From positions 1,430 through 65,429 of the IMG/VR virus record IMGVR_UViG_3300044820_000139: 64,000 bases of DNA; one strand, 5' to 3'. Positions 1 to 64,000 of this stretch are shown here, piece after piece. The notes below the pieces were generated by a model. The model was not told the DNA's origin, searched no databases, and saw only the letters and a program-made list of their open reading frames with translations. A program made the translations under genes and the position numbers. The stretch is from a virus. Its lineage: Duplodnaviria > Caudoviricetes. How positions within the stretch are numbered: the first letter of the stretch is position 1; every line of letters starts with the position of its first letter.

Positions 1-3000
1 GTCTCGGTGCGGAGGATTTCTTTGATGCCATTGTGGAACTCCTCGTCTGTCAGTTTACTCCCAAAAGCGTGATTAAAAGCATCAAAAGCCTCGCCGCCGC
101 CAAACATTCTGGTTTCGCCTGGAAGATTCTGCTTTGCGTCCGTCGCAAACTGCGTAAAGCGCGCGCGTACAGCGTTGGGCTTTTCGTCAAGCACGCGCAC
201 CAGTGCGTCGACAACTGGGTTTCTTCCGGGTCCGAACATGCTCTGCTGGTTGACCGTCAGATCTACCGTCGAGCCGCGCTGCGCAATGCTTGTATGCTCA
301 GCGACCGCGCGCAGAAGCGCAGGCCGCAGAGCCGGAACAAGGTTCCATTCGTCGGGCCGCGATCCGATCGCTGAAATTGATCCCAGGCTCTTCTCGATCT
401 TATCCTTGATCGACTTGGGCGCGGCGTCCAGCAGGTGCGAATCGTCGAAAACCGAGCCCATCATCGCGCGTTCGATGAAGGTCTTGCCCTCTTCACTTAG
501 CGACTTGCCGTCGGATTCCAGATACTGTGGACGCTCGCGCTCGGTCAGCGCGCCGTCCTGTACCATCATCTGCAGAATCTCCGGGCCTTTGCGACTGAGC
601 ACCTCGCGCAGACTGCTGTCATCTTCATTCTGCATCGCGCTTACGGCCTGCAAGGTCTCCGGCTTCAACTTCTGGCCGGCACTCACAGCCTTCTCGCTCA
701 CGCCCAGCGCGCCAGTCATGCTCTTGTTCAGCTCGGAACCGATGCGCTTGGCTTCGTCCAGGCTCGCCGGCCGGTCGATCTGGCGCACCAGCACGGGCTG
801 GTTCATTCCGTCCACTTGCTCTGGGGTAAGCCCATAAGTTGCGGCGTCGCGCTTGATCGCGTCCCTATATGCCGCTCCGCTCCCCTCGGCATAAATGCGC
901 TGAGTGCTCATTGCGCGCGAATTGCCGCCGAGCACGGTTCCATCTGGCGTAATCACCGGAGGCCCATTCACCGCATCCGGGTTGGTGTTGACAGTGTAGG
1001 CCGGGTCGTAGTTTTGCGCCTGGGTAATAACTCGGTTCTGCGCTTCCTTTGAATTTTTGTAATCGCGCTCCTGCACACCCGCCGGGTATTCAGGGTTGGG
1101 CTCGAAGCTGGCAGGATGATGGCTGGGCATCAGATCTGCCGCTTCCACCAGGCGATAAGTTCCCGGCAGTTTGCGGGTTGGCGTCAGAACGTCGGTCGCT
1201 CGACCGTCATGGCCACCAACCGCTGGCCGGATTACTGGCGGGGCGGCTTCGGCGCCTTGGGTTGCTTGCGGGCCGGGAGCTTGAGTCCCTTGCTGGATTC
1301 GTCCCACTCCGAGACGTTCACTCCCTGCTTCTGGAGCTTGGCCTTGTTCGCGTGGAAGAACGCCTGCTGCGCTTGGCTCTTGTACGGCATTGAGTGTCTC
1401 CTGGGGCCGGGGATTGCCCAACATGGTTTGTTCCGGCGACTCCTGCAAAACGGCGCGATTCTGGTTCTCGGGTTCCTGTGCTCCGCGCAAAGGAATCTCG
1501 GTTGCGTTTCCGTTGCGATCAGTCACTGCAATCGAATCAACCCTGAAAGTCTTGCCCTCGGTGCTCTTATTGCCGACATACTTCTGGACGGCTCCGGGCT
1601 TGACATAGGCCACTGTCGCATGAGGTTTGTACTCAGAAAAACTCGGCTCAGTAAATTCGCCGTGCTGAGAAATCTCATTGTTTAGGCGGGTCAGTTCAGG
1701 ACTTTCAACGGGAGCGATGAGCGGCGCGGCGCCGTCTGAGTGTTCCGAGGGCGGGAAAGAAGCGAGAGGACCGAGCGCTGCATCGAAAGGCTGCTGAGAT
1801 TCAATGAACGCGCGCATTTTTGGCGTCAGTTCGCCTTTCAGCCCGTAGCGAACCGTCACATGATTACCGTCGACATCCTTTCCCTGGCCGTCAAGGTCCG
1901 CATCCGCAACACCAGCCCGGGCAGCATCTAAAGCCCGTCCGGCATCACTTGCCGGTGAGATATTGTGCTGGGTCGAGGCAAACTTATACTTCGGCTCTGT
2001 GCTCTCCAGCTGAGCCGCTTCCATTTTTGCCTTGATCTGTTTGCCCAACTCGTCAGCCTTAGCCTGGTCGCCCGCGGCCAGCGCTTTCTTCTGCTCGGCG
2101 TAGAGATCATCGGTTGCTTTCATGGCCTCCGCAACCGGCTTGGTTACAACCTGTAACTCACTGACTTGATTAGGTTCACCAGGCGCACCGGTCTGGATTC
2201 CGTACTGGTCGGCGTTAACGCCATTGCTTGTGATCTTCTCTTTGGAGACCACCGGCAACTGGCTTTCAATCGCCTGCCGGACTGCCGGCACATCAGCCTG
2301 GGTCGGCACGGAAACTCGCACGCCCAGATGGTCAATATTTGTCTCTGGAGGTTTGCCTCGATCTTCTTTATTTTCAACAGAATCAGCAGTTTTTACACGC
2401 GCTCCCTCCACCTGCGCGCCAGGTACTGACGAGATAGCGGCCTGCACGTTCTGTTCGAGAGGCGCTTTCTGTGCTTCTGCGGAGGTGCGGATCTCAGCGG
2501 GATCGGTACTCGCTTGGACAACGGGCCGGTCGGCAGATGTTCCACGTGGAACATTTTCAACCTCGGCATTGGCGACGTTGGCCGGTTGCGGCGGCGTGGC
2601 GGGCTCGCCAACATACTGAGGCTCTGCCGGGCGCGGCGGCGCGGGCAATTGCCGCTGAGCAAACTCGGACCCTTCCGGCGTTGGAGTGGCGGGTGTGACG
2701 GTGGGCCGGGCGGTGTCTACCGGGAAAGCACCTTCAAGTGCACTTCGGCCCGCCAGGGCTGTCATCACGCCGTACAGGCCAGCCTCTGTGGCTAGCTTCA
2801 TACCCTCCGGGTTCTTGCCCGCGCGAAATGCTTGATATGCTTGATCTGCTGTTTGGTAAGTTCCTTGTGCGGCTTGAGCTGCAAACAGGGCAGTCAGAGG
2901 CTTTAGTTCGGGGGTTCCCATAACTAAAGCAAGATTTGCTGGCGTTGTCAGACCGTGCGTAACTTCAGACACTCCCTGAAGTGGTTTTAATATGTAAGGG

Positions 3001-3629
3001 TTGTCTCCTTTTTCTAAAACCGATTCAATTTTTGGATGCTGGGCTGCAAACTCTTTTTGGGTTCGCGCGGTCTGCGCTTGCGCTTGCGGAGTCTCGGCAT
3101 AATCTCCACCAATCGGTGTCGTTGCCCAAGCTGGAAGGGCTGGCATTGAGGTTGTCGTCTGGCGGTATTCGTCTGTGCCTGGAGTGAGCGTCGGCTCGAG
3201 GTGGAGAGTCTTTGCGAGACCGGGCACCGCCGATTCAAGGGAGCTGCCAATCACGCTGTTGGCTACAGATTCGCGAGCGCGCTCGAGAAGTGACGGCGCA
3301 GGCGCGGCCTGAACAATATCCGGCTGGCGCGGCTGGGCGGGCGGGCGCGGCGCGGGTGGCCGAGGTGCCGCTGTCGGCATTGGCATAAGGGAAGGCAGAC
3401 CTGTAGTTACAGGCGGAGTGGGTAGGCCGTAGAGATCATGGAAGGTGGGAGGCGCGACGCGCACGGGTGGCCGCGGTGCCGGCGTAATCGCTGGTCCTGC
3501 AACCGGAACGGCAGTAGGAGCAGCCTTTTTCAAAGGTACTGCGCTTGTTTCATCCCAGCCAGCAGTTCCGCCAGTCTTTGAGAGCGGCGTCGCCGAACTT
3601 TCATCCCAACCGATTACAGGGCTTCCCAT
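1..3629 (-). CDS. Giant polyvalent internal-virion/ejection protein, N-terminal part (open at left edge): Pro-rich N-terminus, RelA/SpoT-like NTase, 2H phosphodiesterase, DdrB-like ParB domain
   Basis: ATG at 3629 overlaps the upstream TAA (TAATG). Segments I translated (MGSPVIGWDESS..., 3008, 2460-2100, 1920-1560, 1190-780, 90-1) are all in one frame, and the ORF track lists no terminated ORF in that frame. Motifs: RVK/DHLGVR/ELQVVT; HVT...HAT; LVEAADLMPSH...QERD...NGPPVITPDGTVLGGNSRAM. Confidence 0.85.
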   Translation of the reverse strand, partial: MGSPVIGWDESSATPLSKTGGTAGWDETSAVPLKKAAPTAVPVAGPAITPAPRPPVRVAPPTFHDLYGLPTPPVTTGLPSLMPMPTAAPRPPAPRPPAQPRQPDIVQAAPAPSLLERARESVANSVIGSSLESAVPGLAKTLHLEPTLTPGTDEYRQTTTSMPALPAWATTPIGGDYAETPQAQAQTARTQKEFAAQHPKIESVLEKGDNPYILKPLQGVSEVTHGLTTPANLALVMGTPELKPLTALFAAQAAQGTYQTADQAYQAFRAGKNPEGMKLATEAGLYGVMTALAGRSALEGAFPVDTARPTVTPATPTPEGSEFAQRQLPAPPRPAEPQYVGEPATPPQPANVANAEVENVPRGTSADRPVVQASTDPAEIRTSAEAQKAPLEQNVQAAISSVPGAQVEGARVKTADSVENKEDRGKPPETNIDHLGVRVSVPTQADVPAVRQAIESQLPVVSKEKITSNGVNADQYGIQTGAPGEPNQVSELQVVTKPVAEAMKATDDLYAEQKKALAAGDQAKADELGKQIKAKMEAAQLESTEPKYKFASTQHNISPASDAGRALDAARAGVADADLDGQGKDVDGNHVTVRYGLKGELTPKMRAFIESQQPFDAALGPLASFPPSEHSDGAAPLIAPVESPELTRLNNEISQHGEFTEPSFSEYKPHATVAYVKPGAVQKYVGNKSTEGKTFRVDSIAVTDRNGNATEIPLRGAQEPENQNRAVLQESPEQTMLGNPRPQETLNAVQEPSAAGVLPREQGQAPEAGSERLGVGRIQQGTQAPGPQATQGAEAAPPVIRPAVGGHDGRATDVLTPTRKLPGTYRLVEAADLMPSHHPASFEPNPEYPAGVQERDYKNSKEAQNRVITQAQNYDPAYTVNTNPDAVNGPPVITPDGTVLGGNSRAMSTQRIYAEGSGAAYRDAIKRDAATYGLTPEQVDGMNQPVLVRQIDRPASLDEAKRIGSELNKSMTGALGVSEKAVSAGQKLKPETLQAVSAMQNEDDSSLREVLSRKGPEILQMMVQDGALTERERPQYLESDGKSLSEEGKTFIERAMMGSVFDDSHLLDAAPKSIKDKIEKSLGSISAIGSRPDEWNLVPALRPALLRAVAEHTSIAQRGSTVDLTVNQQSMFGPGRNPVVDALVRVLDEKPNAVRARFTQFATDAKQNLPGETRMFGGGEAFDAFNHAFGSKLTDEEFHNGIKEILRTE

Positions 3630-5041
3630 TATTTCACCGGACCTAAATCTCGTTTATTTTGATCGCGATAGTGCCATTCACCGTTAGCTGTCCGTGCCAT
3701 ATCGTGAGCAGCGGGCGGCGGGGGCTGGGTTGGCGTGGGCGGTTGCTTTGCGGCGGCCGCCGGGTTAGCTCCTGGAGCTTGACGACTCACTACCTGGCCA
3801 TCCGCCCCAATCTGCGCCCCGTGCTTCGCGAGTTGTTTGTTCGCATCCAGCCGAAACTGCTCGACTTTCGCGGCATACTGGTCTGGAGTGAGCAGATCGC
3901 CCGCCTTACGATTTGCCATTTCATACATTGCTGCGCCCTTGCGCAGGTAGGTGCCGTTGGGTTGATGGTCATAGTTGTTGATGAATTCCTGCTTTTTCCC
4001 GGTTGCGTCGGCCACAATCGCACCCACCGCCGCATCACCCTCGCCGCCCTTGCCGCGCACAGATTGATAAATCGACTGCTCGACATCCGGCGTCATCTTC
4101 TGGTTCGGGTTTGCGCGCTGCCATTGGCCCACCTGGCGGTTGTACTCCTGTTCTTCAAAGGTGCCCTCGCGCGCGGGTTGGACCTCGCCGGTCGCCAGAT
4201 AGCGCGTTCGCGTATAGCCCGGCTTGCTCAGAATTGGATCGGCGTTGGCGAAGTTCAGCCGACGAGTCTGGGTCTGCATCGCCTCGCGATCTTTTCCGCC
4301 CGGATCCTGCTGGTTGGCTATTTCTCCCGGCAACTTCGCCAGATCAACCCCACCCGTTACCGTGCGACCAAAGGCTTCTCCGCCTTCATTGAATCCCTTC
4401 TCGCGAGCCACGCGCAGATCCTGCGCCCGCTTGAAGTTTGCGGCGACATTTTCAGATTGCTCTTTGTCCGCCGCAAGCGTCTGATTGTACTTATTCATTG
4501 CAATGTCGTAAGTGTCGGTCGGTGCGCCGTATGCTTTACCGCCCGTTGATGCTGGGTTTATTGCCCCGCCGAGCGCGCCAATTGCAGGCCCTAAAATTCC
4601 GCTCTTTCCGGAACCCTCCATCATGCCACCGGCCGCCCCTCGCAATCCGCGCAGCAACCGAGTGCCGAAACCGGGCTTGTATGTTGAAACATCGGGGCGA
4701 TTCAGTTCATCGGCTGTGGTTTTTTGTTGTGAGGCAAGGAACGCCGGATCGTCCTGCATCTGCCGGGAAGTTGTCATCAACTCGTTGCCTGCGCCCATCT
4801 CGCGCTGTAATCCCAATCCTGCCAGCTTGGCTGGATCAGTTTCAGCTGCTGGCTCTGATGGCGCTGAACGCTGGCTCGCTGGGAACAACTGCGGCGCCGC
4901 GGCGCGCGCGCGCGGCAGTGCAGCTGCAGCGCGCGCTGCTTCAAGCATCCGCTCATCCGGGTCCCCTGCACTAGATGGCGCGGGCATGCCCTCCCACGCT
5001 GCCGGATCCTGAACATTCGAAGAATACGGACCGTCCATCAA
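3629..5041 (-). CDS. Putative DNA ejection / internal virion protein (470 aa)
   Basis: Gly/Ala/Gln-rich, helical-looking ORF between small ejection-type genes and the giant protein, the usual podovirus position. Confidence 0.55.
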   Translation of the reverse strand: MMDGPYSSNVQDPAAWEGMPAPSSAGDPDERMLEAARAAAALPRARAAAPQLFPASQRSAPSEPAAETDPAKLAGLGLQREMGAGNELMTTSRQMQDDPAFLASQQKTTADELNRPDVSTYKPGFGTRLLRGLRGAAGGMMEGSGKSGILGPAIGALGGAINPASTGGKAYGAPTDTYDIAMNKYNQTLAADKEQSENVAANFKRAQDLRVAREKGFNEGGEAFGRTVTGGVDLAKLPGEIANQQDPGGKDREAMQTQTRRLNFANADPILSKPGYTRTRYLATGEVQPAREGTFEEQEYNRQVGQWQRANPNQKMTPDVEQSIYQSVRGKGGEGDAAVGAIVADATGKKQEFINNYDHQPNGTYLRKGAAMYEMANRKAGDLLTPDQYAAKVEQFRLDANKQLAKHGAQIGADGQVVSRQAPGANPAAAAKQPPTPTQPPPPAAHDMARTANGEWHYRDQNKRDLGPVK

Positions 5042-5081
5042 ATCCTCCCCTTTGTTGCGTTTGCGATTTACAGCCCGCTTG

Positions 5082-5600
5082 TTACATCAGGTGCCACTTC
5101 GACCCGACCGCCACCTCGGCGCCAGTGCCCAAGTCCTTTGTTGCTTGCTCGCCGGCTTGACCGTAAAGGCCTGCCTGCATTTCTTCAGGCTTGGCACTCG
5201 CGTTCAACGTGTTGGTGTTATATCCGGTCTCGCCCTGCAATCTTTGCTGGGTCGCCTGGTTCTCAGATGACGTCATATTGCGCTGGTTTGCCTGGCTCAC
5301 CTGCTCCGCAGCAGCAATACCAGCCGCTGGGTTCTGACCGTTGCGCACGCCCGCGCCCTGAATCGCCTGGGCCGTGCTCTGCGCGCCGCCCGCGGCGGTA
5401 TCCGCCAATTGCTGATTCTGGCTGGTCTGGAACTCGCCGCCCTGCTTATAGGGATTCTGAGATGCATATTTTCCCAATTCGCTTTTGAACTCACCGATAT
5501 CTTGAGTAGCGGCGGTGTAACTCGATTGGGCATTATTGGCGTTGACCGCATTCTGATTCTGCGATGTCGCAAAATTCTGATTTCCTTGTGCCTTGCCCAT
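5082..5600 (-). CDS. Putative small ejection (pilot-like) protein
   Basis: ATG 5600 with GAGAGGGG RBS; Gln/Asn/Ala/Gly-rich; position in the ejection cluster. Confidence 0.5.
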   Translation of the reverse strand: MGKAQGNQNFATSQNQNAVNANNAQSSYTAATQDIGEFKSELGKYASQNPYKQGGEFQTSQNQQLADTAAGGAQSTAQAIQGAGVRNGQNPAAGIAAAEQVSQANQRNMTSSENQATQQRLQGETGYNTNTLNASAKPEEMQAGLYGQAGEQATKDLGTGAEVAVGSKWHLM

Positions 5601-5626
5601 GACCAATACCCCTCTCTGGTTTTTGG

Positions 5627-6235
5627 TTACGCCGCGCTGGGGATTCCCTCAGTGTCTTTGATCTTCGCCTGACTGCCTTGGCTCGGAACGCCCTCGGAGT
5701 TATCGCGCCAGGGAGCAATCGGCGGTGTTCCTCCGGGCAATCCTGCCGCCTGAATTGCAGATGCTGTGCTTCCTTGCTGTGGTCCAGGCGTACCGCCGCT
5801 CGACGATGGAACTCCACTCTGCGGCTGATTATGAAGTGCGTAATTCTGGTAGTCATTGAGATAGGTGCCAAGCTCCTGCTTGAAACCACCACCCGCTGGA
5901 GCCGCCGCTGTCGATGAACTTGCAACTGGAACCGCCGGTGTTGAGGTGGCCGCCGCCCCTGTTGCCGGTAATTGTTTTGCAAAAGCAGAAGAATTTAAGC
6001 CACCGCTGATCGCTCCCGATGGCCCACCCTTTACATATCCTTTTGCTACGTCTCCCAAGCCTGTCATTACACGGCTTCCAAAAGTGGCCGGCGCTTTTTG
6101 AGCTACAGCGCCTGCGCCCTTTTCAGCCGCGGTGGTGGCTCCCTTTTCAGCCAAAGCGGCCGCGGCTTTGGCTGCCGCGGCTTTGGCTGCTCCGGCCACT
6201 GCCATAATGATAGGGATAAAGCATATTGTAATCAT
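5627..6235 (-). CDS. Ala/Gly-rich putative internal virion protein
   Basis: ORF track 202 aa, coupled to the upstream gene; hydrophobic N-terminus then AKAAA repeats. Confidence 0.5.
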   Translation of the reverse strand: MITICFIPIIMAVAGAAKAAAAKAAAALAEKGATTAAEKGAGAVAQKAPATFGSRVMTGLGDVAKGYVKGGPSGAISGGLNSSAFAKQLPATGAAATSTPAVPVASSSTAAAPAGGGFKQELGTYLNDYQNYALHNQPQSGVPSSSGGTPGPQQGSTASAIQAAGLPGGTPPIAPWRDNSEGVPSQGSQAKIKDTEGIPSAA

Positions 6236-6669
6236 TCCGAAGCCTCTCTGAAATCCCGATAAAAATGAGCCAGGGTGTCATCGAACCGTTTCATGCGCAG
6301 CCGCTTATTCATTGTCTTCTGCCAAAGGTCCACACGAGAAAGAGGCACCAGTGAGCGGAAACCTCGAAATCCTAACTGCCCCAAAATCCACATGGCGGCT
6401 GGTAGCTCTTGGTGCAACATCTGCGCGCTCGATCGCACATCCAAGCCAAAACTCATTACCTCTGGAACTGCTTCGAAGATGTAAGCCTGTGTCATCTGCC
6501 CATTGCAAACCCGCTTCATCGCAATGGGAATGTTTGGCAGACGCCTGCCTTCGCGGTCGAAGATTTGCGGCGGAGTGTAGCTGGTTCCGTCCACCTGATT
6601 CTGTTCCTGGCAAAGCTCCTCAAGCCGGGGAATGTCCCTCGGCAGAAGATGCAGAAAATGCGATTCCAT
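6232..6669 (-). CDS. Hypothetical protein, possibly GNAT-fold (T7 gp13-like position)
   Basis: 145 aa ORF just upstream of the ejection genes; the fold is inferred mainly from position. Confidence 0.4.
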   Translation of the reverse strand: MESHFLHLLPRDIPRLEELCQEQNQVDGTSYTPPQIFDREGRRLPNIPIAMKRVCNGQMTQAYIFEAVPEVMSFGLDVRSSAQMLHQELPAAMWILGQLGFRGFRSLVPLSRVDLWQKTMNKRLRMKRFDDTLAHFYRDFREASE

Positions 6670-6677
6670 TGATTGGC

Positions 6678-7016
6678 CTATCTCTTCGGTCCGGTAAAAA
6701 TCGGCGTTTGATGGTTTGCAGCAAACTTGCGCGCGAGAGCGTGATTCTTATTTAGTTTGTCCAGTTCTTGTGCTTGCCGTGCCTTGTGATCGTAGTGCAC
6801 ACCAGCAGTGTTACGCAAACGCCCATCTTCATGCAGGATCACTTCGCCACCTACCGGCTTTCCATCCGCGCCCAGCGTCGGTTCGGTGCGTAACTGAATC
6901 AGTAACTCATGACGAGCCGGAGCGCCGTGGATTGTCTTTACGCTTCGTTCGATGAAGCGGGTAACGTGCATCATCCGATCCAGGTCAATATGTTCAGTTT
7001 CAATTTCCCAAGTCAT
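6678..7016 (-). CDS. Hypothetical protein
   Basis: 112 aa ORF tiled in the operon with a GAGAGG RBS. Confidence 0.6.
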   Translation of the reverse strand: MTWEIETEHIDLDRMMHVTRFIERSVKTIHGAPARHELLIQLRTEPTLGADGKPVGGEVILHEDGRLRNTAGVHYDHKARQAQELDKLNKNHALARKFAANHQTPIFTGPKR

Positions 7017-7018
7017 AA

Positions 7019-7306
7019 CTAGCCTCTCTTCGCACCGCTGCGCTCTTTTATTCTACGCAGAATCTCCCCCGCTATTTCCTCATCAGTTGCGGTCTTCCAC
7101 TGATTAGGCTCGCCACCATCACGCACAGCCTGAAGAGAGGCCTTAACCCACTCGTGGGCCGATTTAAGACTAGAAAACAACTTTCCAGGAGTCAAAAGTA
7201 GATCAATTCCCGCCAGTAAACCATTAGGACATCCCAAAGGAATTGCTTCCATGGCTACTCTGCGTATCATCAATTCCTTGACGTTCGGAGTGAGTAACTC
7301 AGACAT
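7019..7306 (-). CDS. Hypothetical protein (lower GC)
   Basis: 95 aa ORF overlapping the upstream stop; visibly more AT-rich than its neighbours. Confidence 0.6.
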   Translation of the reverse strand: MSELLTPNVKELMIRRVAMEAIPLGCPNGLLAGIDLLLTPGKLFSSLKSAHEWVKASLQAVRDGGEPNQWKTATDEEIAGEILRRIKERSGAKRG

Positions 7307-8144
7307 TGGTCAACCTCGCCCCATTACTACCTGTTGCTCCGCCGCCGCCCGAAGTTCCACTGCTGACTCCCACCGCGCCAACCGGACGTACATTATCATG
7401 CGCCAGCAGTCCTCCAAGCGTTGGGCTAACCACATAACCTTGCCCTTCAACGTGGCCGACGTACTGCGTTGTGTTTGGCGTCAAACCTACAATCGTTGCC
7501 GAGGGAAGAGTAGTTTGAACCGCCCCTTTTTGCGCGGTAAATGCAGTCAAAGGGCCAGAGGTTCCATGCACGCGCACTTGAGTCACTGCTCCAGTTTGCG
7601 ATGAGTCAACCACCCCATAATTCGTCTGATTGAACGCGCCGGCATCTGAGATTGCGGAACTTGAAACAAGTCCAGCGTTTGAAGGAGATTCACCTGCGGG
7701 CTTATAATCGCTCCAATTCACCTGATCGTGACTTGAGCGAATCCGAAAGTGATACTGCGATCCCGGATCGTTTACTACCACACTGGTAGCCATCGTCGCC
7801 GGCATCACCACTGGAGATGGGTTCCCGGTGAAACTCTTGAGTGGCGAGTAACTTACTTCATGCCAGATTGGCTTTCCTTGAGCGTCGGCCGGATTCGTAA
7901 TCTGGATGTTATGAGCACCATTGGCGCCTGACACCTTAAAGCCAACTCCTTTCGGAACTGTTCCCGATCCTGGCTTGATGCCGCCTTGCTGAATCAGGTT
8001 GCCACTGGGAAGAGCCGCCTTCACGTTCTGCACCACCGTACTCATCAACTGGCGAAAGTCCTCACGAGGACCACCAGGAAGGCTCTTTGCCACACTCTCA
8101 ATCTGCGCTTGCAGCGCCGGGCTTCCTTGATTTGGAGTCGTCAT
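7299..8144 (-). CDS. Putative tail-associated protein with FN3-like beta domain
   Basis: Start moved to ATG 8144 (ATGA overlap with the nozzle stop); YHFRIRSSHDQVNWSDY resembles an FN3 C-terminal strand. Confidence 0.55.
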   Translation of the reverse strand: MTTPNQGSPALQAQIESVAKSLPGGPREDFRQLMSTVVQNVKAALPSGNLIQQGGIKPGSGTVPKGVGFKVSGANGAHNIQITNPADAQGKPIWHEVSYSPLKSFTGNPSPVVMPATMATSVVVNDPGSQYHFRIRSSHDQVNWSDYKPAGESPSNAGLVSSSAISDAGAFNQTNYGVVDSSQTGAVTQVRVHGTSGPLTAFTAQKGAVQTTLPSATIVGLTPNTTQYVGHVEGQGYVVSPTLGGLLAHDNVRPVGAVGVSSGTSGGGGATGSNGARLTNV

Positions 8145-11100
8145 CCTTCCCACTCTCCGCGACCAACTGTGAACGGAATCAAAAATACAGTCATGGATTT
8201 CAGGCTCGCCCAGCACCCCGGCTGCTTGCCGTTTGTGAATCTCACCCTGAAAAACTCGTTGATCTCCGGGCCGCACTTTCCAGTGATTCCAACTTTCTGT
8301 CCAGACGCTAAATCAAAGTATCCATCACCGATAGGTATCTCGTTCTCTTTCGGTCCGCCCGGGTCGGCGTCCTGGTCGCGCGCGGCAAGGAAGCTCCAAT
8401 AGATGCGGCCAATTCCCAATGCATTGAGATTGACACCCTCGGGCTTGCAAACTGCCTGCATCTGGCCGGCACAGACCGACTCCCACTGCCAGTCAATACC
8501 TGCTCCGTTATCACTATAGATGCCCGGGGTTCTCGCCTGCAGAGCGCCGTCTGGAGAGCTGTCAGCATAGATTATCTGGCTCACGCCAAAACTCGAATCT
8601 TGCTGGGTGGTCCAGTCGGGTCCATCGATAAATCCGGGCCCAGCCGGCAAAGTGCGATCCATGCGCAGGCAGAGCGTAGCGGCCACATCGTTAAAGCTCC
8701 ATCGACGCGCCGCGTCCATGGAGATTTCCTTGCTGGCAAATGTTGAAAAGTGAATAGGATTGCTCCAGCCCTCAAGATAACTCAAAACAAACTCTTGATT
8801 GTTGACCGTGCTGGTTTCAGTCGGAACCTGAATCCGAACGGTATGCGTGTCTTCGTCGATTGTGACGCAGATGTTATGAGCCGCTGCCCAGTTGATTGTC
8901 GACCACTGACGAGGAATTTCCTTGCTCATCATGTCCGGATCGCTCTCATCGTACTTATAAAGCCCGCTGCGGTGCACAAAAACGATAAACTTTCCGTTTG
9001 CATCCCATGCTCTGAATCCGCACGGGCCGACGTCGCTCCAGCGCTGCACCGCTTGCCAGCTGCTCGGATTACCGGAATTGGGAGTTAGAACATAGCCTCC
9101 CTTTTCGCGCAAAGCGAAGATGGTACTTTTATAAGCATCGGTAAATCCAAAGCACCTCTGGCCGTCTGATGGAAAAGGAACTGGGCCTGTATCCGCATAA
9201 ACACTTTCAGGATCGCCACCAATCGAAACCAGACCTCCGCCCGAGTATCCCAGCACGCCACTGTAAGCCAGGCAGTTGACTGTCTTGAGGTAATCGATAC
9301 GGCAGGCTTGGAAGGGTGCGAGAATATCTGTTCTGTCGTCAACGTTGTTTTCCGTGTCCATCCAGGTATCCGTGAAATTGAAGTTAGCCTGGGTAGTCAC
9401 ATTGTCAAAAATTGCCGTAGCCGACTGATTTACATCGTCAATCAGCGTTGTCGTCGGCCAAACCACATTCTGACTTAGGTCTGCAAGATCAATAAGGCCA
9501 GACCAGTTATAAGGTCCAGATTGAGAGGCATCCGCTCCGGTGAAAGCGATGAGCCGGGCCACTATATTGGATGGGCCGCTCAGTATGTTGAAAATGCCAA
9601 TTTCCCAGCCGTCCTCGTCGACGTCGTACTGAATCGAACTCGCGATGGTAAAACCGGAGACTGTCTCGTTTGTGTTCATCCACAACAAAACAGCATAGCG
9701 ATAACCCTGACCTCCGTTGGCTCCGCCGGTTTCAGTGTCGGCCACAATTGCTCCGCCGGGGCCGGTTCCATTTGAGGTGGGTGGATTTTGGCCGGTTGCG
9801 GTATTCAAAATGAACGGTGAATCTCCCGGCTGGTAATAGCCAACAAGTGCAAACGCCGTTGATTGCGGAGCCGGGGTTCCGGTCGGAACATCCGCTTCAT
9901 AAATGCCCACGGATTTTATTGTGTAAAGCTTATTGTTGTTGTCGTCTTCCGGCACTGCCACGGTCACAAGGATTGAGTCATCGGCGTTTGTGTTGATAAT
10001 AGAATTGGTCGGGCCGGCCTTGGTCTCTCCGTTATCGTTTGTGTAGGTCTGCAAAACATAAACATCCCGGCCTGAAGGAAATCCGCCCACCGGCAGAGTC
10101 GCGGTGTTGTTTGTGGGAGGCGTATCTCCTGACAAAACATTATTTGCAATGATGGGCGTCGTGCCTGGAGTGTAAGGGCCGGAGGTGTTGTACAAGTGGT
10201 AGATGATTGGATTGGAGGGTGACTGTCCGCTGGCAAACACGGCAACATAGGCATTCACTCCCGTAACCGTTGGGCCATAGCTTGATGCTTGAGCTAAATC
10301 AAGTTGGACTCCTTGATTGGCCGCTGTGGTAGTGATGTTAGAGCTTCCCCCAGCCGTGGTTTCTCCAGCCGAGTTTAATAGCGTCAAAACTACATACAGA
10401 GTCGAACCATTCGGTATTGTGCCGGCGCCATTGACCAAAGTCAATCCTACCGCCGGTGGAGGCGTCACTGTGCTGCTTGCCGGAATACGCTGGATTTGCA
10501 CCTGAACATCCGGTGTTGGCAACTGGCCGGGCACTACACGCGCCGTAGTGAGGTTTGGCGGTGCACTGCCAGTTCCAAGGCCTGTAACGACAGCATTGGT
10601 TCCAAGAGCAAAGAGACCATTGAATTCTTCGTAATCTGAAAAAGGCGGAGCGCCGTTGCCGGTGGCCACCGTGGCAACATAAACGTTCATGCCTGTCGGC
10701 ACATAAGAGGCTGAGAGATTTGCAATCCAATTCGGCAGTGTATTCAGCGCGGGGATTGCAACGGATACCGACGCGCCTGCACTGATATTGACGGCCGCAG
10801 CGGCCACGCTGGGCGTTGTCTCGCCCTGGTTATTGACGAAAGTGACAGCAATGTAGACATCCTGTCCGCCGGTAAAGCTTCCGCCTGTTCCAACCGTGAT
10901 GACTGGAGCATCTGGAACTGGCAGCCGGTTGGCCATCACCATAGTGTTTTCTTTCCACGTAACAGGAACCAGACCTTGGGCAATCTGCTCAGCCGAGAGA
11001 ACCTCGGTAACGGTGACAGGGTTTACCGGCGTTGAAGTAGTCAGCGGCCACGTCGGCTGATTAGGGCCCGTCACACCGGCATTCTGCGCCTGGTAGGTGT

Positions 11101-11695
11101 GGCCGTTGCCAGTTGAGGGAGTCGATGGGCAACAAACTTCCATTGCCAGGCAGACAGTGTTCGGCTTCCAGTGCCAACCCACCGGCTTCATACCGATAGG
11201 GTTGAGGGGTGGTTTTCCGGTGTTGTTCTGGATTTGCTTGGGATCAAAACACATGCCCGGGCCGGTAGGCACGTTCAGATCGCTGAAGGCCTGCCAAACC
11301 TTGTTCTCGGCATTGCAGCCGATCATGTGGGATTTAATAGGAGGAGTGACAAGAGGGGTGGGGGGAATCTTGACCATGCGTCCAGTGCCCACGGGGTATT
11401 CGCGCCACAGATTGCCTGAGGCGTCGAAGACGTAGGGCATGTCGAAGAAGGTCTCAGTGGCTAACTCGGGCTCGTACTCGAAGAAGCCCGCTCCGGTTAT
11501 CTGCGCCTGCACACTGGTCTGCATGGCCAGATTGATCCCGGCGCGCGTGCTGGCGCACGTCACGCCGGGAGATTCCCGGGTAAAGTCCGTGTTACGGCAC
11601 AGAGCGGCCAGGCCGATCGGCAAATTTGTCGGATCGTCCTGGTCTACCTGGCCGAGAAACCGGTTAAAGACTACCGGCTTTCCAAACCATTGCAT
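8141..11695 (-). CDS. Tail nozzle / stabilisation protein (P22 gp10 or T7 gp12-like role)
   Basis: 1184 aa beta-rich ORF downstream of the adaptor-like gene; C-terminal WQWES...F..R...G..W..KSM pattern typical of podovirus nozzles. Confidence 0.6.
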   Translation of the reverse strand: MQWFGKPVVFNRFLGQVDQDDPTNLPIGLAALCRNTDFTRESPGVTCASTRAGINLAMQTSVQAQITGAGFFEYEPELATETFFDMPYVFDASGNLWREYPVGTGRMVKIPPTPLVTPPIKSHMIGCNAENKVWQAFSDLNVPTGPGMCFDPKQIQNNTGKPPLNPIGMKPVGWHWKPNTVCLAMEVCCPSTPSTGNGHTYQAQNAGVTGPNQPTWPLTTSTPVNPVTVTEVLSAEQIAQGLVPVTWKENTMVMANRLPVPDAPVITVGTGGSFTGGQDVYIAVTFVNNQGETTPSVAAAAVNISAGASVSVAIPALNTLPNWIANLSASYVPTGMNVYVATVATGNGAPPFSDYEEFNGLFALGTNAVVTGLGTGSAPPNLTTARVVPGQLPTPDVQVQIQRIPASSTVTPPPAVGLTLVNGAGTIPNGSTLYVVLTLLNSAGETTAGGSSNITTTAANQGVQLDLAQASSYGPTVTGVNAYVAVFASGQSPSNPIIYHLYNTSGPYTPGTTPIIANNVLSGDTPPTNNTATLPVGGFPSGRDVYVLQTYTNDNGETKAGPTNSIINTNADDSILVTVAVPEDDNNNKLYTIKSVGIYEADVPTGTPAPQSTAFALVGYYQPGDSPFILNTATGQNPPTSNGTGPGGAIVADTETGGANGGQGYRYAVLLWMNTNETVSGFTIASSIQYDVDEDGWEIGIFNILSGPSNIVARLIAFTGADASQSGPYNWSGLIDLADLSQNVVWPTTTLIDDVNQSATAIFDNVTTQANFNFTDTWMDTENNVDDRTDILAPFQACRIDYLKTVNCLAYSGVLGYSGGGLVSIGGDPESVYADTGPVPFPSDGQRCFGFTDAYKSTIFALREKGGYVLTPNSGNPSSWQAVQRWSDVGPCGFRAWDANGKFIVFVHRSGLYKYDESDPDMMSKEIPRQWSTINWAAAHNICVTIDEDTHTVRIQVPTETSTVNNQEFVLSYLEGWSNPIHFSTFASKEISMDAARRWSFNDVAATLCLRMDRTLPAGPGFIDGPDWTTQQDSSFGVSQIIYADSSPDGALQARTPGIYSDNGAGIDWQWESVCAGQMQAVCKPEGVNLNALGIGRIYWSFLAARDQDADPGGPKENEIPIGDGYFDLASGQKVGITGKCGPEINEFFRVRFTNGKQPGCWASLKSMTVFLIPFTVGRGEWEG

Positions 11696-11710
11696 CGGTC
11701 GGCCCCGTGA

Positions 11711-12157
11711 TTACTGGTTGTGTGGAAGGGTAATCGCGATTTGGACTCCAGCGCCGGCGTTTGTGATCTGAGCCGATGTGGCTGCGTATCCAACGTTAGA
11801 GGCAAGTTCCACGCCCCCAGGTGCAAACATACGCAAATAAAATCCATTCACCGGCGCGATACCTTGGCCGACTCCTTCAATTGGCGCGGGCATCACCACA
11901 GGGCTTGGGTTAACATAGTACCCGCCGATGTTTTCCGCCTCAACTGTTGGGGCTTGCGTATACGCGGCTGGCAATTCCGGCGTTGGAATCTGGTTTGGGT
12001 TGGTGAATCCGAGCGGGTTGTTTCCGGCTGAGTATGGCGCCAGGTTGAGCGGGTCACCCACTCCGTTTACGCCGTAGTTTGCCGAAAACTTCGCCAGAAA
12101 TGTCAGTGTGTCCGGGTTTTCTGCCGGCGACACGTCGATGAGTTGCAATGAAATCAT
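11711..12157 (-). CDS. Hypothetical virion protein
   Basis: 148 aa ORF with a GAGAGAGG RBS, between adaptor and nozzle. Confidence 0.6.
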   Translation of the reverse strand: MISLQLIDVSPAENPDTLTFLAKFSANYGVNGVGDPLNLAPYSAGNNPLGFTNPNQIPTPELPAAYTQAPTVEAENIGGYYVNPSPVVMPAPIEGVGQGIAPVNGFYLRMFAPGGVELASNVGYAATSAQITNAGAGVQIAITLPHNQ

Positions 12158-12185
12158 TGTTTTGTCCTCTCTCGGTTGAAATCAG

Positions 12186-12929
12186 TTATTTCCAAAACCA
12201 CTGAGCTAGCCCGCTATCCCGGCACATTCGCTGGAATCGCGCTGGCTCAGCCTGCTTCTGGCGCATCAGTTCGGCAATGATGTTGTCTTCCGCGGCCTGG
12301 CCCTTCGTGGCATAACCTTCCAGAATTGCTGGGTTGCTGCGCTCCACCCCGGACGTCGCCGCGCTTTCATAACAGACCGGAACCCAAACGTCTTCGTGCG
12401 TGCATAACAGGTCATCGTCAGTTACCAGCATCTGCGGGTTGAATTTGCCGGTGACCTCAATGTCGATAGGCTCGTTCACAGGCGTGATTTCAAGTTTGTT
12501 GCCGATCATCGAATAGTAGAGCGGTCCACCCAATCCATTGGAGTTCATCAGGCTTGGGTTTGTGTGCGGCAAGGTGCCAATGTTTCTGATCTTGAAATAT
12601 CGCTGTACCGGAACACCGGCAGGCTTGACCCAAATCTCCATCACATCGAAAAGACCGGCGAGCAGCGCCGGAGGGTTCTGCTGAGCGACTGGCTGACCAG
12701 CGAAAGCGGTTGCATTCTGCCACTTGTAAAGGCTTGTGGTGCCGGCCGGAACGTTCAGGATCGGCACCACAGCAGTCAGATTCTTGGCACTGGCGTTCTT
12801 GATGTTCAGGTTCACTGCGGCATAGGTGATGTTGAGCAGCGGCAGAATATAGCCGCGCTTCACCCATTGGCCCTTTGGGTCTCCCAAAAGAGCCTGAATC
12901 ATTCCGATTGCGTCGCCAAGTCTCATCAT
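12186..12929 (-). CDS. Putative head-tail adaptor (tail tubular protein A-like)
   Basis: 247 aa; N-terminal helix, beta core, C-terminal helices; position after the capsid module. Confidence 0.55.
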   Translation of the reverse strand: MMRLGDAIGMIQALLGDPKGQWVKRGYILPLLNITYAAVNLNIKNASAKNLTAVVPILNVPAGTTSLYKWQNATAFAGQPVAQQNPPALLAGLFDVMEIWVKPAGVPVQRYFKIRNIGTLPHTNPSLMNSNGLGGPLYYSMIGNKLEITPVNEPIDIEVTGKFNPQMLVTDDDLLCTHEDVWVPVCYESAATSGVERSNPAILEGYATKGQAAEDNIIAELMRQKQAEPARFQRMCRDSGLAQWFWK

Positions 12930-12941
12930 TGCGTCTGTCCT

Positions 12942-14093
12942 TTATGCGCCGGCTGGTTGTGCCGCGGGCTTTTCTTTCTTCGTTTTTATGCCGCGGCCCT
13001 CGAGCTTTTCGCGCCGTGCGCGCCGCTCTTCCATTACCGCGAGCACCTCTTCCAGCTTTTCTTCAGGCAGAACTTCAAGGAAGGCCATCGGTACCACCTT
13101 GCCCGCCATAAAGGCATCGAAGGCGTCATACGGCGCGTTGCAGTTGCGGCAGAAGTAGGCATCCGGTGAAGGCTGCTGAGTTCCGCACTGCGGGCAGGGA
13201 GGCAGGGTTTTCATCTCCCCAGTCACGGCCAGTTTTGCAGTCGTCCACTCTTGAAGTTTTTCCTTCCAGCCCATCTTCACCGCGAAGCGGTCCCAGTCGC
13301 GATGGGTGTTGGTCACCATCTTACGGCTGACAATATCCTGCTCATTCCAGAGCGCGTCCGCCTGCTGAATAATCACGTCGCAGTAATTGCGCTGTGTCTC
13401 GAAAATCCGTGCAAGTTCATCCACGAGCAGTGTCTCGCGCAGACGGTAGCTGTAAACAGTTGAATCCGACAACAAAACACGTTCCGGAACCCAAATGCGT
13501 CCGCCGGTCTTGGCCAGGTTCGCCGCGCTCAGCGTGTGGGGATTCTGATCGAACATCAGAATGCCGCCCATCAGCTTGTTGTCGGGCGAGTTGTACTGGT
13601 TCCATAACTCACATGCAATCGAATGCGGCGAGAACATGCGTGCCTGACATACCGGCATATCGATCGGCAAAATGCTGTCGGTCTCATGCCCGGTCACCGT
13701 CGAGTAAAAAGTGGGTTCCTTATCCGGCTTTCCTTCGCCGACCATCGGGCTCGCGATGTACTGGTAATGACCTTCGATCATCCGGCCCATGAAGGGAACG
13801 TCGAGATGGTGGTGTTCGCTGGCGCCGGCCTTCTGTACGCGAAGGTTGAGCTGGCCTTCAATCACCAGGTCGACCGGGTTGTAATTGACGACGGTGCAGG
13901 GGCGAAGCGGCCCGGTAATCCTGCCGTCCGGCCCTTTCATGGTTTCGGTTTGCATCCGGCGAATCAGGTCGAAAAGTTCCTTTTGGCGCTTTGTGGCGGC
14001 GCGGCCTACCTTGCCGAGCTGCGTTGAACGTTCGGGCAAACCAAGCATTGCTTGCGGATCACTGATCTGCGTTACGGGCATTTCTTCTGGCAT
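12942..14093 (-). CDS. Hypothetical protein with C-terminal zinc ribbon
   Basis: CPQC-x10-CRNC near the C-terminus; AAGGAG RBS. Confidence 0.7.
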   Translation of the reverse strand: MPEEMPVTQISDPQAMLGLPERSTQLGKVGRAATKRQKELFDLIRRMQTETMKGPDGRITGPLRPCTVVNYNPVDLVIEGQLNLRVQKAGASEHHHLDVPFMGRMIEGHYQYIASPMVGEGKPDKEPTFYSTVTGHETDSILPIDMPVCQARMFSPHSIACELWNQYNSPDNKLMGGILMFDQNPHTLSAANLAKTGGRIWVPERVLLSDSTVYSYRLRETLLVDELARIFETQRNYCDVIIQQADALWNEQDIVSRKMVTNTHRDWDRFAVKMGWKEKLQEWTTAKLAVTGEMKTLPPCPQCGTQQPSPDAYFCRNCNAPYDAFDAFMAGKVVPMAFLEVLPEEKLEEVLAVMEERRARREKLEGRGIKTKKEKPAAQPAGA

Positions 14094-14114
14094 TTCCTTA
14101 TCTCCTAAAACAGG

Positions 14115-14819
14115 TTAGTTGCGGCTTTCGCCCCAATCCTCACTTGCGCCAAAGTGGCCGTTCAGGCCCGCTGCGGCGGCCATCCTGTCCCTCGCCTGCT
14201 GCGCCGCCAGGCTGGTCGACTTCCAAACCTGTTCGAGCGACTCCTCGGCCGCGTTGATCTCGCGCTCCAGAGTTTCCTGTGCGCGCTGGCGCTCGGCGAT
14301 CTCTGCCGCCATTTCTGCCCGGATGTAGGCCTCGATGTCGCGGGGGTTCTCGCGCTGCATCCGCATGTAATCGCGAATGGCTCCGCGCAAGTCGCCGGCG
14401 GCGTCCAGTGTCGCCCAGGGTCCGGCCACCATGAAGTAATCGCCAGAGGCGGGAAATTCCTGCACAAACAGCGGCGTATCGGGATCTTCTGCGCGGTGCG
14501 ACTTCCACTCCCACGCTCCGCCCCAGATCGAGGGACCAAACCAGCGTTGCAGAATCCAGGCCGATGGGTCCGTGCCCTGATACCGCGGCAGTTGATACCG
14601 GCCGCCCTGAATGCGGTCAATGGTTACTTTGCCGTCGCGGATGATGTCCTGCTCGACCCCGTGCGCAAAGTGGCGCATGGTTCCCTGGCAAAGAATCCGG
14701 CAGTCTCCGGCGCGCACCAGACGCCACATCGCGCGACCGTGCGGTGTCAAACCGCCATACTCGATCAGTAGCGTCCGTACAGCGCGCGGTGTCTTGCGTT
14801 CGATCTCATCAAGAACCAT
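14115..14819 (-). CDS. Hypothetical protein (coiled-coil C-terminus)
   Basis: 234 aa ORF right after the major capsid gene; GGAG RBS. Confidence 0.65.
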   Translation of the reverse strand: MVLDEIERKTPRAVRTLLIEYGGLTPHGRAMWRLVRAGDCRILCQGTMRHFAHGVEQDIIRDGKVTIDRIQGGRYQLPRYQGTDPSAWILQRWFGPSIWGGAWEWKSHRAEDPDTPLFVQEFPASGDYFMVAGPWATLDAAGDLRGAIRDYMRMQRENPRDIEAYIRAEMAAEIAERQRAQETLEREINAAEESLEQVWKSTSLAAQQARDRMAAAAGLNGHFGASEDWGESRN

Positions 14820-14901
14820 CAGACCTTCTCCGCTTAAAAGTTCGCCCGGCCCATCTCTGAGCCGGGCGGCCTGCTCCGTTTAGTCAGCGGCAGCTTAGAG
14901 A

Positions 14902-16191
14902 CTAAGTGCCAGCGGCCATGACCGGGTTGACATACAGGTTATAGGTGTACACGTGCGCCCAGGGCAGCTTCGTGTAAAGGTTGTAGGCGTCCTGGAAGAG
15001 TGCATCGCTCTCTGAGGTCGCCTGGCCGCCTACCGTGCGGAACCACCAAATGCCGTCCAGAGGACCGGGAATCATTCGCTGGCTGCCGGGGTAGCGCACC
15101 TTGCGCAACTGGCCTTCGGCGATGTCGTAGAGCTTGTCCACGCCCGCCATTGAGTCGGTCAGCACTTCCTGGTTGCCAATCACCCAGGGAGCGTTACGAG
15201 GAGCCGCAATGTCCGGCTGCTGAACCTTTGCGTCGGTGACCATGAAAGAGGTCTTAGCAAAGCCCAGCAAACGGGCAGTGGCGCGCTGTACGTAGTGTGT
15301 GTAGTAGAAGCGCTTCTCTTGCTCCTGATCGGAGCCGAGTGCCTGATTCTGGCGCTGGTTCATCACTTCGATGATGCCCAGGGTAAGAGTCGAGCTCGCA
15401 TTGACGCTCGGCGACTGCACGTAGGCGACGGTGCGCGCAATGCCGCAGTTATCGCCAACCTGTGAGTTGGAGATCAGATACTGCAAGCCCTGCGGGCCGA
15501 GTGGTGCCGCGGAGGCGTAGTTGAGCGGGATGAGCTGGCAACCGGCCGCAGTGCCAACCGGCACGTTGTCAAGGGTTATGGTGTCAATGCCGCCGCCGGT
15601 GGAGTTTGACTTCGCCAGGATGGTGACTGGGCCGAGGACGTTGAAGTTGGCGTCGGCCAGCTGATAGGCGTTGTTCAAATCCAGCAGCCGGTTGCCGTAA
15701 GGCACATTGGCCATCTGAACGACAACACCACCGGCATAGCTCGCGTCGATCACGCCCAACAAGCCCTGGTTGTAGCCCTGGGCCAGCGCGTTGCGGGTGT
15801 GCGCAAACTTGTCCTTCACCTTCGCCAGCATCCTGGCGATCGGCTTGGCGATCATCAGCCGGTCGGTTCCGGCGCCTTCAATGCGCTGCAGCAGTTCGGT
15901 GCGCGCGATGGCGATCAAACCGCTGACTGGCACCACGATAAACTGGTTGTATCCCGGCCCGTTGCCTGTGATGTAGGGGCCGCCGTCGGGATCGTTGCCG
16001 GCAAATTGTCCACCCACGTCAAATTCAATGGGGTGCCGGTACTTCTCTTTGCCCATATCCCTGGCCGTCGCCTTCTGGAAGCGGCGGTCAATTCCCTGGT
16101 CCAGGTTCTGGGCAGTCTCGATGTTCTCCTCGACCACCTGAAGCATGATCGCGATCTGAGCCTGCGCTGTGCTGTTATTCGGAGCTGACAT
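14902..16191 (-). CDS. Major capsid protein
   Basis: 429 aa, directly downstream of portal and scaffold; strong GC3 codon bias; GGGAG RBS; followed by a hairpin. Confidence 0.7.
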   Translation of the reverse strand: MSAPNNSTAQAQIAIMLQVVEENIETAQNLDQGIDRRFQKATARDMGKEKYRHPIEFDVGGQFAGNDPDGGPYITGNGPGYNQFIVVPVSGLIAIARTELLQRIEGAGTDRLMIAKPIARMLAKVKDKFAHTRNALAQGYNQGLLGVIDASYAGGVVVQMANVPYGNRLLDLNNAYQLADANFNVLGPVTILAKSNSTGGGIDTITLDNVPVGTAAGCQLIPLNYASAAPLGPQGLQYLISNSQVGDNCGIARTVAYVQSPSVNASSTLTLGIIEVMNQRQNQALGSDQEQEKRFYYTHYVQRATARLLGFAKTSFMVTDAKVQQPDIAAPRNAPWVIGNQEVLTDSMAGVDKLYDIAEGQLRKVRYPGSQRMIPGPLDGIWWFRTVGGQATSESDALFQDAYNLYTKLPWAHVYTYNLYVNPVMAAGT

Positions 16192-16297
16192 GTTATTGTT
16201 CTCCCAATCTGGCCCACTTTCACCAGTCGCTATTGGGCGCTTCCCGGCGTTGCGTCAACCACTTTAGTTCAAGCGGTAACGGTTGAATGCGAGCGGG

Positions 16298-17998
16298 CTA
16301 TGCTTTGCCCGCCCTCATCTTTTCTTTTTGTTCAACCAGCATTTCAAACTTCTCGGTCCGGCTTGCCGCCAGATACTCCGGATTCTTTTCGAGTGTCGCG
16401 AGTGCGGCGTTCTCAAGTGCTTCCCCAATCAAGACTGTCGGCGGTGAAGGTGCTCCGCCGCTCTGCGGTTCGACCCGCGCCACCTGAGCAATCTTCTGCT
16501 GTTGCTCAGTGCGCTTGCCGCTCATCTCGCGGATACCGTTCTGAATCCGCGTGACGTGAGCATTAAAAATGTCGGGCAAATACAACTCGCGCAGCCGGGC
16601 ATTCTCGGCGTTGCGCAGAGCTTCGGTCTGTGGTCCCGGCGGCAAAGCGGCAAGCTCTTGCTTCTTGCGCAGCACGCTGGGAATCGAGTCGCATTTGCGG
16701 TTAAACTCCTGCGCAATCAGTACGCCAAAAGCGCGCGCCTGGGTTACCTGACCGGTGACTGGGTTAGTGTACTTCTGCTCCAGAACCACGTCAGGGATGA
16801 CCTCGCCACGCTCGCGCATCGCCTTGAGGGTGTTGTCGATGTACTCGCCAACGCCATTGCCCCAGTTTGTGTTGATTCTGGCCTCAAAATCGGCGCGGGC
16901 TTGAACGCGGGCTGTTCGCGTGTTCGTCTGCTTATTCTTGTTTAGCTCGGCCTGCTGGGCTTTGAGTTGCTCCTGAAAGGCCTTCTGGGCCGGCGTGGCA
17001 TCGGGCGGAAGTTCCGGTAGAGTGTTTTCCGCATCCTCTTGGCCCAGCAGTTCAGCCACATATTCGAAGGCCTTGATTTTGTAATCGGTGTCTTCGAGCA
17101 GCGCCTGATCCGCGGCTTTGGCCTCTTCGCTGGGATAGACTCCGGTCTCAACCCGCGCTTTGAGTTCCGCCAGGGATTCTTTGGCATCCTGGGTGAAGCT
17201 GGTCAACGCGCCGTTGGTTAGTTTGCGGCTCAGAAAGTCGAAACTTTCCGTCATCACCGGCGTGCCGTCGGCGGCTTTTACCGGCTCGCCTTTCTCATCA
17301 ACCACGTTGAACAGACCAACAAAGTCGTTAAAAGCTGCCTCGGCCATCTCTGGAGATTCGGGAGCCAAAGCAAACTTGTGCTCCAAGGTCAAGATGCGAT
17401 TGGCATTGTCGACGGCGAATTTTGCCTCTTCAACCGTTGGGATAATCGAGAGAATTGGCTTAGCCGCCTCCGCCGCGCGCGCCGTGGCCATAATCTCGCC
17501 CCTGAGTGTGGGGTTGGCGTCGAGCGCTGCCTTGAAGGCCGGATCTTTGGCTGTCCAATCATCGAGCGCTTGCGGGGTTGCCGCAGCGGGCTCGGGTGGC
17601 TTCTCGCCCGGTTGCAGTTCTTCTGCTGGCTTTGGCTCCTCGGGTGGTTTGGTTGCCTCCACGGGTTGTGCGCCGGGCTCTTGACTCTCTGCCTCTTTGG
17701 CTGCGGCTTCGGCTGCTTTCGTGGCTTCGTCGGGGTGCTCTTGCTTCCACTTCTCGTTCGCTTCGATGAACTGCTCGACGCCCTCTTCAGTGTTCGGATA
17801 CTTCGAAGAGTCAGGCTGTTCGCTGGGCGCTGCAGGTGCCGGTGCGACCGGAGTTTCAGGTGTGGCCGGAGTTGGAGGCGCGGGCGCAACGGGCGTGACT
17901 GGTACGGAGGGTACAGCGGAAGCCGGTGCCGGGGTTACCGGAGCGGGCGCTGGCGCGGCAGGTGCGGGTGATGCTGGTACGGATGTTACAGGGTCCAT
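16298..17998 (-). CDS. Scaffolding protein
   Basis: Pro/Ala-rich N-terminus and acidic helical body; lies between portal and capsid genes. Confidence 0.6.
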   Translation of the reverse strand: MDPVTSVPASPAPAAPAPAPVTPAPASAVPSVPVTPVAPAPPTPATPETPVAPAPAAPSEQPDSSKYPNTEEGVEQFIEANEKWKQEHPDEATKAAEAAAKEAESQEPGAQPVEATKPPEEPKPAEELQPGEKPPEPAAATPQALDDWTAKDPAFKAALDANPTLRGEIMATARAAEAAKPILSIIPTVEEAKFAVDNANRILTLEHKFALAPESPEMAEAAFNDFVGLFNVVDEKGEPVKAADGTPVMTESFDFLSRKLTNGALTSFTQDAKESLAELKARVETGVYPSEEAKAADQALLEDTDYKIKAFEYVAELLGQEDAENTLPELPPDATPAQKAFQEQLKAQQAELNKNKQTNTRTARVQARADFEARINTNWGNGVGEYIDNTLKAMRERGEVIPDVVLEQKYTNPVTGQVTQARAFGVLIAQEFNRKCDSIPSVLRKKQELAALPPGPQTEALRNAENARLRELYLPDIFNAHVTRIQNGIREMSGKRTEQQQKIAQVARVEPQSGGAPSPPTVLIGEALENAALATLEKNPEYLAASRTEKFEMLVEQKEKMRAGKA

Positions 17999-18031
17999 GG
18001 TTTCCTCTCTTTGGCAATTCTGGCGGTGCGG

Positions 18032-20614
18032 TTACTTACCTGCTCCGGCCATGGCTTCCGTGGCCTTCAGGGTCGAGTCGATGATCTCCTTGGCTCCGGA
18101 GACTTGGGCATTGGCAGTTCCTTTGGTAAGCATCGGGTCCATCATGGCAATCTGGCTCAGCCGATCAGCCATTCCCAGGGCAAGCTTCTGCAATTCCTGC
18201 AGGGTTGCCTGTGTAGAGGGATCGGGACCTTTGCTGGGCGGCGCGCCGGCGGCGTTCACCTTTTGCTGGCGCTGGGCGCGCTCGGCCGCAACCTGGGCGT
18301 CCATATCCTCCAATGCGTCATAGTAAGCATTCAGCCGGTCCCAAGCCTCGGGATCTGTATTCCTGAGATCGCACTCGGTCAGTGCATAGCGGCTAACCTC
18401 CTTCTTGGCGATGGTGTAATCCTCGAAGTTCTTGTCGGGCATGACCGGAAGTCTCTTGGTCTGCGCGCCGGTCTGCGGATCGATTGCCACACCCCAGGGC
18501 TTCGAAAGCAGCGTCTGGATGTCGATCTGCGTCTTGGCAACCTGGGCCGCGTCAGGATTGACGGAACCGGGCAGCATGGCGGAAAGCACTGCATCGGCAT
18601 TTTCCGGCACCGCAAACCATGCCTGAGCCGCCGGATTGTTGCTGGTCAACTCCTTGAACATGGTGATGTAGCTCTGGCGGAGTTCGTCGGGAGACGTGGG
18701 CAGACCTTGATCTTCATCGCTGAAGACTTCAACCTCGCCATCCATCTGACTCCAGTCAACCTGCTGGTTGCGCCAGCCCGCGCCCTTTGCCTGCTCCGCG
18801 CTCCAAACCTTGTCCATGGCGCCAATCCGCATCAGTTCCTTGGTGCACTCAATCGCGTTGCGCGCGGCTTGAGCGCATTCGTCCTTCACGTTCTCCCAGT
18901 AGGGCTGCATCCCGGCTGTGGCCTGGCCGAGCATTTGAGCTTGGCCCATGCCTGTTTCCACACCTTCCTGTGTTCCGCCGCCGAACGACTGAGGCGGCAG
19001 CCCGGCGATCAGCTCGCAGAATGTCATCAGCATCTGCGGATAATTCCATGCGGCTGGGTCCATGGGTAGGTTGTAGTGCATGAAGACTTCTGATAGTGGT
19101 CGAGGCTCGCCGTTGATCCGCATCGGAATCGCGAAGATGTGCCCCGGTATCAAGGACCGCTGGTCTGCCTTGTCTGGATCCAACCGGGCACCGTCCGCCA
19201 CATTCAGACCGGTTGAGGCGCGCTGCATCCAGTCGTCCAGCATCTGCATGGCGGCATTGAAGCGCTGATTAAACGGCACTACGCGCTCGCCGATCGACGG
19301 GCAGTAGGGCCCATAGCTCTCGTACAAACGGCAGCTTGACCACTCGCGACGCATCACCGCCGGGCGGATGTCCACCACCACGCCGCCAATCATCGAAACC
19401 TTGCAGCCCTCAGGAAAGGTTGCTTCCATGCGCTTGGCAAAGTCTTCGTGATTCAGTTCCCAATAGGCTGTTGGGTTGAGCCAGTTCTCGCTGTACGTCG
19501 GCCGGCTCTGATTGAGGTCGCTGGCGTAGCCTGAGGTCACTGACTTCAACTGAGTCCTCATCAGCTTTTCCCAGTCGGCGTTCGGCGTTGTCTCGGCGGT
19601 TGCGCCGGCGGAGATCTTCTGACGGAAAGTTGGGAAGAGTTTCAGTGCCTCGCCAAAAGCGATTTCGCGGTCATAGCTGAGCGTGGGTGATTGCCACCAC
19701 TCTTTCACGCTGGGACAAACGTCGATCTCAAGCGGAGAGTGGACGGTCTGTTTCACGCTCGCCCGCGGCACCTTCTTTGTGCCCGCGATCTGCAAACTTG
19801 TCCGGTTACCCTCGCCGGAAGCGTAATAGCTCTCTGGGCCCATGGATGTTCCGCAACCTGGGCAGGGAATCATTCCCTGGCCCTGGTCTTGAATCTTGTC
19901 CATGGGCGTTTCCAGGCCGCAGTTCATACACTTCATTCGCGCCGGCGCCTGAATCTCCATATCGGCGAAGATGTTTTCGTCGTCGTATCCGTTTTCAATG
20001 CCGTCCAGCACGCCGCGGGTGTAGCGGAAGTAGCAGCCGAAGGTATACAGGCACTCGTAGATGGTGCGCAGCATCTTGCGCACCTGGTTCTTGCGATCAA
20101 GAATGGAAATCAGATCCTGCGCGGCTTTGGCGGTCTGGCTGTCCTTGGGCTTTTCGGCATTGGCGGGCCGAACCACACTCTTTGGAATCGCGCGGGTCAA
20201 GTTCCCGACGAATATCTGCTTGAACATGAGAGTGATATTGTTCATCCACTTCTCAAGTTCAACGCTTTCCCCATCCTCAACCAAGCCGTTGTTGCGGATC
20301 TCGGCGAGCGCGTCAAACCAGCAGTTTCCAGTCTGGTCCCATCCCACCCACTGAATGCCCTTCTCCATCATCACGGTGAGCATCCAGACGCGGATTCTCT
20401 CCATGCGGTCCTGCATCCAGCCCGAGCGGAGATAACTGATTGTCGCGACGAGCTCGTTCTTGTCCTCTTCGGTCACGCCAAAGGTTGAGAAATAGTCTAC
20501 CTGGCCGCCGGCAGTCGTCGGCATCTTGAGTGCCGGGTTCTGCATTCCGGGCGCAGCTGTGGCGCTCACTGGATCAGCCGCTCTGCCTATCGGATTGATG
20601 GTGAATGCCGCCAT
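18032..20614 (-). CDS. Portal protein (with zinc-ribbon insertion)
   Basis: 860 aa first gene of the head module; helical C-terminal barrel-like region; CMNC...CPGC insertion. Confidence 0.75.
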   Translation of the reverse strand: MAAFTINPIGRAADPVSATAAPGMQNPALKMPTTAGGQVDYFSTFGVTEEDKNELVATISYLRSGWMQDRMERIRVWMLTVMMEKGIQWVGWDQTGNCWFDALAEIRNNGLVEDGESVELEKWMNNITLMFKQIFVGNLTRAIPKSVVRPANAEKPKDSQTAKAAQDLISILDRKNQVRKMLRTIYECLYTFGCYFRYTRGVLDGIENGYDDENIFADMEIQAPARMKCMNCGLETPMDKIQDQGQGMIPCPGCGTSMGPESYYASGEGNRTSLQIAGTKKVPRASVKQTVHSPLEIDVCPSVKEWWQSPTLSYDREIAFGEALKLFPTFRQKISAGATAETTPNADWEKLMRTQLKSVTSGYASDLNQSRPTYSENWLNPTAYWELNHEDFAKRMEATFPEGCKVSMIGGVVVDIRPAVMRREWSSCRLYESYGPYCPSIGERVVPFNQRFNAAMQMLDDWMQRASTGLNVADGARLDPDKADQRSLIPGHIFAIPMRINGEPRPLSEVFMHYNLPMDPAAWNYPQMLMTFCELIAGLPPQSFGGGTQEGVETGMGQAQMLGQATAGMQPYWENVKDECAQAARNAIECTKELMRIGAMDKVWSAEQAKGAGWRNQQVDWSQMDGEVEVFSDEDQGLPTSPDELRQSYITMFKELTSNNPAAQAWFAVPENADAVLSAMLPGSVNPDAAQVAKTQIDIQTLLSKPWGVAIDPQTGAQTKRLPVMPDKNFEDYTIAKKEVSRYALTECDLRNTDPEAWDRLNAYYDALEDMDAQVAAERAQRQQKVNAAGAPPSKGPDPSTQATLQELQKLALGMADRLSQIAMMDPMLTKGTANAQVSGAKEIIDSTLKATEAMAGAGK

Positions 20615-20615
20615 G

Positions 20616-20981
20616 CTATCCCTTCGCTTGATGCAGGTTACGGTGATTCATTGCCCGAGTTACAACCTCAATGCCGCTTAGAGGCCGCGGTACAACACGT
20701 AGAGGCTCTTCCTTTTTGGGTTCCGCAGGAAGTTCCAGAACCTGAGCAACGGTCTGTTGCTGAGCAATGAGAATAGGCTCCGGAGGCTGTGGAGGCATAG
20801 AATTTTGCGCTTGACCTCCAAAGTTTGATTGAACGGTTGGGCCACTTAAATGCTGACCTGCAATCTGCGCGCGCAGCTCGGCTTCGAGCTTCACGCGCAA
20901 CTCGGAAACCTCTGCTTTGAGGTTGTCGTTGTCCCGCTCCAGCCGTTCGTATTGTTCGCGAGTTACCCAACCAAAAGCCAT
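20616..20981 (-). CDS. Hypothetical coiled-coil protein
   Basis: 121 aa ORF immediately upstream of portal. Confidence 0.6.
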   Translation of the reverse strand: MAFGWVTREQYERLERDNDNLKAEVSELRVKLEAELRAQIAGQHLSGPTVQSNFGGQAQNSMPPQPPEPILIAQQQTVAQVLELPAEPKKEEPLRVVPRPLSGIEVVTRAMNHRNLHQAKG

Positions 20982-20984
20982 GTT

Positions 20985-21446
20985 TTATACCCACTCACTG
21001 ACGATGACGCCGGTGGCTGTTGCGGTGGCGCTTAGAAGTTGCACGATTGGAGTGCCCAATGTTGCCGTCCCGCCGGGACTGTCGACGTTGCCGGCAGAGC
21101 CTGGATTGCCCAAAGGAGCTTCGGTTCCGCTGTGGATGTTGTGCTTGTCACCAAACGTCAATTGCGGAAACGAAACACTAGTGCCAGCCACAGCCGGAGA
21201 GGGAGCAAAATTCCCAGCAGCCAGGCCCACCGTAGGAGCAGCCGGTTCGGAGTTGAGCGTGATGTTGCTCGATAGCGCAAAAGGATCAAGAGCGTTGTAT
21301 TGAAGACCCTGTGCAGCTCCTAAGTTCATTGCCGGATCTTCAATAATCTCGACGAATTTGGCGAAGGTGGTAAGACGAATGACGGTAAAAAGACCGCCCG
21401 TTGCAGCGACTGGATACCACGTCCGTTTTGGGTTGGTCTGCGGCAT
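20985..21446 (-). CDS. Hypothetical protein
   Basis: Start moved to ATG 21446 behind AAGGAG. Confidence 0.6.
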   Translation of the reverse strand: MPQTNPKRTWYPVAATGGLFTVIRLTTFAKFVEIIEDPAMNLGAAQGLQYNALDPFALSSNITLNSEPAAPTVGLAAGNFAPSPAVAGTSVSFPQLTFGDKHNIHSGTEAPLGNPGSAGNVDSPGGTATLGTPIVQLLSATATATGVIVSEWV

Positions 21447-21523
21447 CTGAATCTCCTTTTTGATTCCAACAAATAGGGCAGCCCGCAAAGGCTGCCCTGC
21501 TGATTACCGTCAATTCGAAACTG

Positions 21524-21751
21524 TCAGCTGAATTTGATTTTGCGCATATCCTTTGGAAACGCCCGCCTCAGACTTCCCCGCGGCGTCTTGAAGTAGGCAC
21601 CGGCGTACTGCAGGGCCCAGGTGAGCACCGATGCCTGCTCCACCGGGTCCGTGCCCGGCTGAGAGACCCGCTGCAGCTCCTCGCGAATGTTCTCCATCTC
21701 GGCGGTGGTGATGAGTGCCACGCTGGGAATACGTCGTGTTAGGCGTGTCAT
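21524..21751 (-). CDS. Hypothetical protein
   Basis: 75 aa ORF, ATGA-coupled to the upstream gene. Confidence 0.55.
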   Translation of the reverse strand: MTRLTRRIPSVALITTAEMENIREELQRVSQPGTDPVEQASVLTWALQYAGAYFKTPRGSLRRAFPKDMRKIKFS

Positions 21752-22620
21752 TGGGTGTCGACTGCGCCGCTTCCGGGCTCAAACGTTCCACCGTCGGGCT
21801 CTGTGGCTCCCTGCTGACCGCCAACCGGAAGTGGCATAGTCTCCATCGCATCAATCAGTCTTTTCTCGGCATCCTGAAAAGCTGACTCGTCGCCTGTTTT
21901 ATCGGCATCACAAAGATCATTCAGCGCGTTTTTACCTTCCGTGGTCAGTTCCAGTTTTGCGCCGCTGGTTGCCTCTGCCGCGGCCTTCTCTTGTGCCACC
22001 GCATCGAGATCTGCGGCGCTCGGATCCTCTTTGTCTGCGGGCTTGACAATAGCCAACTGGCTAGCCAGGAATAGCTCGTTGAGCCCCTTCACACCGTAGT
22101 AAACCCGCTTGTTGATGTACTCGACGTGGCTGATGGTGTAGGTCTCCGGATACTTCTTGGACAGCTTCGGATCGATGACCACAACTTGAGAATCGGCCGG
22201 AATGTCTGCGGGGAGAGAGGATGAGGTGGTCTCAAGTCCAACATCCACGCCAGGATCTCCGGATACGTGAGCAGTTAGCACTGAAAGAGGAGTGCTGGGC
22301 GCTTCTACCGCACCGCTTTCGTCCGCTTGGCCTACCGGCGTGTACCCCTGCTCGAAAGCCTCGGTCGGCGAATAGCTGCTGTAGCCGTCCTCATACTGGA
22401 CGTAGTAGCCGCCAACCTGGGGGGCTTTGCTGCTGTACCACAGACGGGTGACGTCTACATGAGCTGCACCCGCAAGCGCAAGGCGATGAAATCCGGGGGT
22501 TGGGCTCAGCGCCACGCCCACAATCTTGGCGGCGCACACGGTTTTGTGGCAGAGGTACTCGGGCAGGCTGACCTCGGTGAGACTGCCGTCGGCTTGGGCT
22601 TGGAAAATCTGTTCGCTCAT
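21748..22620 (-). CDS. Hypothetical phage protein (GGYYVQYEDGYSSYSP..AFEQGY motif)
   Basis: Motif I recognise from a common phage hypothetical family; start at ATG 22620 behind GAGGAG. Confidence 0.65.
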   Translation of the reverse strand: MSEQIFQAQADGSLTEVSLPEYLCHKTVCAAKIVGVALSPTPGFHRLALAGAAHVDVTRLWYSSKAPQVGGYYVQYEDGYSSYSPTEAFEQGYTPVGQADESGAVEAPSTPLSVLTAHVSGDPGVDVGLETTSSSLPADIPADSQVVVIDPKLSKKYPETYTISHVEYINKRVYYGVKGLNELFLASQLAIVKPADKEDPSAADLDAVAQEKAAAEATSGAKLELTTEGKNALNDLCDADKTGDESAFQDAEKRLIDAMETMPLPVGGQQGATEPDGGTFEPGSGAVDTQ

Positions 22621-22695
22621 TGAAAACTCCTCATCTTTCGTTTCGCTACTTGTTGATATTTCAGGCCGCCGGGCGGTCTGCAAATTCTGATTCCT

Positions 22696-22908
22696 TTACA
22701 TCTGGCTAAGTTTGCTCTTTACCGCTGTTTTCCAAGCCATAGCCTTTTCGCCTTGCGTTCCATTTGGCATTGCGATCGCGATAGCCGGAGCCTTTCCATT
22801 CGAGGTTGCAGTTGCTGTCGCTGTGGCATTCCGTGTAGCCACGGTGGAGGTTTTTGTTGGCGCAACCGTTGATGTCTTGGTTGAAGTTGACGCACCTGGC
22901 TTTATCAT
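22696..22908 (-). CDS. Small Thr/Ala-rich hypothetical protein
   Basis: 70 aa ORF with TKTSTVA repeated twice; GGAGAGAGG RBS. Confidence 0.5.
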   Translation of the reverse strand: MIKPGASTSTKTSTVAPTKTSTVATRNATATATATSNGKAPAIAIAMPNGTQGEKAMAWKTAVKSKLSQM

Positions 22909-22920
22909 TGTGCCTCTCTC

Positions 22921-23373
22921 CTACGAGGTGAACAACACGACTTCCGCCGCGCGGCGCGCTACCAGCCCCGGTAGTTTTGTTTCAACGCCGTTGATTGCGC
23001 CGTAGACCCATGCTGGCATCTGAGCGGGTACCTGGTCCCAACCATGGTGCAGCATCGTGGCGAGATGGGCGGCACCCTCATTGTAGATGAAGTCGGCGCA
23101 AGCGTCCCACTGATTCTGTGTTGCCGTTGGCGGAAGCATCCGCGCGAGCGCCGGATCATAGATCGTGGCCATGTCCTGATCGAGAATCAAGTCGGCCTGT
23201 GCTTGCGTGATGCCGTTCGAAATGTCAATCCCATAAACAGTCTGCGATTTTTGCTCAGCAGATGTTAGATCGTGGCCGTGACCGATCTGCGGCCCGCGGT
23301 TATCGGGCTTCACGGTCAAGCATAAACCCTCGTTCTTTGCGATGAACACCTTGCCCGCATCAGATGTTTTCAT
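22921..23373 (-). CDS. Endolysin, GH24 lysozyme family
   Basis: EGLCLTVKPD (E-x8-D), IGHGH, F.YN.G and LPGLVARRAAE motifs. Confidence 0.85.
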   Translation of the reverse strand: MKTSDAGKVFIAKNEGLCLTVKPDNRGPQIGHGHDLTSAEQKSQTVYGIDISNGITQAQADLILDQDMATIYDPALARMLPPTATQNQWDACADFIYNEGAAHLATMLHHGWDQVPAQMPAWVYGAINGVETKLPGLVARRAAEVVLFTS

Positions 23374-23388
23374 GTTTTCCTCAAAGAG

Positions 23389-23487
23389 TCAGTTCAAATC
23401 TTTCAGGCTGGCCTTGCCAATAATGACCAGCACACAGAACCAGGCCGCCTTCGCCGCCGCAACCGCTAACGCCACTGGCTTGTTCAC
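23389..23487 (-). CDS. Small hydrophobic peptide (32 aa)
   Basis: GTG overlaps the upstream TGA; MNKPVALAVAAAKAAWFCVLVIIGKASLKDLN. Confidence 0.35.
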   Translation of the reverse strand: MNKPVALAVAAAKAAWFCVLVIIGKASLKDLN

Positions 23488-23726
23488 GCCAGCGCCTGCT
23501 CGACGGCCGTCGCGATCTGCCGCTCGGCCATGCCAGTACAGAATGGGGGAGCCGAAAGAACGGTGATGCTGAGAGTAGAACCGTCGTAAGTCCAGCTCAC
23601 GGTCACGCCGCTCGTCTTCGCTGTGCCGGAGTTGCCGGAGATGGGAACGCCAGCCGCCGCGCATTGAGCTTCCATCGCGGCGTATTGTGCTGGCGTTACC
23701 TGCCATGTTTGAGCTTTGTTGGACAT
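23484..23726 (-). CDS. Hypothetical protein (80 aa)
   Basis: ATG 23726 behind GGAG; MSNKAQTWQVTP... Confidence 0.6.
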   Translation of the reverse strand: MSNKAQTWQVTPAQYAAMEAQCAAAGVPISGNSGTAKTSGVTVSWTYDGSTLSITVLSAPPFCTGMAERQIATAVEQALA

Positions 23727-23755
23727 TGTTATCTCCGGTTGAACTGTACGCCGTT

Positions 23756-24373
23756 TCAGAATAGCTGCTGCTGCTTCCGCTTGAGAAGCAGTGCGCGCCG
23801 GAGCTTGGCCGCAGCGCTGCTCTGAGCCGTGCTGCTCGCTGTACCGCCAAAATAGACCTGAAGTCCAGATTTGACGATGACAATGCCGGGATTTTGCCAT
23901 TCACCATAGATTGCCTTCCAAACCACGCTGCCGCTGGAGTTGATCGCAACGTCCGCTCCCGCCCCCACAAACCCCGTCAGAAACGTATTACCCACCGCAG
24001 GAACGGTCGAGCCGGCGCCGCCTCGGAGGTACACGCGGAAAGAATCCGCGGGGATATTGGTCGACTTGAGAACCGATGCGACAAATTTGGTGGGAACATA
24101 CTCGGCATAGCCGCCATAGGTGCTGAAACCAGCCGTCCCATAATTGCGCGCCAGTGCGCCCAGGTAGATCGAATTCACATAGCCGTTGCTATCGGCGGCC
24201 GAGTCTTTCACATCGAAATTCGTAAACTCGGTCGATCCAACAGTCCAGGTCCCGTGATAGTGAACTGCGTCAGCGGTGGATCCAACGCTTAGCGCGATGC
24301 CCGTCTGTGCCATAAGCGCACCGGCAAAAACAAGCATGATAGTCAACGATGCAACTTTCAGAATCGATTTCAT
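23756..24373 (-). CDS. Secreted, probable small outer-membrane beta-barrel protein
   Basis: Signal peptide MKSILKVASLTIMLVFAGALMA/Q; amphipathic Gly/aromatic strands ending GLQVYF, then a basic tail; GAGGAG RBS. Confidence 0.6.
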   Translation of the reverse strand: MKSILKVASLTIMLVFAGALMAQTGIALSVGSTADAVHYHGTWTVGSTEFTNFDVKDSAADSNGYVNSIYLGALARNYGTAGFSTYGGYAEYVPTKFVASVLKSTNIPADSFRVYLRGGAGSTVPAVGNTFLTGFVGAGADVAINSSGSVVWKAIYGEWQNPGIVIVKSGLQVYFGGTASSTAQSSAAAKLRRALLLKRKQQQLF

Positions 24374-24416
24374 TGCGTTTCTCCTCGTGAAACGGGGTTG
24401 GGCGCCGTGGCGCGGG

Positions 24417-24593
24417 TTATGTGTTGGATTGGGTAAACAGATAGTAGTCAATGGCAGTCTTCAAGCCGGTGAGAGTAATCGCACCGGACTGAGGTTCGGG
24501 CGGCGGCGGATAGGGAACTTCGTTAGGAATCTCGATTTTCCCTTCGAAAACCACAGAGTTTGAGTCGTCAAGAACTTGAATGGATAATTTCAT
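24417..24593 (-). CDS. Hypothetical protein (58 aa)
   Basis: Hand-translated MKLSIQVLDDSNSVVFEGKIEIP...; AAGGA RBS; below the ORF track cutoff. Confidence 0.55.
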   Translation of the reverse strand: MKLSIQVLDDSNSVVFEGKIEIPNEVPYPPPPEPQSGAITLTGLKTAIDYYLFTQSNT

Positions 24594-24623
24594 AATTTCC
24601 TTTTTCGTGCGCCGCAGCGCAAG

Positions 24624-25346
24624 CTATCGAATGAGCGCAAGATCGGCTTCGAGTTGCGCCAGATTCAGGCCTGTCGGATCTACACCACTCTTATCGAACC
24701 AATCGGGAGAGATGGCCGCGTAGATCTCGTCGAAATACGCAGAGAAAAACTCCCAGGTCATTTGATAGAGCGCTCCCCAACTGATCGCCACCGGCCCGGT
24801 TTCGTTGTAGCCGATCAGCACGACGCAGTGCCCGCCATCGATGCTGGTATCGTCCGTGACTGTCCACTCCTGCTGGTCCATGGCCGAGTTCGGAAAGTTC
24901 ATCCCAGTGTAAAGCGGCCCAAAGAGCGCCAGCGCCTGCTTTACCTCGTCCACGTTTGCTGGGCTCACTGAGGCATACGCGGTCACCGTGTGGCCGTTGA
25001 TGCCGTGCTTCTTCCAAAGGTTTAGCACGTCCAGCAGCACACCGCCCTGATCTGTGCTCGGATCGTCTGGATTGTAGCCGTCAAATATCTCGTAATAATC
25101 CAGCGCGTCCGTATCGATGAACGTTATTGGGTGCCCACTGTTCAGCCCCCAGGCTTCAATCGCGTGCAGCGCGCCTGCGATCGTGCAGTCGCCCAGGGTG
25201 TCGTTCATCAGCATGCCCCAGGCGGTCTGTCCCTTCGTCCAGTCGCAGGTGGCCGGCGCGGCGGGGAGGGCCGCAGTGAGGTACCGCGCCAGCCGCAATG
25301 TGCGGGAATCGGTTTTGACGGCCTTGCGGCCAAGTCTGAAAGCCAT
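24624..25346 (-). CDS. Papain-like (C1-type) cysteine peptidase
   Basis: NDTLGDC (catalytic Cys), DQGG, GGHCVVLIGY (His), ISWG. Confidence 0.7.
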   Translation of the reverse strand: MAFRLGRKAVKTDSRTLRLARYLTAALPAAPATCDWTKGQTAWGMLMNDTLGDCTIAGALHAIEAWGLNSGHPITFIDTDALDYYEIFDGYNPDDPSTDQGGVLLDVLNLWKKHGINGHTVTAYASVSPANVDEVKQALALFGPLYTGMNFPNSAMDQQEWTVTDDTSIDGGHCVVLIGYNETGPVAISWGALYQMTWEFFSAYFDEIYAAISPDWFDKSGVDPTGLNLAQLEADLALIR

Positions 25347-25382
25347 GAGGTGTACCTCTTCACTTCTGCGCAAATGCGCGGG

Positions 25383-25622
25383 TTACTTGCTTTGGGTTGG
25401 TGTGGCGCCAGGCGGAGTCCGGTAGAGCAAGCGAACCGCGGTTATCCCACCCGTGACCGCCACCACTATCAATTTATGCCACCCGGCGTTAGAAAAGTCG
25501 AGATGGCCTGATTGGAACGCGCTATCCGCAAAATCCAGCGCGGCGCCGATCGCCCCGCCTTCAAAAGCTACAACCCAAGGATTGCTCTGAACTGACAGCC
25601 AGATTTTCTTCCACATGGCCAT
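25383..25622 (-). CDS. Putative holin (two hydrophobic segments)
   Basis: 79 aa, two hydrophobic stretches, in the lysis cluster; MAM double-start pattern. Confidence 0.5.
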   Translation of the reverse strand: MAMWKKIWLSVQSNPWVVAFEGGAIGAALDFADSAFQSGHLDFSNAGWHKLIVVAVTGGITAVRLLYRTPPGATPTQSK

Positions 25623-25628
25623 TCCTTT

Positions 25629-25829
25629 CTATTGCCGGTTCTCAAATGCTTCGCCAACGGCTTCACTTGCGCCTTCAAGGAGTTGATGCCACCACCCGCA
25701 CTTGGGGCACTTGCCGACTCCCTCGATTGGCTCGGCGGGCGGTTCGGGGGTTGCCTTCGGGTCGCAGAGAATAGGCACCGGAGGATATGGCGGCCCAATT
25801 GGAATCTTCGGTTTTACTGCGTCTCCCAC
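25629..25829 (-). CDS. Small Pro-rich hypothetical protein with CPKC
   Basis: 66 aa ORF with GGAGGA RBS. Confidence 0.5.
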   Translation of the reverse strand: MGDAVKPKIPIGPPYPPVPILCDPKATPEPPAEPIEGVGKCPKCGWWHQLLEGASEAVGEAFENRQ

Positions 25830-26224
25830 GGTCTTCCTCCTTCTGTCCTGGTTACCTTCTGTTCGGCTTTCCGTAAAAAGCCTAATACGGTTTCGGGTTC
25901 GGCGAGAGAGTTCCCCTCATGCTGCTGGGGAATGACTTGATTAAAAAGAGGCGCGCCATCGTGCTTGCGCAAATAGTCTTGTATTTCCTTAACTTCTGAT
26001 TTTACGGTGGTCAGGTCATCTTCGATTCTTTGTTCGTGCTGACCAGCGTAATAGAACCCGCCGAAGATCGTTATGCAGATCGGAATCCATGCTGGAATCC
26101 ACTTATGCCAAAAGTCTCTTACTTTCTCGGCCACCCTGCTAACCCTCGTACTCGGATTTTGCCCATGAGCCTGTGTGCTTCTCCGGTTCTGCCTTCGGTC
26201 CCTCAAGTTGCGCCGCTCTTCCAT
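25814..26224 (-). CDS. Membrane protein with coiled coil (lysis-associated?)
   Basis: One TM segment WIPAWIPICITIFGGFYY followed by a coiled coil. Confidence 0.55.
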   Translation of the reverse strand: MEERRNLRDRRQNRRSTQAHGQNPSTRVSRVAEKVRDFWHKWIPAWIPICITIFGGFYYAGQHEQRIEDDLTTVKSEVKEIQDYLRKHDGAPLFNQVIPQQHEGNSLAEPETVLGFLRKAEQKVTRTEGGRPWETQ

Positions 26225-26256
26225 GTAAAGCCTCGTTTCACCAGGAGCCCGCTTTC

Positions 26257-26532
26257 TTACCGATGCGCGAAGAATGCAAAGTTGATGACTTCCAGTATCA
26301 GCCCAAAAACCGTGCAGATCACAACGCAGACCGCAAGTGAGTTGGACTTCGTCTTGTTGACCACCTCAAGTGCAGTATCAACCGCCTTCTGTGAGGCCTC
26401 GAAAGCTGTGTCAACAGCCTTCTGTGAGGCTTCGAAGCGCTCCTCGTACCGCTTGTCACGCTCGCCCATGATGGCGATCAAGTGCTCTTTCAAGGTTTCG
26501 ACAGTCCAGCCTTCTTTTTCGTCGGCCATCAC
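26257..26532 (-). CDS. Small membrane protein with internal 11-aa duplication
   Basis: FEASQKAVDTA twice; C-terminal TM helix. Confidence 0.6.
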   Translation of the reverse strand: MMADEKEGWTVETLKEHLIAIMGERDKRYEERFEASQKAVDTAFEASQKAVDTALEVVNKTKSNSLAVCVVICTVFGLILEVINFAFFAHR

Positions 26533-26556
26533 TTCACCTGCTTTGCTGCGCTGGAG

Positions 26557-29232
26557 CTACTCAACTCCATAGATGCTGATGGAAGTGCCCACCGTGAAAT
26601 TTGCCCCCGCCGTCAGACTTATGCTTGTGATCGCCGCCGTGCTAAACCAGCTCCCCGAACTGATAGTTGGACTGTAATACGATCCTGAAATGCTTGAGGT
26701 TTGTGTTGCATTCACGTTTTTGTGAAAATAAGTCTGCGCATAAAATGGAACGTTAATAACTACCGAGGCTGATGTTCCAGCGGGAGAGTTAGAAGGCAAA
26801 TCAAACAACCTCATATAAGCAACATTATTCCCCACTGTAGAATAAACGCTTCCCCCATTTTCATTTTGAATAAGCCCCCAAGAATAGTCGGATGCCGTAT
26901 CGCCATTGAAAGTCGTCTGGACATTTTGGTTGGAAGCGGTACTTCCGATAAACTCGATTTTCAGGTGATTGTAAGTGCCGGGAATGGCGCTCAGGGAGAT
27001 CGTTGTACCTGCTGTGCCCACCACACAGGCTCCGCTGCTCACCGTGCAGCCAGAGACAGTCAAAGCGCCGGTAATGTTCGTTACAGCGCTCGATCCTCCG
27101 CCCCCACTCGGCGCATTTCCAATTGTGGTCATCTCCCAGTTCGTTCCATCGTAGGTCATCAACACTTGTTTGTTGGCCGCGATGTCTCCCGCCGCCAGCG
27201 TGGTCGTGCTCTGCCACTTCGCCACGCTCTTCGCGCCGAGCGAGTTGACGTTCAGAGTTAGACCGGTTCCCGTGTTGGCTGTGGTAGTGCTGTAGACAAT
27301 GGCGCTTCCCGCCACCGGGGTAAAGCTGGGAGATGTCGTGCAACTCTGCGCCGTGCCACTTCCAGATGTATCCGAGCAGGTTGGAATAGAAGCCGATCCG
27401 CTTGCAGCCGGCGACCACTTTATCCCGAGAGCCTGCGTTGAGTCGGCAGTTAGTACGTAAGTATTCGCGCCCACCGGAAGGCGAGCATTGGTAGTGCTGT
27501 AGCCGTAGAGATCGCCTTTGGTGGTCAGCGGAGATGATCCTCCTCCGCATCCTGTGCAGGTACCACTCACAATCAGATTGTTCAGCGCGAGATTACCAGC
27601 CTTGTTCTGCAACGCTGATCCGTCACCGAGATCGAGCTGATGCGCATTCGTTTGATCGACACTGAAACCTACGACCGGCGCTGTTTCGGAATAGTAACCT
27701 CTGCTGGTATCGTTGCTCCAACCTAGCATTGAGGCTCCCGTCAGCACTTTTTCTGTGTATCCTGATGGGCTTGCATAATACGAAAAGGAATATGAACCAA
27801 TGTGATCTTCCGCAATGACACTGGCTCCATAAGGATTTCCGTATCCCAAACTGTACCCATTGCCAACCTGGAATCCTATTTGAGCAGAGAAACTCTGCGT
27901 TTGTGAGAACGTATTGGCAACTCCCGTATTCGGGCACCCGTTGTTAGCTTCGCAGTCGAACTCTCCCGTCGCTAGCGTATTCTGAACGATTAACGTCTGA
28001 CTCATCCGCGCATATAAATCACTGTTACCGTTATCGTTTAAATGGTTTTGAAGTGGAATGTAGTACGTGGAATCGTACACATTCGGCATATCCGCGTGAA
28101 TGTCGATGAACCGGTCCCAGTAACATCCCGTGCAAGGCGAAGGACTAGATCCAACCGAAACAATCTGTGAAACTCCCTGTGGGCCTTGGCCTTTCATCCA
28201 GTCGTTGACGGAAGCAATCGATGGTTGAGGATCTAGATTCCCAACCGATCCGCGTAAATCAAACAGATTGAGCGCAATCACTACCCATCCATCTGTGTGA
28301 GCTAGAGTCCACAAACTTTGAAGGCCGCTCTCAACATCCGCAACACTGGAGCTTCCCGCAATATCGTCCAGGCCTCCCTCCAAAAATAGATACCCTGCTT
28401 TCCCGGTCACTACTGGGCTGTAGGGATGGACCAAGGATGGATAATTGCTTATCAGACACGACAAAGAGCAGTTTCCGGGAGCACTGTCGTAATAGACGGT
28501 GCTGCTTGAAGGCAACATCGGACTCGCCATCAACATATTCGTGGCTTCATAGGTTGAGTAATAACTTCCCGCGCCGATTGTTCCGCTGGTCATGCCGGTA
28601 ATATTGGATGTGAACTGAGACCCCGTCGCCGTGATGACATTGATGATCTGCCCATTCAAAAATGCGTCAGCGCCAGTAAATCCCGCGAGGGTAGCCACGC
28701 CACCTGTAAAGGCGTTGCTAGCGGCGACGAATGTCGCCACACCACCCGTAACCGTGCCTGACGTAATCGTGCTTCCGCCTGATGTTCCGTAAAAGCAGGT
28801 CGAGCACACATCCAACTCGGAGGTACCGTAGACCATAATGTTGGCATTGGCTGGGTACATTGCCGTTCCACTTCCGCCGGCGCCCGTCGCGCTGATCGTC
28901 ACCGGGCCCGTGCCGCCGCTCGGTGAGATTGATATTCCAGATCCTGCAATAATCCGCGTGACTCCAGCCACCGAAGCTCCTGGGCAGGATGTCTCCGGTG
29001 TCCACATGCCCAAACTTGTATTGAAGCCATAGAGAGCGATCGCCTGCGGAAGATTGGGACTCGCTTCGACTGCGGAGGAGTTCGGGCAAACCGTCCAGCT
29101 CGCTGTTGTCGTGTTCCAATAGTAGTTTGCCAGAGGCGTCGGAGTTAGTCCGATTACCTGGCCGAGAGCTGGAAGGCACACAAACAGCAGCAGGGCCAAT
29201 CCAATTCCGATACCGTGTATCCGCTTGCTCAT
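26557..29232 (-). CDS. Tail fibre/spike-like protein with signal peptide and SGNH-esterase-like domain
   Basis: ATG 29232 behind GAGG; MSKRIHGIGIGLALLLFVCLPALG/Q; IMVYGTS, EGGLDD, NHLNDNG resemble SGNH blocks; TTKGDLYGYSTTNARLPVG fibre segment; many Cys pairs. Confidence 0.65.
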   Translation of the reverse strand: MSKRIHGIGIGLALLLFVCLPALGQVIGLTPTPLANYYWNTTTASWTVCPNSSAVEASPNLPQAIALYGFNTSLGMWTPETSCPGASVAGVTRIIAGSGISISPSGGTGPVTISATGAGGSGTAMYPANANIMVYGTSELDVCSTCFYGTSGGSTITSGTVTGGVATFVAASNAFTGGVATLAGFTGADAFLNGQIINVITATGSQFTSNITGMTSGTIGAGSYYSTYEATNMLMASPMLPSSSTVYYDSAPGNCSLSCLISNYPSLVHPYSPVVTGKAGYLFLEGGLDDIAGSSSVADVESGLQSLWTLAHTDGWVVIALNLFDLRGSVGNLDPQPSIASVNDWMKGQGPQGVSQIVSVGSSPSPCTGCYWDRFIDIHADMPNVYDSTYYIPLQNHLNDNGNSDLYARMSQTLIVQNTLATGEFDCEANNGCPNTGVANTFSQTQSFSAQIGFQVGNGYSLGYGNPYGASVIAEDHIGSYSFSYYASPSGYTEKVLTGASMLGWSNDTSRGYYSETAPVVGFSVDQTNAHQLDLGDGSALQNKAGNLALNNLIVSGTCTGCGGGSSPLTTKGDLYGYSTTNARLPVGANTYVLTADSTQALGIKWSPAASGSASIPTCSDTSGSGTAQSCTTSPSFTPVAGSAIVYSTTTANTGTGLTLNVNSLGAKSVAKWQSTTTLAAGDIAANKQVLMTYDGTNWEMTTIGNAPSGGGGSSAVTNITGALTVSGCTVSSGACVVGTAGTTISLSAIPGTYNHLKIEFIGSTASNQNVQTTFNGDTASDYSWGLIQNENGGSVYSTVGNNVAYMRLFDLPSNSPAGTSASVVINVPFYAQTYFHKNVNATQTSSISGSYYSPTISSGSWFSTAAITSISLTAGANFTVGTSISIYGVE

Positions 29233-29320
29233 TATCTGTCCTCGGATGTGCTTGTGATACGGTGGCGCGCCGGGCCGGTTGGCCGCGGCGCGCCCTTTTT
29301 GGTTTGTTCTGATGCTGATC

Positions 29321-30583
29321 TTATTGGCAGGAGACGCGCCAGGCATAACCCGCTGTTGAGGATGTGAGCGCTGTTGTCGCCACAGCCGCCGTAACGGTCG
29401 CTGTGGGCGAGGAATAGGTACTGGATACCGTGAGAGCAACAGTCGGCGTAACGCTACCGATACTCACGATCGTGCAGGATGGAGGATAAGTGAATCCGCC
29501 AGAGCTGCCGAGAACAGTTGAGATTGTCGCTGTGCCGGAGACGCTGGTTGCCGGGTTTGTAATCCCGCATCCGGTGACAGCTGCGCTCGCTGTAGTCGGC
29601 GCGGCCGTTGCGGCTGTGCCTGGAGTAATCACGGTGAAGGCTGTGCCTCCGGCGATCGCATTTGTTCCCGTGAGTGTCAACAAGGCCGTCGCTGTAGAGC
29701 CATTGTTGGTTGCAGTCAAGCATACCTGTTGGCCTCTTGATCCAGCCACGGTCAAGCCTGATGTGTAGGTACCTGAGACAACGCTTCCGGTGAACTTGCT
29801 GTAGGCCAAGGTAAATACGTTGCCAGTGGTGGCGCCCGTTCCGGTTGTCAGATTCACAATCTGGCCGCCGGCGGATCCGGTAGTTGAAATAGTAGCCCCG
29901 GCGCCGGCTCCAGCAGTCACCGCCGCCACAACGCCTGACTGGTTTCCTCCAGTGTTGCCTGCGGCAACGCTGAACGAGGTACCATTCCATCCGTAGTAGG
30001 TCCAGGGGATTGAGGTAATATCCACAAGCTCAACGCCTGCGCCACCCTTCAAAGCTCCAATAATAGCGGGCACAGTCTGGACAGCCGGCGTCTGCGGAAG
30101 GCCCGCCACAAGCCCATACCAGTACTTGTCGAGGTAGATCACATTCAGCGGAGCGCTGGTCGACGAGCTGCTCATTGCCGCGACCGCATCCTGCAAGCCC
30201 GCCGTGCCCGACTGCACGAAGAAGCTGGCGTGGGCGTAGACGGTGGCCGCGTTGAATCCGCACGCGCTCTGTGCTGTCGAGATAGAGCTCGGCGTCACAA
30301 CCTCACTGAAGAGACCGTTCGAGTCGCGAATAGCGACCGGATAATTGGTGCCCGTGTTTGGGTTTCCAAAAACAAAATAACTGGGTACTCCGCGTTCCAG
30401 TGGTGTAACCCAGCAGTTTGCGCCTGGAAAGGTAAAGGTGTTGGCGGCCGAGCTCACGAGTGACCAGTAATTGAAATCCTCTGCATACACCGCGGGAGCC
30501 GGATTCGGAGCCTGCGCCATCGCTGCCGGAAGCAACGCAACCGTCAGAAGGGCTATCATCGCAATTGCAAAAAACTTGCGCAT
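29321..30583 (-). CDS. Signal-peptide-bearing Thr/Ser/Ala-rich fibre/surface protein
   Basis: MRKFFAIAMIALLTVALLPAAMA/Q; AAGGAG RBS; beta-rich composition. Confidence 0.65.
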   Translation of the reverse strand: MRKFFAIAMIALLTVALLPAAMAQAPNPAPAVYAEDFNYWSLVSSAANTFTFPGANCWVTPLERGVPSYFVFGNPNTGTNYPVAIRDSNGLFSEVVTPSSISTAQSACGFNAATVYAHASFFVQSGTAGLQDAVAAMSSSSTSAPLNVIYLDKYWYGLVAGLPQTPAVQTVPAIIGALKGGAGVELVDITSIPWTYYGWNGTSFSVAAGNTGGNQSGVVAAVTAGAGAGATISTTGSAGGQIVNLTTGTGATTGNVFTLAYSKFTGSVVSGTYTSGLTVAGSRGQQVCLTATNNGSTATALLTLTGTNAIAGGTAFTVITPGTAATAAPTTASAAVTGCGITNPATSVSGTATISTVLGSSGGFTYPPSCTIVSIGSVTPTVALTVSSTYSSPTATVTAAVATTALTSSTAGYAWRVSCQ

Positions 30584-30691
30584 TTTGTTTCTCCTTAGGA
30601 CAACCGGCGGTTTGCCCGGTCCGGCGTCGAGGTTGAAGGTTGAATCTCTGCGCGCGCATCGGCGCGGCAGGCTGCTTGTTTCAGGCGGTTC

Positions 30692-30769
30692 TCAGAAGCT
30701 TGCGCGGATACAGAAAATCGTGAACACACCAAAATAAATAATTGCAAAAACAATCTTGGCTATTCTCAC
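30692..30769 (-). CDS. Small hydrophobic peptide (25 aa)
   Basis: GTG overlaps the upstream TGA; MRIAKIVFAIIYFGVFTIFCIRASF. Confidence 0.35.
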   Translation of the reverse strand: MRIAKIVFAIIYFGVFTIFCIRASF

Positions 30770-32376
30770 AGATTATTCTCCAACCACCCATCATTAACAT
30801 GAGACGAAGGTGCGTTTCCACCGTTCACGCCTGCCGTGTAAACCACCTCAAACGTTGCTCCAGCAGGGACTACAAATCCGGGGATTGACGCAACTCCTTG
30901 ACACTGATTAAATATTCCGCCGTGTCCCGCGATAAGTCCATTCACATAGGCGGTGATGTACGAAGATGCTCCCGTACACTCATCAGCCGCCAGCGTTGAA
31001 TATGAAACCTCCTCGATTACTGCAACGCCGCTAGAGTTGGTGTAGGTTGTACCAAAAGAATAGATTGACCCTCCCGCGCAAGAAACGCTCAAGCAATTCT
31101 TCTGAGAAACTGTACCACTTAAACACGTACCTGTGCTCTGAGTGATACCTCCAGATGCATCCCACTGCGCGCATCGGCCATTGGTTCCAGGACCGGATGC
31201 GGTAACTAAATAGGACTCAGTGCCCGTTGCATTGAAGGTAATGTTCGTCCGCGCGGGCGAAGAACTATCTGCGCCGCTGATGAAATTACCGATCAGGTTA
31301 AACGTTGGCCGCTGGGTCATCAGCGATCCGTTCACCTCTATGTTTTGGTTGGCGCTTGTGCAGCTCACCGCTGTGTCGAAGGCAGTACCGTCCGAGCCTA
31401 GGCACTGGCCCGTGGTGCCCCCTGAACCGTTCACTAGGTATCCACTGATAGAGTTGATCAGCCCAGCCAGGCCCGAACCTTCCACGTCTACGCCCCAGGC
31501 CGGAAGACTGGTTCCGACTCCAATCTCTCCCACGTTGTACAGGTTGTACCCTGAGAGGCTAAGAGGTCCGGAGATTGACTGGGCGTTATGGTTGTAAGGA
31601 GTGGTGAGAAGCGGAACCGGGTAGGTCACCCGGCCGTTGTAGAGGGGAAAGCCATTTGATAGGTTGTAGGTGCTGCCCGGGCCCACAAACTGCCATTGCT
31701 GAGGAAAGCCTGCTACTGGGAGTCCGCTTGCGTTGGTCAACGTGGCCAGATAGCCGGCAATTGGCCATGCGGCATCATTTGCCACTACCTGACAGACTGT
31801 GCCGTTCACAATCGGCGGAGTCGCGCCGGTAACCAGAGGTGTACTTTGCGTGAACGTCGCTGTAGGAGTTGTGGTCTGTCCCTGGTAGGTCTCTGATCCT
31901 GAACTTGTGCCGATGTAAACGTTCATGCCGATGGTGTTGGCCGCGGCGCCGCCCGTCGGCGGAGAAATCTGCAACTGACCTGCTGAGGTTAACTGCGTTT
32001 GGATCTCGGGACTGTGCAGAGTTTGATGGGTGTAGGTATCGTACCAAGTGATCTCAATGTAGTAGTTTGCGGCGGGAAGCGTGCCCGAGTAGACGACATT
32101 GACGACCGGGCCGGTCAAAGGATTGCGTATCCCAACCACCGCGCCGCTTGCGTCCGTTGCACAGTTGGAGTTGGCCACCACAACCGAGGTCCCGCCCACA
32201 AACATGACCTGGGTCGGCTGGAAGGTCAACGCGTAGTTCGCAGCCGGCATCCCGTTCGAGCTGCTCATGGGGCCAATGACGGCGATGTAGGGAGCGGTGT
32301 ATTGGGCTGAAATTGGCAAACAGAAAGCTAGTGCAAAAAAAACGGATGGTGCGAGTGAGGTAAACTCTCGCACCAT
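30766..32376 (-). CDS. Tail fibre-like protein with signal peptide
   Basis: Start moved to ATG 32376 (the track start lies inside a promoter); MVREFTSLAPSVFFALAFCLPISA/Q; GTNGRCAQWDASGG and GTTGQCLGSDG Cys-bridged fibre-type segments. Confidence 0.65.
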   Translation of the reverse strand: MVREFTSLAPSVFFALAFCLPISAQYTAPYIAVIGPMSSSNGMPAANYALTFQPTQVMFVGGTSVVVANSNCATDASGAVVGIRNPLTGPVVNVVYSGTLPAANYYIEITWYDTYTHQTLHSPEIQTQLTSAGQLQISPPTGGAAANTIGMNVYIGTSSGSETYQGQTTTPTATFTQSTPLVTGATPPIVNGTVCQVVANDAAWPIAGYLATLTNASGLPVAGFPQQWQFVGPGSTYNLSNGFPLYNGRVTYPVPLLTTPYNHNAQSISGPLSLSGYNLYNVGEIGVGTSLPAWGVDVEGSGLAGLINSISGYLVNGSGGTTGQCLGSDGTAFDTAVSCTSANQNIEVNGSLMTQRPTFNLIGNFISGADSSSPARTNITFNATGTESYLVTASGPGTNGRCAQWDASGGITQSTGTCLSGTVSQKNCLSVSCAGGSIYSFGTTYTNSSGVAVIEEVSYSTLAADECTGASSYITAYVNGLIAGHGGIFNQCQGVASIPGFVVPAGATFEVVYTAGVNGGNAPSSHVNDGWLENNL

Positions 32377-32419
32377 CCGCTTTCCGAAGGCAACGCACCT
32401 ACCCGCGAAGGTAGTATCC

Positions 32420-32448
32420 AATTTACCGCACCCGCCCGCTAATGTCAA
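32420..32448 (-). promoter_or_regulatory. Sigma70-type promoter for the late (fibre/lysis/head/tail) block
   Basis: TTGACA (32448-32443), 17 nt, TAAATT (32425-32420). Confidence 0.7.
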
Positions 32449-32451
32449 ATC

Positions 32452-32799
32452 CTACCTCCACCGTCCGTCCTTCGAAGCCTCAATACAGTCAGCTCCGCAG
32501 GGCAGTTGCTTACCCGTTGTCGTGCTCTCATCCAAGTAACGCCTCGCGGCCGCGTCCACATCCAGCAAAGGCCGGTTACAAAGACTACAGCGCCGGTACT
32601 CTGATTCCGCGAACCATGGCCGGCCACCTTCAGCCCGGTCTAGGCTCATCAGAAAGCGCGCGTCAGACGCCGAGAGCCAGATTCGTGTTGGGCTCGCGCT
32701 CAACCCTTTGATACGCCGGTCGACTGCCCACTGCGGCATTGCAATTGCGGTGATGGTCACGCAAAAGACCCGGCGCCGGCGCGTCGGGGTAATCTTCAT
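32452..32799 (-). CDS. Hypothetical zinc-binding protein
   Basis: CSLC...CGADC; start taken at ATG 32799. Confidence 0.55.
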   Translation of the reverse strand: MKITPTRRRRVFCVTITAIAMPQWAVDRRIKGLSASPTRIWLSASDARFLMSLDRAEGGRPWFAESEYRRCSLCNRPLLDVDAAARRYLDESTTTGKQLPCGADCIEASKDGRWR

Positions 32800-32821
32800 T
32801 GACTTCAGTTTGTCGCGACGT

Positions 32822-33109
32822 TCACGCCTGCGCTGCCGCGTGGTGCGGTATGGCCAGCAACGGCGATCGTCCCTGAATCCGCTCATGATGATTCCTGTGC
32901 GCGCAGTTCTGGTGTTTCTCTTCCAAGATTTCCAGCCAAAGCATTCGGTTTAGGGGATCGTCTTTGATGCGAACGATTTCGTTCTGCTCTTCGAGGATTG
33001 CCAAGCGCGGAACTGGTATCAATCCGTGGCATCCTAGACACTCATAAGTGTCCGTATCGGCGTAGTGGCGAAAGGCGGATTGAGCGGGTTCTACTGCGGC
33101 TTGGCCCAT
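32822..33109 (-). CDS. Hypothetical protein (CxxC, His-rich C-terminus)
   Basis: ATG 33109 behind GAGG; YECLGCHG. Confidence 0.55.
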   Translation of the reverse strand: MGQAAVEPAQSAFRHYADTDTYECLGCHGLIPVPRLAILEEQNEIVRIKDDPLNRMLWLEILEEKHQNCAHRNHHERIQGRSPLLAIPHHAAAQA

Positions 33110-33365
33110 GCTTGCCTCGTTAAATGCCGACCGGCGGGCGGCCGCTTCCCCAAACAACCGCCCGCCAGGAAAACAGGCTCTCCGGAGGTCGGTGGCTAGC
33201 CTGTTCTGTCGTTGCTGATCCCTGGCTCGTCCACCTGAGGGCTGTATCTCAGGACTTTTGACGGACTCTGCGTCATCAGCTTGCTGAAAATGCCGAGGTC
33301 ACCGGCAAGGTGGGAGAAACGGCCTTCTAATAGCAGACGTAAGAAAAGAGGAAAGAGGCGCTCCA

Positions 33366-33653
33366 ATGTCTCAAATTCTGATTGATCGTAAGAAGCTGCA
33401 ACTTGTGTTGCATCAGTATTTCGAACTTGAAGCAGAGAATCGTGCTTATCGCGATCTGATGAATCAGGCCCGGCTGAAAAGTGAAGAGAATTCTGAGACT
33501 GCAAGATGTTACGTGGCCGCTTTGCAGAAGGAGACAGAGAAAGCTCGATTACAAATCCGTGGTCAGTCTCAACGCCTGACGCATCATCTTCTAGACGTTG
33601 AAGACGACGCTGCTTTTCTTCGAGCACTCGACGACTTATTCCCACCCCGCTAG
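33366..33653 (+). CDS. Hypothetical coiled-coil protein (opposite-strand moron)
   Basis: 95 aa with GAGG RBS; natural helical composition, unlike the antisense ORF. Confidence 0.6.
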   Translation: MSQILIDRKKLQLVLHQYFELEAENRAYRDLMNQARLKSEENSETARCYVAALQKETEKARLQIRGQSQRLTHHLLDVEDDAAFLRALDDLFPPR

Positions 33654-33759
33654 ATATGCTCGGCAGAGAACCCACAAACATGATCTCTTCGGCGGCGCTT
33701 CGAGCCGGAGGCCAGTAATCGGGGTCTTGTGTTGCCGCGTTTATCATTAAAGGAGTCCC

Positions 33760-33924
33760 ATGAAAATTCTCTCGATCCTCTTGTTACTACTCGTGACTAT
33801 CGGATGCCAACGGCTATATTATCTAGCCACTGCTCCACAATCTCTTTTCCTTGGTGATTCCAAACACAAGTTTCTGCATCAAGAATCGGCGATGTCAGTA
33901 CGGCTTTTTGGGAAATGCTGTTAA
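33760..33924 (+). CDS. Short or truncated lipoprotein (54 aa)
   Basis: AAGGAG RBS, MKILSILLLLLVTIG/C lipobox; overlaps the next gene in antisense. Confidence 0.4.
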   Translation: MKILSILLLLLVTIGCQRLYYLATAPQSLFLGDSKHKFLHQESAMSVRLFGKCC

Positions 33925-34558
33925 TGCTACGCTGCATGAGGGCATAGCAGAGATAGTCCGACGCTTCGGTCAGAGTTCCTTTTGGAGTTGAGCCCCATTG
34001 TGCCAACACCGACCAATCGGACGATGTTCTATGGCGTTTTCTCCATGTGATCATCGCTCTTTCTCTTAGAACGGCATGAATTTCCTGTTCTTCAAAAAAT
34101 ACCTGCACCCGTTCATTCTGGCCTAAATGTTCGGCTAGCTCATCCATAAGAGCCAGAATCGAAAGGACGTATCCCTCCATTAAGACTTCAAGGACAGTCC
34201 CAGAGATGCGATGCTCATAATCTTTCCTGCAAATCGATCCAGCGAATGGCCTTAATCCACAAAGTTTTGGAACACCTCCGAGGCGACGCAAAAGATCACC
34301 ATATCTCTTAGGTGCTTTCTCAGAGCCAAGACGCAACTCTACAACGTGTATGGACTTGCGATTCCCTAACTCTTTCCGCCATGCACCAACGTAGTCTTTC
34401 CACTGCCTTTGGTTGCCTAAATATCCAGCAACTACACACAGTCCCGTGTTCTCATCGAAGCTCTCATCTAGACGGAGTTTTAACATACACAGCCATTCCG
34501 CTGGATCGTCTTCAGGAGATTCAAACACTCCATCCAATTCCATCTCAGATGCCAGCAT
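33797..34558 (-). CDS. DUF3800-like (RNase H-like fold) protein
   Basis: LDES...VVAGY near the N-terminus, F.E in the middle, EASDYLCY at the C-terminus; lower GC. Confidence 0.65.
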   Translation of the reverse strand: MLASEMELDGVFESPEDDPAEWLCMLKLRLDESFDENTGLCVVAGYLGNQRQWKDYVGAWRKELGNRKSIHVVELRLGSEKAPKRYGDLLRRLGGVPKLCGLRPFAGSICRKDYEHRISGTVLEVLMEGYVLSILALMDELAEHLGQNERVQVFFEEQEIHAVLRERAMITWRKRHRTSSDWSVLAQWGSTPKGTLTEASDYLCYALMQRSINSISQKAVLTSPILDAETCVWNHQGKEIVEQWLDNIAVGIR

Positions 34559-34613
34559 GCTACTCCTCCAGTATCAACCTACCGGGTTGATGGGTTATCG
34601 GTAAATCCTGCAT

Positions 34614-34889
34614 TTACGAGGAAACGGCTTCTACGGGCGTGTCTGGCGTCGAATCAGGAGCAGGTTCGGGAGCAAAGCTTCCCACGTTGAAAGATGCGCC
34701 TGTTACATTGCGGTTATAGCCGTTTGAGTCGACGGGGCTCGCCTGCGATGACCCGCTCACCCAGACATTGACAAGGGGTCCAGAGGCGCGATCAAGAGCG
34801 TCCATGGCGTGATAGATTTCAATAGCCGCATCGCGCAGTTCATCCTGCACCTGCTTTTTACTACCTGAAAAACTGATAACCCAAGACAT
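34614..34889 (-). CDS. Hypothetical protein (MSW-start family)
   Basis: 91 aa, GAAGGAG RBS, directly downstream of the tmRNA coding piece. Confidence 0.65.
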   Translation of the reverse strand: MSWVISFSGSKKQVQDELRDAAIEIYHAMDALDRASGPLVNVWVSGSSQASPVDSNGYNRNVTGASFNVGSFAPEPAPDSTPDTPVEAVSS

Positions 34890-34958
34890 TGCGTTTCTCC
34901 TTCGGCGTAAACTGTGCCAGGATTCTGTTGCCAGGCCCCCGGCTTGCCCCGGCTGTTT

Positions 34959-35039
34959 TTAGGCAGCCATTTGAAGCGCTTCGGTTGCGACCGGGAAGGT
35001 CAGAACCTTGGCAAGCTTCTTACCGTCACGTGAAGTGGC
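34959..35039 (-). other. tmRNA tag reading frame: ATSRDGKKLAKVLTFPVATEALQMAA
   Basis: Resume codon GCC after pk1 (TTGAT/ATCAA) and ACAGAAAACT; stop lies in the GGCTG/CAGCC hairpin; ends ...AA like ClpXP tags. Confidence 0.8.
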
Positions 35040-35124
35040 AGTTTTCTGTTTGATTCTCGTTACGGTGAGCATCAATCCCGGCACGAAACTGTACTCCGCT
35101 GATCCCGTCGAAACCGTGACAGGC

Positions 35125-35224
35125 CCACCTGATTCCATCAAAAGCGCCTCTATTTCTGTGTCCCTCGCATACCCGAGGAGGATTGCTTTCACTGGGCTCA
35201 CACATCTTTGATGGAATCAGGTGG
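35125..35224. repeat. 18-bp perfect inverted repeat closing the tmRNA intervening segment
   Basis: CCACCTGATTCCATCAAA (35125-35142) and TTTGATGGAATCAGGTGG (35207-35224), in the same register as the acceptor stem. Confidence 0.95.
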
Positions 35225-35462
35225 ACCTGGCGGGAATCGAACCCGCGTCCGAAATCACCTTTGTACAGCATTGACGTGCGTACTAATTGCGACACTGGCC
35301 ACTATCCAGCATTCATCTGTTCGGGTTATATGCCGGGAACTCGGCAGTGTTCTTCCGAGACGGACCCTATTTAGAGAGAGGATGCTTTCAACTGCATCGC
35401 CGCAAACCTTGGGGGGCGTCTTGGTGACCGTCCCTCCACCACTCGGTCTACATCGGGGTTGG

Positions 35463-35777
35463 TTAAGAGTTGATGTGTTGAATAGCCGACTTCAAATCAG
35501 AGGTTGCTGACTGAAGCTCAATTCTGAGGTCGGTTAAGACGTCGGCCAGTGAAGCAGGTTGCCCCTGCTTGTTTGCATCAGAAGGACAAGCTATGCCAAG
35601 CGCCGCACGCAGATCATAGGTAAGTGATCGAACGTCACTTACTACCTTCTGAAGATCTCCAATTCTACTGGCAATCCCAGGCTGTGGAGGTTGAGGCGAG
35701 GACTGGCCTGCATAATTTGCCTGGGCCATACCGGTGATTGTGCCTACAGAACGTTCGATTTGTTCGGATGGGTGCAT
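35463..35777 (-). CDS. Hypothetical coiled-coil protein
   Basis: ATG 35777 behind AAGGAG; stop abuts the tmRNA acceptor piece. Confidence 0.65.
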   Translation of the reverse strand: MHPSEQIERSVGTITGMAQANYAGQSSPQPPQPGIASRIGDLQKVVSDVRSLTYDLRAALGIACPSDANKQGQPASLADVLTDLRIELQSATSDLKSAIQHINS

Positions 35778-35847
35778 GTTCAGATCTCCTTGATTGGAAT
35801 GAATGAAGCCGGTATGATCTGTACCCAAACCTCGTAAATCCTATGAA

Positions 35848-36091
35848 ATCCGAAAGCCGCCCCGGCAACCCTCAGATATTTGTTCTGTAACGAACGCCGT
35901 TTTTGACTATAAGCATAGCGTTGGCTGCGTTGCAGGCCGCTTGAGAAAAACGCATTGCGTCACCTGAGTCGTGAGCTTGTGCTGCCTTGGTAATCAACTC
36001 CTCGACTTCTTTTACCTTTGCATCTTCGTTCATTGGGTTCTGCCTCCAAATCCCTATTTGCCTGTGATCCATCCGAAAGCCGCCCCGGCAA
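35848..36091. repeat. Two copies of ATCCGAAAGCCGCCC(C)GGCAA
   Basis: 35848-35867 and 36071-36091; each lies upstream of a small minus-strand gene. Confidence 0.8.
35872..36033 (-). CDS. Hypothetical protein (53 aa)
   Basis: ATG 36033 behind GGAGG; MNEDAKVKEVEELITKAAQA... Confidence 0.6.
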   Translation of the reverse strand: MNEDAKVKEVEELITKAAQAHDSGDAMRFSQAACNAANAMLIVKNGVRYRTNI

Positions 36092-36314
36092 AAGAGCGGC
36101 CCTCGGTCTTGCGCCCATTCGGTTACCGCCTCAGACGCAAACTTAAAAGGATCGCGGATCCTTGCAACTCCCTGGGATCGGGCGCATATGCTCGGAGAAG
36201 CATTTTTCCGTCCCAACAACCTGCAAAGCTCCGCGACATCGTGGGCCCAGCTGCCGGCCGCTCTCCTTCGCCAAGCCCCAAGGCCAGCGAAGCGGCAGAA
36301 AGCTGGCGCCGAGC

Positions 36315-36608
36315 CTAACCGACAAAATTTGCGATTGGCTCAAACTTCACAGTAAGCTGGGCGTGGCCATTCACATCGCCCGATCTCCAGGATGTCCCTG
36401 CCGCCTCAACCCGCACACCGCCCGGATTCTCAAGACTGAGCAGAAAATTCAACTGCGCTTCGATGGCTTTCTTCGTCAAAGCCGCCGCGGCGAACTCGTG
36501 CTTGAACCCTTCAGTCTTTTCCAGGTTCTCCAGAATCGGCTTGAATTGCTCTTCTAGCGACTGCTTGACCGCTGCCGCCCTTCCTGTCGCTGCTACACTC
36601 CAACTCAT
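36315..36608 (-). CDS. Hypothetical protein (MSW-start family)
   Basis: ATG 36608 behind AGAGGAG; MSWSVAATGRAAAVK... Confidence 0.65.
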   Translation of the reverse strand: MSWSVAATGRAAAVKQSLEEQFKPILENLEKTEGFKHEFAAAALTKKAIEAQLNFLLSLENPGGVRVEAAGTSWRSGDVNGHAQLTVKFEPIANFVG

Positions 36609-36619
36609 AAAATCTCCTC

Positions 36620-36952
36620 TTATTCCACCAACTGCATAACCTTCATCGGTGCCTTGCCGCGCCGGTCGCTGACTCTGCCTTTCCAGGTGCGCCGCGGAAC
36701 CAGCCGGATCGCCGGTACCTCGCGGTCCTCTTCCTTGATCTTGCCGGAGCGGCTGGTCTTCACAATCTTGATCCTGATCCACTCAGCCATGCCTTGATCT
36801 ACCAGGTATTTAGCCACTGAGTAAATCGTGTGCTTGTGCACTTTGCTCGCGCACTGTCGGCCCGGAAGAGGAAACTGGTACTCCTCGCGGTGATGCAAGA
36901 TGCAGATCGTAAGATCGTTTGGCTTGCCCTTCTCTGCTTTCGAACGTGCCAA
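36620..36952 (-). CDS. Basic hypothetical protein
   Basis: TTG 36952 behind GAGGAGG; 110 aa. Confidence 0.55.
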   Translation of the reverse strand: MARSKAEKGKPNDLTICILHHREEYQFPLPGRQCASKVHKHTIYSVAKYLVDQGMAEWIRIKIVKTSRSGKIKEEDREVPAIRLVPRRTWKGRVSDRRGKAPMKVMQLVE

Positions 36953-37225
36953 GCCGCGCCTCCTCGGGTTTGGTGTTCGGGATCCATCATCCCCGGCGCT
37001 CTGCGATTGGAAAACCCTGCCCAACCTGCCGCCTCTCTGCCTGCGCTTCACTGGATGTGTGTTTCTGGCAGCAAAAAACTGTTCAGATGTGGTCAGAATA
37101 CGCCGTCTGAGGGCTTTGAGGAAACTTTATTTTCGGAAAACTTTTGCAAACGGAAATTTCGAAGGGTTGAACTCCCCCTCTTCCCCCTCTAGCACCTGTA
37201 TCTTTGTACCTTCTGGTACAAGATG

Positions 37226-37705
37226 TCAAGACGGCAGTGCAAATCTCTGTGGAAAAGCGGAAGTCTCGCTCCGTGGAATACGCGCCTCATCCAGCATGGT
37301 TCCGCTCGTTGATGCAGAAGACGGATGGGCGATTGTAAAAGGCTTATCAGGCTGCGGTGGGTTATCGTCAAGTTGCATTCTTAAATTATTATCTCCATCC
37401 GTTATTGCCCACTCTTTAGCGTAAGCCGCCCGGAACACCGGATCACACATCAGCTCGTCGTACTTCGTGGGCCATTTTTTCATAGCAAGTTGGCTCCTCG
37501 AATCGGCAAGCTGTGTTTTGTAAGGACAATCCCCGTCATGATCATCTTTCCATAGATTTCGGTCGGCAGTCATTTCAGCAAGCTGGCGCTCCAGATCGGC
37601 ATAATCAGCGTAAAACACTACTTCTCCATTTATTGCCGGAGTGTATGCATTTTCGTCTTGATTCCATGTTCTTCGGATTGCGTCTCTCATCATGATTTCA
37701 GCCAT
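37226..37705 (-). CDS. Hypothetical protein
   Basis: ATG 37705 behind GGAGGG. Confidence 0.55.
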   Translation of the reverse strand: MAEIMMRDAIRRTWNQDENAYTPAINGEVVFYADYADLERQLAEMTADRNLWKDDHDGDCPYKTQLADSRSQLAMKKWPTKYDELMCDPVFRAAYAKEWAITDGDNNLRMQLDDNPPQPDKPFTIAHPSSASTSGTMLDEARIPRSETSAFPQRFALPS

Positions 37706-37748
37706 TTCGTCCCTCCTTCGCCAGCTTGAGCGCGTAGAGCGCCCGACA

Positions 37749-38120
37749 TTATGAATGCGAAACAAAACAGCGGCTTTGCCAGATGTTTTGCCTGTTTCCG
37801 TGCTTTTCCGGTCGTTCGCTCCGCTTTACTCGGTCGGTGTACGCCAGCAAACCCATCTCCGCCGCACGCTTCATCGCCGGACCGATTGCGGCTAGGTTGT
37901 GTGTGTTGGGAGGCTCCGGCAATGCCTCAATCTCGGCCAGCACATCGTCTGATGTGATCTCCGGTTTCTTGCGCGCTGCGGCCAGAACACAGCCGTCGAA
38001 GATGTGACGCCACCGGCTGTCCGCGTTCTCGTCCGCCTGACGCATCCCGTCGGCTATCCGCTCTTGCGTTGGTGTCGGAAGCTTCTGCGTGAAGTCGAGA
38101 GCAAACTGAAGAGTTGGCAT
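37749..38120 (-). CDS. Hypothetical protein, possible winged-helix C-terminus
   Basis: 123 aa; ITSDDV...NLAAIGPAMKRAAEMGLL pattern. Confidence 0.65.
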   Translation of the reverse strand: MPTLQFALDFTQKLPTPTQERIADGMRQADENADSRWRHIFDGCVLAAARKKPEITSDDVLAEIEALPEPPNTHNLAAIGPAMKRAAEMGLLAYTDRVKRSERPEKHGNRQNIWQSRCFVSHS

Positions 38121-38123
38121 AAC

Positions 38124-38582
38124 TCACCCCCACAATGCAATCTCGTTCGGTACTTCAAAGAAACCCTGCATCCCTCGAATCTCTGGCCGCTCTTTTTCTG
38201 GGATCAGGCGAACATTCTCCAACTTGAAGGCGTAGCGCAGCTTTCCGCTGTCGGCGTCGAATTGGCTGAAATCTCCCCAGAAGGCTTGCGGCGTCCCTTT
38301 CAGTTTTGGCTGGATCGAGACGCATGGAACGCAGTCAACCAGGTCCACAATACAAACCACCTTGCCGTAATCCAGCTTCCAGAGCGGCACGCCGGCTTCG
38401 CTCAGCCTTTGCTTTGCCTCGCGGAACCAATCCCACTCGTAGTCTTTTTCGTGGAATACCTTCTTCGCCGCCTGGATGGCCAGCGGGCCACGGTAGTCTG
38501 TCGCCCAGTCGCGCGTCTCCCAGGGCTTCAATCTAAGCCCGATGGCGATCGCGTGCGGCTGCCAGAGAGAGAGGGCCTTCAT
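38124..38582 (-). CDS. ASCH domain protein
   Basis: MKALSLWQPHA...KPWETRDW...YRGPLAIQAAK...RGMQGFF signature. Confidence 0.85.
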   Translation of the reverse strand: MKALSLWQPHAIAIGLRLKPWETRDWATDYRGPLAIQAAKKVFHEKDYEWDWFREAKQRLSEAGVPLWKLDYGKVVCIVDLVDCVPCVSIQPKLKGTPQAFWGDFSQFDADSGKLRYAFKLENVRLIPEKERPEIRGMQGFFEVPNEIALWG

Positions 38583-39115
38583 GCCGATGCCTCAATTTCC
38601 ACTGTGTGTGTTAGATGCCATCTTCCGTCAGCCTTTGGATGACACGCTTTGAGAATTGCAGGAACGATAATGCTTTCCCAGTTACTGAGACTTACCCAAC
38701 CGTTTCCATTGTTCAAGCAGTTCACGTCCCATATGCCAATGTCTGATGGGTTGGTTGAGTTCACGCCAATCCAATGAGTCTGGCGATAGCGAGCTTTGAT
38801 TGGTACGCCTGGAGCGGTCCATGGTCCTTCCCACTGAACACGCGCAAGCCCCCAGCGCGGCCAGGAGAGCTTGGGGACGTTATCCGCTAGTCCTCTTATG
38901 CCTTTAATGCGCACGTTTAGATTTTCGAGGATCTTCCACATTAATGTCGGGTTGGTGTAGCGCTTCAACTCAAAGTCTCCAAGGTGCGAACGGATCTCCT
39001 CTGGAGTCATACCGCAGATTGCACAGATCGCAGCCGGACCACAGTTGAAACCGTAGGCTTCCCAAGCTTCGTTTGCATCTTCTTCGGTAAATCGTAGTGG
39101 TGGCCTAGTTGCCAT
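38579..39115 (-). CDS. Hypothetical protein, possible C39-like papain fold
   Basis: NCGPAA (Cys), THWIGV (His), IWDVN (Asp). Confidence 0.5.
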   Translation of the reverse strand: MATRPPLRFTEEDANEAWEAYGFNCGPAAICAICGMTPEEIRSHLGDFELKRYTNPTLMWKILENLNVRIKGIRGLADNVPKLSWPRWGLARVQWEGPWTAPGVPIKARYRQTHWIGVNSTNPSDIGIWDVNCLNNGNGWVSLSNWESIIVPAILKACHPKADGRWHLTHTVEIEASA

Positions 39116-39356
39116 CTTTCAACCCCTCAGCCTCAATTGTGGCTTTCATTTCGTCGAATTGCTGTTTGTTAAAGAGAATCAAGCAGGCTTTCAACTCGCC
39201 AAACATAAGAGCAGCTAACACGTTTCCTGCTATTCCCATAGTGATCTGGCTGCCAGCCTTAACCGCTTTCATGTTGAGAACTTCGGCACCCATGCGAATA
39301 TCCTTGTTCTCATCTGACATTCGTTTCAGAACATCAAAATTGTTTACTTCAGGCAT
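39105..39356 (-). CDS. Hypothetical protein
   Basis: 83 aa ORF overlapping both neighbours. Confidence 0.65.
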   Translation of the reverse strand: MPEVNNFDVLKRMSDENKDIRMGAEVLNMKAVKAGSQITMGIAGNVLAALMFGELKACLILFNKQQFDEMKATIEAEGLKDGN

Positions 39357-40512
39357 CTCTCAATCCCTCCAGCCAGTAGGCCCACTCCTGCAGCATCTGC
39401 TTGCGTTCGTCGCCGTATTGGTAACGGTTATAAATCCCGCGCACTCCAGGCTGTGTGTGATTCAAAGCTTTTTCGATCCATTCCGGGTTGTACTTCATCT
39501 CCGTCAGGTGTGTGCTGGCCGTCCGGCGCAGATCGTGCGGCGTAAAATGCGGCATCCCCCACTTAATGCGGTTCATCGCCTTGTTGAGCGTCGCCGGTCC
39601 CATGGGTTCGGTCAGCGAGTCGCGCATCGGCAGCACTACATCAGCATTGCCGGCCAGACCTTTCAGGTGCAAAAAGAGTTGGTGAGCGCGCTGGCTTAGA
39701 TAGACGATGTGCGGCTTGCCGGTCTTCGAGAGCTCCGCTGGTACTTCCCATAGGCCCACGTTCAGGTCAACGTGTTCCCAGCGCGCGCACCGCAGTTCGC
39801 TCTTGCGGCAGAGAGTCAGCAGCATCAACTCGAGAACGGTCCCGATTCTTCCCAGGCGTACATCCAGCACCTTTTGCAGGAAGATTTTCAACTCAGCCGC
39901 GCTCAGATAGCGCTCCCGGCTGTGGTGGCGCGTCACAAAGCGCAGCGGCGTCCGGTCGACGGGATTGGCCTCAGAGACGCCGCAGACGCGCCCATAATCG
40001 AACAGCCGCTTGAGCAGGTGCCGAATCGCAGCGGCGGCCTCTGGGCTTCCCTCGTCGCGGCGGGCGAAGATCAGCCGCTGCACCTCTTCGCCGGTCACAC
40101 GGTTCATTGGCCGGGCACCCAGCGCTGGATAGACGTCGCGCTTGAGGTAGCGCTCAACAGTCTTCGGCTCCTTGCGGGCTGGCGTTACCACCTCGGCCAT
40201 CCAACGGGCGCCGAACTCTTGCACTGTCACCCGGTCGCCGGCACGCAGCCGCTCGCGTCGTTGATGCTCTGCTGCGCTCTCGCCCCGCGCCACAATCTCA
40301 GCCATCAAGTCCCGCCGCTTGCGCGCAGCGTCGAGCGACATCCGCGGCCATTGCCCGAGAGTAAGGCTCTCGCGCTTGCCGGCCAGAATGTAGCGATAGA
40401 CCCAGGACTTGCGGCCAGAAGGCTGCACAACCAGCTCAAGTCCCGCGCCCGCGCCGGCGGAGTAGCGCACAGTGCGCGGTGCCAGCTTGCGGATTTGAGT
40501 GGTGGTCAGCAT
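39349..40512 (-). CDS. int: Tyrosine recombinase/integrase (P4-like, N-terminal arm-binding domain)
   Basis: GLELVVQPSGRKSWVYRY arm domain; CRKSE (R), KTG (K), HDLRRT, LNH, YNRY (Tyr). Confidence 0.9.
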   Translation of the reverse strand: MLTTTQIRKLAPRTVRYSAGAGAGLELVVQPSGRKSWVYRYILAGKRESLTLGQWPRMSLDAARKRRDLMAEIVARGESAAEHQRRERLRAGDRVTVQEFGARWMAEVVTPARKEPKTVERYLKRDVYPALGARPMNRVTGEEVQRLIFARRDEGSPEAAAAIRHLLKRLFDYGRVCGVSEANPVDRTPLRFVTRHHSRERYLSAAELKIFLQKVLDVRLGRIGTVLELMLLTLCRKSELRCARWEHVDLNVGLWEVPAELSKTGKPHIVYLSQRAHQLFLHLKGLAGNADVVLPMRDSLTEPMGPATLNKAMNRIKWGMPHFTPHDLRRTASTHLTEMKYNPEWIEKALNHTQPGVRGIYNRYQYGDERKQMLQEWAYWLEGLRDA

Positions 40513-40514
40513 TA

Positions 40515-41126
40515 TTAATCAGGTAGTGCTTCAATAGCTGCCAGCAAATCGCTCCACGACGCTCCCGCTGCCAGCAAATCGCTCCACGACGCGCCCGCTG
40601 CCCGCAAATCGCTCCACGACGCGCCCGCTGCCAGCAAATCGCTCCACGGCGCGCCCGCTGCCCGCAAATAGCTCCACGACGCGCCCGCTGCCCGCAAATC
40701 GCTCCACGACGCGCCCGCTGCCAGCAAATAGCTCAACGACGCGCCCGCTGCCCGCAAATCGCTCCACGGCGCGCCCGCTGCCAGCAAATCGCTCCACGAC
40801 GCGCCCGCTGCCAGCAAATCGCTCCACGGCGCGCCCGCTGCCAGCAAATCGCTCCACGACGCGCCCGCTGCCCGCAAATAGCTCCACGACGCGCCCGCTG
40901 CCAGCAAATAGCTCAACGACGCGCCCGCTGCCCGCAAATCGCTCAACGGCGCGCCCGCTGCCCGCAAATCGCTCCACGACGCGCCCGCTGCCCGCAAATC
41001 GCTCCACGACACGCCCGCTGCCAGCAAATCGCTCCACGACGCGCCCGCTGCCAGCTTGGTTTCTATTTCGTTGATCCTGGTCTTGAAAACTTTAAACTCT
41101 TCCAAAAGTTCCTTCTTACTCTTCAT
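40515..41126 (-). CDS. Decapeptide-repeat protein, 17 x AAGA(S/P)(W/L)S(D/Y)L(L/R)
   Basis: 25-aa head + 17 repeats + 8-aa tail; 30-nt tandem DNA repeat; GAAGGAG RBS. Confidence 0.75.
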   Translation of the reverse strand: MKSKKELLEEFKVFKTRINEIETKLAAGASWSDLLAAGVSWSDLRAAGASWSDLRAAGAPLSDLRAAGASLSYLLAAGASWSYLRAAGASWSDLLAAGAPWSDLLAAGASWSDLLAAGAPWSDLRAAGASLSYLLAAGASWSDLRAAGASWSYLRAAGAPWSDLLAAGASWSDLRAAGASWSDLLAAGASWSDLLAAIEALPD

Positions 41127-41174
41127 AGCATTCTCCTTCTGCCAGCTTGCGGATTTGAGTGGTGGTCAGCATTA

Positions 41175-41576
41175 TTAATCAGGTAGTGCTTCAATAACTG
41201 CCAGAAAATAGCTCCACGGCGCGCCCGCTGCCAGCAAATCGCTCCACGACGCGCCCGCTGCCAGCAAATCGCTCCACGACGCTCCCGCTGCCCGCAAATC
41301 GCTCCACGGCGCGCCCGCTGCCCGCAAATCGCTCCACGGCGCGCCCGCTGCCAGCAAATCGCTCCACGACGCGCCCGCTGCCAGCAAATCGCTCCACGAC
41401 GCTCCCGCTGCCAGCAAATCGCTCCACGACGCTCCCGCTGCCCGCAAATCGCTCCACGGCGCGCCCGCTGCCCGCAAATCGCTCCACGGCGCTCCCGCTG
41501 CCCGCTTGGTTTCTATTTCGTTGATCCTGGTCTTGAAAACTTTAAACTCTTCCAAAAGTTCCTTCTTACTCTTCAT
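41175..41576 (-). CDS. Decapeptide-repeat protein paralogue, 10 repeats
   Basis: Near-identical head and tail to the 40515 gene; 7 fewer repeats (210 bp). Confidence 0.75.
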   Translation of the reverse strand: MKSKKELLEEFKVFKTRINEIETKRAAGAPWSDLRAAGAPWSDLRAAGASWSDLLAAGASWSDLLAAGASWSDLLAAGAPWSDLRAAGAPWSDLRAAGASWSDLLAAGASWSDLLAAGAPWSYFLAVIEALPD

Positions 41577-41621
41577 AGCATTCTCCTTCTGCCAGCTTGC
41601 GAATTTGAGTGGTGGTCAGCA

Positions 41622-41825
41622 TTATTTTTCGCGCGCCTTGATCATCGCATCTGCTATTAGGTAAGCCCTGCTCGCGATCACTGTAGACGTCACTTTGTTG
41701 ATGAATGTTGCCAGTTCCTCAATCCCTTCAGTGGAACTCGCGAGCTGATACTGCTCCATCTTGAGCATGGTTTGCATTGCGGCTATCGCAAACACGTCTC
41801 GCAAGGTTGGTTCTTTGTCATCCAT
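41622..41825 (-). CDS. Hypothetical phage protein (LRDVFAIAAMQ...AYLIADAMIKAR family)
   Basis: ATG 41825; the motif is one I recognise from a widespread small phage family. Confidence 0.7.
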   Translation of the reverse strand: MDDKEPTLRDVFAIAAMQTMLKMEQYQLASSTEGIEELATFINKVTSTVIASRAYLIADAMIKAREK

Positions 41826-41832
41826 GCAACAG

Positions 41833-41861
41833 ACGTTACGCCCGCTGAAAACCCTTGTCAA
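41833..41861 (-). promoter_or_regulatory. Leftward early sigma70-type promoter
   Basis: TTGACA (41861-41856), 17 nt, TAACGT (41838-41833); A-rich tract upstream. Confidence 0.7.
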
Positions 41862-41978
41862 GCCCTCATTTCATCTTTTTTGGTTTCCGTTTCCGGCTCA
41901 ACTCTATTAAGGGCAATGGATTTAGTATTCGGATACTCACGCCCACGGAAAATTCCCGAGATTTTCTTCATTTAGTTC

Positions 41979-42007
41979 TTGACAATCACTCAGGATGGAG
42001 GTACTTT
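41979..42007 (+). promoter_or_regulatory. Rightward early sigma70-type promoter
   Basis: TTGACA (41979-41984), 17 nt, TACTTT (42002-42007). Confidence 0.7.
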
Positions 42008-42025
42008 GGAGTTGGGGGTAAGCAG

Positions 42026-42136
42026 ATGACAATGAACATCCACGGTAACTACGCTCTCTTGGCAGTAATCCTCGCAGGTGCCATTATGGGCCTTGTTATT
42101 GCCGGGATCGCCGCGCACATCCCGGCAGGATTCTAA
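42026..42136 (+). CDS. Small membrane peptide
   Basis: First ORF after the promoter; single TM segment LLAVILAGAIMGLVIAGIAAHI. Confidence 0.5.
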   Translation: MTMNIHGNYALLAVILAGAIMGLVIAGIAAHIPAGF

Positions 42137-42196
42137 CCACAACAGGCCAGCCCGGGGCCGGAATCCGGGCAGTTAACCGCACAAGGAGCAGCAAAA

Positions 42197-42409
42197 ATGG
42201 AATTAAATGCTGAGCCGATGATTTGGACAGAAGAGGATGCCGGACGCTATCTAGCAGAGATTTTCTTTGATTCAAAGCGTGTTGTGTTGGTTGGCGACCG
42301 CATACGAGGTTTTGAGCCTTTCTTCACCGTTACTCCCAACATCTACAAGGCTTACACTGCCCGCCGCGATGATCTCGAACGCAAGCGCCGTGAGTATATG
42401 GCCCGTTGA
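42197..42409 (+). CDS. Hypothetical protein
   Basis: 70 aa, AAGGAG RBS. Confidence 0.65.
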   Translation: MELNAEPMIWTEEDAGRYLAEIFFDSKRVVLVGDRIRGFEPFFTVTPNIYKAYTARRDDLERKRREYMAR

Positions 42410-42521
42410 AGGATAGCCATGTTTGATGAGGTGCTCGCAATTGTGCAGCAGAACACAGAACTATCAATATGCATAGGGGAAATGCGATAGGAGAACAAGA
42501 AAGAAAAGGAGGTTCCAAACC

Positions 42522-42743
42522 ATGATTCATAATCACAAAATGCTCGCTTGGTGGTATGACCCGAAATATGGTGAAATAGCCATCCAATTGCGACTCTATC
42601 GCTGCTGGGGATTTCAGCTAAAAGGTACTCTAGGTGATTTTAACGGTTGGGATAGACCGTTTGCTGTTGGATTCGAGCTATCGCTTTGGGGCCTGGTTAT
42701 TCAATTTGGGCTAGGCTCAATTAGTATTTTCTGGAACTTCTGA
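42522..42743 (+). CDS. Trp-rich small hypothetical protein
   Basis: 73 aa, AAGGAGG RBS. Confidence 0.6.
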   Translation: MIHNHKMLAWWYDPKYGEIAIQLRLYRCWGFQLKGTLGDFNGWDRPFAVGFELSLWGLVIQFGLGSISIFWNF

Positions 42744-42753
42744 GAGAGGAAAC

Positions 42754-42972
42754 ATGGAACAATTGGAACAGTTTTCAGAGTGGGCGATCACGTGGCAGGG
42801 GATTGCGTGGATTGCTGTGGTGGTTATGCTTGCAGAACTGTGGAGTTTTTGGCAGATGGGTCGAAGCCGGCGCCGGTACAATGCCAAGCTGGAAGTTGAG
42901 GCACGAGCACTCGACAAGGAATTGAAAGCTGCGGAGTTGGCGCGTACAAACCCCATCGACTTTAGAGATTGA
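42754..42972 (+). CDS. Small membrane protein
   Basis: One TM segment then a coiled coil; GAGGA RBS. Confidence 0.6.
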   Translation: MEQLEQFSEWAITWQGIAWIAVVVMLAELWSFWQMGRSRRRYNAKLEVEARALDKELKAAELARTNPIDFRD

Positions 42973-42983
42973 GGAGATTCACC

Positions 42984-43394
42984 GTGAGACAAAGAAAATT
43001 AAATGCCGCTTTATTGCTTGAGCACGCTGAACGTCAGGCGGATGAAGCAAAGCGTCTGATTGAGAAACTTAAAGGCCAGTTAGCAAAGCTGACATTGGAG
43101 CACAACGGCCTTGAAGTTGATCGGCTGGCGCGCGCGGTCCGGCTCAATGGTCAGCGGCGCGAACTGAGTCAGGTGCAGTTCGATCTGCTGGTCTCTCTAC
43201 TTCTCAACCGCGGTCGCGTGCTGACCGCCGAGGCGCTGCTGCCCATCTTCTCCAAGAGCACTTCGCGCAACAAAAACATGGTTGAGTTCCACATCTTCCA
43301 TCTGCGGCGAGCGCTTTGGCCTGGGCTGATCCGCACCGTCAAAGGACAGGGATACACGATCGATCTCGTGAGTGAGGTAACAAATGAAGCTTGA
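42984..43394 (+). CDS. OmpR/PhoB-type winged-helix DNA-binding protein without receiver domain
   Basis: LEVDRLARAVRLNGQRRELS..QFDLL..L...GRVLT...VEFHIFHLRRAL...IRTVKGQGY; GTG start behind GAGGAG. Confidence 0.85.
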   Translation: MRQRKLNAALLLEHAERQADEAKRLIEKLKGQLAKLTLEHNGLEVDRLARAVRLNGQRRELSQVQFDLLVSLLLNRGRVLTAEALLPIFSKSTSRNKNMVEFHIFHLRRALWPGLIRTVKGQGYTIDLVSEVTNEA

Positions 43395-43688
43395 AAATGT
43401 CCACGAAATTATGGAGACCTTGCAAGTTACTCTTGATAATCTCCGCAGCGAGTTTGCGGTGGTGGTTGAAGAGGCGCAGTGCGAAGAACAGATTGGCGAC
43501 CTTGTTACCCAGGCGGGAATTATTCCGCTCGCGTTGATTGAAAAAATGCCATTCTTTCCGCATTGCGGCTACTTCACGGCGACAAGCTGAAGGCCGCCAA
43601 GCTGCTCGGCATCGGCAAGACCACTTTTTACCGTAAGCTGAATCAGTACAGACAGGAAGCGAGACTGCAAAATGATGCACGCACTTAG
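43384..43688 (+). CDS. Fis-like HTH protein, split by a -1 frameshift at an A6 run
   Basis: Frame 0 gives ...IPLALIEK; the -1 frame continues NAILSALRLLHGDKLKAAKLLGIGKTTFYRKL to TAG 43686-43688. Confidence 0.75.
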
Positions 43689-44109
43689 AAACCTTTTCCT
43701 GATTGTTTGGGGCTTTGGAATGCTCAGCTTGGTAGCGCTCGGCTTTCTGGTTGTCGTCTTGAAATGGCTGCGCCGGCCACGACCATCGATCAGCGCAGGC
43801 TGTATTCCGCCCAACAGCATCGTCAACCAAACAGGATCCGCTGCACTTCGCAAACACAATTACCTCTTTACTCCCGATGGTGTCTATGAGATCAAACCGT
43901 TGCCAGCCGCGATTCGCACTATCTGCACTTGCATCTGCGGTCGCGTCATTCCTCAATACGAGTTAAGCTTTCTGATCGCTCCGCCTAAGTGTCCACTCTG
44001 CGGGTCCACGCTCCGACGCTGGGAGTACGTGTATCCAACCTGGTTTGACAAACTCGCCGCTGCTTTTCGGATGATGATCTGGAAGCGGCGCCACAGCAAA
44101 AAGAGGTGA
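43672..44109 (+). CDS. Membrane-anchored zinc-ribbon protein
   Basis: N-terminal TM segment; CICG...CPLC. Confidence 0.6.
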   Translation: MMHALRNLFLIVWGFGMLSLVALGFLVVVLKWLRRPRPSISAGCIPPNSIVNQTGSAALRKHNYLFTPDGVYEIKPLPAAIRTICTCICGRVIPQYELSFLIAPPKCPLCGSTLRRWEYVYPTWFDKLAAAFRMMIWKRRHSKKR

Positions 44110-44315
44110 CCATGAAATGCAAAGCCTATCAACTGCGCTACGACTCATCCTGTCCGCAATGTGGGGCGCGCGCCGGCGCAGCTTGCCGGAACAAGGAAGG
44201 CCAGAAGCTCCCCGGCACCCACTTTCAGCGCAATTCGAACCGCCGCCGGGCCGTGGCAGCAGCGATTGCTCTTTACGCCCCTTTACAACTTCAGATCAAA
44301 GAGAGTTTCCAATGA
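44106..44315 (+). CDS. Small zinc-finger protein
   Basis: CPQCGARAGAAC...HFQR; ATGA-coupled on both sides. Confidence 0.65.
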   Translation: MTMKCKAYQLRYDSSCPQCGARAGAACRNKEGQKLPGTHFQRNSNRRRAVAAAIALYAPLQLQIKESFQ

Positions 44316-44893
44316 CACAGCCAACATCCAAGCCATTCGCTTATGTATATACAGGGCCGGGTGGAATTGATCCGCAGACGCCTGAAGAGGCTGAGGCAGG
44401 ATGCGCCGCGCAGGAAGCGGCCGCGCATCCTAACTTTGCTGAAACTGAAACTTTTCTGCTGGTCGAAGCAATTCATCTCGCCGCGCGCGCCCACCGTGGC
44501 CAGGTCGACAAAGCCGGCGAACCTTACCTTTTTCATTGCCTGCGCGTCGGTATGAGCCTTTTGCCGGATGTGAATGCTGCGCTGGTTGGCATTCTGCATG
44601 ATGTTCTGGAAGACTCACCAGACAGAAGTGAGGCGGAACTTTCGAGAATCCTCGGCCACGGTCGGTCATGGGCCGCGCTGAAACTACTGACGCGCCTTGG
44701 TTGGCTACATTATGATGCCTACATCAACTGTATTGCTGCGAGTCCGCTGGCACGCAAAGTGAAGATCGCCGACCTGCGAGACAATTTGGATCTGCGACGG
44801 TTTACAAAGGCGATCATGAACGGCGTTCCAGTCGAGGAGATGTCGGCTCTGCGGTTGCGCTACATACGAGCCTTGGCTGTGCTGATGAAGTGA
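44312..44893 (+). CDS. HD-domain small alarmone hydrolase (SpoT/Mesh1-like)
   Basis: AARAHRGQVDKAGEPYLFHCLRV, GILHDVLED, KVKIADLRDN motifs; start at ATG 44312. Confidence 0.85.
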   Translation: MTQPTSKPFAYVYTGPGGIDPQTPEEAEAGCAAQEAAAHPNFAETETFLLVEAIHLAARAHRGQVDKAGEPYLFHCLRVGMSLLPDVNAALVGILHDVLEDSPDRSEAELSRILGHGRSWAALKLLTRLGWLHYDAYINCIAASPLARKVKIADLRDNLDLRRFTKAIMNGVPVEEMSALRLRYIRALAVLMK

Positions 44894-44903
44894 AAGAATG
44901 TTC

Positions 44904-44933
44904 TTGACAAACTGCGGACACATTTTGTATCGT
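44904..44933 (+). promoter_or_regulatory. Sigma70-type promoter upstream of the groESL block
   Basis: TTGACA (44904-44909), 18 nt, TATCGT (44928-44933). Confidence 0.55.
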
Positions 44934-45143
44934 CTCGCTTGTACTTGTTTTCACGCTGCTGCTGCTTCCCGTGTTCGCAAGACATCGCTGAATCGGGAGG
45001 AAAGGCTTTTATGCTTTCCGCTTTTTCCCCGGACCTCGACGCTATACGTCCTTACGGTCTATCTTCCAACGACATCCGCTACATTGGCATTGACCGCTCG
45101 CCGGCCACGCCTTTCCGCATCTTTATTCCTGAAAGGATTCTGC

Positions 45144-45518
45144 ATGAAAATCAAACTGTTTTCTACCTTGGCGCCTCTGTGCGCCCTGATGCTCGCAACT
45201 TCTACAGCCGCACCACAAACAGCACATCCCGTCGTAACCGGCCGCGATAAGCAGGCTGTTCCCGACTTGGTTACAGTGGCAGGTGCGCCTGTTCGTGAAG
45301 CGCTGCCCCAGCCAACCGAGGTTCAACGGCTCAAACTCGAAAACCTTCAGCTCAAGGCGACTTTGCTTTCACAGCAACAGCAGGCCTTGCAGCAGGAATA
45401 TGGCGCGCTGATTCAGACGATTATTGCCGAGCATCCCGGCTATATCTGGAATCCGCAGACCGCCGCGCTTCAGCCCGCCCCGAAACCAGTGCCTCAACCC
45501 AAACCCGCCGTAAAGTAA
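45144..45518 (+). CDS. Secreted coiled-coil protein
   Basis: ATG 45144 behind AAAGGA; signal-like MKIKLFSTLAPLCALMLATSTAA; Gln/Leu coiled coil. Confidence 0.6.
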   Translation: MKIKLFSTLAPLCALMLATSTAAPQTAHPVVTGRDKQAVPDLVTVAGAPVREALPQPTEVQRLKLENLQLKATLLSQQQQALQQEYGALIQTIIAEHPGYIWNPQTAALQPAPKPVPQPKPAVK

Positions 45519-45521
45519 CAA

Positions 45522-46109
45522 ATGCTTCGAAGGAGATTTCTCTTGGCTGAAAAAGACTTTGCGAAGTGCCCTCATTGCAACGTTCGTTACGATCCCTCAA
45601 GACCTGAGTGTGATAATCATCTGCGCTCTTGTGTCTTCTATCATCCAGGCAACGCTGAAATTCCAACGTGCCCTGAATGTGGCGTTTATTTTGATCCTTT
45701 GCGGAGTACGGCAGGCAATCACCTGCGCACTTGTCTTCATTTTCCAGGTAACGAAAGTCTGGTATCTAAGTCAGGCCCGCTTGGCGATCATATCCTTGTT
45801 CGTCCCTTTGATGCGGTCAAGACTGCCGGCGGCATGATTATCGCCGACACACAGGCGGAACGTCCCGGCGAGGGTGTTGTATTGGCGATTGGGCCGGGCC
45901 GCGTCACCGACAATGGCATTCTCATCCCTCCCGATGTCCGCCCCGGCGATCACGTTCTTTTTCCCACTTATGCCGGCCAGGACAAGAAAATCATTCTCTC
46001 TGTCGATGGCCAGCCCGAAGAATCTCTTCTGCTGATGCGACAGGATGAATTGATCTACAACCGCGGTCCTTACCAGCCCACAGAAAGGTCAAGCGATACC
46101 AATGAGTAA
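45522..46109 (+). CDS. groES: Co-chaperonin GroES fused to two N-terminal C2HC zinc fingers
   Basis: PLGDHILVRP, mobile loop KTAGGMII, GEGVVLAIGPG, VRPGDHVLFPTYAG; N-terminal C-x2-C-x13-H-x3-C twice. Confidence 0.9.
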   Translation: MLRRRFLLAEKDFAKCPHCNVRYDPSRPECDNHLRSCVFYHPGNAEIPTCPECGVYFDPLRSTAGNHLRTCLHFPGNESLVSKSGPLGDHILVRPFDAVKTAGGMIIADTQAERPGEGVVLAIGPGRVTDNGILIPPDVRPGDHVLFPTYAGQDKKIILSVDGQPEESLLLMRQDELIYNRGPYQPTERSSDTNE

Positions 46110-47928
46110 AGCCCTGCTCTTTGCCGGCCAGGTGCGTCCTGGCGGTCAGCTCCACCCTGAACTGCTCGAAGGCGTCACCCAGTTGGCTCTTGCTGTCGGG
46201 TCCACTCTTGGGCCACGCGGGCGGAACGTCATTATCGACCGCGCCGGCGACACGCCTCTGGTCACCAAAGACGGCGTGACGGTCGCGCGCAATATTCAAC
46301 TGACCAACCCTATCCACCATGCCGCCGTTAAGATGGTTCAGGCGGTTGCCCGGGCGACGGTCGAAGAAGCGGGAGACGGAACCACCACCGCCACCGTGTT
46401 GGCTCACAACCTCTTCAAGAGTGGTTTGGAGCTCGTTTCGGGGACAGCCTATACCATGCCCGGGCCAGCTTGGTTGGGAGATCGCTTTCCGTGGATCGCT
46501 CGTATACCTGGCGTCCGCAAGCCTGTCTCAATCTCGCCTGTCCTTCTGCAGCGTTCCATTGCTCTTGCAGTTGAAGCGGTGGCTACATGGATCAAGCAGG
46601 TAGCCGTGGCGCCCACCGAGGAACAGATTGCCCAGGTGGCCACCATCTCAACAAACGGCAATACCGCGATTGGCGAGTTGCTCTTGAAGGCGGTGCGCGA
46701 GGTTGGCCGGGACGGTCTGATCACCCTTGAAGACTCGAATAGTCAACAGACCTTCCTTGAATTGCGCACGGGATTTCAGTTCGACTCGGGATTCACCAGC
46801 CCTGATTTCATCACCGAGCGCAACCGAGGTGTGGCCATTCTTGAGAATCCGTACATCTTTATCACCGAGCGCGTGCTGACTCAAGGCATGGGAACTCTGC
46901 CGACCTTGCATGATCTTGGGCCTTTGCTCACTTTCTGCGCCGGCTTGAGCAGCGACGGAAAAACCCAGATCCGCGAGCCGCGGCCGTTGCTCGTTGTGGC
47001 CGACGACATCCAGGGCGATGCGGCGGTTACGCTTTCCGTCAACCATCTCAACAAAACGATTCAGGTTTGTGCGGTGCGCGCGCCGGCTTATGGCGAGTTG
47101 CGCCGAGCCATGCTGGCCGACCTGGCGCTCGTTACTGGAGGGGTAGTGCTCAAGAGTGACGGCGGCGAGGTAGTCTCCCGCTGGGTCTCTGAGGGTAAAG
47201 GCTTGCAAACCGGATCGCGGCTCGGCCAGGCTACTCGCGCGGTGGTTTCCAACAGCCGAACGATTATCGAGGGCGGAATCAACGACCCGGAAGATCCAGA
47301 GCTAGTCTCCCGCTTTGCCGCCTCACTGGTTGAACAGGCTCAGGCGATTCAGGATCCGTTGGCACGTGAGCAGATGCTGCAGAGAGCTGGCCGGCTGACT
47401 GGATCGGTTGCGGTGATTCATGTTGGCGCCGCCACTGAAGCTGAGGCGCGGGCCCTACGCGACGCCGTGGAAGATGCGGTGCTGGCAGTGCGCGCCGCGG
47501 TTGCCGAAGGAATTGTGCCGGGGGGTGGTCTGTGTCTCTTTGCCGCGGCGCAGCTGCTCGAGAACTCCGCCGAGGATATGCCGGCATATCTCGCCCTGGG
47601 CGCCAACCTGGTTGCGCAGACGCTGCGCGCGCCCCTACGGCTCATCGCTACCAACGCCGGGCAGAATCCCGATGAGATTGTGCAGCAGGTTTTCAGGCTG
47701 GCACAGTTGCATAAAGGGAAGCTAAGCCACGGCTACAACGCCGCCACCGGAAAGTTTGAGGATATGGTTGCCGCCGGTATCGTTGACCCCGCCAAGGTGG
47801 TGCGCGTGGCCCTGCAGAAGGCAGCATCGATCGCTGCGCTGATGCTCACCAGTTCCTGCCTGGTCTACTTCGATCCTGATGCGGCACGACTGCCGGCTTC
47901 GCCTGTTCAAGGACAGGTCAACCGGTGA
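46102..47928 (+). CDS. groEL: Chaperonin GroEL (divergent)
   Basis: [37 protein letters not shown]...[21 protein letters not shown] motifs. Confidence 0.95.
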
Positions 47929-47944
47929 TTTTGGAGATGTTCGC

Positions 47945-48229
47945 ATGATCCGAGCTTTGCGTACCACGGTTACACCAATGCGGCCTCCCCGGCTGACCGG
48001 AACCCTCTTTCGCATTTTGGATGAGGGTTTCGGATTCATTCATTCCGACTGTGGCGGCCGAGATCACTTCGTCTCCATCACAGAGATGCGCAACCGTGCC
48101 GACTGGCAGGCCGCCAGAGCCGCTATCGCCGACCAGGGAGGGATGAGGGTTAGTTTCTTCTCTGGCGCGCCCAAGGCAAAGAATCAGGCCCCGCGAGCGC
48201 TGGATGTGGCGCCGCTTTCCATGGCCTAA
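47945..48229 (+). CDS. Cold-shock-domain protein
   Basis: GFGFI (RNP1), DHFVSITEM (RNP2-like), APRALDV; GGAG RBS. Confidence 0.75.
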   Translation: MIRALRTTVTPMRPPRLTGTLFRILDEGFGFIHSDCGGRDHFVSITEMRNRADWQAARAAIADQGGMRVSFFSGAPKAKNQAPRALDVAPLSMA

Positions 48230-48257
48230 AAAGAACAAGGATATATGGGGGTCTAAA

Positions 48258-48791
48258 ATGCCAGTGATGTGGGTAACTAAAGATGGAATCAAGATGCTCG
48301 ACGACGATGGGGTTGTGCGGCCCTGGGGTGAGCATGTAGCTATGCAGAGCGTTGCTGAACTTAATCACTCAGAGGTTGATCGTCGACGTTACCTACAGCC
48401 TAGCAGATCGCTATGTTTTGCTTGTTTGAAGGCTGCGGCTATCACTATTATTATCTGTGTTTTGCTTTACGCTTTAATGCTCTTCTGTGATAGTTATTGC
48501 CCAAGGATTTTTGACTACTTTTCCGAATTTTCCACAGGGTTTATCCACAGCCCTGTGCAACGCGCGTACAGTGAAGGAAAACCGGGTGCCTTACTGCTCG
48601 GTTATCCACTTTTACAGAAAAGCGTCCACAGAATGATCCACAGGGAGCGCGTCTGTAACTGGGTTTCTTTGCTAAAACTTGGCGAGAAATCCGAAACTTC
48701 CACAGGCAACTACTACTACTACGGGTATTTATATAGTTTATCTACCCGTAAAAGCCGTCGTATCGGCGACCATCAACCGCAACCCGTCTGA
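48258..48791 (+). CDS. Hypothetical membrane protein reading through the putative origin
   Basis: Open frame with one TM segment; the C-terminal half overlaps DnaA boxes and may be fortuitous. Confidence 0.3.
   Translation: MPVMWVTKDGIKMLDDDGVVRPWGEHVAMQSVAELNHSEVDRRRYLQPSRSLCFACLKAAAITIIICVLLYALMLFCDSYCPRIFDYFSEFSTGFIHSPVQRAYSEGKPGALLLGYPLLQKSVHRMIHRERVCNWVSLLKLGEKSETSTGNYYYYGYLYSLSTRKSRRIGDHQPQPV
48528..48750 (+). other. oriC-like replication origin: DnaA boxes, DnaA-trios, AT-rich tract
   Basis: TTTTCCACA 48528, TTATCCACA 48541, TTATCCACT 48602, GCGTCCACA 48622, TGATCCACA 48634, ACTTCCACA 48696; then GGC, CTACTACTACTAC 48710-48722, and TATTTATATAGTTTAT. Confidence 0.75.
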
Positions 48792-48808
48792 AAGCACCGG
48801 AGGTGCCC

Positions 48809-49183
48809 GTGTCCAAACCTGATCTGCAGCCCGTAAACCTTGGCTCCATTGCGCACGGCGCGCTGATGGAACTCTTCAACCTGGAGATTGCCAAGATAGC
48901 CGCCAACATCGCCGACTCAAACACCAAAGCCACCGCCAAGCGCAAGGTCACCTTCGAGTTGGTTTTCCAGCCTGATGCCGACCGCAAGGCGATTGACGTC
49001 ACCACCCGCGCCAGCGTGAAGCTCGCCGGCATCGCCGATCACTCCAGCCGGATTTACCTCGGCAAGGATACCGAGGACCGTCCTCTGCTCTTCGACACCG
49101 ATCCACGCCAGGATTGGCTCTTCGAGCAGCCAAAGGAAAAGGAGAACGTCCTCGACTTCAAACAAACCGCCTCTGGCGAGTAA
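48809..49183 (+). CDS. Hypothetical phage protein (GALMELF..EIAKIAANI.D.NT.ATAKRKVT family)
   Basis: Motif of a common phage family; GGAGG RBS before GTG 48809. Confidence 0.75.
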   Translation: MSKPDLQPVNLGSIAHGALMELFNLEIAKIAANIADSNTKATAKRKVTFELVFQPDADRKAIDVTTRASVKLAGIADHSSRIYLGKDTEDRPLLFDTDPRQDWLFEQPKEKENVLDFKQTASGE

Positions 49184-49244
49184 CTCACCGCTCCGCCATC
49201 GACGCAACCGCAACCCGATAAACCGACACCTGAGGAGGTGTACC

Positions 49245-49561
49245 TTGGAAGATTCAAAAACCATTCTTGAAATCGAGCGCCTGGTCAAAGCCCAGGACGT
49301 GAACACTCTCGCGATTAAAATCGCATCACCCAGGCAGAAGTCAAGATTCCGCCGCGCATTACCCTGATTCCGCTGCGTACCTTCCCTGAGGCGCCGCCGG
49401 CGGAGAGTCAGTTCCTGATTCGCTTCAAGCAGACGCCAGACCAGACGCCAGGGATTGCGCTCTTCAACGTGGATGGCACCAAGTGGCAGGGCGACACCAT
49501 GCGGGCCATCAAGATCTACCTTGAAGAGAATCTGCCCAAGGAAATACCGATTCTGGCCTAA
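49245..49561 (+). pseudogene. Internally deleted, frameshifted remnant of the usual partner gene of the upstream family
   Basis: GAGGAGG plus TTG gives 40 aa; a second frame with no start codes VKIPPRITLIPLRTFPEAPPAESQFLIR...ALFNVDGTKW...IPILA, the conserved C-terminus. Confidence 0.65.
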
Positions 49562-49576
49562 CTACGGAGGATCACC

Positions 49577-49858
49577 GTGCATTTGTTTAATTGGATTCCG
49601 TGGCCTGCTCGTTTCCGCACTCTGCGCGTAAGGAAGCCCCTGCCGGATGGCAAGCTTCACTGTGCGGAGTGCGGAGGCGGTATTCATCGCCATGATCGCT
49701 ATGAGATACTCACCGCCCGGCATCGCGACTGCGTAGACCCAAGGATGGTAGGCCAGAAAAGTTTACTGCCTCCATCCCAGTCTAGCCAGTATGTAAAACT
49801 GGATTATATCGATGCTGACGGCGTCGTTTGTAACCCCCGCAATCCCGAGGATAAGTAG
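49577..49858 (+). CDS. Hypothetical zinc-binding protein
   Basis: CAEC...HRDC; GGAGG RBS. Confidence 0.6.
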   Translation: MHLFNWIPWPARFRTLRVRKPLPDGKLHCAECGGGIHRHDRYEILTARHRDCVDPRMVGQKSLLPPSQSSQYVKLDYIDADGVVCNPRNPEDK

Positions 49859-49862
49859 AACC

Positions 49863-50312
49863 ATGCCCCCCAAAAAAACAATTCTCTATGTCGATCCCAA
49901 CGAAAAACGGCTATCGACTATGGTCTTTGTCTTGCGAACCAACGGTTATCGAGTTATGGAGGCCTGCGACATTGCAGGCGTATCTGCTCTCCTGACAAAC
50001 CCAAATGCAATCGATTTAGTTCTTATCCAACAATGGCCTGCCGCACCGCCGGAAACAATCAACAACGATCTAACTATCTGCAATCTTTGCAGAGTTGCGT
50101 CGCACTTTTTGCCAGTGATCTTACTACGGGATGAGAAACCCACAGAAGACCACACAGCCAATCTCTGGCTTGATCGTGCGACGTTAACAACCTTCGATTT
50201 GTTGGTTAGGGCTAAGGTGATGAGCGCGCGCAAACGTGGGCCGCGCAAGGGCGTGGCGCGCGTGATGGCACTCGTAGAACAAAAACCAGCACTCGCCGCG
50301 AAGGGAGCCTAA
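49863..50312 (+). CDS. Degenerate single-domain response-regulator receiver protein
   Basis: PKKTILYVD...NGYRV...IDLVLIQ...KVMSARKRGPRK; the phospho-Asp position appears to be replaced. Confidence 0.7.
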   Translation: MPPKKTILYVDPNEKRLSTMVFVLRTNGYRVMEACDIAGVSALLTNPNAIDLVLIQQWPAAPPETINNDLTICNLCRVASHFLPVILLRDEKPTEDHTANLWLDRATLTTFDLLVRAKVMSARKRGPRKGVARVMALVEQKPALAAKGA

Positions 50313-50314
50313 AC

Positions 50315-50635
50315 TTGATCTTTCCTCTACCGTACAGCTCCATCCGGCGCAAGAAGCGCGCACGGCCGCGCAGAGGTGAGCCCAGTGCGAAAGAAAAGAC
50401 CGTGCTGCGCTGGCAGGTCTACCAGCGGGCCGAGGGGCGCTGTGAGCTCAATCTGAGCAAGGATTGTGTCCAGGGAGTGCTGGAATGGACTGGGCCAGAT
50501 CCCTGGAGCCATGGCCATCTTGTTCATCTTCGCTCGCGCGGCGCCGGCGGGGATTGGACGGTTGAGAATTGCCGCTGGGGATGCTTCCAGTGTCACCTGG
50601 GTTCCATGCACACAGAAGGGAAGAAACCGGAATGA
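50315..50635 (+). CDS. HNH endonuclease
   Basis: CE...C, HLVHLRSRGAGG.W..ENC...CFQCH. Confidence 0.75.
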   Translation: MIFPLPYSSIRRKKRARPRRGEPSAKEKTVLRWQVYQRAEGRCELNLSKDCVQGVLEWTGPDPWSHGHLVHLRSRGAGGDWTVENCRWGCFQCHLGSMHTEGKKPE

Positions 50636-53235
50636 CCAGTACAATCAGCTACGAAGATTTTTTGCGCGCCAAAGTTCTTTCCACGCCTGATATGGGAATT
50701 GTGGTTGAAGACAGCGAGATCAACGCGATTCTGAAACCCCATCAGCGAGCAATTGTTCGCTGGGCTCTGAAACGTGGCCGTGCGGCCATTTTCGCATCGT
50801 TTGGGTTAGGTAAGACTGTTTGTCAGTTGGAAATATTGAGGATACTTGGAGAGCGTATTGGCGGCAGATGTTTGATCGTCGCTCCGCTCGGCGTGCGTGG
50901 CGAGTTTATGCGCGACGCGACAATGCTGGGAATTACTCTGACCTTTGTGCGATCCATCGAAGAGTGCGGGGCCACAGGCCTTTATGTCACCAACTATGAA
51001 ACCGTGCGTGATGGGAAAATGAATCCCCGCGAGTTTCTTGCTGTATCGCTCGATGAGGCGGCCTGTCTGCGCGGATTTGGAGGAACAAAAACCTTTCGCA
51101 CGATGATGGGATTCTTTGAGGGGAGTGGCATTTATCGCTTTGTCGCGACGGCAACCCCATCGCCGAACGACTTTATTGAGTTATTGGCGTATTCGGCTTT
51201 TCTTGACGTGATGGATATTTCTAACGCGAAAACTAAATTCTTCAAGCGAAACTCGGAGCACGCTGACGAACTAACACTCATGCCAAGCCGTGAGCAAGAC
51301 TTCTGGCTTTGGTGTTCGACCTGGGGGGTATTTCTGCAATCACCCGCTGATCTTGGCTTCGATGCTACAGGCTACGAAATGCCTGAGATGGAAGTACTCT
51401 GGCACGAGGTTGAATCAGACCACACAAACGCCGGTATGGAGCCGAGCGGTCAAGGTAGATTGCTGCGTAACTCAGCAATTGGATTGAGTGCGGCAGCTTC
51501 TGAAAAGCGCAGTAGTCTCGGTCGGAGAATCGAGAAACTCGGAACCATCATTGAAGCCGCTGACAGCGGGCAATTTATTGTTTGGTGTGATCTGAACGAT
51601 GAGCAAAAGGCTGTTGACTCCCTGCTTGACGAACTGGGTATCAGTTACTCCTCTCTCTACGGTCATCAGGATATTGACCAACGTGAGGAATTGATGGGCC
51701 AATGGCGTGGCCGGGAGACAGATGCTTTTGTCTCTAAGCCCATCATGTACGGTGCTGGAGTGAACCTTCAGCAATGCCACCATGCTATCTTTCTTGGAGT
51801 GGGCTATAAGTTCTTCGACTTCATTCAGGCGATTCACCGCATTCACCGTTTTCTCCAGAAATATCCAGTCAAAATCGATATTATCTACACCGAGGCGGAA
51901 CGAGAAATCAAACGGGCGCTTGAAGAGAAGTGGGAGAAGCATCGCGAGTTAGTCTTCAACATGACTTCTATTATTCGTAAGTACGGCCTTGGAGCGAACG
52001 CACTGGCCGACCAGGCAAACCGTAAGATGGAAGTAGAGCGCATCGAGCGGCGCGGAGCAAACTGGACGATGGTCAACAACGATTGTGTTCCAGAGTGCCG
52101 CTCCATGGCAGACGGAAGCGTTGATTTGATTGTTACCAGCATTCCTTTTAGCACTCAATACGAGTACTCGCCAAGCTTCCGCGACTTCGGGCACACAGAA
52201 TCCAATGATCATTTTTGGGCGCAGATGGATTATTTGATTCCTCAACTACTCAGAGTACTTCAGCCTGGACGCGTCTGCGCGGTACACGTCAAAGACCGTA
52301 TCACGCCAAGTGGCCTGACCGGCATGGGATTTCAGACCGTCTATCCATTCTCAGACGACTGCGTCCGCCACTTCATTCAAGGCGGGTTCGGTTTTTTGGC
52401 GCGCAAGACCATCGTCACTGATGTTGTTCGAGAAAACAATCAGACCTATCGTCTTGGTTGGACGGAGCAATGCAAAGACGGATCGCGCATGGGCGCCGGG
52501 ATGCCTGAATATCTGCTGCTCTTCCGTAAGCCACCTACAGACACAAGCAATGGTTATGCCGATGTTCCTGTAGTTAAAAACAAAGCTTACTATACCCGGT
52601 CTCGCTGGCAGATCGATGCTCACGGATTTATGCGCTCAAACGGCAACCGCTGGCTCACGGCAGAAGATCTTGTCGGAGTTTCACACGAGCGCATCTTCAA
52701 GCTTTTTCGCCAGGATTCGATGCGCCAAGTCTACAACTTTGAGCGACACGTCGAGTTGAGTGAGAGCCTGGAGCGGTGTCAGGAATGTGGACACATCCAC
52801 ACTGGAGACCGTAAGTGCGTGGAGTGCCCCTGCAAAATCGCGGGTAGTCGACTCCCGGCGACCTTTATGCTGCTCCAGCCTCAAAGCTGGCACGAGGATG
52901 TATGGACCGACATAGCCAGGATGAGGACCCTCAACCTGAATCAAACTAATAGCAACCGCGAAATGCACGTTTGCCCGCTTCAATTCGATATCGTAGACCG
53001 GACCATCAACCAGTTTTCTATGCCAGAAGAGATTGTTTTTGATCCCTTTGCTGGGATAGGGACCGTGCCCATGAGGGCGGTTATGCTGAGCCGGCGTGGC
53101 CACGGCGTCGAACTGGCAACAAACTACTGGTTCGACGCCTGTCACTATGCTGAAGAGGCTGAGCGCGATTCTTCCGTCCCAACACTCTTTGATTTGCTTG
53201 ACGAGGAAAAGATTGACGAGGTTGTATTGACGTAA
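50632..53235 (+). CDS. SF2 helicase-like domain fused to N4C/N6A DNA methyltransferase
   Basis: GLGKT, LDEA, TATPSPN, GAGVNLQ (helicase); VTSIPF (motif IV variant) and DPFAGIGT (SAM-binding), beta order; start ATG 50632. Confidence 0.85.
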   Translation: MTSTISYEDFLRAKVLSTPDMGIVVEDSEINAILKPHQRAIVRWALKRGRAAIFASFGLGKTVCQLEILRILGERIGGRCLIVAPLGVRGEFMRDATMLGITLTFVRSIEECGATGLYVTNYETVRDGKMNPREFLAVSLDEAACLRGFGGTKTFRTMMGFFEGSGIYRFVATATPSPNDFIELLAYSAFLDVMDISNAKTKFFKRNSEHADELTLMPSREQDFWLWCSTWGVFLQSPADLGFDATGYEMPEMEVLWHEVESDHTNAGMEPSGQGRLLRNSAIGLSAAASEKRSSLGRRIEKLGTIIEAADSGQFIVWCDLNDEQKAVDSLLDELGISYSSLYGHQDIDQREELMGQWRGRETDAFVSKPIMYGAGVNLQQCHHAIFLGVGYKFFDFIQAIHRIHRFLQKYPVKIDIIYTEAEREIKRALEEKWEKHRELVFNMTSIIRKYGLGANALADQANRKMEVERIERRGANWTMVNNDCVPECRSMADGSVDLIVTSIPFSTQYEYSPSFRDFGHTESNDHFWAQMDYLIPQLLRVLQPGRVCAVHVKDRITPSGLTGMGFQTVYPFSDDCVRHFIQGGFGFLARKTIVTDVVRENNQTYRLGWTEQCKDGSRMGAGMPEYLLLFRKPPTDTSNGYADVPVVKNKAYYTRSRWQIDAHGFMRSNGNRWLTAEDLVGVSHERIFKLFRQDSMRQVYNFERHVELSESLERCQECGHIHTGDRKCVECPCKIAGSRLPATFMLLQPQSWHEDVWTDIARMRTLNLNQTNSNREMHVCPLQFDIVDRTINQFSMPEEIVFDPFAGIGTVPMRAVMLSRRGHGVELATNYWFDACHYAEEAERDSSVPTLFDLLDEEKIDEVVLT

Positions 53236-53408
53236 ATCCGTGTAGAGAGGAGAACCTTGCTTCTTCCGTTCATCTGGGACGGTTTACCTAGAACAGAACA
53301 AGCCGCGGTGGGACGGGAAACCTGCCGCGGCATTTATATTCTAATTTTCATATCTTTTTTCTTGTATTTTTCTCTTGACCTGCGGTATAAAGGTACAGGA
53401 GGTACACC

Positions 53409-53639
53409 ATGGACAATCATTCTGCGGTTTTGGACCCGCCTCTTGATCTCAATGCGCCTCGACCGTGCATTGGTTGCGACGCGATTTGCTATGCCTGCGG
53501 CTCTCCAGTGTATGCTGGAGTGCGTTACTGTACCGCTTGTACTCTGGAAATTGATCGGCCCAATTTAAATAAGCTAGCTGAGAGGTTTGCATGCGAATGG
53601 CGAGCCGAGATCAAAGCTGAGCGCCGCAAGGCTGCCTAG
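53409..53639 (+). CDS. Small zinc-ribbon protein
   Basis: CIGC, CYAC, CTAC; GGAGG RBS. Confidence 0.65.
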   Translation: MDNHSAVLDPPLDLNAPRPCIGCDAICYACGSPVYAGVRYCTACTLEIDRPNLNKLAERFACEWRAEIKAERRKAA

Positions 53640-55297
53640 CGCTTCGTCACCGTGCGCCCGATTCGCCGGCCGCTCAATGCAATTCCCCGGCTCGCCTTCT
53701 GCTCTTCGGTTCGCAGTTGCTGGTTGCGCTGCCAGGCGTGGCGGGCCAGGCTGGTCTCATCCATCCCGTCCTTGCGCATCTGGTCGATCTCTTCTTCCAA
53801 AGCCATCCTCTTTGGCTTCACGCTCTCCGCAATCCAACTGTTCCAGGCATACGCTGATTCGTCGTAACAGTCGTCCTGTGGGTTGCCCTTTTCCTTCTTG
53901 ACGGCGTTGCGATCGTCGATTGTCCGGCTGGTCAGAGTGTTGAAGGTGTACGGGCAGGCGGTGGTTACCACCAGCGAGCGATTGCTCAGACCATTGTAGA
54001 GGTGCTGCGCGTTGCCCATGGGATCATGAGCGCCCAGCACGCACGGAACGCCATGCGCAGCGAACACTTCCTTGATGATCTCGTAGTTGCTTCGACCCGT
54101 GCCGGTGTGTTGGTCGTTGGCCGGGTCGGTCATGGCAAAGAGTATCCGCGGTCCTTCTGGATCGCGCGGTCGAAGCTTCTTTAGCCAGGCATCCTGTGCC
54201 GGCATCTTGGGATCGTCGCTCGCCGCAAAACCATCTTTGCAGATTCGCCGGGCCAACTCCTGCGAAGCCATCTTGCGCACCACGCGCTCGCGCACTTTGA
54301 AGACCTTACCTGAGGGAGCCACGGTGTACATTCCCACCGCGGCGGCCGAGTTGCCAAAGCCATAATCGATCGAGATGAAGTGACCCCACCACCACTCGTC
54401 AGGAACCTCCTGAATCGGCAGCATGTACTCCGGTCGAAGGAATGGAAAGTAGAGGCCTTCAGCGTTGCACCAGCAGCCATAGAGCAGCTGCTGCTGAATC
54501 GCCTCGGTCTGCATAAGCAAGGCGTCAATCTTTTCCTGATCATAGAGGGGATTGTCGATCACGCGGGCTGGGATGAAGGCCGTTGTCTTCATCGTAGGCT
54601 TGTCATCGGAGGGCCAGCGCGTTCCTCTGTAAATTCGTCCAGGATAAACGCTGGTCTCCGACGGTCGATCGTCCTCGCGGCTGGCTGGATAATGTACAGG
54701 GCACTTGCCACGCAGAAATACGCCCATCTGCCATCCCTGGCCGGGGCCGCCGGGGTTTGGTGTGAAGCGCGCGCGCGCGTGAAGCATCTGCCGCCGCGGG
54801 GGAGCCAGCCAACCCATCAACTCGCGGATCAGCTTCTCGGGGTGCTGGTTGCTTTCATCTACACCCAAGTAACTGCGTGGGTTGCCGCGGTATTTCTCCA
54901 GGTCTTTTGGATGTCGCAGGTAGCCCGGTTGAATCTGGCCGCCATTGGGAAAAACCCAAGCAAAGCCGGAGAACTTACCTGTTTTTTTCCATTGAGCTCC
55001 AAGGGGTTCGTACATCCGTTGCATTTGGTCAGAGATTTCCTGCATATCCACATAGGACCGCCGCAGGACTAGGGCTCTCAAATAAGGGTTGCGATACTCC
55101 TGCATCGCGTCAGCCGCAAGAAATGAGGTTTTCCCGCCACCTGAGGCACCTCCGTACATAAGCATTTGGGCGCGGCAGTTGATAGCCGCTTGCTGGGCTG
55201 GGCTCAGCGGCCACCAGGGCGGTCTCCATCCAGCAGGATGTAAATCGTAAGGCGGTGCAATTAAGGGTGGATAAGGTGAGATCGTGGCCGTGGCCAT
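53636..55297 (-). CDS. terL: Terminase large subunit
   Basis: Walker A YGGASGGGKT, Walker B GVDES, FTPNPGG, nuclease IDYGFG and DDCYDES. Confidence 0.92.
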   Translation of the reverse strand: MATATISPYPPLIAPPYDLHPAGWRPPWWPLSPAQQAAINCRAQMLMYGGASGGGKTSFLAADAMQEYRNPYLRALVLRRSYVDMQEISDQMQRMYEPLGAQWKKTGKFSGFAWVFPNGGQIQPGYLRHPKDLEKYRGNPRSYLGVDESNQHPEKLIRELMGWLAPPRRQMLHARARFTPNPGGPGQGWQMGVFLRGKCPVHYPASREDDRPSETSVYPGRIYRGTRWPSDDKPTMKTTAFIPARVIDNPLYDQEKIDALLMQTEAIQQQLLYGCWCNAEGLYFPFLRPEYMLPIQEVPDEWWWGHFISIDYGFGNSAAAVGMYTVAPSGKVFKVRERVVRKMASQELARRICKDGFAASDDPKMPAQDAWLKKLRPRDPEGPRILFAMTDPANDQHTGTGRSNYEIIKEVFAAHGVPCVLGAHDPMGNAQHLYNGLSNRSLVVTTACPYTFNTLTSRTIDDRNAVKKEKGNPQDDCYDESAYAWNSWIAESVKPKRMALEEEIDQMRKDGMDETSLARHAWQRNQQLRTEEQKASRGIALSGRRIGRTVTKR

Positions 55298-55623
55298 CAG
55301 GTGATCCGGGTCTCCAGAGGTTCATCGGAAGGAGGTTCTGGAATAATTTCTGGAATAATCTGTGCTCGATTTTGCAAAATCTCTTTCTCGGGCCGGCTTC
55401 CCGGATGGGTCCACGCTGGGGTCTCTGAGAGAGAGTTTTTAAGGTTTGATAGAAGCTCTGGACGGATTGGCGGAAGCTTCGAATAGGAGGGGCAGGCGTC
55501 TTCGAGGCCGCTCTCGAGCAGACGCACACAAAAAGCGTGGAACGGATGACCATCGATCGCAGCGGCGGCGCGTAAGCGTCGCATTAAATCCTCAGGAACG
55601 TTTCGTAGATTCAGAACTGCCAT
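55297..55623 (-). CDS. Ribbon-helix-helix (Arc/FitA-like) protein
   Basis: MAVLNLRNVPEDLMRRLRAAAAIDG...LLE. Confidence 0.7.
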   Translation of the reverse strand: MAVLNLRNVPEDLMRRLRAAAAIDGHPFHAFCVRLLESGLEDACPSYSKLPPIRPELLSNLKNSLSETPAWTHPGSRPEKEILQNRAQIIPEIIPEPPSDEPLETRIT

Positions 55624-55634
55624 GGTTGACCTTT

Positions 55635-55868
55635 CTATTCGAGATGCCACATTCCGGACATGCCTGGGTGAATCTCGGCCACTCTTCCAACCTTTTGCAA
55701 CCGTAACAAGGCGGCGCGCACAGATTCCTGTTCTTCGTTCAGCGCTTCAGCGATAGCGGCGGTTGTCGAAATTTGGTCCGGTTGCTTCATCAAAAAGCGC
55801 ACAACTTCTCGCGTATGCACCCATTCTCGGCGCTCGATCAGAACTGCCATAATCTTGTTGCTCCTCAC
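55635..55868 (-). CDS. Winged-helix protein
   Basis: TAAIAEAL...SVRAALLRLQKVGRV...GMWHL. Confidence 0.65.
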   Translation of the reverse strand: MRSNKIMAVLIERREWVHTREVVRFLMKQPDQISTTAAIAEALNEEQESVRAALLRLQKVGRVAEIHPGMSGMWHLE

Positions 55869-56182
55869 CGGCGGCTGCCGCCAAACAATCTCATCGGGCG
55901 TGGATCATTGAGCATTTCTTGCTGCTTCGGATAGAGGCGCACCACACTCCACTCCTTGTGCAGTTCAGGCGGCTTTTCCTCGGATGGCAATGGGCTCCAG
56001 TCGCGCATAAACATCGATTTGAACCTGTCCCCTTGCCGAGAATCGTCCAGCGTGGCCCGCATGAAAGCTTCTCGGAGCCAGGAGTTCTTGCCTGGAATTG
56101 TAGACACTACCCAGCATCTATTCCTCCCCCATATTGCTTTGTGCCGCTTTTTCAGGTCAACATGCAGTCTCATTTTTGGCAT
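55865..56182 (-). CDS. Hypothetical protein ending in a terminase-N-terminus-like segment
   Basis: 105 aa; C-terminus LYPKQQEMLNDPRPMRLFGGSRR. Confidence 0.55.
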   Translation of the reverse strand: MPKMRLHVDLKKRHKAIWGRNRCWVVSTIPGKNSWLREAFMRATLDDSRQGDRFKSMFMRDWSPLPSEEKPPELHKEWSVVRLYPKQQEMLNDPRPMRLFGGSRR

Positions 56183-56183
56183 T

Positions 56184-56405
56184 TCAACCTCTACACGGAT
56201 GCGTAAGCCTAGTTACATACTGGTCAAAGTTTGGGAAACGCCGACGCGCTTCCTCAATGGAAAGCTCATATTCAAGCGAAATACATCGTTGGTTGCGTAT
56301 ATCGGGATACAACTCCCGCCAACGACTCAAGCGATGCGCGAGTTCGGCAACGCGATTACGCTTCATCGGTGCAGCCACCCTCTCTTTTTCATCTGCAGTA
56401 ACCAC
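56184..56405 (-). CDS. Hypothetical protein
   Basis: 73 aa tiled ORF. Confidence 0.45.
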   Translation of the reverse strand: MVTADEKERVAAPMKRNRVAELAHRLSRWRELYPDIRNQRCISLEYELSIEEARRRFPNFDQYVTRLTHPCRG

Positions 56406-56569
56406 TGAAAAGCGCGCAGAGCATCCCTAAAACTTGGATAACCATGCTTTCCGGCAACTGGCTGCGGGCCAACTTTTAGACCCGCAGGAACGTCTAATTT
56501 CCATGGCAATGGGTCTGGAGCATCGAATTCTATCCAAATTGTTGGACTATACCGTATCCGGCACTTCAT
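56363..56569 (-). CDS. Hypothetical protein
   Basis: 68 aa ORF. Confidence 0.4.
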   Translation of the reverse strand: MKCRIRYSPTIWIEFDAPDPLPWKLDVPAGLKVGPQPVAGKHGYPSFRDALRAFQWLLQMKKRGWLHR

Positions 56570-56613
56570 TTCTGTACCTCATGTATCTCTTGTACCACAC
56601 ACAGACGCAGAAA

Positions 56614-57360
56614 TTACGTGATTTTGATCTCAAGTGAGTTTTTCTTGGATTTAGGATTCCCCGCCAAAGGCGGAGCAGGGGCCGCTGGCTGGTTCACGCG
56701 CAGCACGGGTGGCCGCGGCGCCGGTTGGTCCGGCATCAATGCTGCTGGGGATTCCTCGGGAAAGATCGGCTGCGCATACGTTGCTGGAGACGGTTCATTT
56801 TCCTCGCGCATTTTAGAGAAAACGCTCTTATAAATATCATCCGAACCATCGCTGGAGTTTTCAGAAGTAGTTTCTGCGGGTGTCACGCGCGCTTGCTTTC
56901 CGTTCCTGATCGTTCCGGTATAGACAAGACCTAGTTGAATAGCGGCCAGCACTGTCGATCCGTGCTTTTCCGGATTCAGATTTACCACGCCGTCAAGCGC
57001 AGCCTCGAGCTTGTCGAGCGTCACCGTCTTTCGCTTGTCTTCCTCGGCGGCCAGCTTTGCCTGGTCGCGAGCGATGAGCCGGGCCTGCTCCAGTTCCACC
57101 TGGGCGCGCCGGCGCTGGATCTCCTGCTGCACGTGTTCGCGCTTGAGAAACTTTTCTCCCATTCCCTGAGCTATGCGGCTCTTTCGTTCTGCCCATCGGA
57201 TCTGCTCGTTTTCATTCTCCGAGCTCACACTCTCGCGCAGAAAATGGAAGACGAACCGCTGCTCGTCCAGCGTTAATCCTTTGAAGGCATCCTTTTTGGC
57301 TTTCGGCATTTCGGGCGCTCCGGGCGGTTCGGGTGAAACATAATCAGCGAACAAATTCAA
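56614..57360 (-). CDS. Putative terminase small subunit
   Basis: LTLDEQRFVFHFL...HTH-like start, FLKREHVQQEIQRRR helix, oligomerisation-like segment; upstream of terL in the same operon. Confidence 0.55.
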   Translation of the reverse strand: MNLFADYVSPEPPGAPEMPKAKKDAFKGLTLDEQRFVFHFLRESVSSENENEQIRWAERKSRIAQGMGEKFLKREHVQQEIQRRRAQVELEQARLIARDQAKLAAEEDKRKTVTLDKLEAALDGVVNLNPEKHGSTVLAAIQLGLVYTGTIRNGKQARVTPAETTSENSSDGSDDIYKSVFSKMREENEPSPATYAQPIFPEESPAALMPDQPAPRPPVLRVNQPAAPAPPLAGNPKSKKNSLEIKIT

Positions 57361-57599
57361 GCTGTAGGTTTTTCGACTTTCTGGCGGGCCGCACGTTCTT
57401 CTCCTCGGATCTCTCCCTTTATAAGAAGATAGACGAATCCCTTGGCAACATCCCAGTGGTAAGCGGGATCGTAACCAAGCTTTGGATCCATAATTCCAGC
57501 TTCTTCTCCTAGCATTTTTGAAACTTCAATTCCAGCGCGATTGGCAATTTCCAACTGTTTTTCGATTGGCAGTTCGGCTATTAGATCCTTCAGCTCCAT
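57357..57599 (-). CDS. Hypothetical protein (80 aa)
   Basis: ATG 57599 behind GAGGAG. Confidence 0.65.
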   Translation of the reverse strand: MELKDLIAELPIEKQLEIANRAGIEVSKMLGEEAGIMDPKLGYDPAYHWDVAKGFVYLLIKGEIRGEERAARQKVEKPTA

Positions 57600-57749
57600 C
57601 GGCGTTTCTCCTCTTGGTGGTAAAATCAGCATACATGGTGCTATACTTCCATTAACAGCCAGCCCCTCAAAGTAGCTCCTCGCAACAAAGGCCCTTCCGA
57701 GTATCAACCCTCATCACAGACCAGAACTTCTTCAATTCGCTGGCAAACA

Positions 57750-57767
57750 AGCCGGAGGAATCCGGCT
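57750..57767. terminator. Hairpin, probable intrinsic terminator (copy 1)
   Basis: AGCCGGA-GGAA-TCCGGCT with AAAC/TGT flanks. Confidence 0.55.
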
Positions 57768-57799
57768 GTGTCTGATATAATGCAACCGAGGTTAAACGG

Positions 57800-58123
57800 A
57801 TGAAAACTTCTTTCACTCTCGCAGACCAAGAAATCATAACCGATCAGACAATTTCTGAGGGCGTTGTCAAAATGAACATTGCAACTCGCATTCATCTATG
57901 GATGCTTGGTTTCGTTGAATTGCGGTATCAAGATAAAATCACCCCTTTCTCTCAAAGATGGTTTGTTTTGGGGAATGAAATAGTTACAGATCAAACAATT
58001 CCCAAAGGAAAGATACAAATGTGTGTCGCAACCCGGCATCACATCTTCAGTATGTTTCCAGTACGAGTTAGTAATGCTCGACCAGAATTCCCAGATTCTT
58101 CAAACGCGCCTGTTCATTCCTAG
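57800..58123 (+). CDS. Low-GC moron protein with an internal duplication
   Basis: EIITDQTISEGVVKMNIATRIH and EIVTDQTIPKGKIQMCVATRHH; GAGG RBS; opposite strand to its neighbours. Confidence 0.6.
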   Translation: MKTSFTLADQEIITDQTISEGVVKMNIATRIHLWMLGFVELRYQDKITPFSQRWFVLGNEIVTDQTIPKGKIQMCVATRHHIFSMFPVRVSNARPEFPDSSNAPVHS

Positions 58124-58239
58124 CGACCTCATCCCCTTGGTCGCCGCCGTTATTATTAAAAGTGGTTCCTCGCAACAAAAGTCCTTCTGAGCACCAACCC
58201 TCATCGCACACCAGAACTTCTTCAATCCGCTGGCAAACA

Positions 58240-58257
58240 AGCCGGAGGAATCCGGCT
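58240..58257. terminator. Hairpin, probable bidirectional intrinsic terminator (copy 2)
   Basis: Same stem-loop with T-rich tails on both strands; lies downstream of both the giant gene and the moron. Confidence 0.65.
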
Positions 58258-58431
58258 GTTTACTTAATTTGCGTCGATTTGAAAAATTGCGCAAGTTTGT
58301 GTTATTGTTTTTCAGGCTCTTGCGGGTTGTTAGAACGGGCAAAAACACTGCCTCGCATCGGTGTCTCCATGCCTAGAGTCTAGGGAATTGCTTGGACCGG
58401 AAACCGATGAAGATTTCAAGATCGACCCCGT

Positions 58432-61400
58432 CTAATCGGTTAAAATTCCCTGCTGCTTCAGTCTCGCCTGCAACTCCTGTGCCGCCTGATCGCCCTCCTG
58501 CTCGTAGACCGTCTCCAGTTGGTGCTGACTCTTCTCCGCCATCAGATCGCGCAGTGATGCCTTTTCCTGGGGATTGGCCTTCTGCCATACCTGCATGGCC
58601 TGGGTAAAGCTGAGCCGGCTGGTCACACGCTCCAGTGGCGTCCAGTGGGCTTCACGGACCGCCTCGCTATACTGCCGGCTGGTTATGCGTCCCTTTTCCA
58701 TCGCCTCATTCAGTTTATTCTGGTTGAGATTGCCGTTTTCCAACGCCTTGACCAGATTCCGAAAGGTTCGGTTGTGCTCGGCCTGCTCTGCCGTCCGCGG
58801 CGCCTGCGGCGTTTCGTCGCGGTAGTGCTCAGCCAGGTTCATGGCAGATGAGTTCTGCATGACCCGTGTCGCAGGCTGGAAACCTGCGTAACTCAACAGG
58901 CTCATGCCACCGCTTTTTTCCTCGCTGATGTCAGAAAATTCTCCTTCTCCGGCGCGCTGGCGCTGCTGTTGGAAACTCTTCACCGTAAACGGTATGTACT
59001 GGCTGGCGATAAACTTGCCGTACTCGCCCGCCTGGCTCTTGCCCAGCGTCTTTGAGATGTAAAGATCGTCCTCGTTCCTGATCTCGTTGCCGTAATAATC
59101 CTTGTTCTGCATCATCTCAAGCGATGTTGAGATTGCCGGGCTGGCGGTGTTGACCGCGGTGCGCCAGGGGATCCCGTTTTGAGCTACGTCCTCCCCAACT
59201 GACATCAAGTTTTTCGAATAGCCTGGGATGCTGAGCATGGTTCCGTCAGCCGTCTCGATCATGCTGTAAGCCTTCAGGCCATATTTGTCGGTGTCGGGTT
59301 TGTGGCCGGTCATCAGATAAGTCCCAACTGCCGCAATCAGAGCCGTATAGATCGGCGTGGCAAGGCTGAAAGCCAGCTTGTGCGTAACCTCGGGCTTCTT
59401 CCGTGAGGCTGCTCGCGCAAAAGCCTTGGCTGCGTCTGTCACTCCGCCACCGTACTCCTTATAGGTTCCGCCCTGCCAGCCGACGCTGCGGATCCCAAGC
59501 TGGGCAATCTCAAGCGCGACGCGGTTCCAAAAGCGGTTGTCATAGACCATCTGGCCATAGCGATTGTCTACTGAGTCCCAGGCCGACTGCATCCGGCTCC
59601 TGATCTCTTCTTCGCTCCAATTGTTGTGGTCCGCCTCTTTGAGAATGTTCGCCGCCATATCCTGGAACGATCCCAGTTTGATCCGCGGTATCATGCCGTG
59701 CATCAGCCAACTGCCCGCCAGGTCAATTATGCCCGGAATTGCTCCCTTAGTGCCCTTGAAATAGTCACCCCGGCGAATATCCTCTGTCACTTGCCGCCAG
59801 CGGGCAGGCTCCAGGTTCACGCTTTGCTCGGGCCGCCCGCCGGCGCGCGCCACCCAGTTGGCCTCCGCTTCATACTTCGCGGCGGAGCCGGGCTCCAGAT
59901 ATTCGCGCATCACCTTGTTGCCGACCAGCAGATGCCTAGCCAGTGAGGCTCCAGGAACGGCGCCGCGTGCTATGTGCGCCGCGGCTGAGACTGGACGGCC
60001 TTGGCTCAACTCCTCCAGCCCTAGGGCAATGTCTCCAATCCCCAGGTTGATCGTGCTGGCGGTCGCGTGGAAGGCGCTCAGGCCCAACTGCACGGCGTTC
60101 ATGGAGCGGTTGAGCGTGAAGACGGAATCAAGTATGCCATTGCGCCCAGCCAACCCCTTACTTACAAAGTTATTGAAGCTCTTGGCGGCCGGCTCCGGCG
60201 CGTAGTAGTGGCCCTCGAGCACCATCTCGCCAGCTTCATTGCGGCGCGTAACCGTCGCGAAGCGGTCATCAAGTTGAACCCAGTTCGGCGGCGCGTCCGC
60301 AGCCTTCTTAAAAACGCGCGTCAGACCGATTGCTTTCATATCCTGAACGGTTTTCAAACCAAAGATGTAGCGCTGAATCTCGGCGTGCTTCAACAGCGCC
60401 ATATCCACTGGGTTCCAAGTCTTGGGTTCCAGGCCAAGCTCAATGCCTTCCTTGAAGGTTGGTGGGTAGAGCGTGCGGTGCTGTAGAAAGCTGCCCGAGC
60501 CGAAGAGCGGTTTCGTTCCGCTCTGTGCCTGCATCATCCGGGCCACCTTGCCGGAGTGGTCCCAGATGTGCGGGAAATAGTTTTCGTAGAAGTTCTTCAG
60601 CTTCTCCGGGTCCAGCCGCTGCAACTCCTCGCGGTCCGAGACGAAGATTTCATGCAGACCTTGAGCTATATCCCGGTACTTGGGATCGATTGCTCTAAAT
60701 CGCCCATGCTCCACGTCGTCGATAAACTTAGTGACATCCTCGCGCGGCATGGTCACAAAGTCTTTGCGAGTGTCTTCCAGCGATTTTTTCAACTGAAGCA
60801 CGTTGCGGTCCATTTCGCCGCGCCTCTCGCGCACCAGCGCGCGCAGGTCATCACCCGCGTCGGGATTGTCATCGCGCCAGTCACGGAAGCCGCCCAGTGC
60901 CCTCTGCCAGGTCGACGGGCCGCCAAAAGCCAGTTGCTGCTGGGCACGGGTGTTCTTGCGTCCCCATAGCTGTCCGGTGTTGCTGGTTGGATTGGTCTCG
61001 CCGGGCTTTTGAAAGAGTGGCTGGCCCTCGCGCAGCACTGTGCCGCGCATGGCGTCGGTGACGGGAAGATAGGGAACGGGCTGGGCCGTAGTTGGCTTTG
61101 TAATATCCATTTTTCCGCCAAAATCATAGGCCAAGGCTGGGCTACCTTCTTTTTGTATAGCCTCAGAAAAAGGAATTCCTCTCCCCATCAGTTCGTAAAC
61201 GTCGCTGGCTTGTCTCTCAAGTTGTGCGCTATGTGAACCATCTGAAATATACTCTCTGACCTCTGCAATTGTGCGTTCTGGACCTTGATAGTGAAATGGT
61301 TCTTTGCCTAACGCCGGAGGAACGTCAATCGTTGTCTCCTCAACTTTGGAACCGAACGGCTTGCCGATCTTGTTGGCTAGGTCCGGCACTATCTTGTCGT

Positions 61401-64000
61401 AGAAGCCCTTCATGCCCTCACCGCCAACCTTGAGGTCGAGTCCTTTCATCTCAGCGGCGTATTTTGGAACCGGTCGCTTTTTGTTCTCTTCAATCTGTTC
61501 CAGAGCGCGCTGGGCCATCTCCTTGCCAATCAGGTCCGGCAGTTCCTTCGGCTGTACCCTCTTGTCGATCACAACTCGGCCGTCTTTGTTGGCCGTCACC
61601 TGATAACCGAGACCGTCTCCAGGGAAGCCTTCGAAGTGAGATTCGAGCACGTGAAGGCGGTCCACCTGCTTGCTCAGGTCGTACCGTTCCGCCTGCTGCT
61701 CGCCCGGTGTCCAACTGATGCCGTCGTAGCCGTTCTCAGCCGCGTAGCGTACCATGCGCTTGAAGAGTAACTCGGGCCAGGTCTTCTTGAAGGGGGCGTC
61801 GGGAACGGTTGCTCCGCTGCCAGGATTCTTTCGGTCTACTAACTGGCTGAATTGATCTTCTTCGGCGCGATCCCTTCCCATTGTTCCCTTAGAGAGAAGC
61901 TCTTTGAACTCCGCCTCCTCTTCGGAAGTTAGCGGAGTAGCATAGCCTTTTGTCCGCCCCTTCTGATGCCAGTCGCTCTGTAACTCCTCAACGTGCAGGA
62001 GTTTCTCGCCGTTCGGTCCGGTACGGTCGTTGAATCGCACGTGGCCTAGTATGTTGGGTTCATCCCAGTGGCCAGAAGTGAAATTGGTTTTATTTGCCGC
62101 TTCACGTGCAGTGCGATACGCATCCCCATTCAGTCTAAGGAGGGCTGCTTCTGTAGCATCCTCGATGGTTGGATGCCGCCCTTCAAACGGTCTTGCATGA
62201 ACCTGATTAGGTGGAAGAATATGATATTTGCGGTCAGGTGGTTGGCTGGAGTCGTGTCCAACCTCGTATCCCGCCGGTAACTCCGTCAACTTCTCCGGGG
62301 CTTTTATTTCAGCCCCGGGCAGCGTCAGAAGCATCTCCCGATAGTTTTCACCGCCGGGAAGAGTGTAACTACCGTAGCGCGTTGGCCGTTCAGTCAGTTC
62401 CTCACCGCGAGCAATGATGTTTTCAATTGGTTCGCTGAGTTCTTTGTGGGTAACTTCCTTGATCTGAATTGCATTGGCCGCCAGATGTTCCTTTACTTCG
62501 TCCGGCGTTATCCGCGGCTTGCCGCGCAGATCCTCAAGGCCGCTCCACTTGATCTCGTCTGGCTTTACGCCATTGTTTTTGAGCATGTGAATCAGCGCGT
62601 CTCCCGGCATGGGCCCGCGCATCTTCTGCTCGATGACGTTGGCTGATTTCAGAAACCAGGGATTTTGGGTCTTGGTCTCGGGATCGTCCTTCGCGCGCTG
62701 GAAGAGCGAACCTTGTCCACCAGCTTCAGTGTCGCGGAAGAGTGGCGATTCCCTCTCCATCTCACCAGCCGCCCGGCTGATGCTGGGCCTGGGCGCGAGC
62801 AAGCGGTCAGTGAGTTGGCGGCCCTGCTCCTCGCCGGCGGCTGTCCTCTGTGCTTCGATGTCGCCTTCCATCCCTGGCAGGGCGGCCGAGCGCACCGGCG
62901 GCCTGGGCGCCTTGCGCTGGAATGCGCCTAGTTCACTTTCCTCCGCGCTGACTTTTGGAACACTTCGTTCGCCGCGGCCAGCACTGGGTCGGACTTCGCC
63001 GGACGGCTCACGTGAAAGTGGCCCTCCAGCTCCGGCGCGGCCTTCGCGGCCAGCCGGTCCACCTTTGATTCCAGGCGCCTGTGCTCCGCCGTCTTCATTT
63101 CTGGCTTCATACTCCCTCCGCACATCCTCGACAATCGGTCGTACTCGCGGGTCAACCTCGGGCAGGTTATCTAAAATCCCAATGCCCTTTTCGTCGATTG
63201 CTTCCGTCAGAAATGAGCGTACCAGAGATTCGCGCTGATCGTCAGAAATTTTGAACTCAGCATCTCCGGCCAGCGCTTTGGCCATCAGTTCCATTGCTAT
63301 GGTGCGCGGCTTGGCGTTCCGGTATCCCTGATCCTTCAAAAGACTGACAACATCTTGAAACTCCTGCTGGTCGGCCACAGATCCCATCGCATAACTGCGA
63401 TCGAGAGCGTGCTCACGCTGCCAGTGATGTGTAGCCTCTTCGCGCGCCGTGTCCGCCCGGTAATCGCCGCGCAGCACGGTGGCGCCGCCGGTGGATGTCT
63501 GGGCCTCGCGCAACGCGCGCGCCATGCGATCAAATCCAGCCTTAACGCTGGTAACCTCACCTTCACCAGCCTTCTTCAAGAGATCCAGAGCGGTGTTGAC
63601 TCCGCGCCGGTCCAGGCTCATTCCGGTCCAGCTTGATCCCGCTCCCAGCGGATTCTCACCTGCATCTCCCTTGACTTTACGGAAAAGCCGATGCCAGACA
63701 CCCTCGCCGTCCGGGTCCAGCAAAACAGCTTTGTGACCGGCAACATCAACCACACTCGTCTTGTGCTGGGCGGCATTCTCGGCCAGGTTGTGCGCGTTGG
63801 CTGCCGGCAACGTCTCAGTGCGCCGCGCCGCGCGGGTCTCGCTCTCTTTTTGCTCGACCGCCAAAACGTCAGCGGCGGCACCTGGTTGGATGCCGCCGCC
63901 TTCGCCTACTTCTCTGTTTTTAGATGCCGCTAATACCTGACTTGAGCGTTCATATCCCGCTTCGCCCGCTCGTTGGCCGATGCGGTCGTTTGCTCCACCA
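58432..64000 (-). CDS. Giant polyvalent internal-virion/ejection protein, C-terminal part (open at right edge)
   Basis: The frame of the 1810-aa track ORF stays open up to position 64000. Contains TAREEATHHW and the YREMLL...SGHW...HVRF...VEELQSDWHQ...PDAPF...GMKGFYD domain common in large phage virion proteins. Confidence 0.85.
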   Translation of the reverse strand, partial: GGANDRIGQRAGEAGYERSSQVLAASKNREVGEGGGIQPGAAADVLAVEQKESETRAARRTETLPAANAHNLAENAAQHKTSVVDVAGHKAVLLDPDGEGVWHRLFRKVKGDAGENPLGAGSSWTGMSLDRRGVNTALDLLKKAGEGEVTSVKAGFDRMARALREAQTSTGGATVLRGDYRADTAREEATHHWQREHALDRSYAMGSVADQQEFQDVVSLLKDQGYRNAKPRTIAMELMAKALAGDAEFKISDDQRESLVRSFLTEAIDEKGIGILDNLPEVDPRVRPIVEDVRREYEARNEDGGAQAPGIKGGPAGREGRAGAGGPLSREPSGEVRPSAGRGERSVPKVSAEESELGAFQRKAPRPPVRSAALPGMEGDIEAQRTAAGEEQGRQLTDRLLAPRPSISRAAGEMERESPLFRDTEAGGQGSLFQRAKDDPETKTQNPWFLKSANVIEQKMRGPMPGDALIHMLKNNGVKPDEIKWSGLEDLRGKPRITPDEVKEHLAANAIQIKEVTHKELSEPIENIIARGEELTERPTRYGSYTLPGGENYREMLLTLPGAEIKAPEKLTELPAGYEVGHDSSQPPDRKYHILPPNQVHARPFEGRHPTIEDATEAALLRLNGDAYRTAREAANKTNFTSGHWDEPNILGHVRFNDRTGPNGEKLLHVEELQSDWHQKGRTKGYATPLTSEEEAEFKELLSKGTMGRDRAEEDQFSQLVDRKNPGSGATVPDAPFKKTWPELLFKRMVRYAAENGYDGISWTPGEQQAERYDLSKQVDRLHVLESHFEGFPGDGLGYQVTANKDGRVVIDKRVQPKELPDLIGKEMAQRALEQIEENKKRPVPKYAAEMKGLDLKVGGEGMKGFYDKIVPDLANKIGKPFGSKVEETTIDVPPALGKEPFHYQGPERTIAEVREYISDGSHSAQLERQASDVYELMGRGIPFSEAIQKEGSPALAYDFGGKMDITKPTTAQPVPYLPVTDAMRGTVLREGQPLFQKPGETNPTSNTGQLWGRKNTRAQQQLAFGGPSTWQRALGGFRDWRDDNPDAGDDLRALVRERRGEMDRNVLQLKKSLEDTRKDFVTMPREDVTKFIDDVEHGRFRAIDPKYRDIAQGLHEIFVSDREELQRLDPEKLKNFYENYFPHIWDHSGKVARMMQAQSGTKPLFGSGSFLQHRTLYPPTFKEGIELGLEPKTWNPVDMALLKHAEIQRYIFGLKTVQDMKAIGLTRVFKKAADAPPNWVQLDDRFATVTRRNEAGEMVLEGHYYAPEPAAKSFNNFVSKGLAGRNGILDSVFTLNRSMNAVQLGLSAFHATASTINLGIGDIALGLEELSQGRPVSAAAHIARGAVPGASLARHLLVGNKVMREYLEPGSAAKYEAEANWVARAGGRPEQSVNLEPARWRQVTEDIRRGDYFKGTKGAIPGIIDLAGSWLMHGMIPRIKLGSFQDMAANILKEADHNNWSEEEIRSRMQSAWDSVDNRYGQMVYDNRFWNRVALEIAQLGIRSVGWQGGTYKEYGGGVTDAAKAFARAASRKKPEVTHKLAFSLATPIYTALIAAVGTYLMTGHKPDTDKYGLKAYSMIETADGTMLSIPGYSKNLMSVGEDVAQNGIPWRTAVNTASPAISTSLEMMQNKDYYGNEIRNEDDLYISKTLGKSQAGEYGKFIASQYIPFTVKSFQQQRQRAGEGEFSDISEEKSGGMSLLSYAGFQPATRVMQNSSAMNLAEHYRDETPQAPRTAEQAEHNRTFRNLVKALENGNLNQNKLNEAMEKGRITSRQYSEAVREAHWTPLERVTSRLSFTQAMQVWQKANPQEKASLRDLMAEKSQHQLETVYEQEGDQAAQELQARLKQQGILTD

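Follow-up and report, generated by a model that had tools for sequence, protein, structure and literature searches.

A circularly permuted tmRNA gene of a temperate soil phage represents a distinct lineage that also occurs in cultured Tunturiibacter phages

A complete permuted tmRNA gene in a temperate phage

The window (the whole 64,000-nucleotide stretch of viral DNA that was analysed) carries a circularly permuted tmRNA gene that is real, complete, conserved, structurally constrained and phage-borne. By analogy with known two-piece tmRNAs, we consider it probable (roughly 0.7) that this is a functional ssrA gene supplying ribosome rescue during infection. The gene belongs to a distinct lineage with 11 other members, found on peat and soil contigs and in the cultured Tunturiibacter phages Tunturi 3, 4 and 5.

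The window comprises bases 1430-65429 of a 65,429-bp IMG/VR virus record that has direct terminal repeats and is rated 100% complete; its source is a complete temperate soil phage of about 65 kb. Besides the large terminase (TerL, 53636-55297, 553 aa), it encodes a helicase/methyltransferase protein, a GroES/GroEL pair and a tyrosine integrase (39349-40512) with the domains Arm-DNA-bind_3, Phage_int_M and Phage_integrase. Searches of the phage record found neither smpB nor an RF-1-domain rescue factor. The first of these results confirms the claim of a sequence-only reading that the phage has no smpB, so that host SmpB, AlaRS and RNase P would be needed.

That reading had also proposed the permuted tmRNA itself and had named ARAGORN and the permuted Rfam model as the tools with which to check it. 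Both call a permuted tmRNA and, with the complete phage record, they support a phage-encoded gene. ARAGORN reports one in the window, at 34868-35311 on the minus strand. In a scan at Rfam gathering thresholds, tmRNA_permuted (RF04321, curated cut-off 47 bits) matches 34959-35279 (minus strand) at full length (model positions 1-213) with 85.9 bits and an E-value of 5e-15, and a second match, to alpha_tmRNA (RF01849; cut-off 50 bits), covers 34913-35333 and scores 53.6 bits. On the minus strand, the T-arm, acceptor 3' strand and ACC (35246-35220) precede the acceptor 5' strand and D-loop (35126-35107), so the 3' end of the tRNA-like part does lie ahead of its 5' end, as had been read and as the ARAGORN permuted flag confirms. 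We place the gene at about 34913-35279 (minus strand). The span first assigned to it, 34950-35460, holds the core gene, but the 3' tail of the coding piece reaches to about 34913, and 35280-35460 is leader rather than core. The parts, in the order of transcription and with the basis for each in brackets, are as follows.

35407-35441, minus strand: conserved leader motif TGGTGGAGG, a variable hairpin and CCCCAA(A)G (alignment, sequences)
35223-35279, minus strand: core of the acceptor piece (RF04321 alignment; RNAalifold consensus and covariation, 12 sequences)
35279-35275, 35268-35263 and 35256-35250, minus strand: helix 2 5' strands GCACG, CTGTAC and GATTTCG (RF04321 alignment, RNAalifold)
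35246-35230, minus strand: T-arm GCGGG/TTCGATT/CCCGC (sequence)
35229-35223, minus strand: acceptor 3' strand CAGGTCC (sequence)
35220-35222, minus strand: discriminator A (35222) and CC (sequence compared with relatives)
35127-35219, minus strand: intervening segment of 93 nt, predicted to be removed in maturation (fold; 23-nt inverted repeat)
35081-35126, minus strand: start of the coding piece (RF04321 alignment, sequence, RNAalifold, covariation)
35126-35120, minus strand: acceptor 5' strand GGGCCTG, with G1 at 35126 (sequence)
35115-35107, minus strand: D-loop GGTTTCGAC (sequence)
within 35081-35126, minus strand: helix 2 3' strands CGGGATC, GTACAG and CGTGC (sequence, RNAalifold)
35040-35080, minus strand: PK1 region and A-rich lead-in to the resume codon, with the block TGATGCTCACCNTAACGAGANTCAAAC (family-specific block)
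35080-35078 with 35065-35063, minus strand: candidate PK1 stem 1, CGG with CCG (sequence)
35075-35071 with 35054-35050, minus strand: candidate PK1 stem 2, TTGAT with ATCAA (sequence)
34959-35039, minus strand: tag reading frame, from the resume codon GCC at 35039 through 26 codons, ATSRDGKKLAKVLTFPVATEALQMAA, to the stop TAA at 34961-34959 (ARAGORN)
34913-34958, minus strand: 3' tail of the coding piece with the conserved motif CCTGGCAACAGAA (Rfam alpha/beta alignment; motif family-wide)

The individual elements named beforehand were likewise found in place. The ends GGGCCTG/CAGGTCC form seven of seven acceptor pairs and include G3-U70; the canonical T-arm, the D-loop and the three helix 2 segments (GATTTCG/CGGGATC, CTGTAC/GTACAG and GCACG/CGTGC) all lie where they had been put; and the tag frame ends in LQMAA, ARAGORN giving the same tag. 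The final A of CCA is unencoded in the window, where the next base is T (35219), and ACCA is encoded in 11 of 11 relatives.

The acceptor stem is continued by the paired ends of the intervening segment, making an unbroken helix of about 23 bp. Folding of the window precursor (T-arm plus this helix) gives -63.4 kcal/mol (z -4.9), which none of 200 shuffles equalled. Across the family the segment ranges from 4 to 155 nt and its sequence is not conserved, which implies that the processing signal must sit in the tRNA-like fold and not in the spacer. The shortest version, of 4 nt, is in L138 (L138:166-347; CCACCA-TGA-GGGCCTG), and the longest is in Tunturi 4 (L145).

In L076, L137 and L138 the acceptor piece follows the leader motif directly; in the window, where the folding energy of the motif is no better than that of shuffles, an insert of about 130 nt comes between the two. 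The TGGTGGA of the leader is complementary to the tmRNA 3' end, TCCACCA. At the other end of the gene, the 3' tail stops just short of the ribosome-binding site that serves the following gene (ATG at 34889).

Structural constraint across the family

We aligned the 12 family members after re-permuting them, derived a consensus structure by RNAalifold and compared it with 500 shuffles. The acceptor stem, the T-arm and all three helix 2 segments are recovered. In the 25 predicted pairs, 95.9% of the alignment cells are canonical, against 77.0 +/- 1.6% in the shuffles (maximum 81.6%), and 16 of the pairs show compensatory double changes (shuffle mean 9.9, maximum 14). Strong covariation marks acceptor stem, T-arm and helix 2 alike. 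The acceptor stem is a perfect 7 bp in all 12 members, with G1-C, G2-C and G3-U invariant, and positions 4-7 take eight different, covarying sequences.

The pseudoknot PK1, which had also been claimed, fares less evenly. Its candidate stems are conserved: six members have GCCGG...CCGU for stem 1 and three (L033, L096 and L130) have GCAGG...CCUU, a compensatory change of C:G to A:U, and our reading of the sequences gives stem 2 as TTGAT/ATCAA for the window and TTGTGA/TCACAA for Tunturi 4. However, a brute-force search for H-type pseudoknots in single sequences did not rise above shuffles.

An assembly error that swapped the two halves is ruled out, as 12 independent sequences, among them the finished genomes of three cultured phages, all show this order.

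A distinct lineage of two-piece tmRNAs

The family was defined by BLASTN together with a 27-nt block around PK1 (TGATGCTCACCNTAACGAGANTCAAAC) which, among the matches listed, is confined to this family within 110 viral permuted tmRNAs. Its members other than the window and the Tunturi phages are given below.

L076, L106 and L129 (one sequence): 82% identical to the window over both pieces; tag ATNRDSAKSAKVLAFPAMPEALPMAA
L107, L136 and L139 (one sequence): tag AEPYALPMAA
L131 and L137: tag ATPFELPMAA
L138: tag ANSYELPMAA
L033, L130 and L096: long tags ending in LVMA

Members score below or near threshold on all the classical Rfam models. In a focused search, the window reaches 56.5 bits on the beta model RF01850, below its cut-off of 84, and its relatives reach 45-81 bits; the beta-like viral copies L012 and L042 score 149-155 bits on RF01850 and 134-142 bits on RF04321. 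The window's alpha match (53.6 bits against 50) is marginal, and beta outranks alpha in the focused search. The best classical model varies among the relatives, beta scoring best for most, and the cyanobacterial model RF01851 was never reported as the clan winner for the window or its relatives, its own score being masked by the clan filter.

We also built a maximum-likelihood tree from the tRNA-like domain (re-permuted), helix 2 and the PK1 region of the 12 members, L128 and 80 beta-like viral sequences. In it, the 12 members and L128 part from every one of the 80 beta-like sequences (support 95/99); the branches leading to the Tunturi sequences are long, which leaves their exact position unsure. 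Judged by model scores and tree, the lineage is distinct from the alpha, beta and cyanobacterial types. It may go back to an independent permutation event, as the sequence-only reading had suggested.

The lineage is described in no paper found in the literature searched. BLASTN against deposited phages gave matches limited to the universal T-arm, and deposited phages hold no close TerL, the nearest being at most 33% identical. We looked for a bacterial source with two signature scans of one genome per species (185,579 species), which gave no matches to these exact patterns, a form of search that divergent copies could escape. In the sources examined, the lineage is confined to DNA of phage or metagenome origin.

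L131, which is related to the window phage, offers a comparison of gene neighbourhoods. Its fibre-like gene is 51% identical to that of the window, its integrase 45%, and three further genes match. The window tmRNA lies between fibre-like genes and the integrase module, 4 kb from int, and that of L131 occupies the same place, between the fibre and int modules and 1.4 kb from int. A search of IMG/VR for integrase relatives with which to test this linkage of tmRNA and int found none. The ORFs flanking the window tmRNA belong to no recognisable family, and a scan around it returned no sigma-70-like promoter or terminator on the strand of the gene.

tRNA arrays enclose the tmRNA gene in the relatives L130, L131, L134 and L135. 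In L131, a complete tRNA-Met (L131:1698-2115) abuts the 5' end of the acceptor piece, which suggests co-transcription and shared processing by RNases P and Z.

Cultured phages and the host

Matches to RF04321 place the lineage in three cultured phages, with 86.4 bits for Tunturi 5, 79.2 for Tunturi 4 and 63.3 for Tunturi 3; Tunturi 1 has no match to the model, and Tunturi 2 was outside the comparison.

PP885687, 43441-43975: Tunturi 4 tmRNA (L145; RF04321)
PP885688, about 157899-158195: Tunturi 5 tmRNA (L144; RF04321)
PP885686, about 88172-88396: Tunturi 3 tmRNA (L146; RF04321)

Among these three, ARAGORN finds the Tunturi 4 copy only. The GenBank records leave the tmRNAs unannotated, with feature-free gaps of about 500-700 bp at these places, and the description of these cultured Acidobacteriota phages, which are lytic in culture, never mentions tmRNA (Demina et al. 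2025; PMC11924767). More generally, pipelines that rely on tRNAscan alone label such genes 'unknown tRNA' or miss them.

The window phage and the Tunturi genomes share three weak protein matches only. It is therefore the tmRNA and not the phage backbone that links them, and unrelated phages carry the lineage.

Immediately upstream of the Tunturi 4 tmRNA, and slightly overlapping the 5' end called by ARAGORN, lies gp53 (L177:1447-1794; PP885687 43946-44293), a protein of 115 residues that has an RF-1 domain (42.7 bits; cut-off 35) and a GGQ motif. By its sequence, gp53 fits an ArfB-type alternative ribosome-rescue factor, and gp53 and the tmRNA may form a phage 'ribosome-rescue module'. Such an ArfB-like gene beside the tmRNA was seen only in Tunturi 4, with no homologue in the window or the other loci examined.

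The Acidobacteriota themselves use a one-piece tmRNA: Supplementary Table 2 of the tmRNA database, covering 2,144 Acidobacteriota genomes, lists 1,589 standard forms among 1,595 tmRNAs, and five 'Permuted (beta)' (PMC11915505). These five entries may be copies of this phage lineage, and the sporadic 'permuted' tmRNAs that the database lists for non-proteobacterial phyla hint at phage DNA in the same way. The window phage had been assigned to a probable Acidobacterium, and a host among the Acidobacteriota is indeed probable, given that the tmRNA lineage is common to Tunturiibacter phages and that one TerL homologue (56% identity) lies in a Terriglobales MAG. Against this, a closer TerL homologue (70%) is in a MAG labelled Gammaproteobacteria, so the only two organism labels obtained from TerL homologues conflict.

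The value of the Tunturi phages is that their Tunturiibacter hosts are culturable, and phage and host tmRNA can be told apart both by form (two-piece or one-piece) and by tag. This makes three questions testable: whether the phage tmRNA works with host SmpB and AlaRS, what role the long tags have, and whether rescue benefits the phage.

Relation to known tmRNAs

The sequence-only reading took the known phage tmRNAs to be one-piece and a permuted form in a phage to be new. That premise reflects the knowledge of 2014, when the list comprised the Bxz1 group, DS6A and Bacillus phage G (Hudson et al. 2014; PMC4131195), and the novelty falls away, since two-piece phage forms were catalogued in 2022 and are abundant in IMG/VR. 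Buchholz et al. (2022) reported a two-piece ssrA in phage Melnitz and, using ARAGORN, counted 53 two-piece forms among 133 unique tmRNAs in 18,146 phage genomes, mostly in marine phages (PMC9004378). The 2025 tmRNA database holds 79 phage sequences and 11,946 permuted sequences (PMC11915505). Our own scan of IMG/VR, with a pattern demanding the permuted order (T-loop, 100-130 nt, D-loop), matched at least 120 contigs; among the matches listed, ARAGORN calls a permuted tmRNA in 108, and these have mostly beta-type tags such as ANDEQFALAA. Phage two-piece tmRNAs being established already, what is new here is a lineage carried by unrelated soil phages, three cultured Tunturi phages among them.

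The window tmRNA is like those of Melnitz, the pelagimyophages and the cyanophages in being a complete permuted tmRNA in a phage without SmpB, and like that of Melnitz in being of a type mismatched with the lineage of the host (PMC9004378). Those phages are, however, marine lytic myophages with tmRNAs of alpha or cyanobacterial type, the Melnitz copy being linked to a glutamine riboswitch (PMC9004378), whereas the window is a temperate phage from peat or soil whose tmRNA is of another sequence lineage and has a 26-residue tag. With the beta two-piece tmRNA (RF01850) and the beta-like IMG/VR copies the window shares the gene order, the GGTTTCGAC D-loop, the three-part helix 2, the CCTNGNAACAGAA motif that follows the tag and a hairpin in the intervening segment. 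It differs from the beta type in its PK1 block, and its family has tags ending ...ELPMAA or ...ALQMAA instead of ANDExFALAA.

The mechanistic model is the two-piece tmRNA of Caulobacter crescentus, in which a precursor is cut into acceptor and coding pieces that base-pair and act in trans-translation (Keiler, Shapiro & Williams 2000, cited in PMC9004378). That gene is chromosomal and alpha-type and serves its own cell with its own SmpB, unlike the phage-borne gene of the window. The one-piece phage tmRNAs of the Bxz1 group and Bacillus phage G, and the DS6A RNA, are also ssrA without smpB; the former have the standard gene order, and DS6A has the tRNA-like domain only, the coding part being absent (PMC4131195).

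The tag

In the 11 members that allow it to be placed (all but Tunturi 3), the distance from G1 to the resume codon is 85-91 nt. The tags end in a hydrophobic residue followed by Ala-Ala, the 26-residue tag of the window in ...ALQMAA. Five members have tags of 10 residues, and in the others, the window included, the length is 26-34. The window tag resembles a 17-residue in-frame extension placed before an end of the family type (ATEALQMAA compared with ATPFELPMAA).

Between the tag frames of the window and L076 there are four synonymous and nine non-synonymous codon differences, with no stop and no frameshift; differences that are mostly non-synonymous (9 of 13) imply weak constraint on the peptide over much of the long tag. 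An AKVLxF core, encoded by AAGGTTCTG (window 35020-35012, minus strand), is identical in the window, L076 and Tunturi 5. The nucleotides AAGGTTCTG can pair with CAGAATCCT in the conserved 3'-tail motif (window 34925-34917, minus strand). From the sequences, conservation of AKVLxF may equally reflect pairing of the RNA with the 3'-tail CAGAATCC and not a peptide motif.

Tags of at least 20 residues occur in 24 of the 108 viral permuted tmRNAs from IMG/VR, among the matches listed. These long viral tags, of 20-32 residues, consist of an in-frame extension plus a canonical tag, for example ATADTFDFSAMSFTGNTVRGA followed by ANDSRFALAA. The contigs include L024, L025, L040, L043, L056, L061, L068, L093, L102 and L124, and a DTFDFSAMSFTGN motif recurs in many contigs.

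Proposed function and alternatives

If the gene works as a two-piece ssrA, it would be transcribed within a long minus-strand transcription unit. In the precursor, the acceptor stem and T-arm would fold as a tRNA-like minihelix, lengthened by the intervening segment. Host RNase P would cut 5' of G1 (35126), and the end after A35222 would be completed by host 3' trimming and the CCA-adding enzyme, leaving two pieces, acceptor and coding, which would stay joined through pairing in the acceptor stem and in all three helix 2 segments. Host AlaRS would charge the tmRNA via G3-U70, and host SmpB and EF-Tu would bring it to ribosomes stalled on broken mRNAs. Translation would then resume at GCC (35039), and the tag would target the product to host proteases. 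The phage would probably gain by keeping the ribosome pool free while mRNAs are degraded or cleaved during infection, alongside the action of the phage GroES/GroEL. We infer the steps of maturation, charging and tagging, and the benefit, from analogy with the Caulobacter two-piece tmRNA. Lacking an SmpB of its own, the phage would need a tmRNA compatible with a host that itself uses the one-piece form. Also counting against this reading are the unencoded final A of CCA, the promoter and terminator scan that returned nothing on the gene's strand, the mostly non-synonymous differences in the tag and the single-sequence PK1 search that did not beat shuffles.

Other ways to view the gene grant it a different role. 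The phage tmRNA might re-programme rescue, out-competing the one-piece host tmRNA and adding a different, longer tag (the 17-residue extension plus a canonical end), so that tagged proteins meet another fate: another protease or adaptor, delayed degradation, or none. Such a role would make sense of a second tmRNA in hosts that own one already (1,589 of 1,595 standard in Acidobacteriota), where a mere spare copy seems redundant; the recurrence of extended tags in nearly a quarter of the listed viral two-piece tmRNAs (24/108) and the AKVLxF core common to three members are also in its favour. However, the five members with ordinary 10-residue tags mean that the lineage can do without a long tag, the extension changes mostly non-synonymously, and conservation of AAGGTTCTG may stem from its pairing with the 3' tail, so we regard re-programming as unlikely. 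A broader version holds that this is a fourth two-piece tmRNA lineage, phage-only, which originated in a permutation event of its own, in viruses that infect bacteria with one-piece tmRNA (the Acidobacteriota), and was passed between unrelated phages of that host group, its extended tags redirecting host ribosome rescue and protein tagging rather than simply boosting them; taken as a whole, this proposal is doubtful.

The position of the gene raises the question of integration. The combination of Arm-DNA-bind_3, Phage_int_M and Phage_integrase found in the window integrase is common among integrases that target tRNA and tmRNA genes. A P4-type integrase could thus target a host ssrA or tRNA gene, with the phage tmRNA, or its T-arm and 3' end, being or holding an attP that restores the target; the short distance to int (4 kb in the window, 1.4 kb in L131) and the frequent use of tmRNA genes as targets of islands (PMC4383910) fit with this. 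Yet an attP needs a 3' fragment only, and the gene here has both halves, the PK1 region and a conserved tag frame. Among relatives the acceptor stem varies compensatorily, as fits pairing with its own coding piece and not identity with a host target, Tunturi 3-5 are lytic in culture and yet retain the tmRNA, and in other contigs it sits in tRNA arrays. We consider a link to integration very unlikely. The plain case of an ssrA fragment serving as attP, with a 3' portion only and adjoining the integrase, was rejected on the presence of both halves and the tag frame and on the 4 kb to int.

It is more improbable still that the RNA is a decoy which inhibits host trans-translation by absorbing SmpB, or a decaying, non-functional capture. 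The DS6A-type RNA, a tRNA-like domain, does inhibit tmRNA when expressed in E. coli (PMC11915505; PMC4131195), and the lack of an encoded terminal A of CCA in the window copy also counts in favour. A decoy would have no need of an intact coding piece, however, and here the tag frame, resume context and stop codon are conserved across 12 divergent members and covariation reaches through helix 2. Additionally, gp53 beside the Tunturi 4 tmRNA and GroES/GroEL in the window favour a role in translation and protein quality control, and speak against both a passive attP fragment and a decoy. Thus, ribosome rescue by a functional two-piece tmRNA remains our preferred reading.

Other elements of the genome

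A borderline Rfam match to the CyVA-1 RNA motif (36236-36315, minus strand; 44.0 bits against a cut-off of 41.4) lies about 900 nt upstream of the window tmRNA and shares its direction of transcription. As a clue to the host, the accessible part of the published account of the motif gave no usable taxonomy. Several close homologues of the window TerL (P0002, P0007, P0014, P0055, P0057 and P0065) have lengths of 690-924 residues and contain domains of inteins or homing endonucleases (PF14528, PF13403, PF14890); the window TerL is intein-free.

Follow-up and report, generated by a model that had tools for sequence, protein, structure and literature searches.

Introduction

GroES is usually viewed as a minimal single-domain lid, and few natural elaborations of it are recognized: the tandem Cpn20, the nickel tail of HspA and the altered loops of T4 gp31. 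In GroES structures, in functional tandem-fused GroES and in Cpn20, the N-termini are located on the outside of the dome. The Cpn20 proteins of chloroplasts and apicoplasts carry a second Cpn10 domain fused to the N-terminal strand of the first, indicating that this position tolerates fusions. T4 gp31 and RB49 CocO are phage-encoded lids for group I chaperonins, and gp31 lacks the roof hairpin of cellular GroES. The HspA protein of Helicobacter pylori is a GroES with a metal-binding Cys/His appendage outside the barrel (PMC5116745, PMC8779794). In addition, GroES-GroEL operons have been documented on viral contigs in virioplankton (Marine et al. 2017, PMC5649160), in a paper whose main text contains none of the words “fusion”, “N-terminal” or “extension”.

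Here, we describe a phage GroES gene that differs from all of these. Like bacterial GroES (PF00166; E. coli 1AON, Thermus 4V4O), its product has a full Cpn10 barrel with mobile loop and roof hairpin (residues 84-183), and its gene lies directly upstream of GroEL, the same order as in bacteria. Unlike bacterial GroES, the protein is phage-encoded and twice the size, with an N-terminal extension of approximately 82 residues containing two C2HC repeats and a conserved C-terminal tail of 17-23 residues. It shares with Cpn20 (Cpn20/Cpn23 of 7ekq was matched) a fusion to the N-terminal strand of the Cpn10 domain, the added domain being a putative zinc finger rather than a second Cpn10. The appendage of HspA is C-terminal, His-rich and nickel-binding and has no finger motif, whereas that of the phage protein is N-terminal and made of regularly spaced C2HC units. 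The earlier note on this DNA knew of no zinc-finger GroES fusion, and our full-text literature search likewise found no paper on one. The zinc-finger-GroES protein belongs to a known kind of protein; its domain architecture is new.

The source phage

The DNA analyzed here, referred to as the window, is a stretch of 64,000 nucleotides (positions 1,430 to 65,429) that makes up most of the 65,429-bp IMG/VR record IMGVR_UViG_3300044820_000139, which has direct terminal repeats and a completeness rating of 100%. A tyrosine integrase is encoded at 39349-40512, indicating that the phage is temperate. Beside it, an ORF on the minus strand (40515-41126) matches the Pfam “Decapeptide repeat region” (E 7e-37) and contains a DUF4096 transposase-like segment. 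Most large ORFs of the phage match no PHROG or Pfam family: 10 large ORFs of the presumed structural arm (3629-20614 and others, minus strand) gave no PHROG match at 1e-5, and seven large ORFs, three of them from the same set, gave no Pfam match at 1e-3. By these comparisons the phage appears very distant from described phages. The major capsid protein is a likely client of the chaperonin, and PHROG recognized it in none of these 10 structural-arm ORFs. The stretch is present nearly word for word in two peat metagenome runs, possibly the source sample itself, and small word shares were also seen in other peat, permafrost and lake runs, on which no conclusion here is based. The features of the GroES gene and its neighbors are collected in Table 1.

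Table 1. The zinc-finger-GroES gene, its parts and its neighbors (positions in the window)
Feature	Position	Strand	Remarks
Small upstream neighbor protein	45144..45518	+	Ends 3 nt 5' of the GroES ATG; conserved
Zinc-finger-GroES fusion, whole gene	45522..46109	+	195 aa, 21.6 kDa from ATG 45522; one open frame
AAGGAG Shine-Dalgarno (SD) sequence (45530-45535), 7-nt spacer and in-frame TTG 45543	45530..45545	+	Probable true start; 188 aa, both fingers kept
Finger 1 unit, residues 14-47; ligand motif 45567-45632	45561..45662	+	34-codon block missing from 6/6 related loci; GC3 0.41
Finger 2 unit; ligand motif 45669-45734	45663..45743	+	Common to all relatives; putative ligands C50, C53, H67, C71
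Linker of ~11 residues (PGNESLVSKSG), finger 2 to first GroES strand	45744..45776	+	Low pLDDT
GroES/Cpn10 beta-barrel core; mobile loop ~45813-45875 (KTAGGMII...), roof hairpin present	45777..46037	+	
C-terminal tail RQDE-x3-N-x-GP (usually YN-x-GP...), signature of the phage GroES subfamily	46038..46106	+	
Phage GroEL, 608 aa	46102..47928	+	Start overlaps the GroES stop by 8 nt

A complete GroES core

The earlier note had read a complete GroES behind the extension and had proposed profile and structure searches of both domains; for the GroES domain, these searches agree with its reading. Residues 86-157 match Pfam Cpn10 (PF00166) with an E-value of 1.9e-18 and 66.7 bits, against a cut-off of 21.1, and the protein matches PHROG 3188 (co-chaperonin GroES; E 1.1e-13). 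The alignment of residues 84-195 with solved GroES chains covers nearly the full length (positions 4-89 of 94). In these alignments the mobile loop KTAGGMIIADT pairs with KTASGIVIPDT and KTKGGIVLPDT, and GPGRVTDNGILIPPDV pairs with the roof hairpin. In a full-length AlphaFold2 model built from 95 sequences, block-mean pLDDT was 78-97 over most of the length of the core, and the best Foldseek matches of the core were GroES chains from E. coli, Thermus and human complexes (5opx_O, 4v4o_O and 1aon_O; E 8.5e-9 to 1.9e-7, TM by target 0.72-0.85). The comparison with T4 gp31 made in the earlier note holds only in that both are phage-encoded lids. Structurally the likeness is loose: gp31 (1g31) matched the core at E 5.5e-3 and 13% identity, far more weakly than cellular GroES (E ~1e-8). 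We rejected a gp31-type identity, which entails a deleted roof hairpin and an enlarged mobile loop, given the hairpin present here and this distant match.

Compared with its relatives, the core has a pN/pS of 0.02-0.15 and is thus strongly constrained; it is a complete GroES under strong purifying selection. The product of the downstream gene is recognized as GroEL by Cpn60 (PF00118, E 8.2e-59) and PHROG 5725 (E 6e-116). It is highly probable that the gene is a real finger-GroES fusion whose product works as the predicted lid of the adjacent GroEL.

Two zinc-finger-like repeats in the extension

A regular-expression search of the translation found the motif C-x2-C-x13-H-x3-C twice only, at residues 16-37 (nt 45567-45632) and 50-71 (nt 45669-45734), which are the two repeats that the earlier note had placed at 45567-45734. 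A looser pattern, with 10-15 residues between the second Cys and the His, has three matches in the six frames of the window compared to 0.42 expected from codon shuffles, the third being unrelated and off-frame. The full spacing, C-x2-C-x3-[YF]-x9-H-x3-C with Y23 and F57 four residues past the second Cys, fits a putative classical beta-beta-alpha finger of the C2H2/C2HC type whose loop is longer by one residue and whose last ligand is Cys. The C, C and H positions are invariant in five aligned repeat sequences, and C, P, C, V, D, R, NHLR and PGN are invariant over all repeat copies. Finger 1 has an extra Cys (C30), and in finger 2 H73 is a possible alternative fourth ligand.

Searches for known finger families placed the repeats only broadly. 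When the PDB was searched with a repeat profile, designed C2H2 fingers were retrieved (Aart, 2.9e-6; a consensus finger, 7e-5), with scores summed over repeated CPECG-type matches. No Pfam finger family reached its cut-off, the nearest being zf-C2H2_3 (ESCO; 18.0 bits, cut-off 27), IBR_1 (16.5, cut-off 27) and UBZ_FAAP20 (12.1, cut-off 25). AlphaFold2 modeled a single repeat with a pLDDT of 67.5, a beta-bridge between residues 4 and 11 and a helix at 17-25 carrying the His; in the full-length model the N-terminal part has a pLDDT of 44-56, and neither model of the finger is a confident one. All eight Foldseek matches of the one-repeat model are beta-beta-alpha zinc fingers, including NDP52, FAAP20 UBZ, U-shaped CCHC, TAX1BP1 UBZ and CTCF, with the protein-binding types (NDP52, FAAP20 UBZ and U-shaped CCHC) leading; all are weak (E 6-9) and thus place the finger at the level of fold class only. 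VIA-align returned no match for a 35-residue finger model, which is too small to be informative, and the ESM Atlas look-alikes of residues 1-83 (feature scores 0.84-0.87), which are TRAF, XAF1 and UBZ fingers at a structural TM of about 0.4, are leads only.

The repeats share with UBZ4 of FAAP20 and RAD18, the CCHC fingers of FOG and U-shaped, and TRAF-type fingers the order and spacing of ligands, the aromatic residue and the predicted hairpin and helix. They differ in the x13 spacing, with its extra loop residue, and in matching no family model at threshold. The likeness again extends to fold class only. The UBZ, FOG and TRAF fingers belong to eukaryotes, and no ubiquitin partner would be expected for a virus of prokaryotes. 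A different arrangement, in which the two CxxC knuckles (C16, C19 and C50, C53) together form a rubredoxin-like Cys4 site, was rejected because six related loci have a single CxxC. Alignments of the finger region with rubredoxin are weak (E 0.5-0.9). The unit is kept in these one-finger relatives, and it is thus independent of the knuckle pair.

The Cys content of the extension raises the question of whether it is a metal or redox device, either storing or buffering metal as the C-terminal tail of HspA does or acting as an oxidation-sensitive switch that alters the behavior of the lid. All seven Cys of the protein are in the extension, including the extra C30 of finger 1, and none are in the core, and HspA provides a precedent for a metal-binding GroES (PMC5116745, PMC8779794). 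However, the putative ligands are set in regular, repeated finger motifs unlike a His/Cys-rich tail, little metal could be stored at one or two sites per chain, and one natural one-finger variant, in which the last Cys is replaced by Ser, is left with C, C and H (plus H39). We consider a metal or redox function very unlikely. HspA-type metal binding was itself rejected as an identity, as the C-terminal tail of the phage protein has neither Cys nor His.

Classical C2H2 fingers include many that bind DNA, and both the motif and the best PDB profile matches are of this type. The fingers could therefore bind phage or host DNA or RNA, with 7-14 weak sites per lid tethering the chaperonin by avidity, for example to a site of replication, packaging or translation. 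From ATG 45522, the leader MLRRRF contributes three Arg and residues 1-83 have a pI of 8.2. Against this, the fingers alone are close to neutral in charge (pI 6.0 and 7.0, with four and two Lys plus Arg), unlike DNA-binding fingers. The basic leader is lost when translation begins at the SD-supported TTG, which lowers the pI to 6.5, and the top structural look-alikes, weak as these matches are, are protein-binding CCHC and UBZ fingers. Nucleic acid binding is, in our view, quite unlikely, and the pI of the fingers mildly favors protein docking over it.

The composition of the extension also differs from that of its surroundings. GC3 is 0.36-0.41 in the leader and fingers (45522-45770), compared to 0.59 in the GroES core and 0.68 in GroEL (45771-47925 for the two together). 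Approximately 70 finger codons thus look compositionally foreign, which suggests that the finger module was acquired from elsewhere.

One polypeptide

Whether the GroES is in fact made with its extension depends on where translation starts. The only in-frame canonical start codons of the ORF are ATG 45522, which lies 3 nt past the upstream stop and has no SD; TTG 45543, which has a perfect AAGGAG with a 7-nt spacer; TTG 45699, inside finger 2 and without SD; and ATG 45834 (M105), inside the mobile loop. The stretch from the fingers to the first GroES strand has no in-frame ATG, GTG or TTG, so a complete finger-less GroES cannot start at any of these codons. TTG 45543 is probably the real start; it drops a seven-residue leader and retains both fingers. 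The earlier note counted approximately 75 extra residues before the GroES and called for a search for an internal start. Its count corresponds to the TTG start, the extension being 82-83 residues from ATG 45522, and the search turned up no codon among ATG, GTG and TTG that would give a finger-less protein. The ATG, SD and TTG are all kept in L004, L062 and L063, and L064, which begins inside this stretch, keeps AAGGAG and TTG.

The remaining ways in which the fusion could be an artefact are that GroES is actually made without fingers or that the two-finger form is mis-assembled. Gene callers prefer the longest ORF, and a CTG preceded by AGG (CTG 45759, L80) lies immediately upstream of the core. 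Set against these points are the lack of any ATG, GTG or TTG separating the fingers from the core, the perfect SD and TTG 45543 upstream of both fingers, and the region being open and conserved in six related loci. The two repeats are approximately 44% identical, which is beyond what an assembler would collapse or expand. The two-finger sequence is also unchanged in Logan contigs of two peat runs, possibly the source sample, which cover the region with zero differences. The earlier note had further allowed that homologues might prove to be two separate genes joined by a sequencing error. Each of the six related loci encodes the fusion and none encodes it as two genes, which excludes a sequencing join. 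An artefact is extremely improbable, and the fusion, as read from its start signals and its conservation, is predicted to be translated as a single polypeptide. A 226-nt contig from an RNA library (run X23; 10 differences) spans the GroES stop and GroEL start of a relative; it may be DNA carry-over and is not evidence of expression.

Variation in finger number

The related loci with the fusion (L004, L005, L062, L063, L064 and L065) come from metagenomes or metagenome-assembled genomes (MAGs) of different samples, and all six have one finger, in proteins of 161 aa. At the DNA level, the window differs from these relatives by a clean in-frame block of 102 nt (34 codons) that is finger 1, which marks the finger as a self-contained unit; the single finger of the relatives corresponds to finger 2. 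At approximately 44% mutual identity, its fingers are too different for the two-finger form to have arisen by recent tandem duplication or faulty assembly. In the sequence shared by the two contigs L004 and L005, the fourth ligand is changed from Cys to Ser by a single TGT-to-TCT substitution; this variant retains C, C and H plus H39, a possible substitute ligand two residues on, and the Cys is kept in all others. The variable copy number, together with this substitution, suggests that the fingers may be dispensable. In peat run X2, one contig ends at 45572 with the first CxxC knuckle running straight into finger-2 sequence, like a one-finger allele, a weak hint that one- and two-finger alleles coexist in that sample.

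A phmmer search of 1.84 billion representative sequences retrieved 8307 GroES-like proteins, and among the best 150 of these the motif is found only in a one-finger relative. In a survey of 54 phage GroES genes from IMG/VR, no gene had the two CxxC motifs of a tandem Cys/His extension, and the single CxxC of one of them (L044) looks like a mis-extended start. In a word-based homologue search, the whole protein retrieved only the one-finger relative and the finger region alone retrieved nothing. IMG/VR yielded no close relative of the phage GroES; its GroEL matches L002 and L003 were rejected as relatives because they belong to unrelated AT-rich large phages without an adjacent GroES. One relative (L065, CAYWMR010000394.1) is a 4.8-kb contig with the one-finger cassette that was binned in the MAG of an uncultured Terracidiphilus (Acidobacteriota). 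This binning and the peat origin provide a lead to the host, with the caveat that the bin assignment of so short a phage-like contig carries little weight. Searched against 201 genomes from the family of this MAG, the finger region gave marginal matches only (E 0.002-0.008), which we rejected as zinc ribbons, metal-ATPase motifs or off-frame hits, and no copy of the finger was detected there.

Variation of this kind might be expected of a tolerated passenger, a recently captured small domain that is neutral for GroES. Selection on the leader and finger is relaxed relative to the core (pN/pS 0.22-0.75, from few sites), a whole finger is present or absent, a ligand position has changed from Cys to Ser, the composition looks foreign, and the loose end at 45572 hints at both alleles in one sample. 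However, pN/pS is below 1 in all comparisons that have synonymous differences. All copies retain the reading frame, the ligand residues and the NHLR core, among relatives whose GroES cores differ at 13-20% of synonymous sites. Useless coding sequence is quickly shed by phage genomes, and other members of the subfamily decorate the same N-terminal position. We regard the passenger explanation as unlikely. The finger module is best described as a lineage-specific add-on of variable copy number. The earlier note had counted 14 fingers on the dome: two per chain is correct for the window phage, but the relatives have one, and the total of 14 assumes a heptamer.

A variable N-terminus in a phage GroES subfamily

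Among the matches listed, the closest GroES proteins are P0002, P0004, P0007, P0009, P0026, P0080 and L008, at 37-60% identity, and all seven share with the window protein the tail RQDE-x3-N-x-GP. Their N-termini are of several kinds. P0002, P0080 and L008 have no extension; P0007 has a 50-residue segment of no recognized kind; and P0004, P0009 and P0026 have a hydrophobic helix, with KD(19) of 2.05-2.55, followed by a cluster of Arg. Helix-bearing GroES genes lie at L006:579-992 and L007:459-905, on contigs with the shared cassette described below, and their starts are reasonably supported, in L007 by GAGG before a GTG and in L006 by an ATGA overlap. The helix and Arg cluster look like a membrane anchor, which would leave the barrel in the cytoplasm; we know of no description of a membrane-anchored GroES. 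By sequence comparison, the N-terminus appears to be a swappable position in this subfamily.

Where contigs allow, the GroES lies in a five-gene cassette (window 44117-48229; L008:3488-7404; L065:348-4311) that encodes, in order, an HD-domain hydrolase (PHROG 990), a small Gln-rich coiled-coil-like protein, GroES, GroEL and a small conserved protein. The second gene precedes GroES in L006, L007, L008 and L065 as well; in the window its product begins like a signal peptide, has a Gln-rich, coiled-coil-like middle followed by ...HPG[YFW].., and is Pro-rich at its end. The fifth protein has no Pfam match; the likeness of its GxGFI motif to cold-shock domains was judged by eye alone.

Approximately 27 residues, rich in Trp and Pro, are inserted in the phage GroEL (46453-46533, residues ~118-144), at what we take to be the ring-ring contact of E. 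coli GroEL at Ala108-Gly110. This insertion is shared by the finger-bearing clade (window, L065 and L004) and missing from the fingerless L008 and L007. Between the window and L004, flanks that are approximately 95% identical enclose a sharply different middle. A predicted complex of the finger region and two Zn with the phage GroEL scored 0.00, giving no answer and evidence neither way.

Proposed role of the fingers

We propose that the phage GroES would cap the GroEL encoded directly downstream of it and carry, as an N-terminal accessory module, two putative beta-beta-alpha C2HC fingers in this phage and one in its close relatives. A linker of approximately 11 residues would join this module to the N-terminal GroES strand. 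Each finger presumably binds one Zn, and the protein presumably assembles as the usual heptamer. Given that GroES N-termini are on the outer face of the dome, seven fingers in the relatives or 14 in the window phage would point away from the folding chamber. Facing outward, they could form a module for protein docking or targeting through which the phage chaperonin is tethered to a partner or a particular site. The earlier note had suggested that the fingers could recruit a specific client, nucleic acid or partner, or sense redox state. The combined reading, a working lid that bears such a module, has in our judgment a somewhat better than even chance of being correct. That the fingers serve in docking or targeting, considered separately, is a serious possibility that falls somewhat short of even. 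Docking by the fingers would parallel the transmembrane helix that appears to occupy the same position in distant members of the subfamily; the parallel is positional only.

A more speculative extension is that the GroES N-terminus is an exchangeable address tag, consisting of fingers, a transmembrane anchor or nothing, that sites GroEL/GroES in a group of temperate phages that are probably acidobacterial. We hold this tentatively and think it rather doubtful. If it were true, it would constitute a spatially targeted group I chaperonin, which is not known to have been described for GroES in any system.

Genes such as this one are annotated merely as “chaperonin GroES”, which makes the extra domain invisible in databases. 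Phage lids decorated outside the dome, by fingers and by apparent membrane anchors, suggest that viruses, beyond providing the chaperonin, may direct it to a place or a client. If it is so directed, the long-standing question of where phage chaperonins obtain their client specificity could be tested with purified components, for which the natural one- and two-finger alleles provide a ready experimental pair.

Follow-up and report, generated by a model that had tools for sequence, protein, structure and literature searches.

A DnaA-box and DnaA-trio module resembling the bacterial oriC unwinding system in a group of Acidobacteriota phages: a candidate origin opened by host DnaA

The basal unwinding system (BUS) of the bacterial chromosome origin, which in Bacillus subtilis comprises incC boxes 6 and 7, the DnaA-trios and an AT-rich region, was reportedly worked out by Richardson (2016, 2019) and Pelliciari (2021, 2023). 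A co-oriented pair of boxes directs DnaA-ATP onto the proximal 3'-GAT-5' trios (PMC10721633), and in B. subtilis incC the distal boxes tolerate an altered distance or orientation, whereas the proximal boxes do not (PMC6669920). The rule by which such systems are recognized calls for a box with at most two mismatches (at most four in a tandem partner), a spacer of 0-16 bp and at least three NAN trios (PMC8287927). From the sequences in the supplement of that paper, the top strands were computed here; they read TTATCCACA-AATCCACA-GGCC-CTACTATTACTTCTACTA in B. subtilis, TTTTCCACT-TTTCCGCA-AGAC-CTACTGTTACTACTG in Koribacter, and AAATCCACA-TATCCAGC-GGCAACGG-TTACTACTACTGCTG in the BUS predicted for Granulicella tundricola. 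Within the literature searched, the BUS is reported only from chromosomes; no account of a phage BUS was found in it, and the papers that name both DnaA-trios and phages are reviews.

Outside the chromosome, DnaA boxes lie by an AT-rich region in the iteron origins that DnaA assists (lambda ori in gene O; P1 oriR, F, pSC101 and RK2 oriV), where no trios adjoin the boxes. T5-like phages carry a conserved, noncoding array of paired DnaA boxes at the injection stop signal region (bioRxiv 10.1101/866236). That array shares with the locus described here the conserved pairing of boxes in noncoding phage DNA, but its boxes are placed in inverted repeats of the terminal repeat and come with neither a trio run nor an unwinding geometry, and T5 has a replisome of its own and origins at other sites. 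Pelagiphages of the HTVC010P type lack a DNA polymerase and presumably rely on the host DnaA pathway (PMC8477408); they differ in encoding a DnaA domain-IV protein, none of which was found in the phage studied here.

The DNA analysed, hereafter the window, is a stretch of 64,000 nucleotides, positions 1,430 to 65,429 of the viral record IMGVR_UViG_3300044820_000139 (Duplodnaviria; Caudoviricetes). The record is 65,429 bp long and its termini overlap by 127 bp, which indicates a circular assembly of a ~65.3-kb genome; the window is this whole genome minus 1,429 bp, and the missing part falls inside a giant ORF. The giant ORF (window 58432-64000 plus 3-3629, - strand) appears to cross the assembly junction, its PHROG matches include RNA-ligase-like/2H and endolysin-like segments, and its homologue in the related genome G001 measures 3,693 aa. 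The phage is tailed and temperate, with the following landmarks:

39349-40512: tyrosine integrase
42.2-53.6 kb, + strand: block of early genes
48204-48791, + strand: ORF of a small membrane protein, which reads through the module described below; only its first ~300 nt look coding
48803-49183, + strand: phrog_997 gene, of a family labelled 'replication terminator protein'
50569-53235: SNF2-type helicase-methylase
53636-55297: large terminase

The early block encodes an OmpR-like winged-helix protein, an HD hydrolase, GroES/GroEL, a receiver-like protein, an HNH nuclease and the SNF2 helicase-methylase fusion, and more than half of the window ORFs belong to no Pfam or PHROG family. A nucleotide search against phages with 46000-50500 as the query gave no match. 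In a terminase alignment, relatives were found in MAGs named Terracidiphilus sp. (88% identity) and Acidobacteria bacterium (70%), and the metagenomes holding the phage sequence come from peat, soil and permafrost. Taken together, these relatives and habitats suggest that the host is very probably an Acidobacteriaceae-type bacterium, an assignment further supported by the likeness of the module to Acidobacteriaceae oriC.

A number of other features of this genome are recorded here. The chaperonin genes (45522-47928, + strand) encode a GroES extended at its N-terminus by ~85 aa and, after it, a GroEL of 608 aa that is kept in G001, L017, L054, L057 and L060, the relatives where it was checkable. 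The stand-alone OmpR-type DNA-binding protein (42969-43394, + strand) and the separate receiver-like protein (49812-50312, + strand), both kept in G001, resemble a split response regulator. A tmRNA gene at 34868-35311 (- strand), called by ARAGORN as permuted (two-piece) and with a tag peptide ending in LQMAA, scored 85.9 bits against Rfam tmRNA_permuted and 53.6 bits against alpha_tmRNA; such a gene is odd for a phage with relatives in Acidobacteriota MAGs. The Rfam sRNA family CyVA-1 was matched at 36236-36315 (- strand) with 44 bits, against a gathering score of 41.4. Finally, the sequence CGCTCCACG(A/G) is repeated nine times at a spacing of exactly 30 bp (41213-41453) within a gene (41175-41576) that matches the Pfam Decapeptide repeat family PF25296.

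Between two early genes lies a module of ~230 bp (48528-48750), the parts of which are as follows:

48528-48536, + strand: DnaA box TTTTCCACA, an exact match to TTWTNCACA
48541-48549, + strand: DnaA box TTATCCACA, an exact match to TTWTNCACA
about 48553-48561, - strand: inverted box CGTTGCACA, the seventh box of the module
48528-48561: distal box group made up of the three boxes above; TCCGAA just before it gives a copy of the double box TCCGAA-NN-TTCCACAGG, which is present twice in the module
48602-48610, + strand: DnaA box TTATCCACT, one mismatch
48622-48630 and 48634-48642, + strand: tandem boxes GCGTCCACA and TGATCCACA, 12 bp from start to start
48643-48686, + strand: variable spacer from the distal to the proximal boxes
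48687-48704, + strand: proximal double box AAATCCGAA + ACTTCCACA, with four and three mismatches and cores 9 bp apart; in ACTTCCACA (48696-48704), the three mismatches to TTATCCACA are all in positions 1-3
48705-48709, + strand: spacer GGCAA, 5 bp
48710-48721, - strand: four DnaA-trios, the top strand (CTA)4 giving 3'-GAT-5' four times on the bottom strand
48720-48750: inverted repeat with arms TACGGGTA (48720-48727) and TACCCGTA (48743-48750), the proposed unwinding element
48728-48742: AT tract TTTATATAGTTTATC, 15 nt, between the arms of the inverted repeat

A preliminary description of this DNA had reported six co-oriented DnaA-box-like 9-mers, two of them exact matches to TTWTNCACA; all six are indeed present, the two matches are exact, and the inverted box is an addition. 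It had also placed GGC and then (CTA)4 after the last box, of which the (CTA)4 was correct but the spacer had lost its final AA, and it had rightly described an AT-rich tract enclosed by an 8-bp inverted repeat. Between the trios and the AT tract stands CGGG. The AT tract is the second least stable duplex of the 65-kb genome at both 20 bp and 30 bp, and the hairpin that the inverted repeat could form has no unusual stability (z -0.8 to -2.4). The least stable short duplex of the genome is located at ~53331-53360, near the end of the + strand block.

The clustering of the boxes is far from what chance would give. TCCACA occurs 30 times in the whole window, counting both strands; five same-strand copies within 200 bp were obtained in none of 1000 dinucleotide shuffles, where the maximum of four was reached once, and a Poisson estimate for such a five-copy cluster is ~3e-6 per genome. 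Elsewhere in the window, TTWTNCACA is matched exactly only at 37248-37256 (- strand). When three genomes were scanned, the homologous module was the densest DnaA-box cluster of the record in each (G000, G001 and the G002 fragment). GC skew was uninformative: gene strand dominates it, and no genome-scale switch is visible at the module.

The substitutions of a variant strain, recovered from four metagenomes, were informative about both the coding status and the constraint of this region. Up to 48507, 13 of the 21 substitutions in the small membrane protein ORF are at third codon positions, while those in 48591-48677 are distributed as 2, 7 and 5 over codon positions 1, 2 and 3; moreover, the homologues of this protein in L001 and L002 end before the boxes. 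The loss of the third-position bias beyond ~48,500 and the early ends of the homologues indicate that the module, as far as substitution patterns tell, is functionally non-coding. No substitution touches any TCCACA core, and there are none at all in 48526-48590 or in 48678-48760, whereas 10 of the 14 substitutions of 48526-48760 are concentrated in the 27 bp of 48651-48677.

Protein-guided and pattern searches recovered relatives of the module from the same Acidobacteriota phage group, in which it is kept in at least eight diverged lineages (window/L038, G002/G003, G001, L054, L055/L062, L057, L060 and L073); about half of the viral-contig matches to the exact pattern were set aside as chance occurrences in unrelated DNA that was coding or low in GC. 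The relatives range from L038, a near-identical contig binned with a Terracidiphilus MAG, through the fragments L001 and L002, whose neighbour proteins are 65-67% identical, to G001, a complete syntenic genome of 65.4 kb with proteins 30-57% identical, and the further carriers L054, L055/L062, L057, L060 and L073. In all of them the module is intergenic and co-oriented with the early genes, in four gene contexts; depending on the lineage, it is flanked by phrog_997, by a signal-peptide gene and GroEL, by DUF5131 after an HD gene, or by the OmpR-like gene. Since the flanking genes vary, the module behaves as an autonomous cis-element.

Alignment of four lineages revealed four conserved blocks, at TTATCCAC, at the tandem TCCACAGAnnnATCCACAGG, at TACTACGGGT and at the start of the AT tract, with the single box at 48602-48610 falling in a conserved block, while the 45-nt spacer between the distal and proximal boxes varies freely. 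The tandem TCCACAGAnnnATCCACAGG is common to all four aligned lineages, and the same pair occurs in L055 and L057. Further downstream, the spacer of the relatives is GGCAA, GGGAA, GGAAA or GGCC, the trio run has 3-5 units of CTA, CTG, TTA or CTT, and the inverted repeat is kept with loops of 15-34 nt; the CGGGT between the trios and the AT tract is conserved along with the inverted repeat. There are exceptions: the proximal box is degenerate in L001 and L002, the trio run of L004 is interrupted (CTA CGG GTA CTA), and L073 has the box-trio part without the arms of the inverted repeat.

That the repeats are DnaA boxes is borne out by their logo. Fifty TCCAC sites from eight lineages gave TT(A/T)TCCACA(G), which is the DnaA-box consensus, in genomes of 55-65% GC, and a perfect TTATCCACA is present not only in the window but also in six further lineages (L001/L002, L017, L054, L055, L057 and L060). 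On this sequence evidence, DnaA very likely binds the boxes of the module; as neither a phage-encoded DnaA nor a DnaA domain IV was found, the protein in question would be that of the host.

The proximal part of the module was then compared with the BUS. The corresponding cores, written as top strands, are:

Window: AAATCCGAA-ACTTCCACA-GGCAA-(CTA)4
L055: TTATCCACT/TTTTCCACA (the two 9-mers overlap by one base), then GGGAA-(CTA)4
L054: AATCTCCAC-TTATCCACA-GGAAA-CTACTGCTACTA
L073: GTTTCCACA-GGGAA-CTACTACTGCTTCTA

What the phage modules share with the chromosomal BUS is a co-oriented double box (in B. subtilis TTATCCACA + AATCCACA; in L055 TTATCCACT + TTTTCCACA and in L054 AATCTCCAC + TTATCCACA), a spacer of 4-5 bp starting with GG, at least 3-4 trios reading 3'-GAT-5' opposite the box, and AT DNA beyond them, as well as extra distal boxes of variable distance and orientation. 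A co-oriented proximal pair with cores 8-9 bp apart was seen in the window, L004, L054, L055 and L057. The 5-bp GGCAA of the window falls within the 0-16 bp expected of the spacer (~4 bp and GC-rich where the boxes are tandem), and GGCAAC also occurs in the oriC BUS of Granulicella tundricola, the nearest listed example. The (CTA)4 run supplies four trios where at least three are expected, with a central A, on the opposite strand and 3' of the box; these trios point the same way as those of the B. subtilis, Koribacter and Granulicella BUS, and AT-rich, easily melted DNA follows. As in B. subtilis incC, the distal boxes differ among lineages in number, orientation and distance, while the proximal ones hold their orientation.

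The differences are equally clear. The phage module is in a virus and not beside dnaA/dnaN, and its AT tract is bracketed by CGGGT and an inverted repeat that are absent from known BUS. The proximal box of the window is also weaker, with three mismatches next to the trios and four in the partner, where the published rule, which may not be the consensus of this host, allows two in the former (PMC8287927); the box of L054 has none, that of L055 one, and those of L057 and L073 two.

Ungapped over 43 nt, five of seven lineages (window, L001, L054, L055 and L057) are 67-72% identical to the BUS predicted for G. tundricola, a member of the likely host family, a value reached by 0 of 300 shuffles; L004 and L073 are exceptions at 49-51%, which 13 and 10 of 300 shuffles equalled or exceeded. 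The other three BUS sequences compared are less similar, at 43-60% for those of Koribacter and Bacillus. Apart from the exceptions, this identity suggests that the phage modules have the architecture of the unwinding module native to the host family. A search of 201 host-family genomes for the core CTACTACGGGTATTTATA turned up only one contig of a closely related phage, which argues that the module is a mimic or an old derivative of a host origin rather than a recent capture. Overall, the conservation in eight lineages, the box logo and the identity to the predicted Acidobacteriaceae oriC BUS strongly support the earlier proposal of a chromosome-style unwinding module.

The companion proposal, that the phage has no recognizable replication genes, holds at the level of profile HMMs, by ORF and in six frames. 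Pfam and PHROG scans made ORF by ORF, covering ~70 ORFs of the window and the early regions in three relatives, detected no gene for a polymerase, primase, replicative helicase, SSB, helicase loader or initiator. Three genomes that are 100% complete (G000, G001 and G208) and two partial ones were also searched in six frames with HMMs; the positive controls responded, but DnaB_C, SSB, DNA_pol_A, Prim-Pol, Phage_rep_O, Bac_DnaA and Bac_DnaA_C gave no match. It is to be noted that this absence is qualified by the SNF2-type helicase-methylase, by the neighbour labelled 'replication terminator', and by the family-less majority of the ORFs.

The phrog_997 neighbour belongs to a family that accompanies SNF2 helicases in Firmicute phages; its structure model (pLDDT 66) had no fold match at E<=0.001. 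A link to DnaA through YfdP was also considered, as an atlas ties phrog_997 to PF27127 (YfdP) and the HD protein YfdR of E. coli binds DnaA; it was dropped after BLASTP of the two window proteins (phrog_997 and HD) against the E. coli pair YfdP and YfdR returned nothing significant. An atlas search of 44898-45518 yielded nothing informative, and PDB sequence searches gave no matches.

It is rather probable, from these features of the sequence, that the module functions as an origin of some kind, and we give about even chances to the more specific reading, the likeliest of those weighed here, that it is the vegetative replication origin, opened by host DnaA through the BUS mechanism. In such a scheme, host DnaA-ATP would occupy the distal boxes and the proximal double box of fixed orientation, and would then oligomerize over the 5-bp spacer onto the 3'-GAT-5' trios of the bottom strand. 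The adjacent AT tract would be melted, with the arms of the inverted repeat possibly delimiting or stabilizing the bubble, and host helicase, primase and Pol III would copy the circular genome, as the phage encodes no recognizable replisome. Accessory proteins of the phage may be needed; that host DnaA alone suffices is a bolder proposal, which we regard as doubtful. Several points weigh against the origin reading, beyond the lack of a skew switch, the weak proximal box of the window, the degenerate box of L001 and L002 and the interrupted trios of L004: the known BUS contains neither CGGGT nor the inverted repeat, a lytic burst seems ill served by an origin that DnaA-ATP limits, and an initiator may hide among the family-less ORFs.

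A sister lineage, L017, the terminase of which is 70% identical, offers an instructive comparison. There, the corresponding slot, flanked by GroEL and phrog_997, is taken up by an ORF that contains DnaA boxes, 19-bp palindromic iterons and an AT tract:

L017 18830-19010, - strand: origin-like module within ORF 18431-19444, with five DnaA boxes, three or four palindromic 19-mers TGTGTCCCCCAGGGGGACA and an AT tract

By analogy, this layout is that of a classical, lambda-O-like origin, and the placing of iterons inside an ORF is the point in which L017 resembles the DnaA-assisted iteron origins; it supports the GroEL-phrog_997 slot as an origin and implies that relatives can use a phage initiator. 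The ORF product (337 aa, with a helix-rich N-terminus) has no known family, its homologues are unannotated, and its single-sequence model was unusable (pLDDT 37). No homologue of it was found in the window, G001 or G002. Unlike L017 and the iteron origins, the window has no iterons beyond the boxes, which are the sole repeats of the module, and no recognizable gene for a cognate initiator, be it of Phage_rep_O or of another initiator family.

On the host side, the dnaA flanks of two MAGs of the host phylum contained no clear box cluster, and pattern searches for the host oriC, allowing three mismatches, retrieved only coding matches of the YYY type, at control frequency. Two Acidobacteria MAGs do have a conserved pair ATCCACAGTTTTTTCCACAGGC, with further box-like sites, in the intergenic DNA downstream of lepA (L039 ~1225-1290; L040 ~1255-1290); in G005, this gap is between convergent genes. 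The pair was rejected as the host oriC: the skew of a 104-kb contig is uniformly negative, with no switch there or at dnaA.

Of the alternatives to an origin that host DnaA opens, the strongest is a DnaA-controlled promoter or regulatory region, in which DnaA, an established transcription factor, would activate or repress the downstream early or middle genes, the AT tract serving as a -10 or melting region; phage development would thereby be coupled to the replication state of the host. In every lineage, a co-oriented gene begins 10-60 nt downstream of the module, and in five of seven lineages the proximal box and the AT tract lie a nearly constant 16-17 bp apart. Both would suit a promoter, as would the terminator-like hairpin upstream of the module in L055 and the conserved TCCACAG pairs that host chromosomes carry at a locus without a skew switch. 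Nonetheless, no sigma-70-like -35/-10 pair was found in the module of three lineages, seven boxes exceed the need of known DnaA-regulated promoters, and a promoter would leave both the triplet-periodic CTA/CTG/TTA run and the 67-72% match to the oriC module unexplained. We consider this account unlikely, though less so than the other rivals.

Less probable again, and in our judgement decidedly unlikely, is an origin opened by an unrecognized phage initiator, for example one binding the ACGGGT...ACCCGT arms, with DnaA in the auxiliary role that it has at P1 oriR and in F, pSC101 and RK2. A hidden factor of this kind is made conceivable by the family-less majority of the ORFs and by L017, where DnaA boxes and iterons are joined in an initiator-like ORF at the same slot. 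The conserved CGGGT and inverted repeat, which the BUS does not explain, would find a use, and the OmpR-like winged-helix protein of the early block is conserved, its L060 homologue being encoded directly downstream of the module. Set against this are the lack of a homologue of the L017 ORF in the window, G001 and G002, the lack of any repeats in the module other than the boxes, and the spacing of the arms, which at 15-34 nt is unlike that of a fixed dimer site; the box-trio part of L073 even occurs without arms.

The module could also be a sink or an anchor, an array that titrates DnaA to stop host initiation, as datA does, or that tethers incoming DNA to membrane-bound DnaA, the role suggested for the T5 injection stop signal. 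There are precedents, in that a non-replicative role was proposed for the T5-like DnaA-box array (bioRxiv 10.1101/866236) and prophage proteins are known to act on DnaA (PMC4776307), but neither titration nor tethering requires trios, an AT tract or a fixed proximal geometry, and one seven-box site per genome would be a weak sink until the copy number is high, making this reading very improbable. Least credible of all is the reading in which the repeats bind some protein other than DnaA, for which the phage OmpR-like winged-helix protein, a direct-repeat binder, would be a candidate: although nearly every window box is TCCACAG, the tandem copies 12 bp apart recall response-regulator direct repeats and the phage has separate receiver-like and Trans_reg_C proteins, the flanks of the repeats complete the TT(A/T)T of a DnaA box, the perfect box recurs across lineages, and the match to oriC BUS sequences is significant.

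Returning to the origin opened by host DnaA, a broader proposal, which we offer tentatively, is that this whole group of Acidobacteriota phages lacks initiator and replisome genes and replicates as DnaA-driven mini-chromosomes by means of a mimic of the oriC unwinding module, the inverted repeat together with the HD, chaperonin or response-regulator-like proteins aiding escape from once-per-cycle control. If the module is a working origin, tailed phages would be able to start replication with just a cis-acting copy of the host unwinding module, and the annotation of uncultured phages would change, as the finding of 'no replication genes' would not equate to an incomplete genome. It would also provide a compact natural substrate for DnaA opening in a phylum almost without genetics. 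Two questions would then arise: by what means the virus evades the limits that the cell cycle sets on DnaA, and how the host chromosome is affected by the origin of an integrated prophage.
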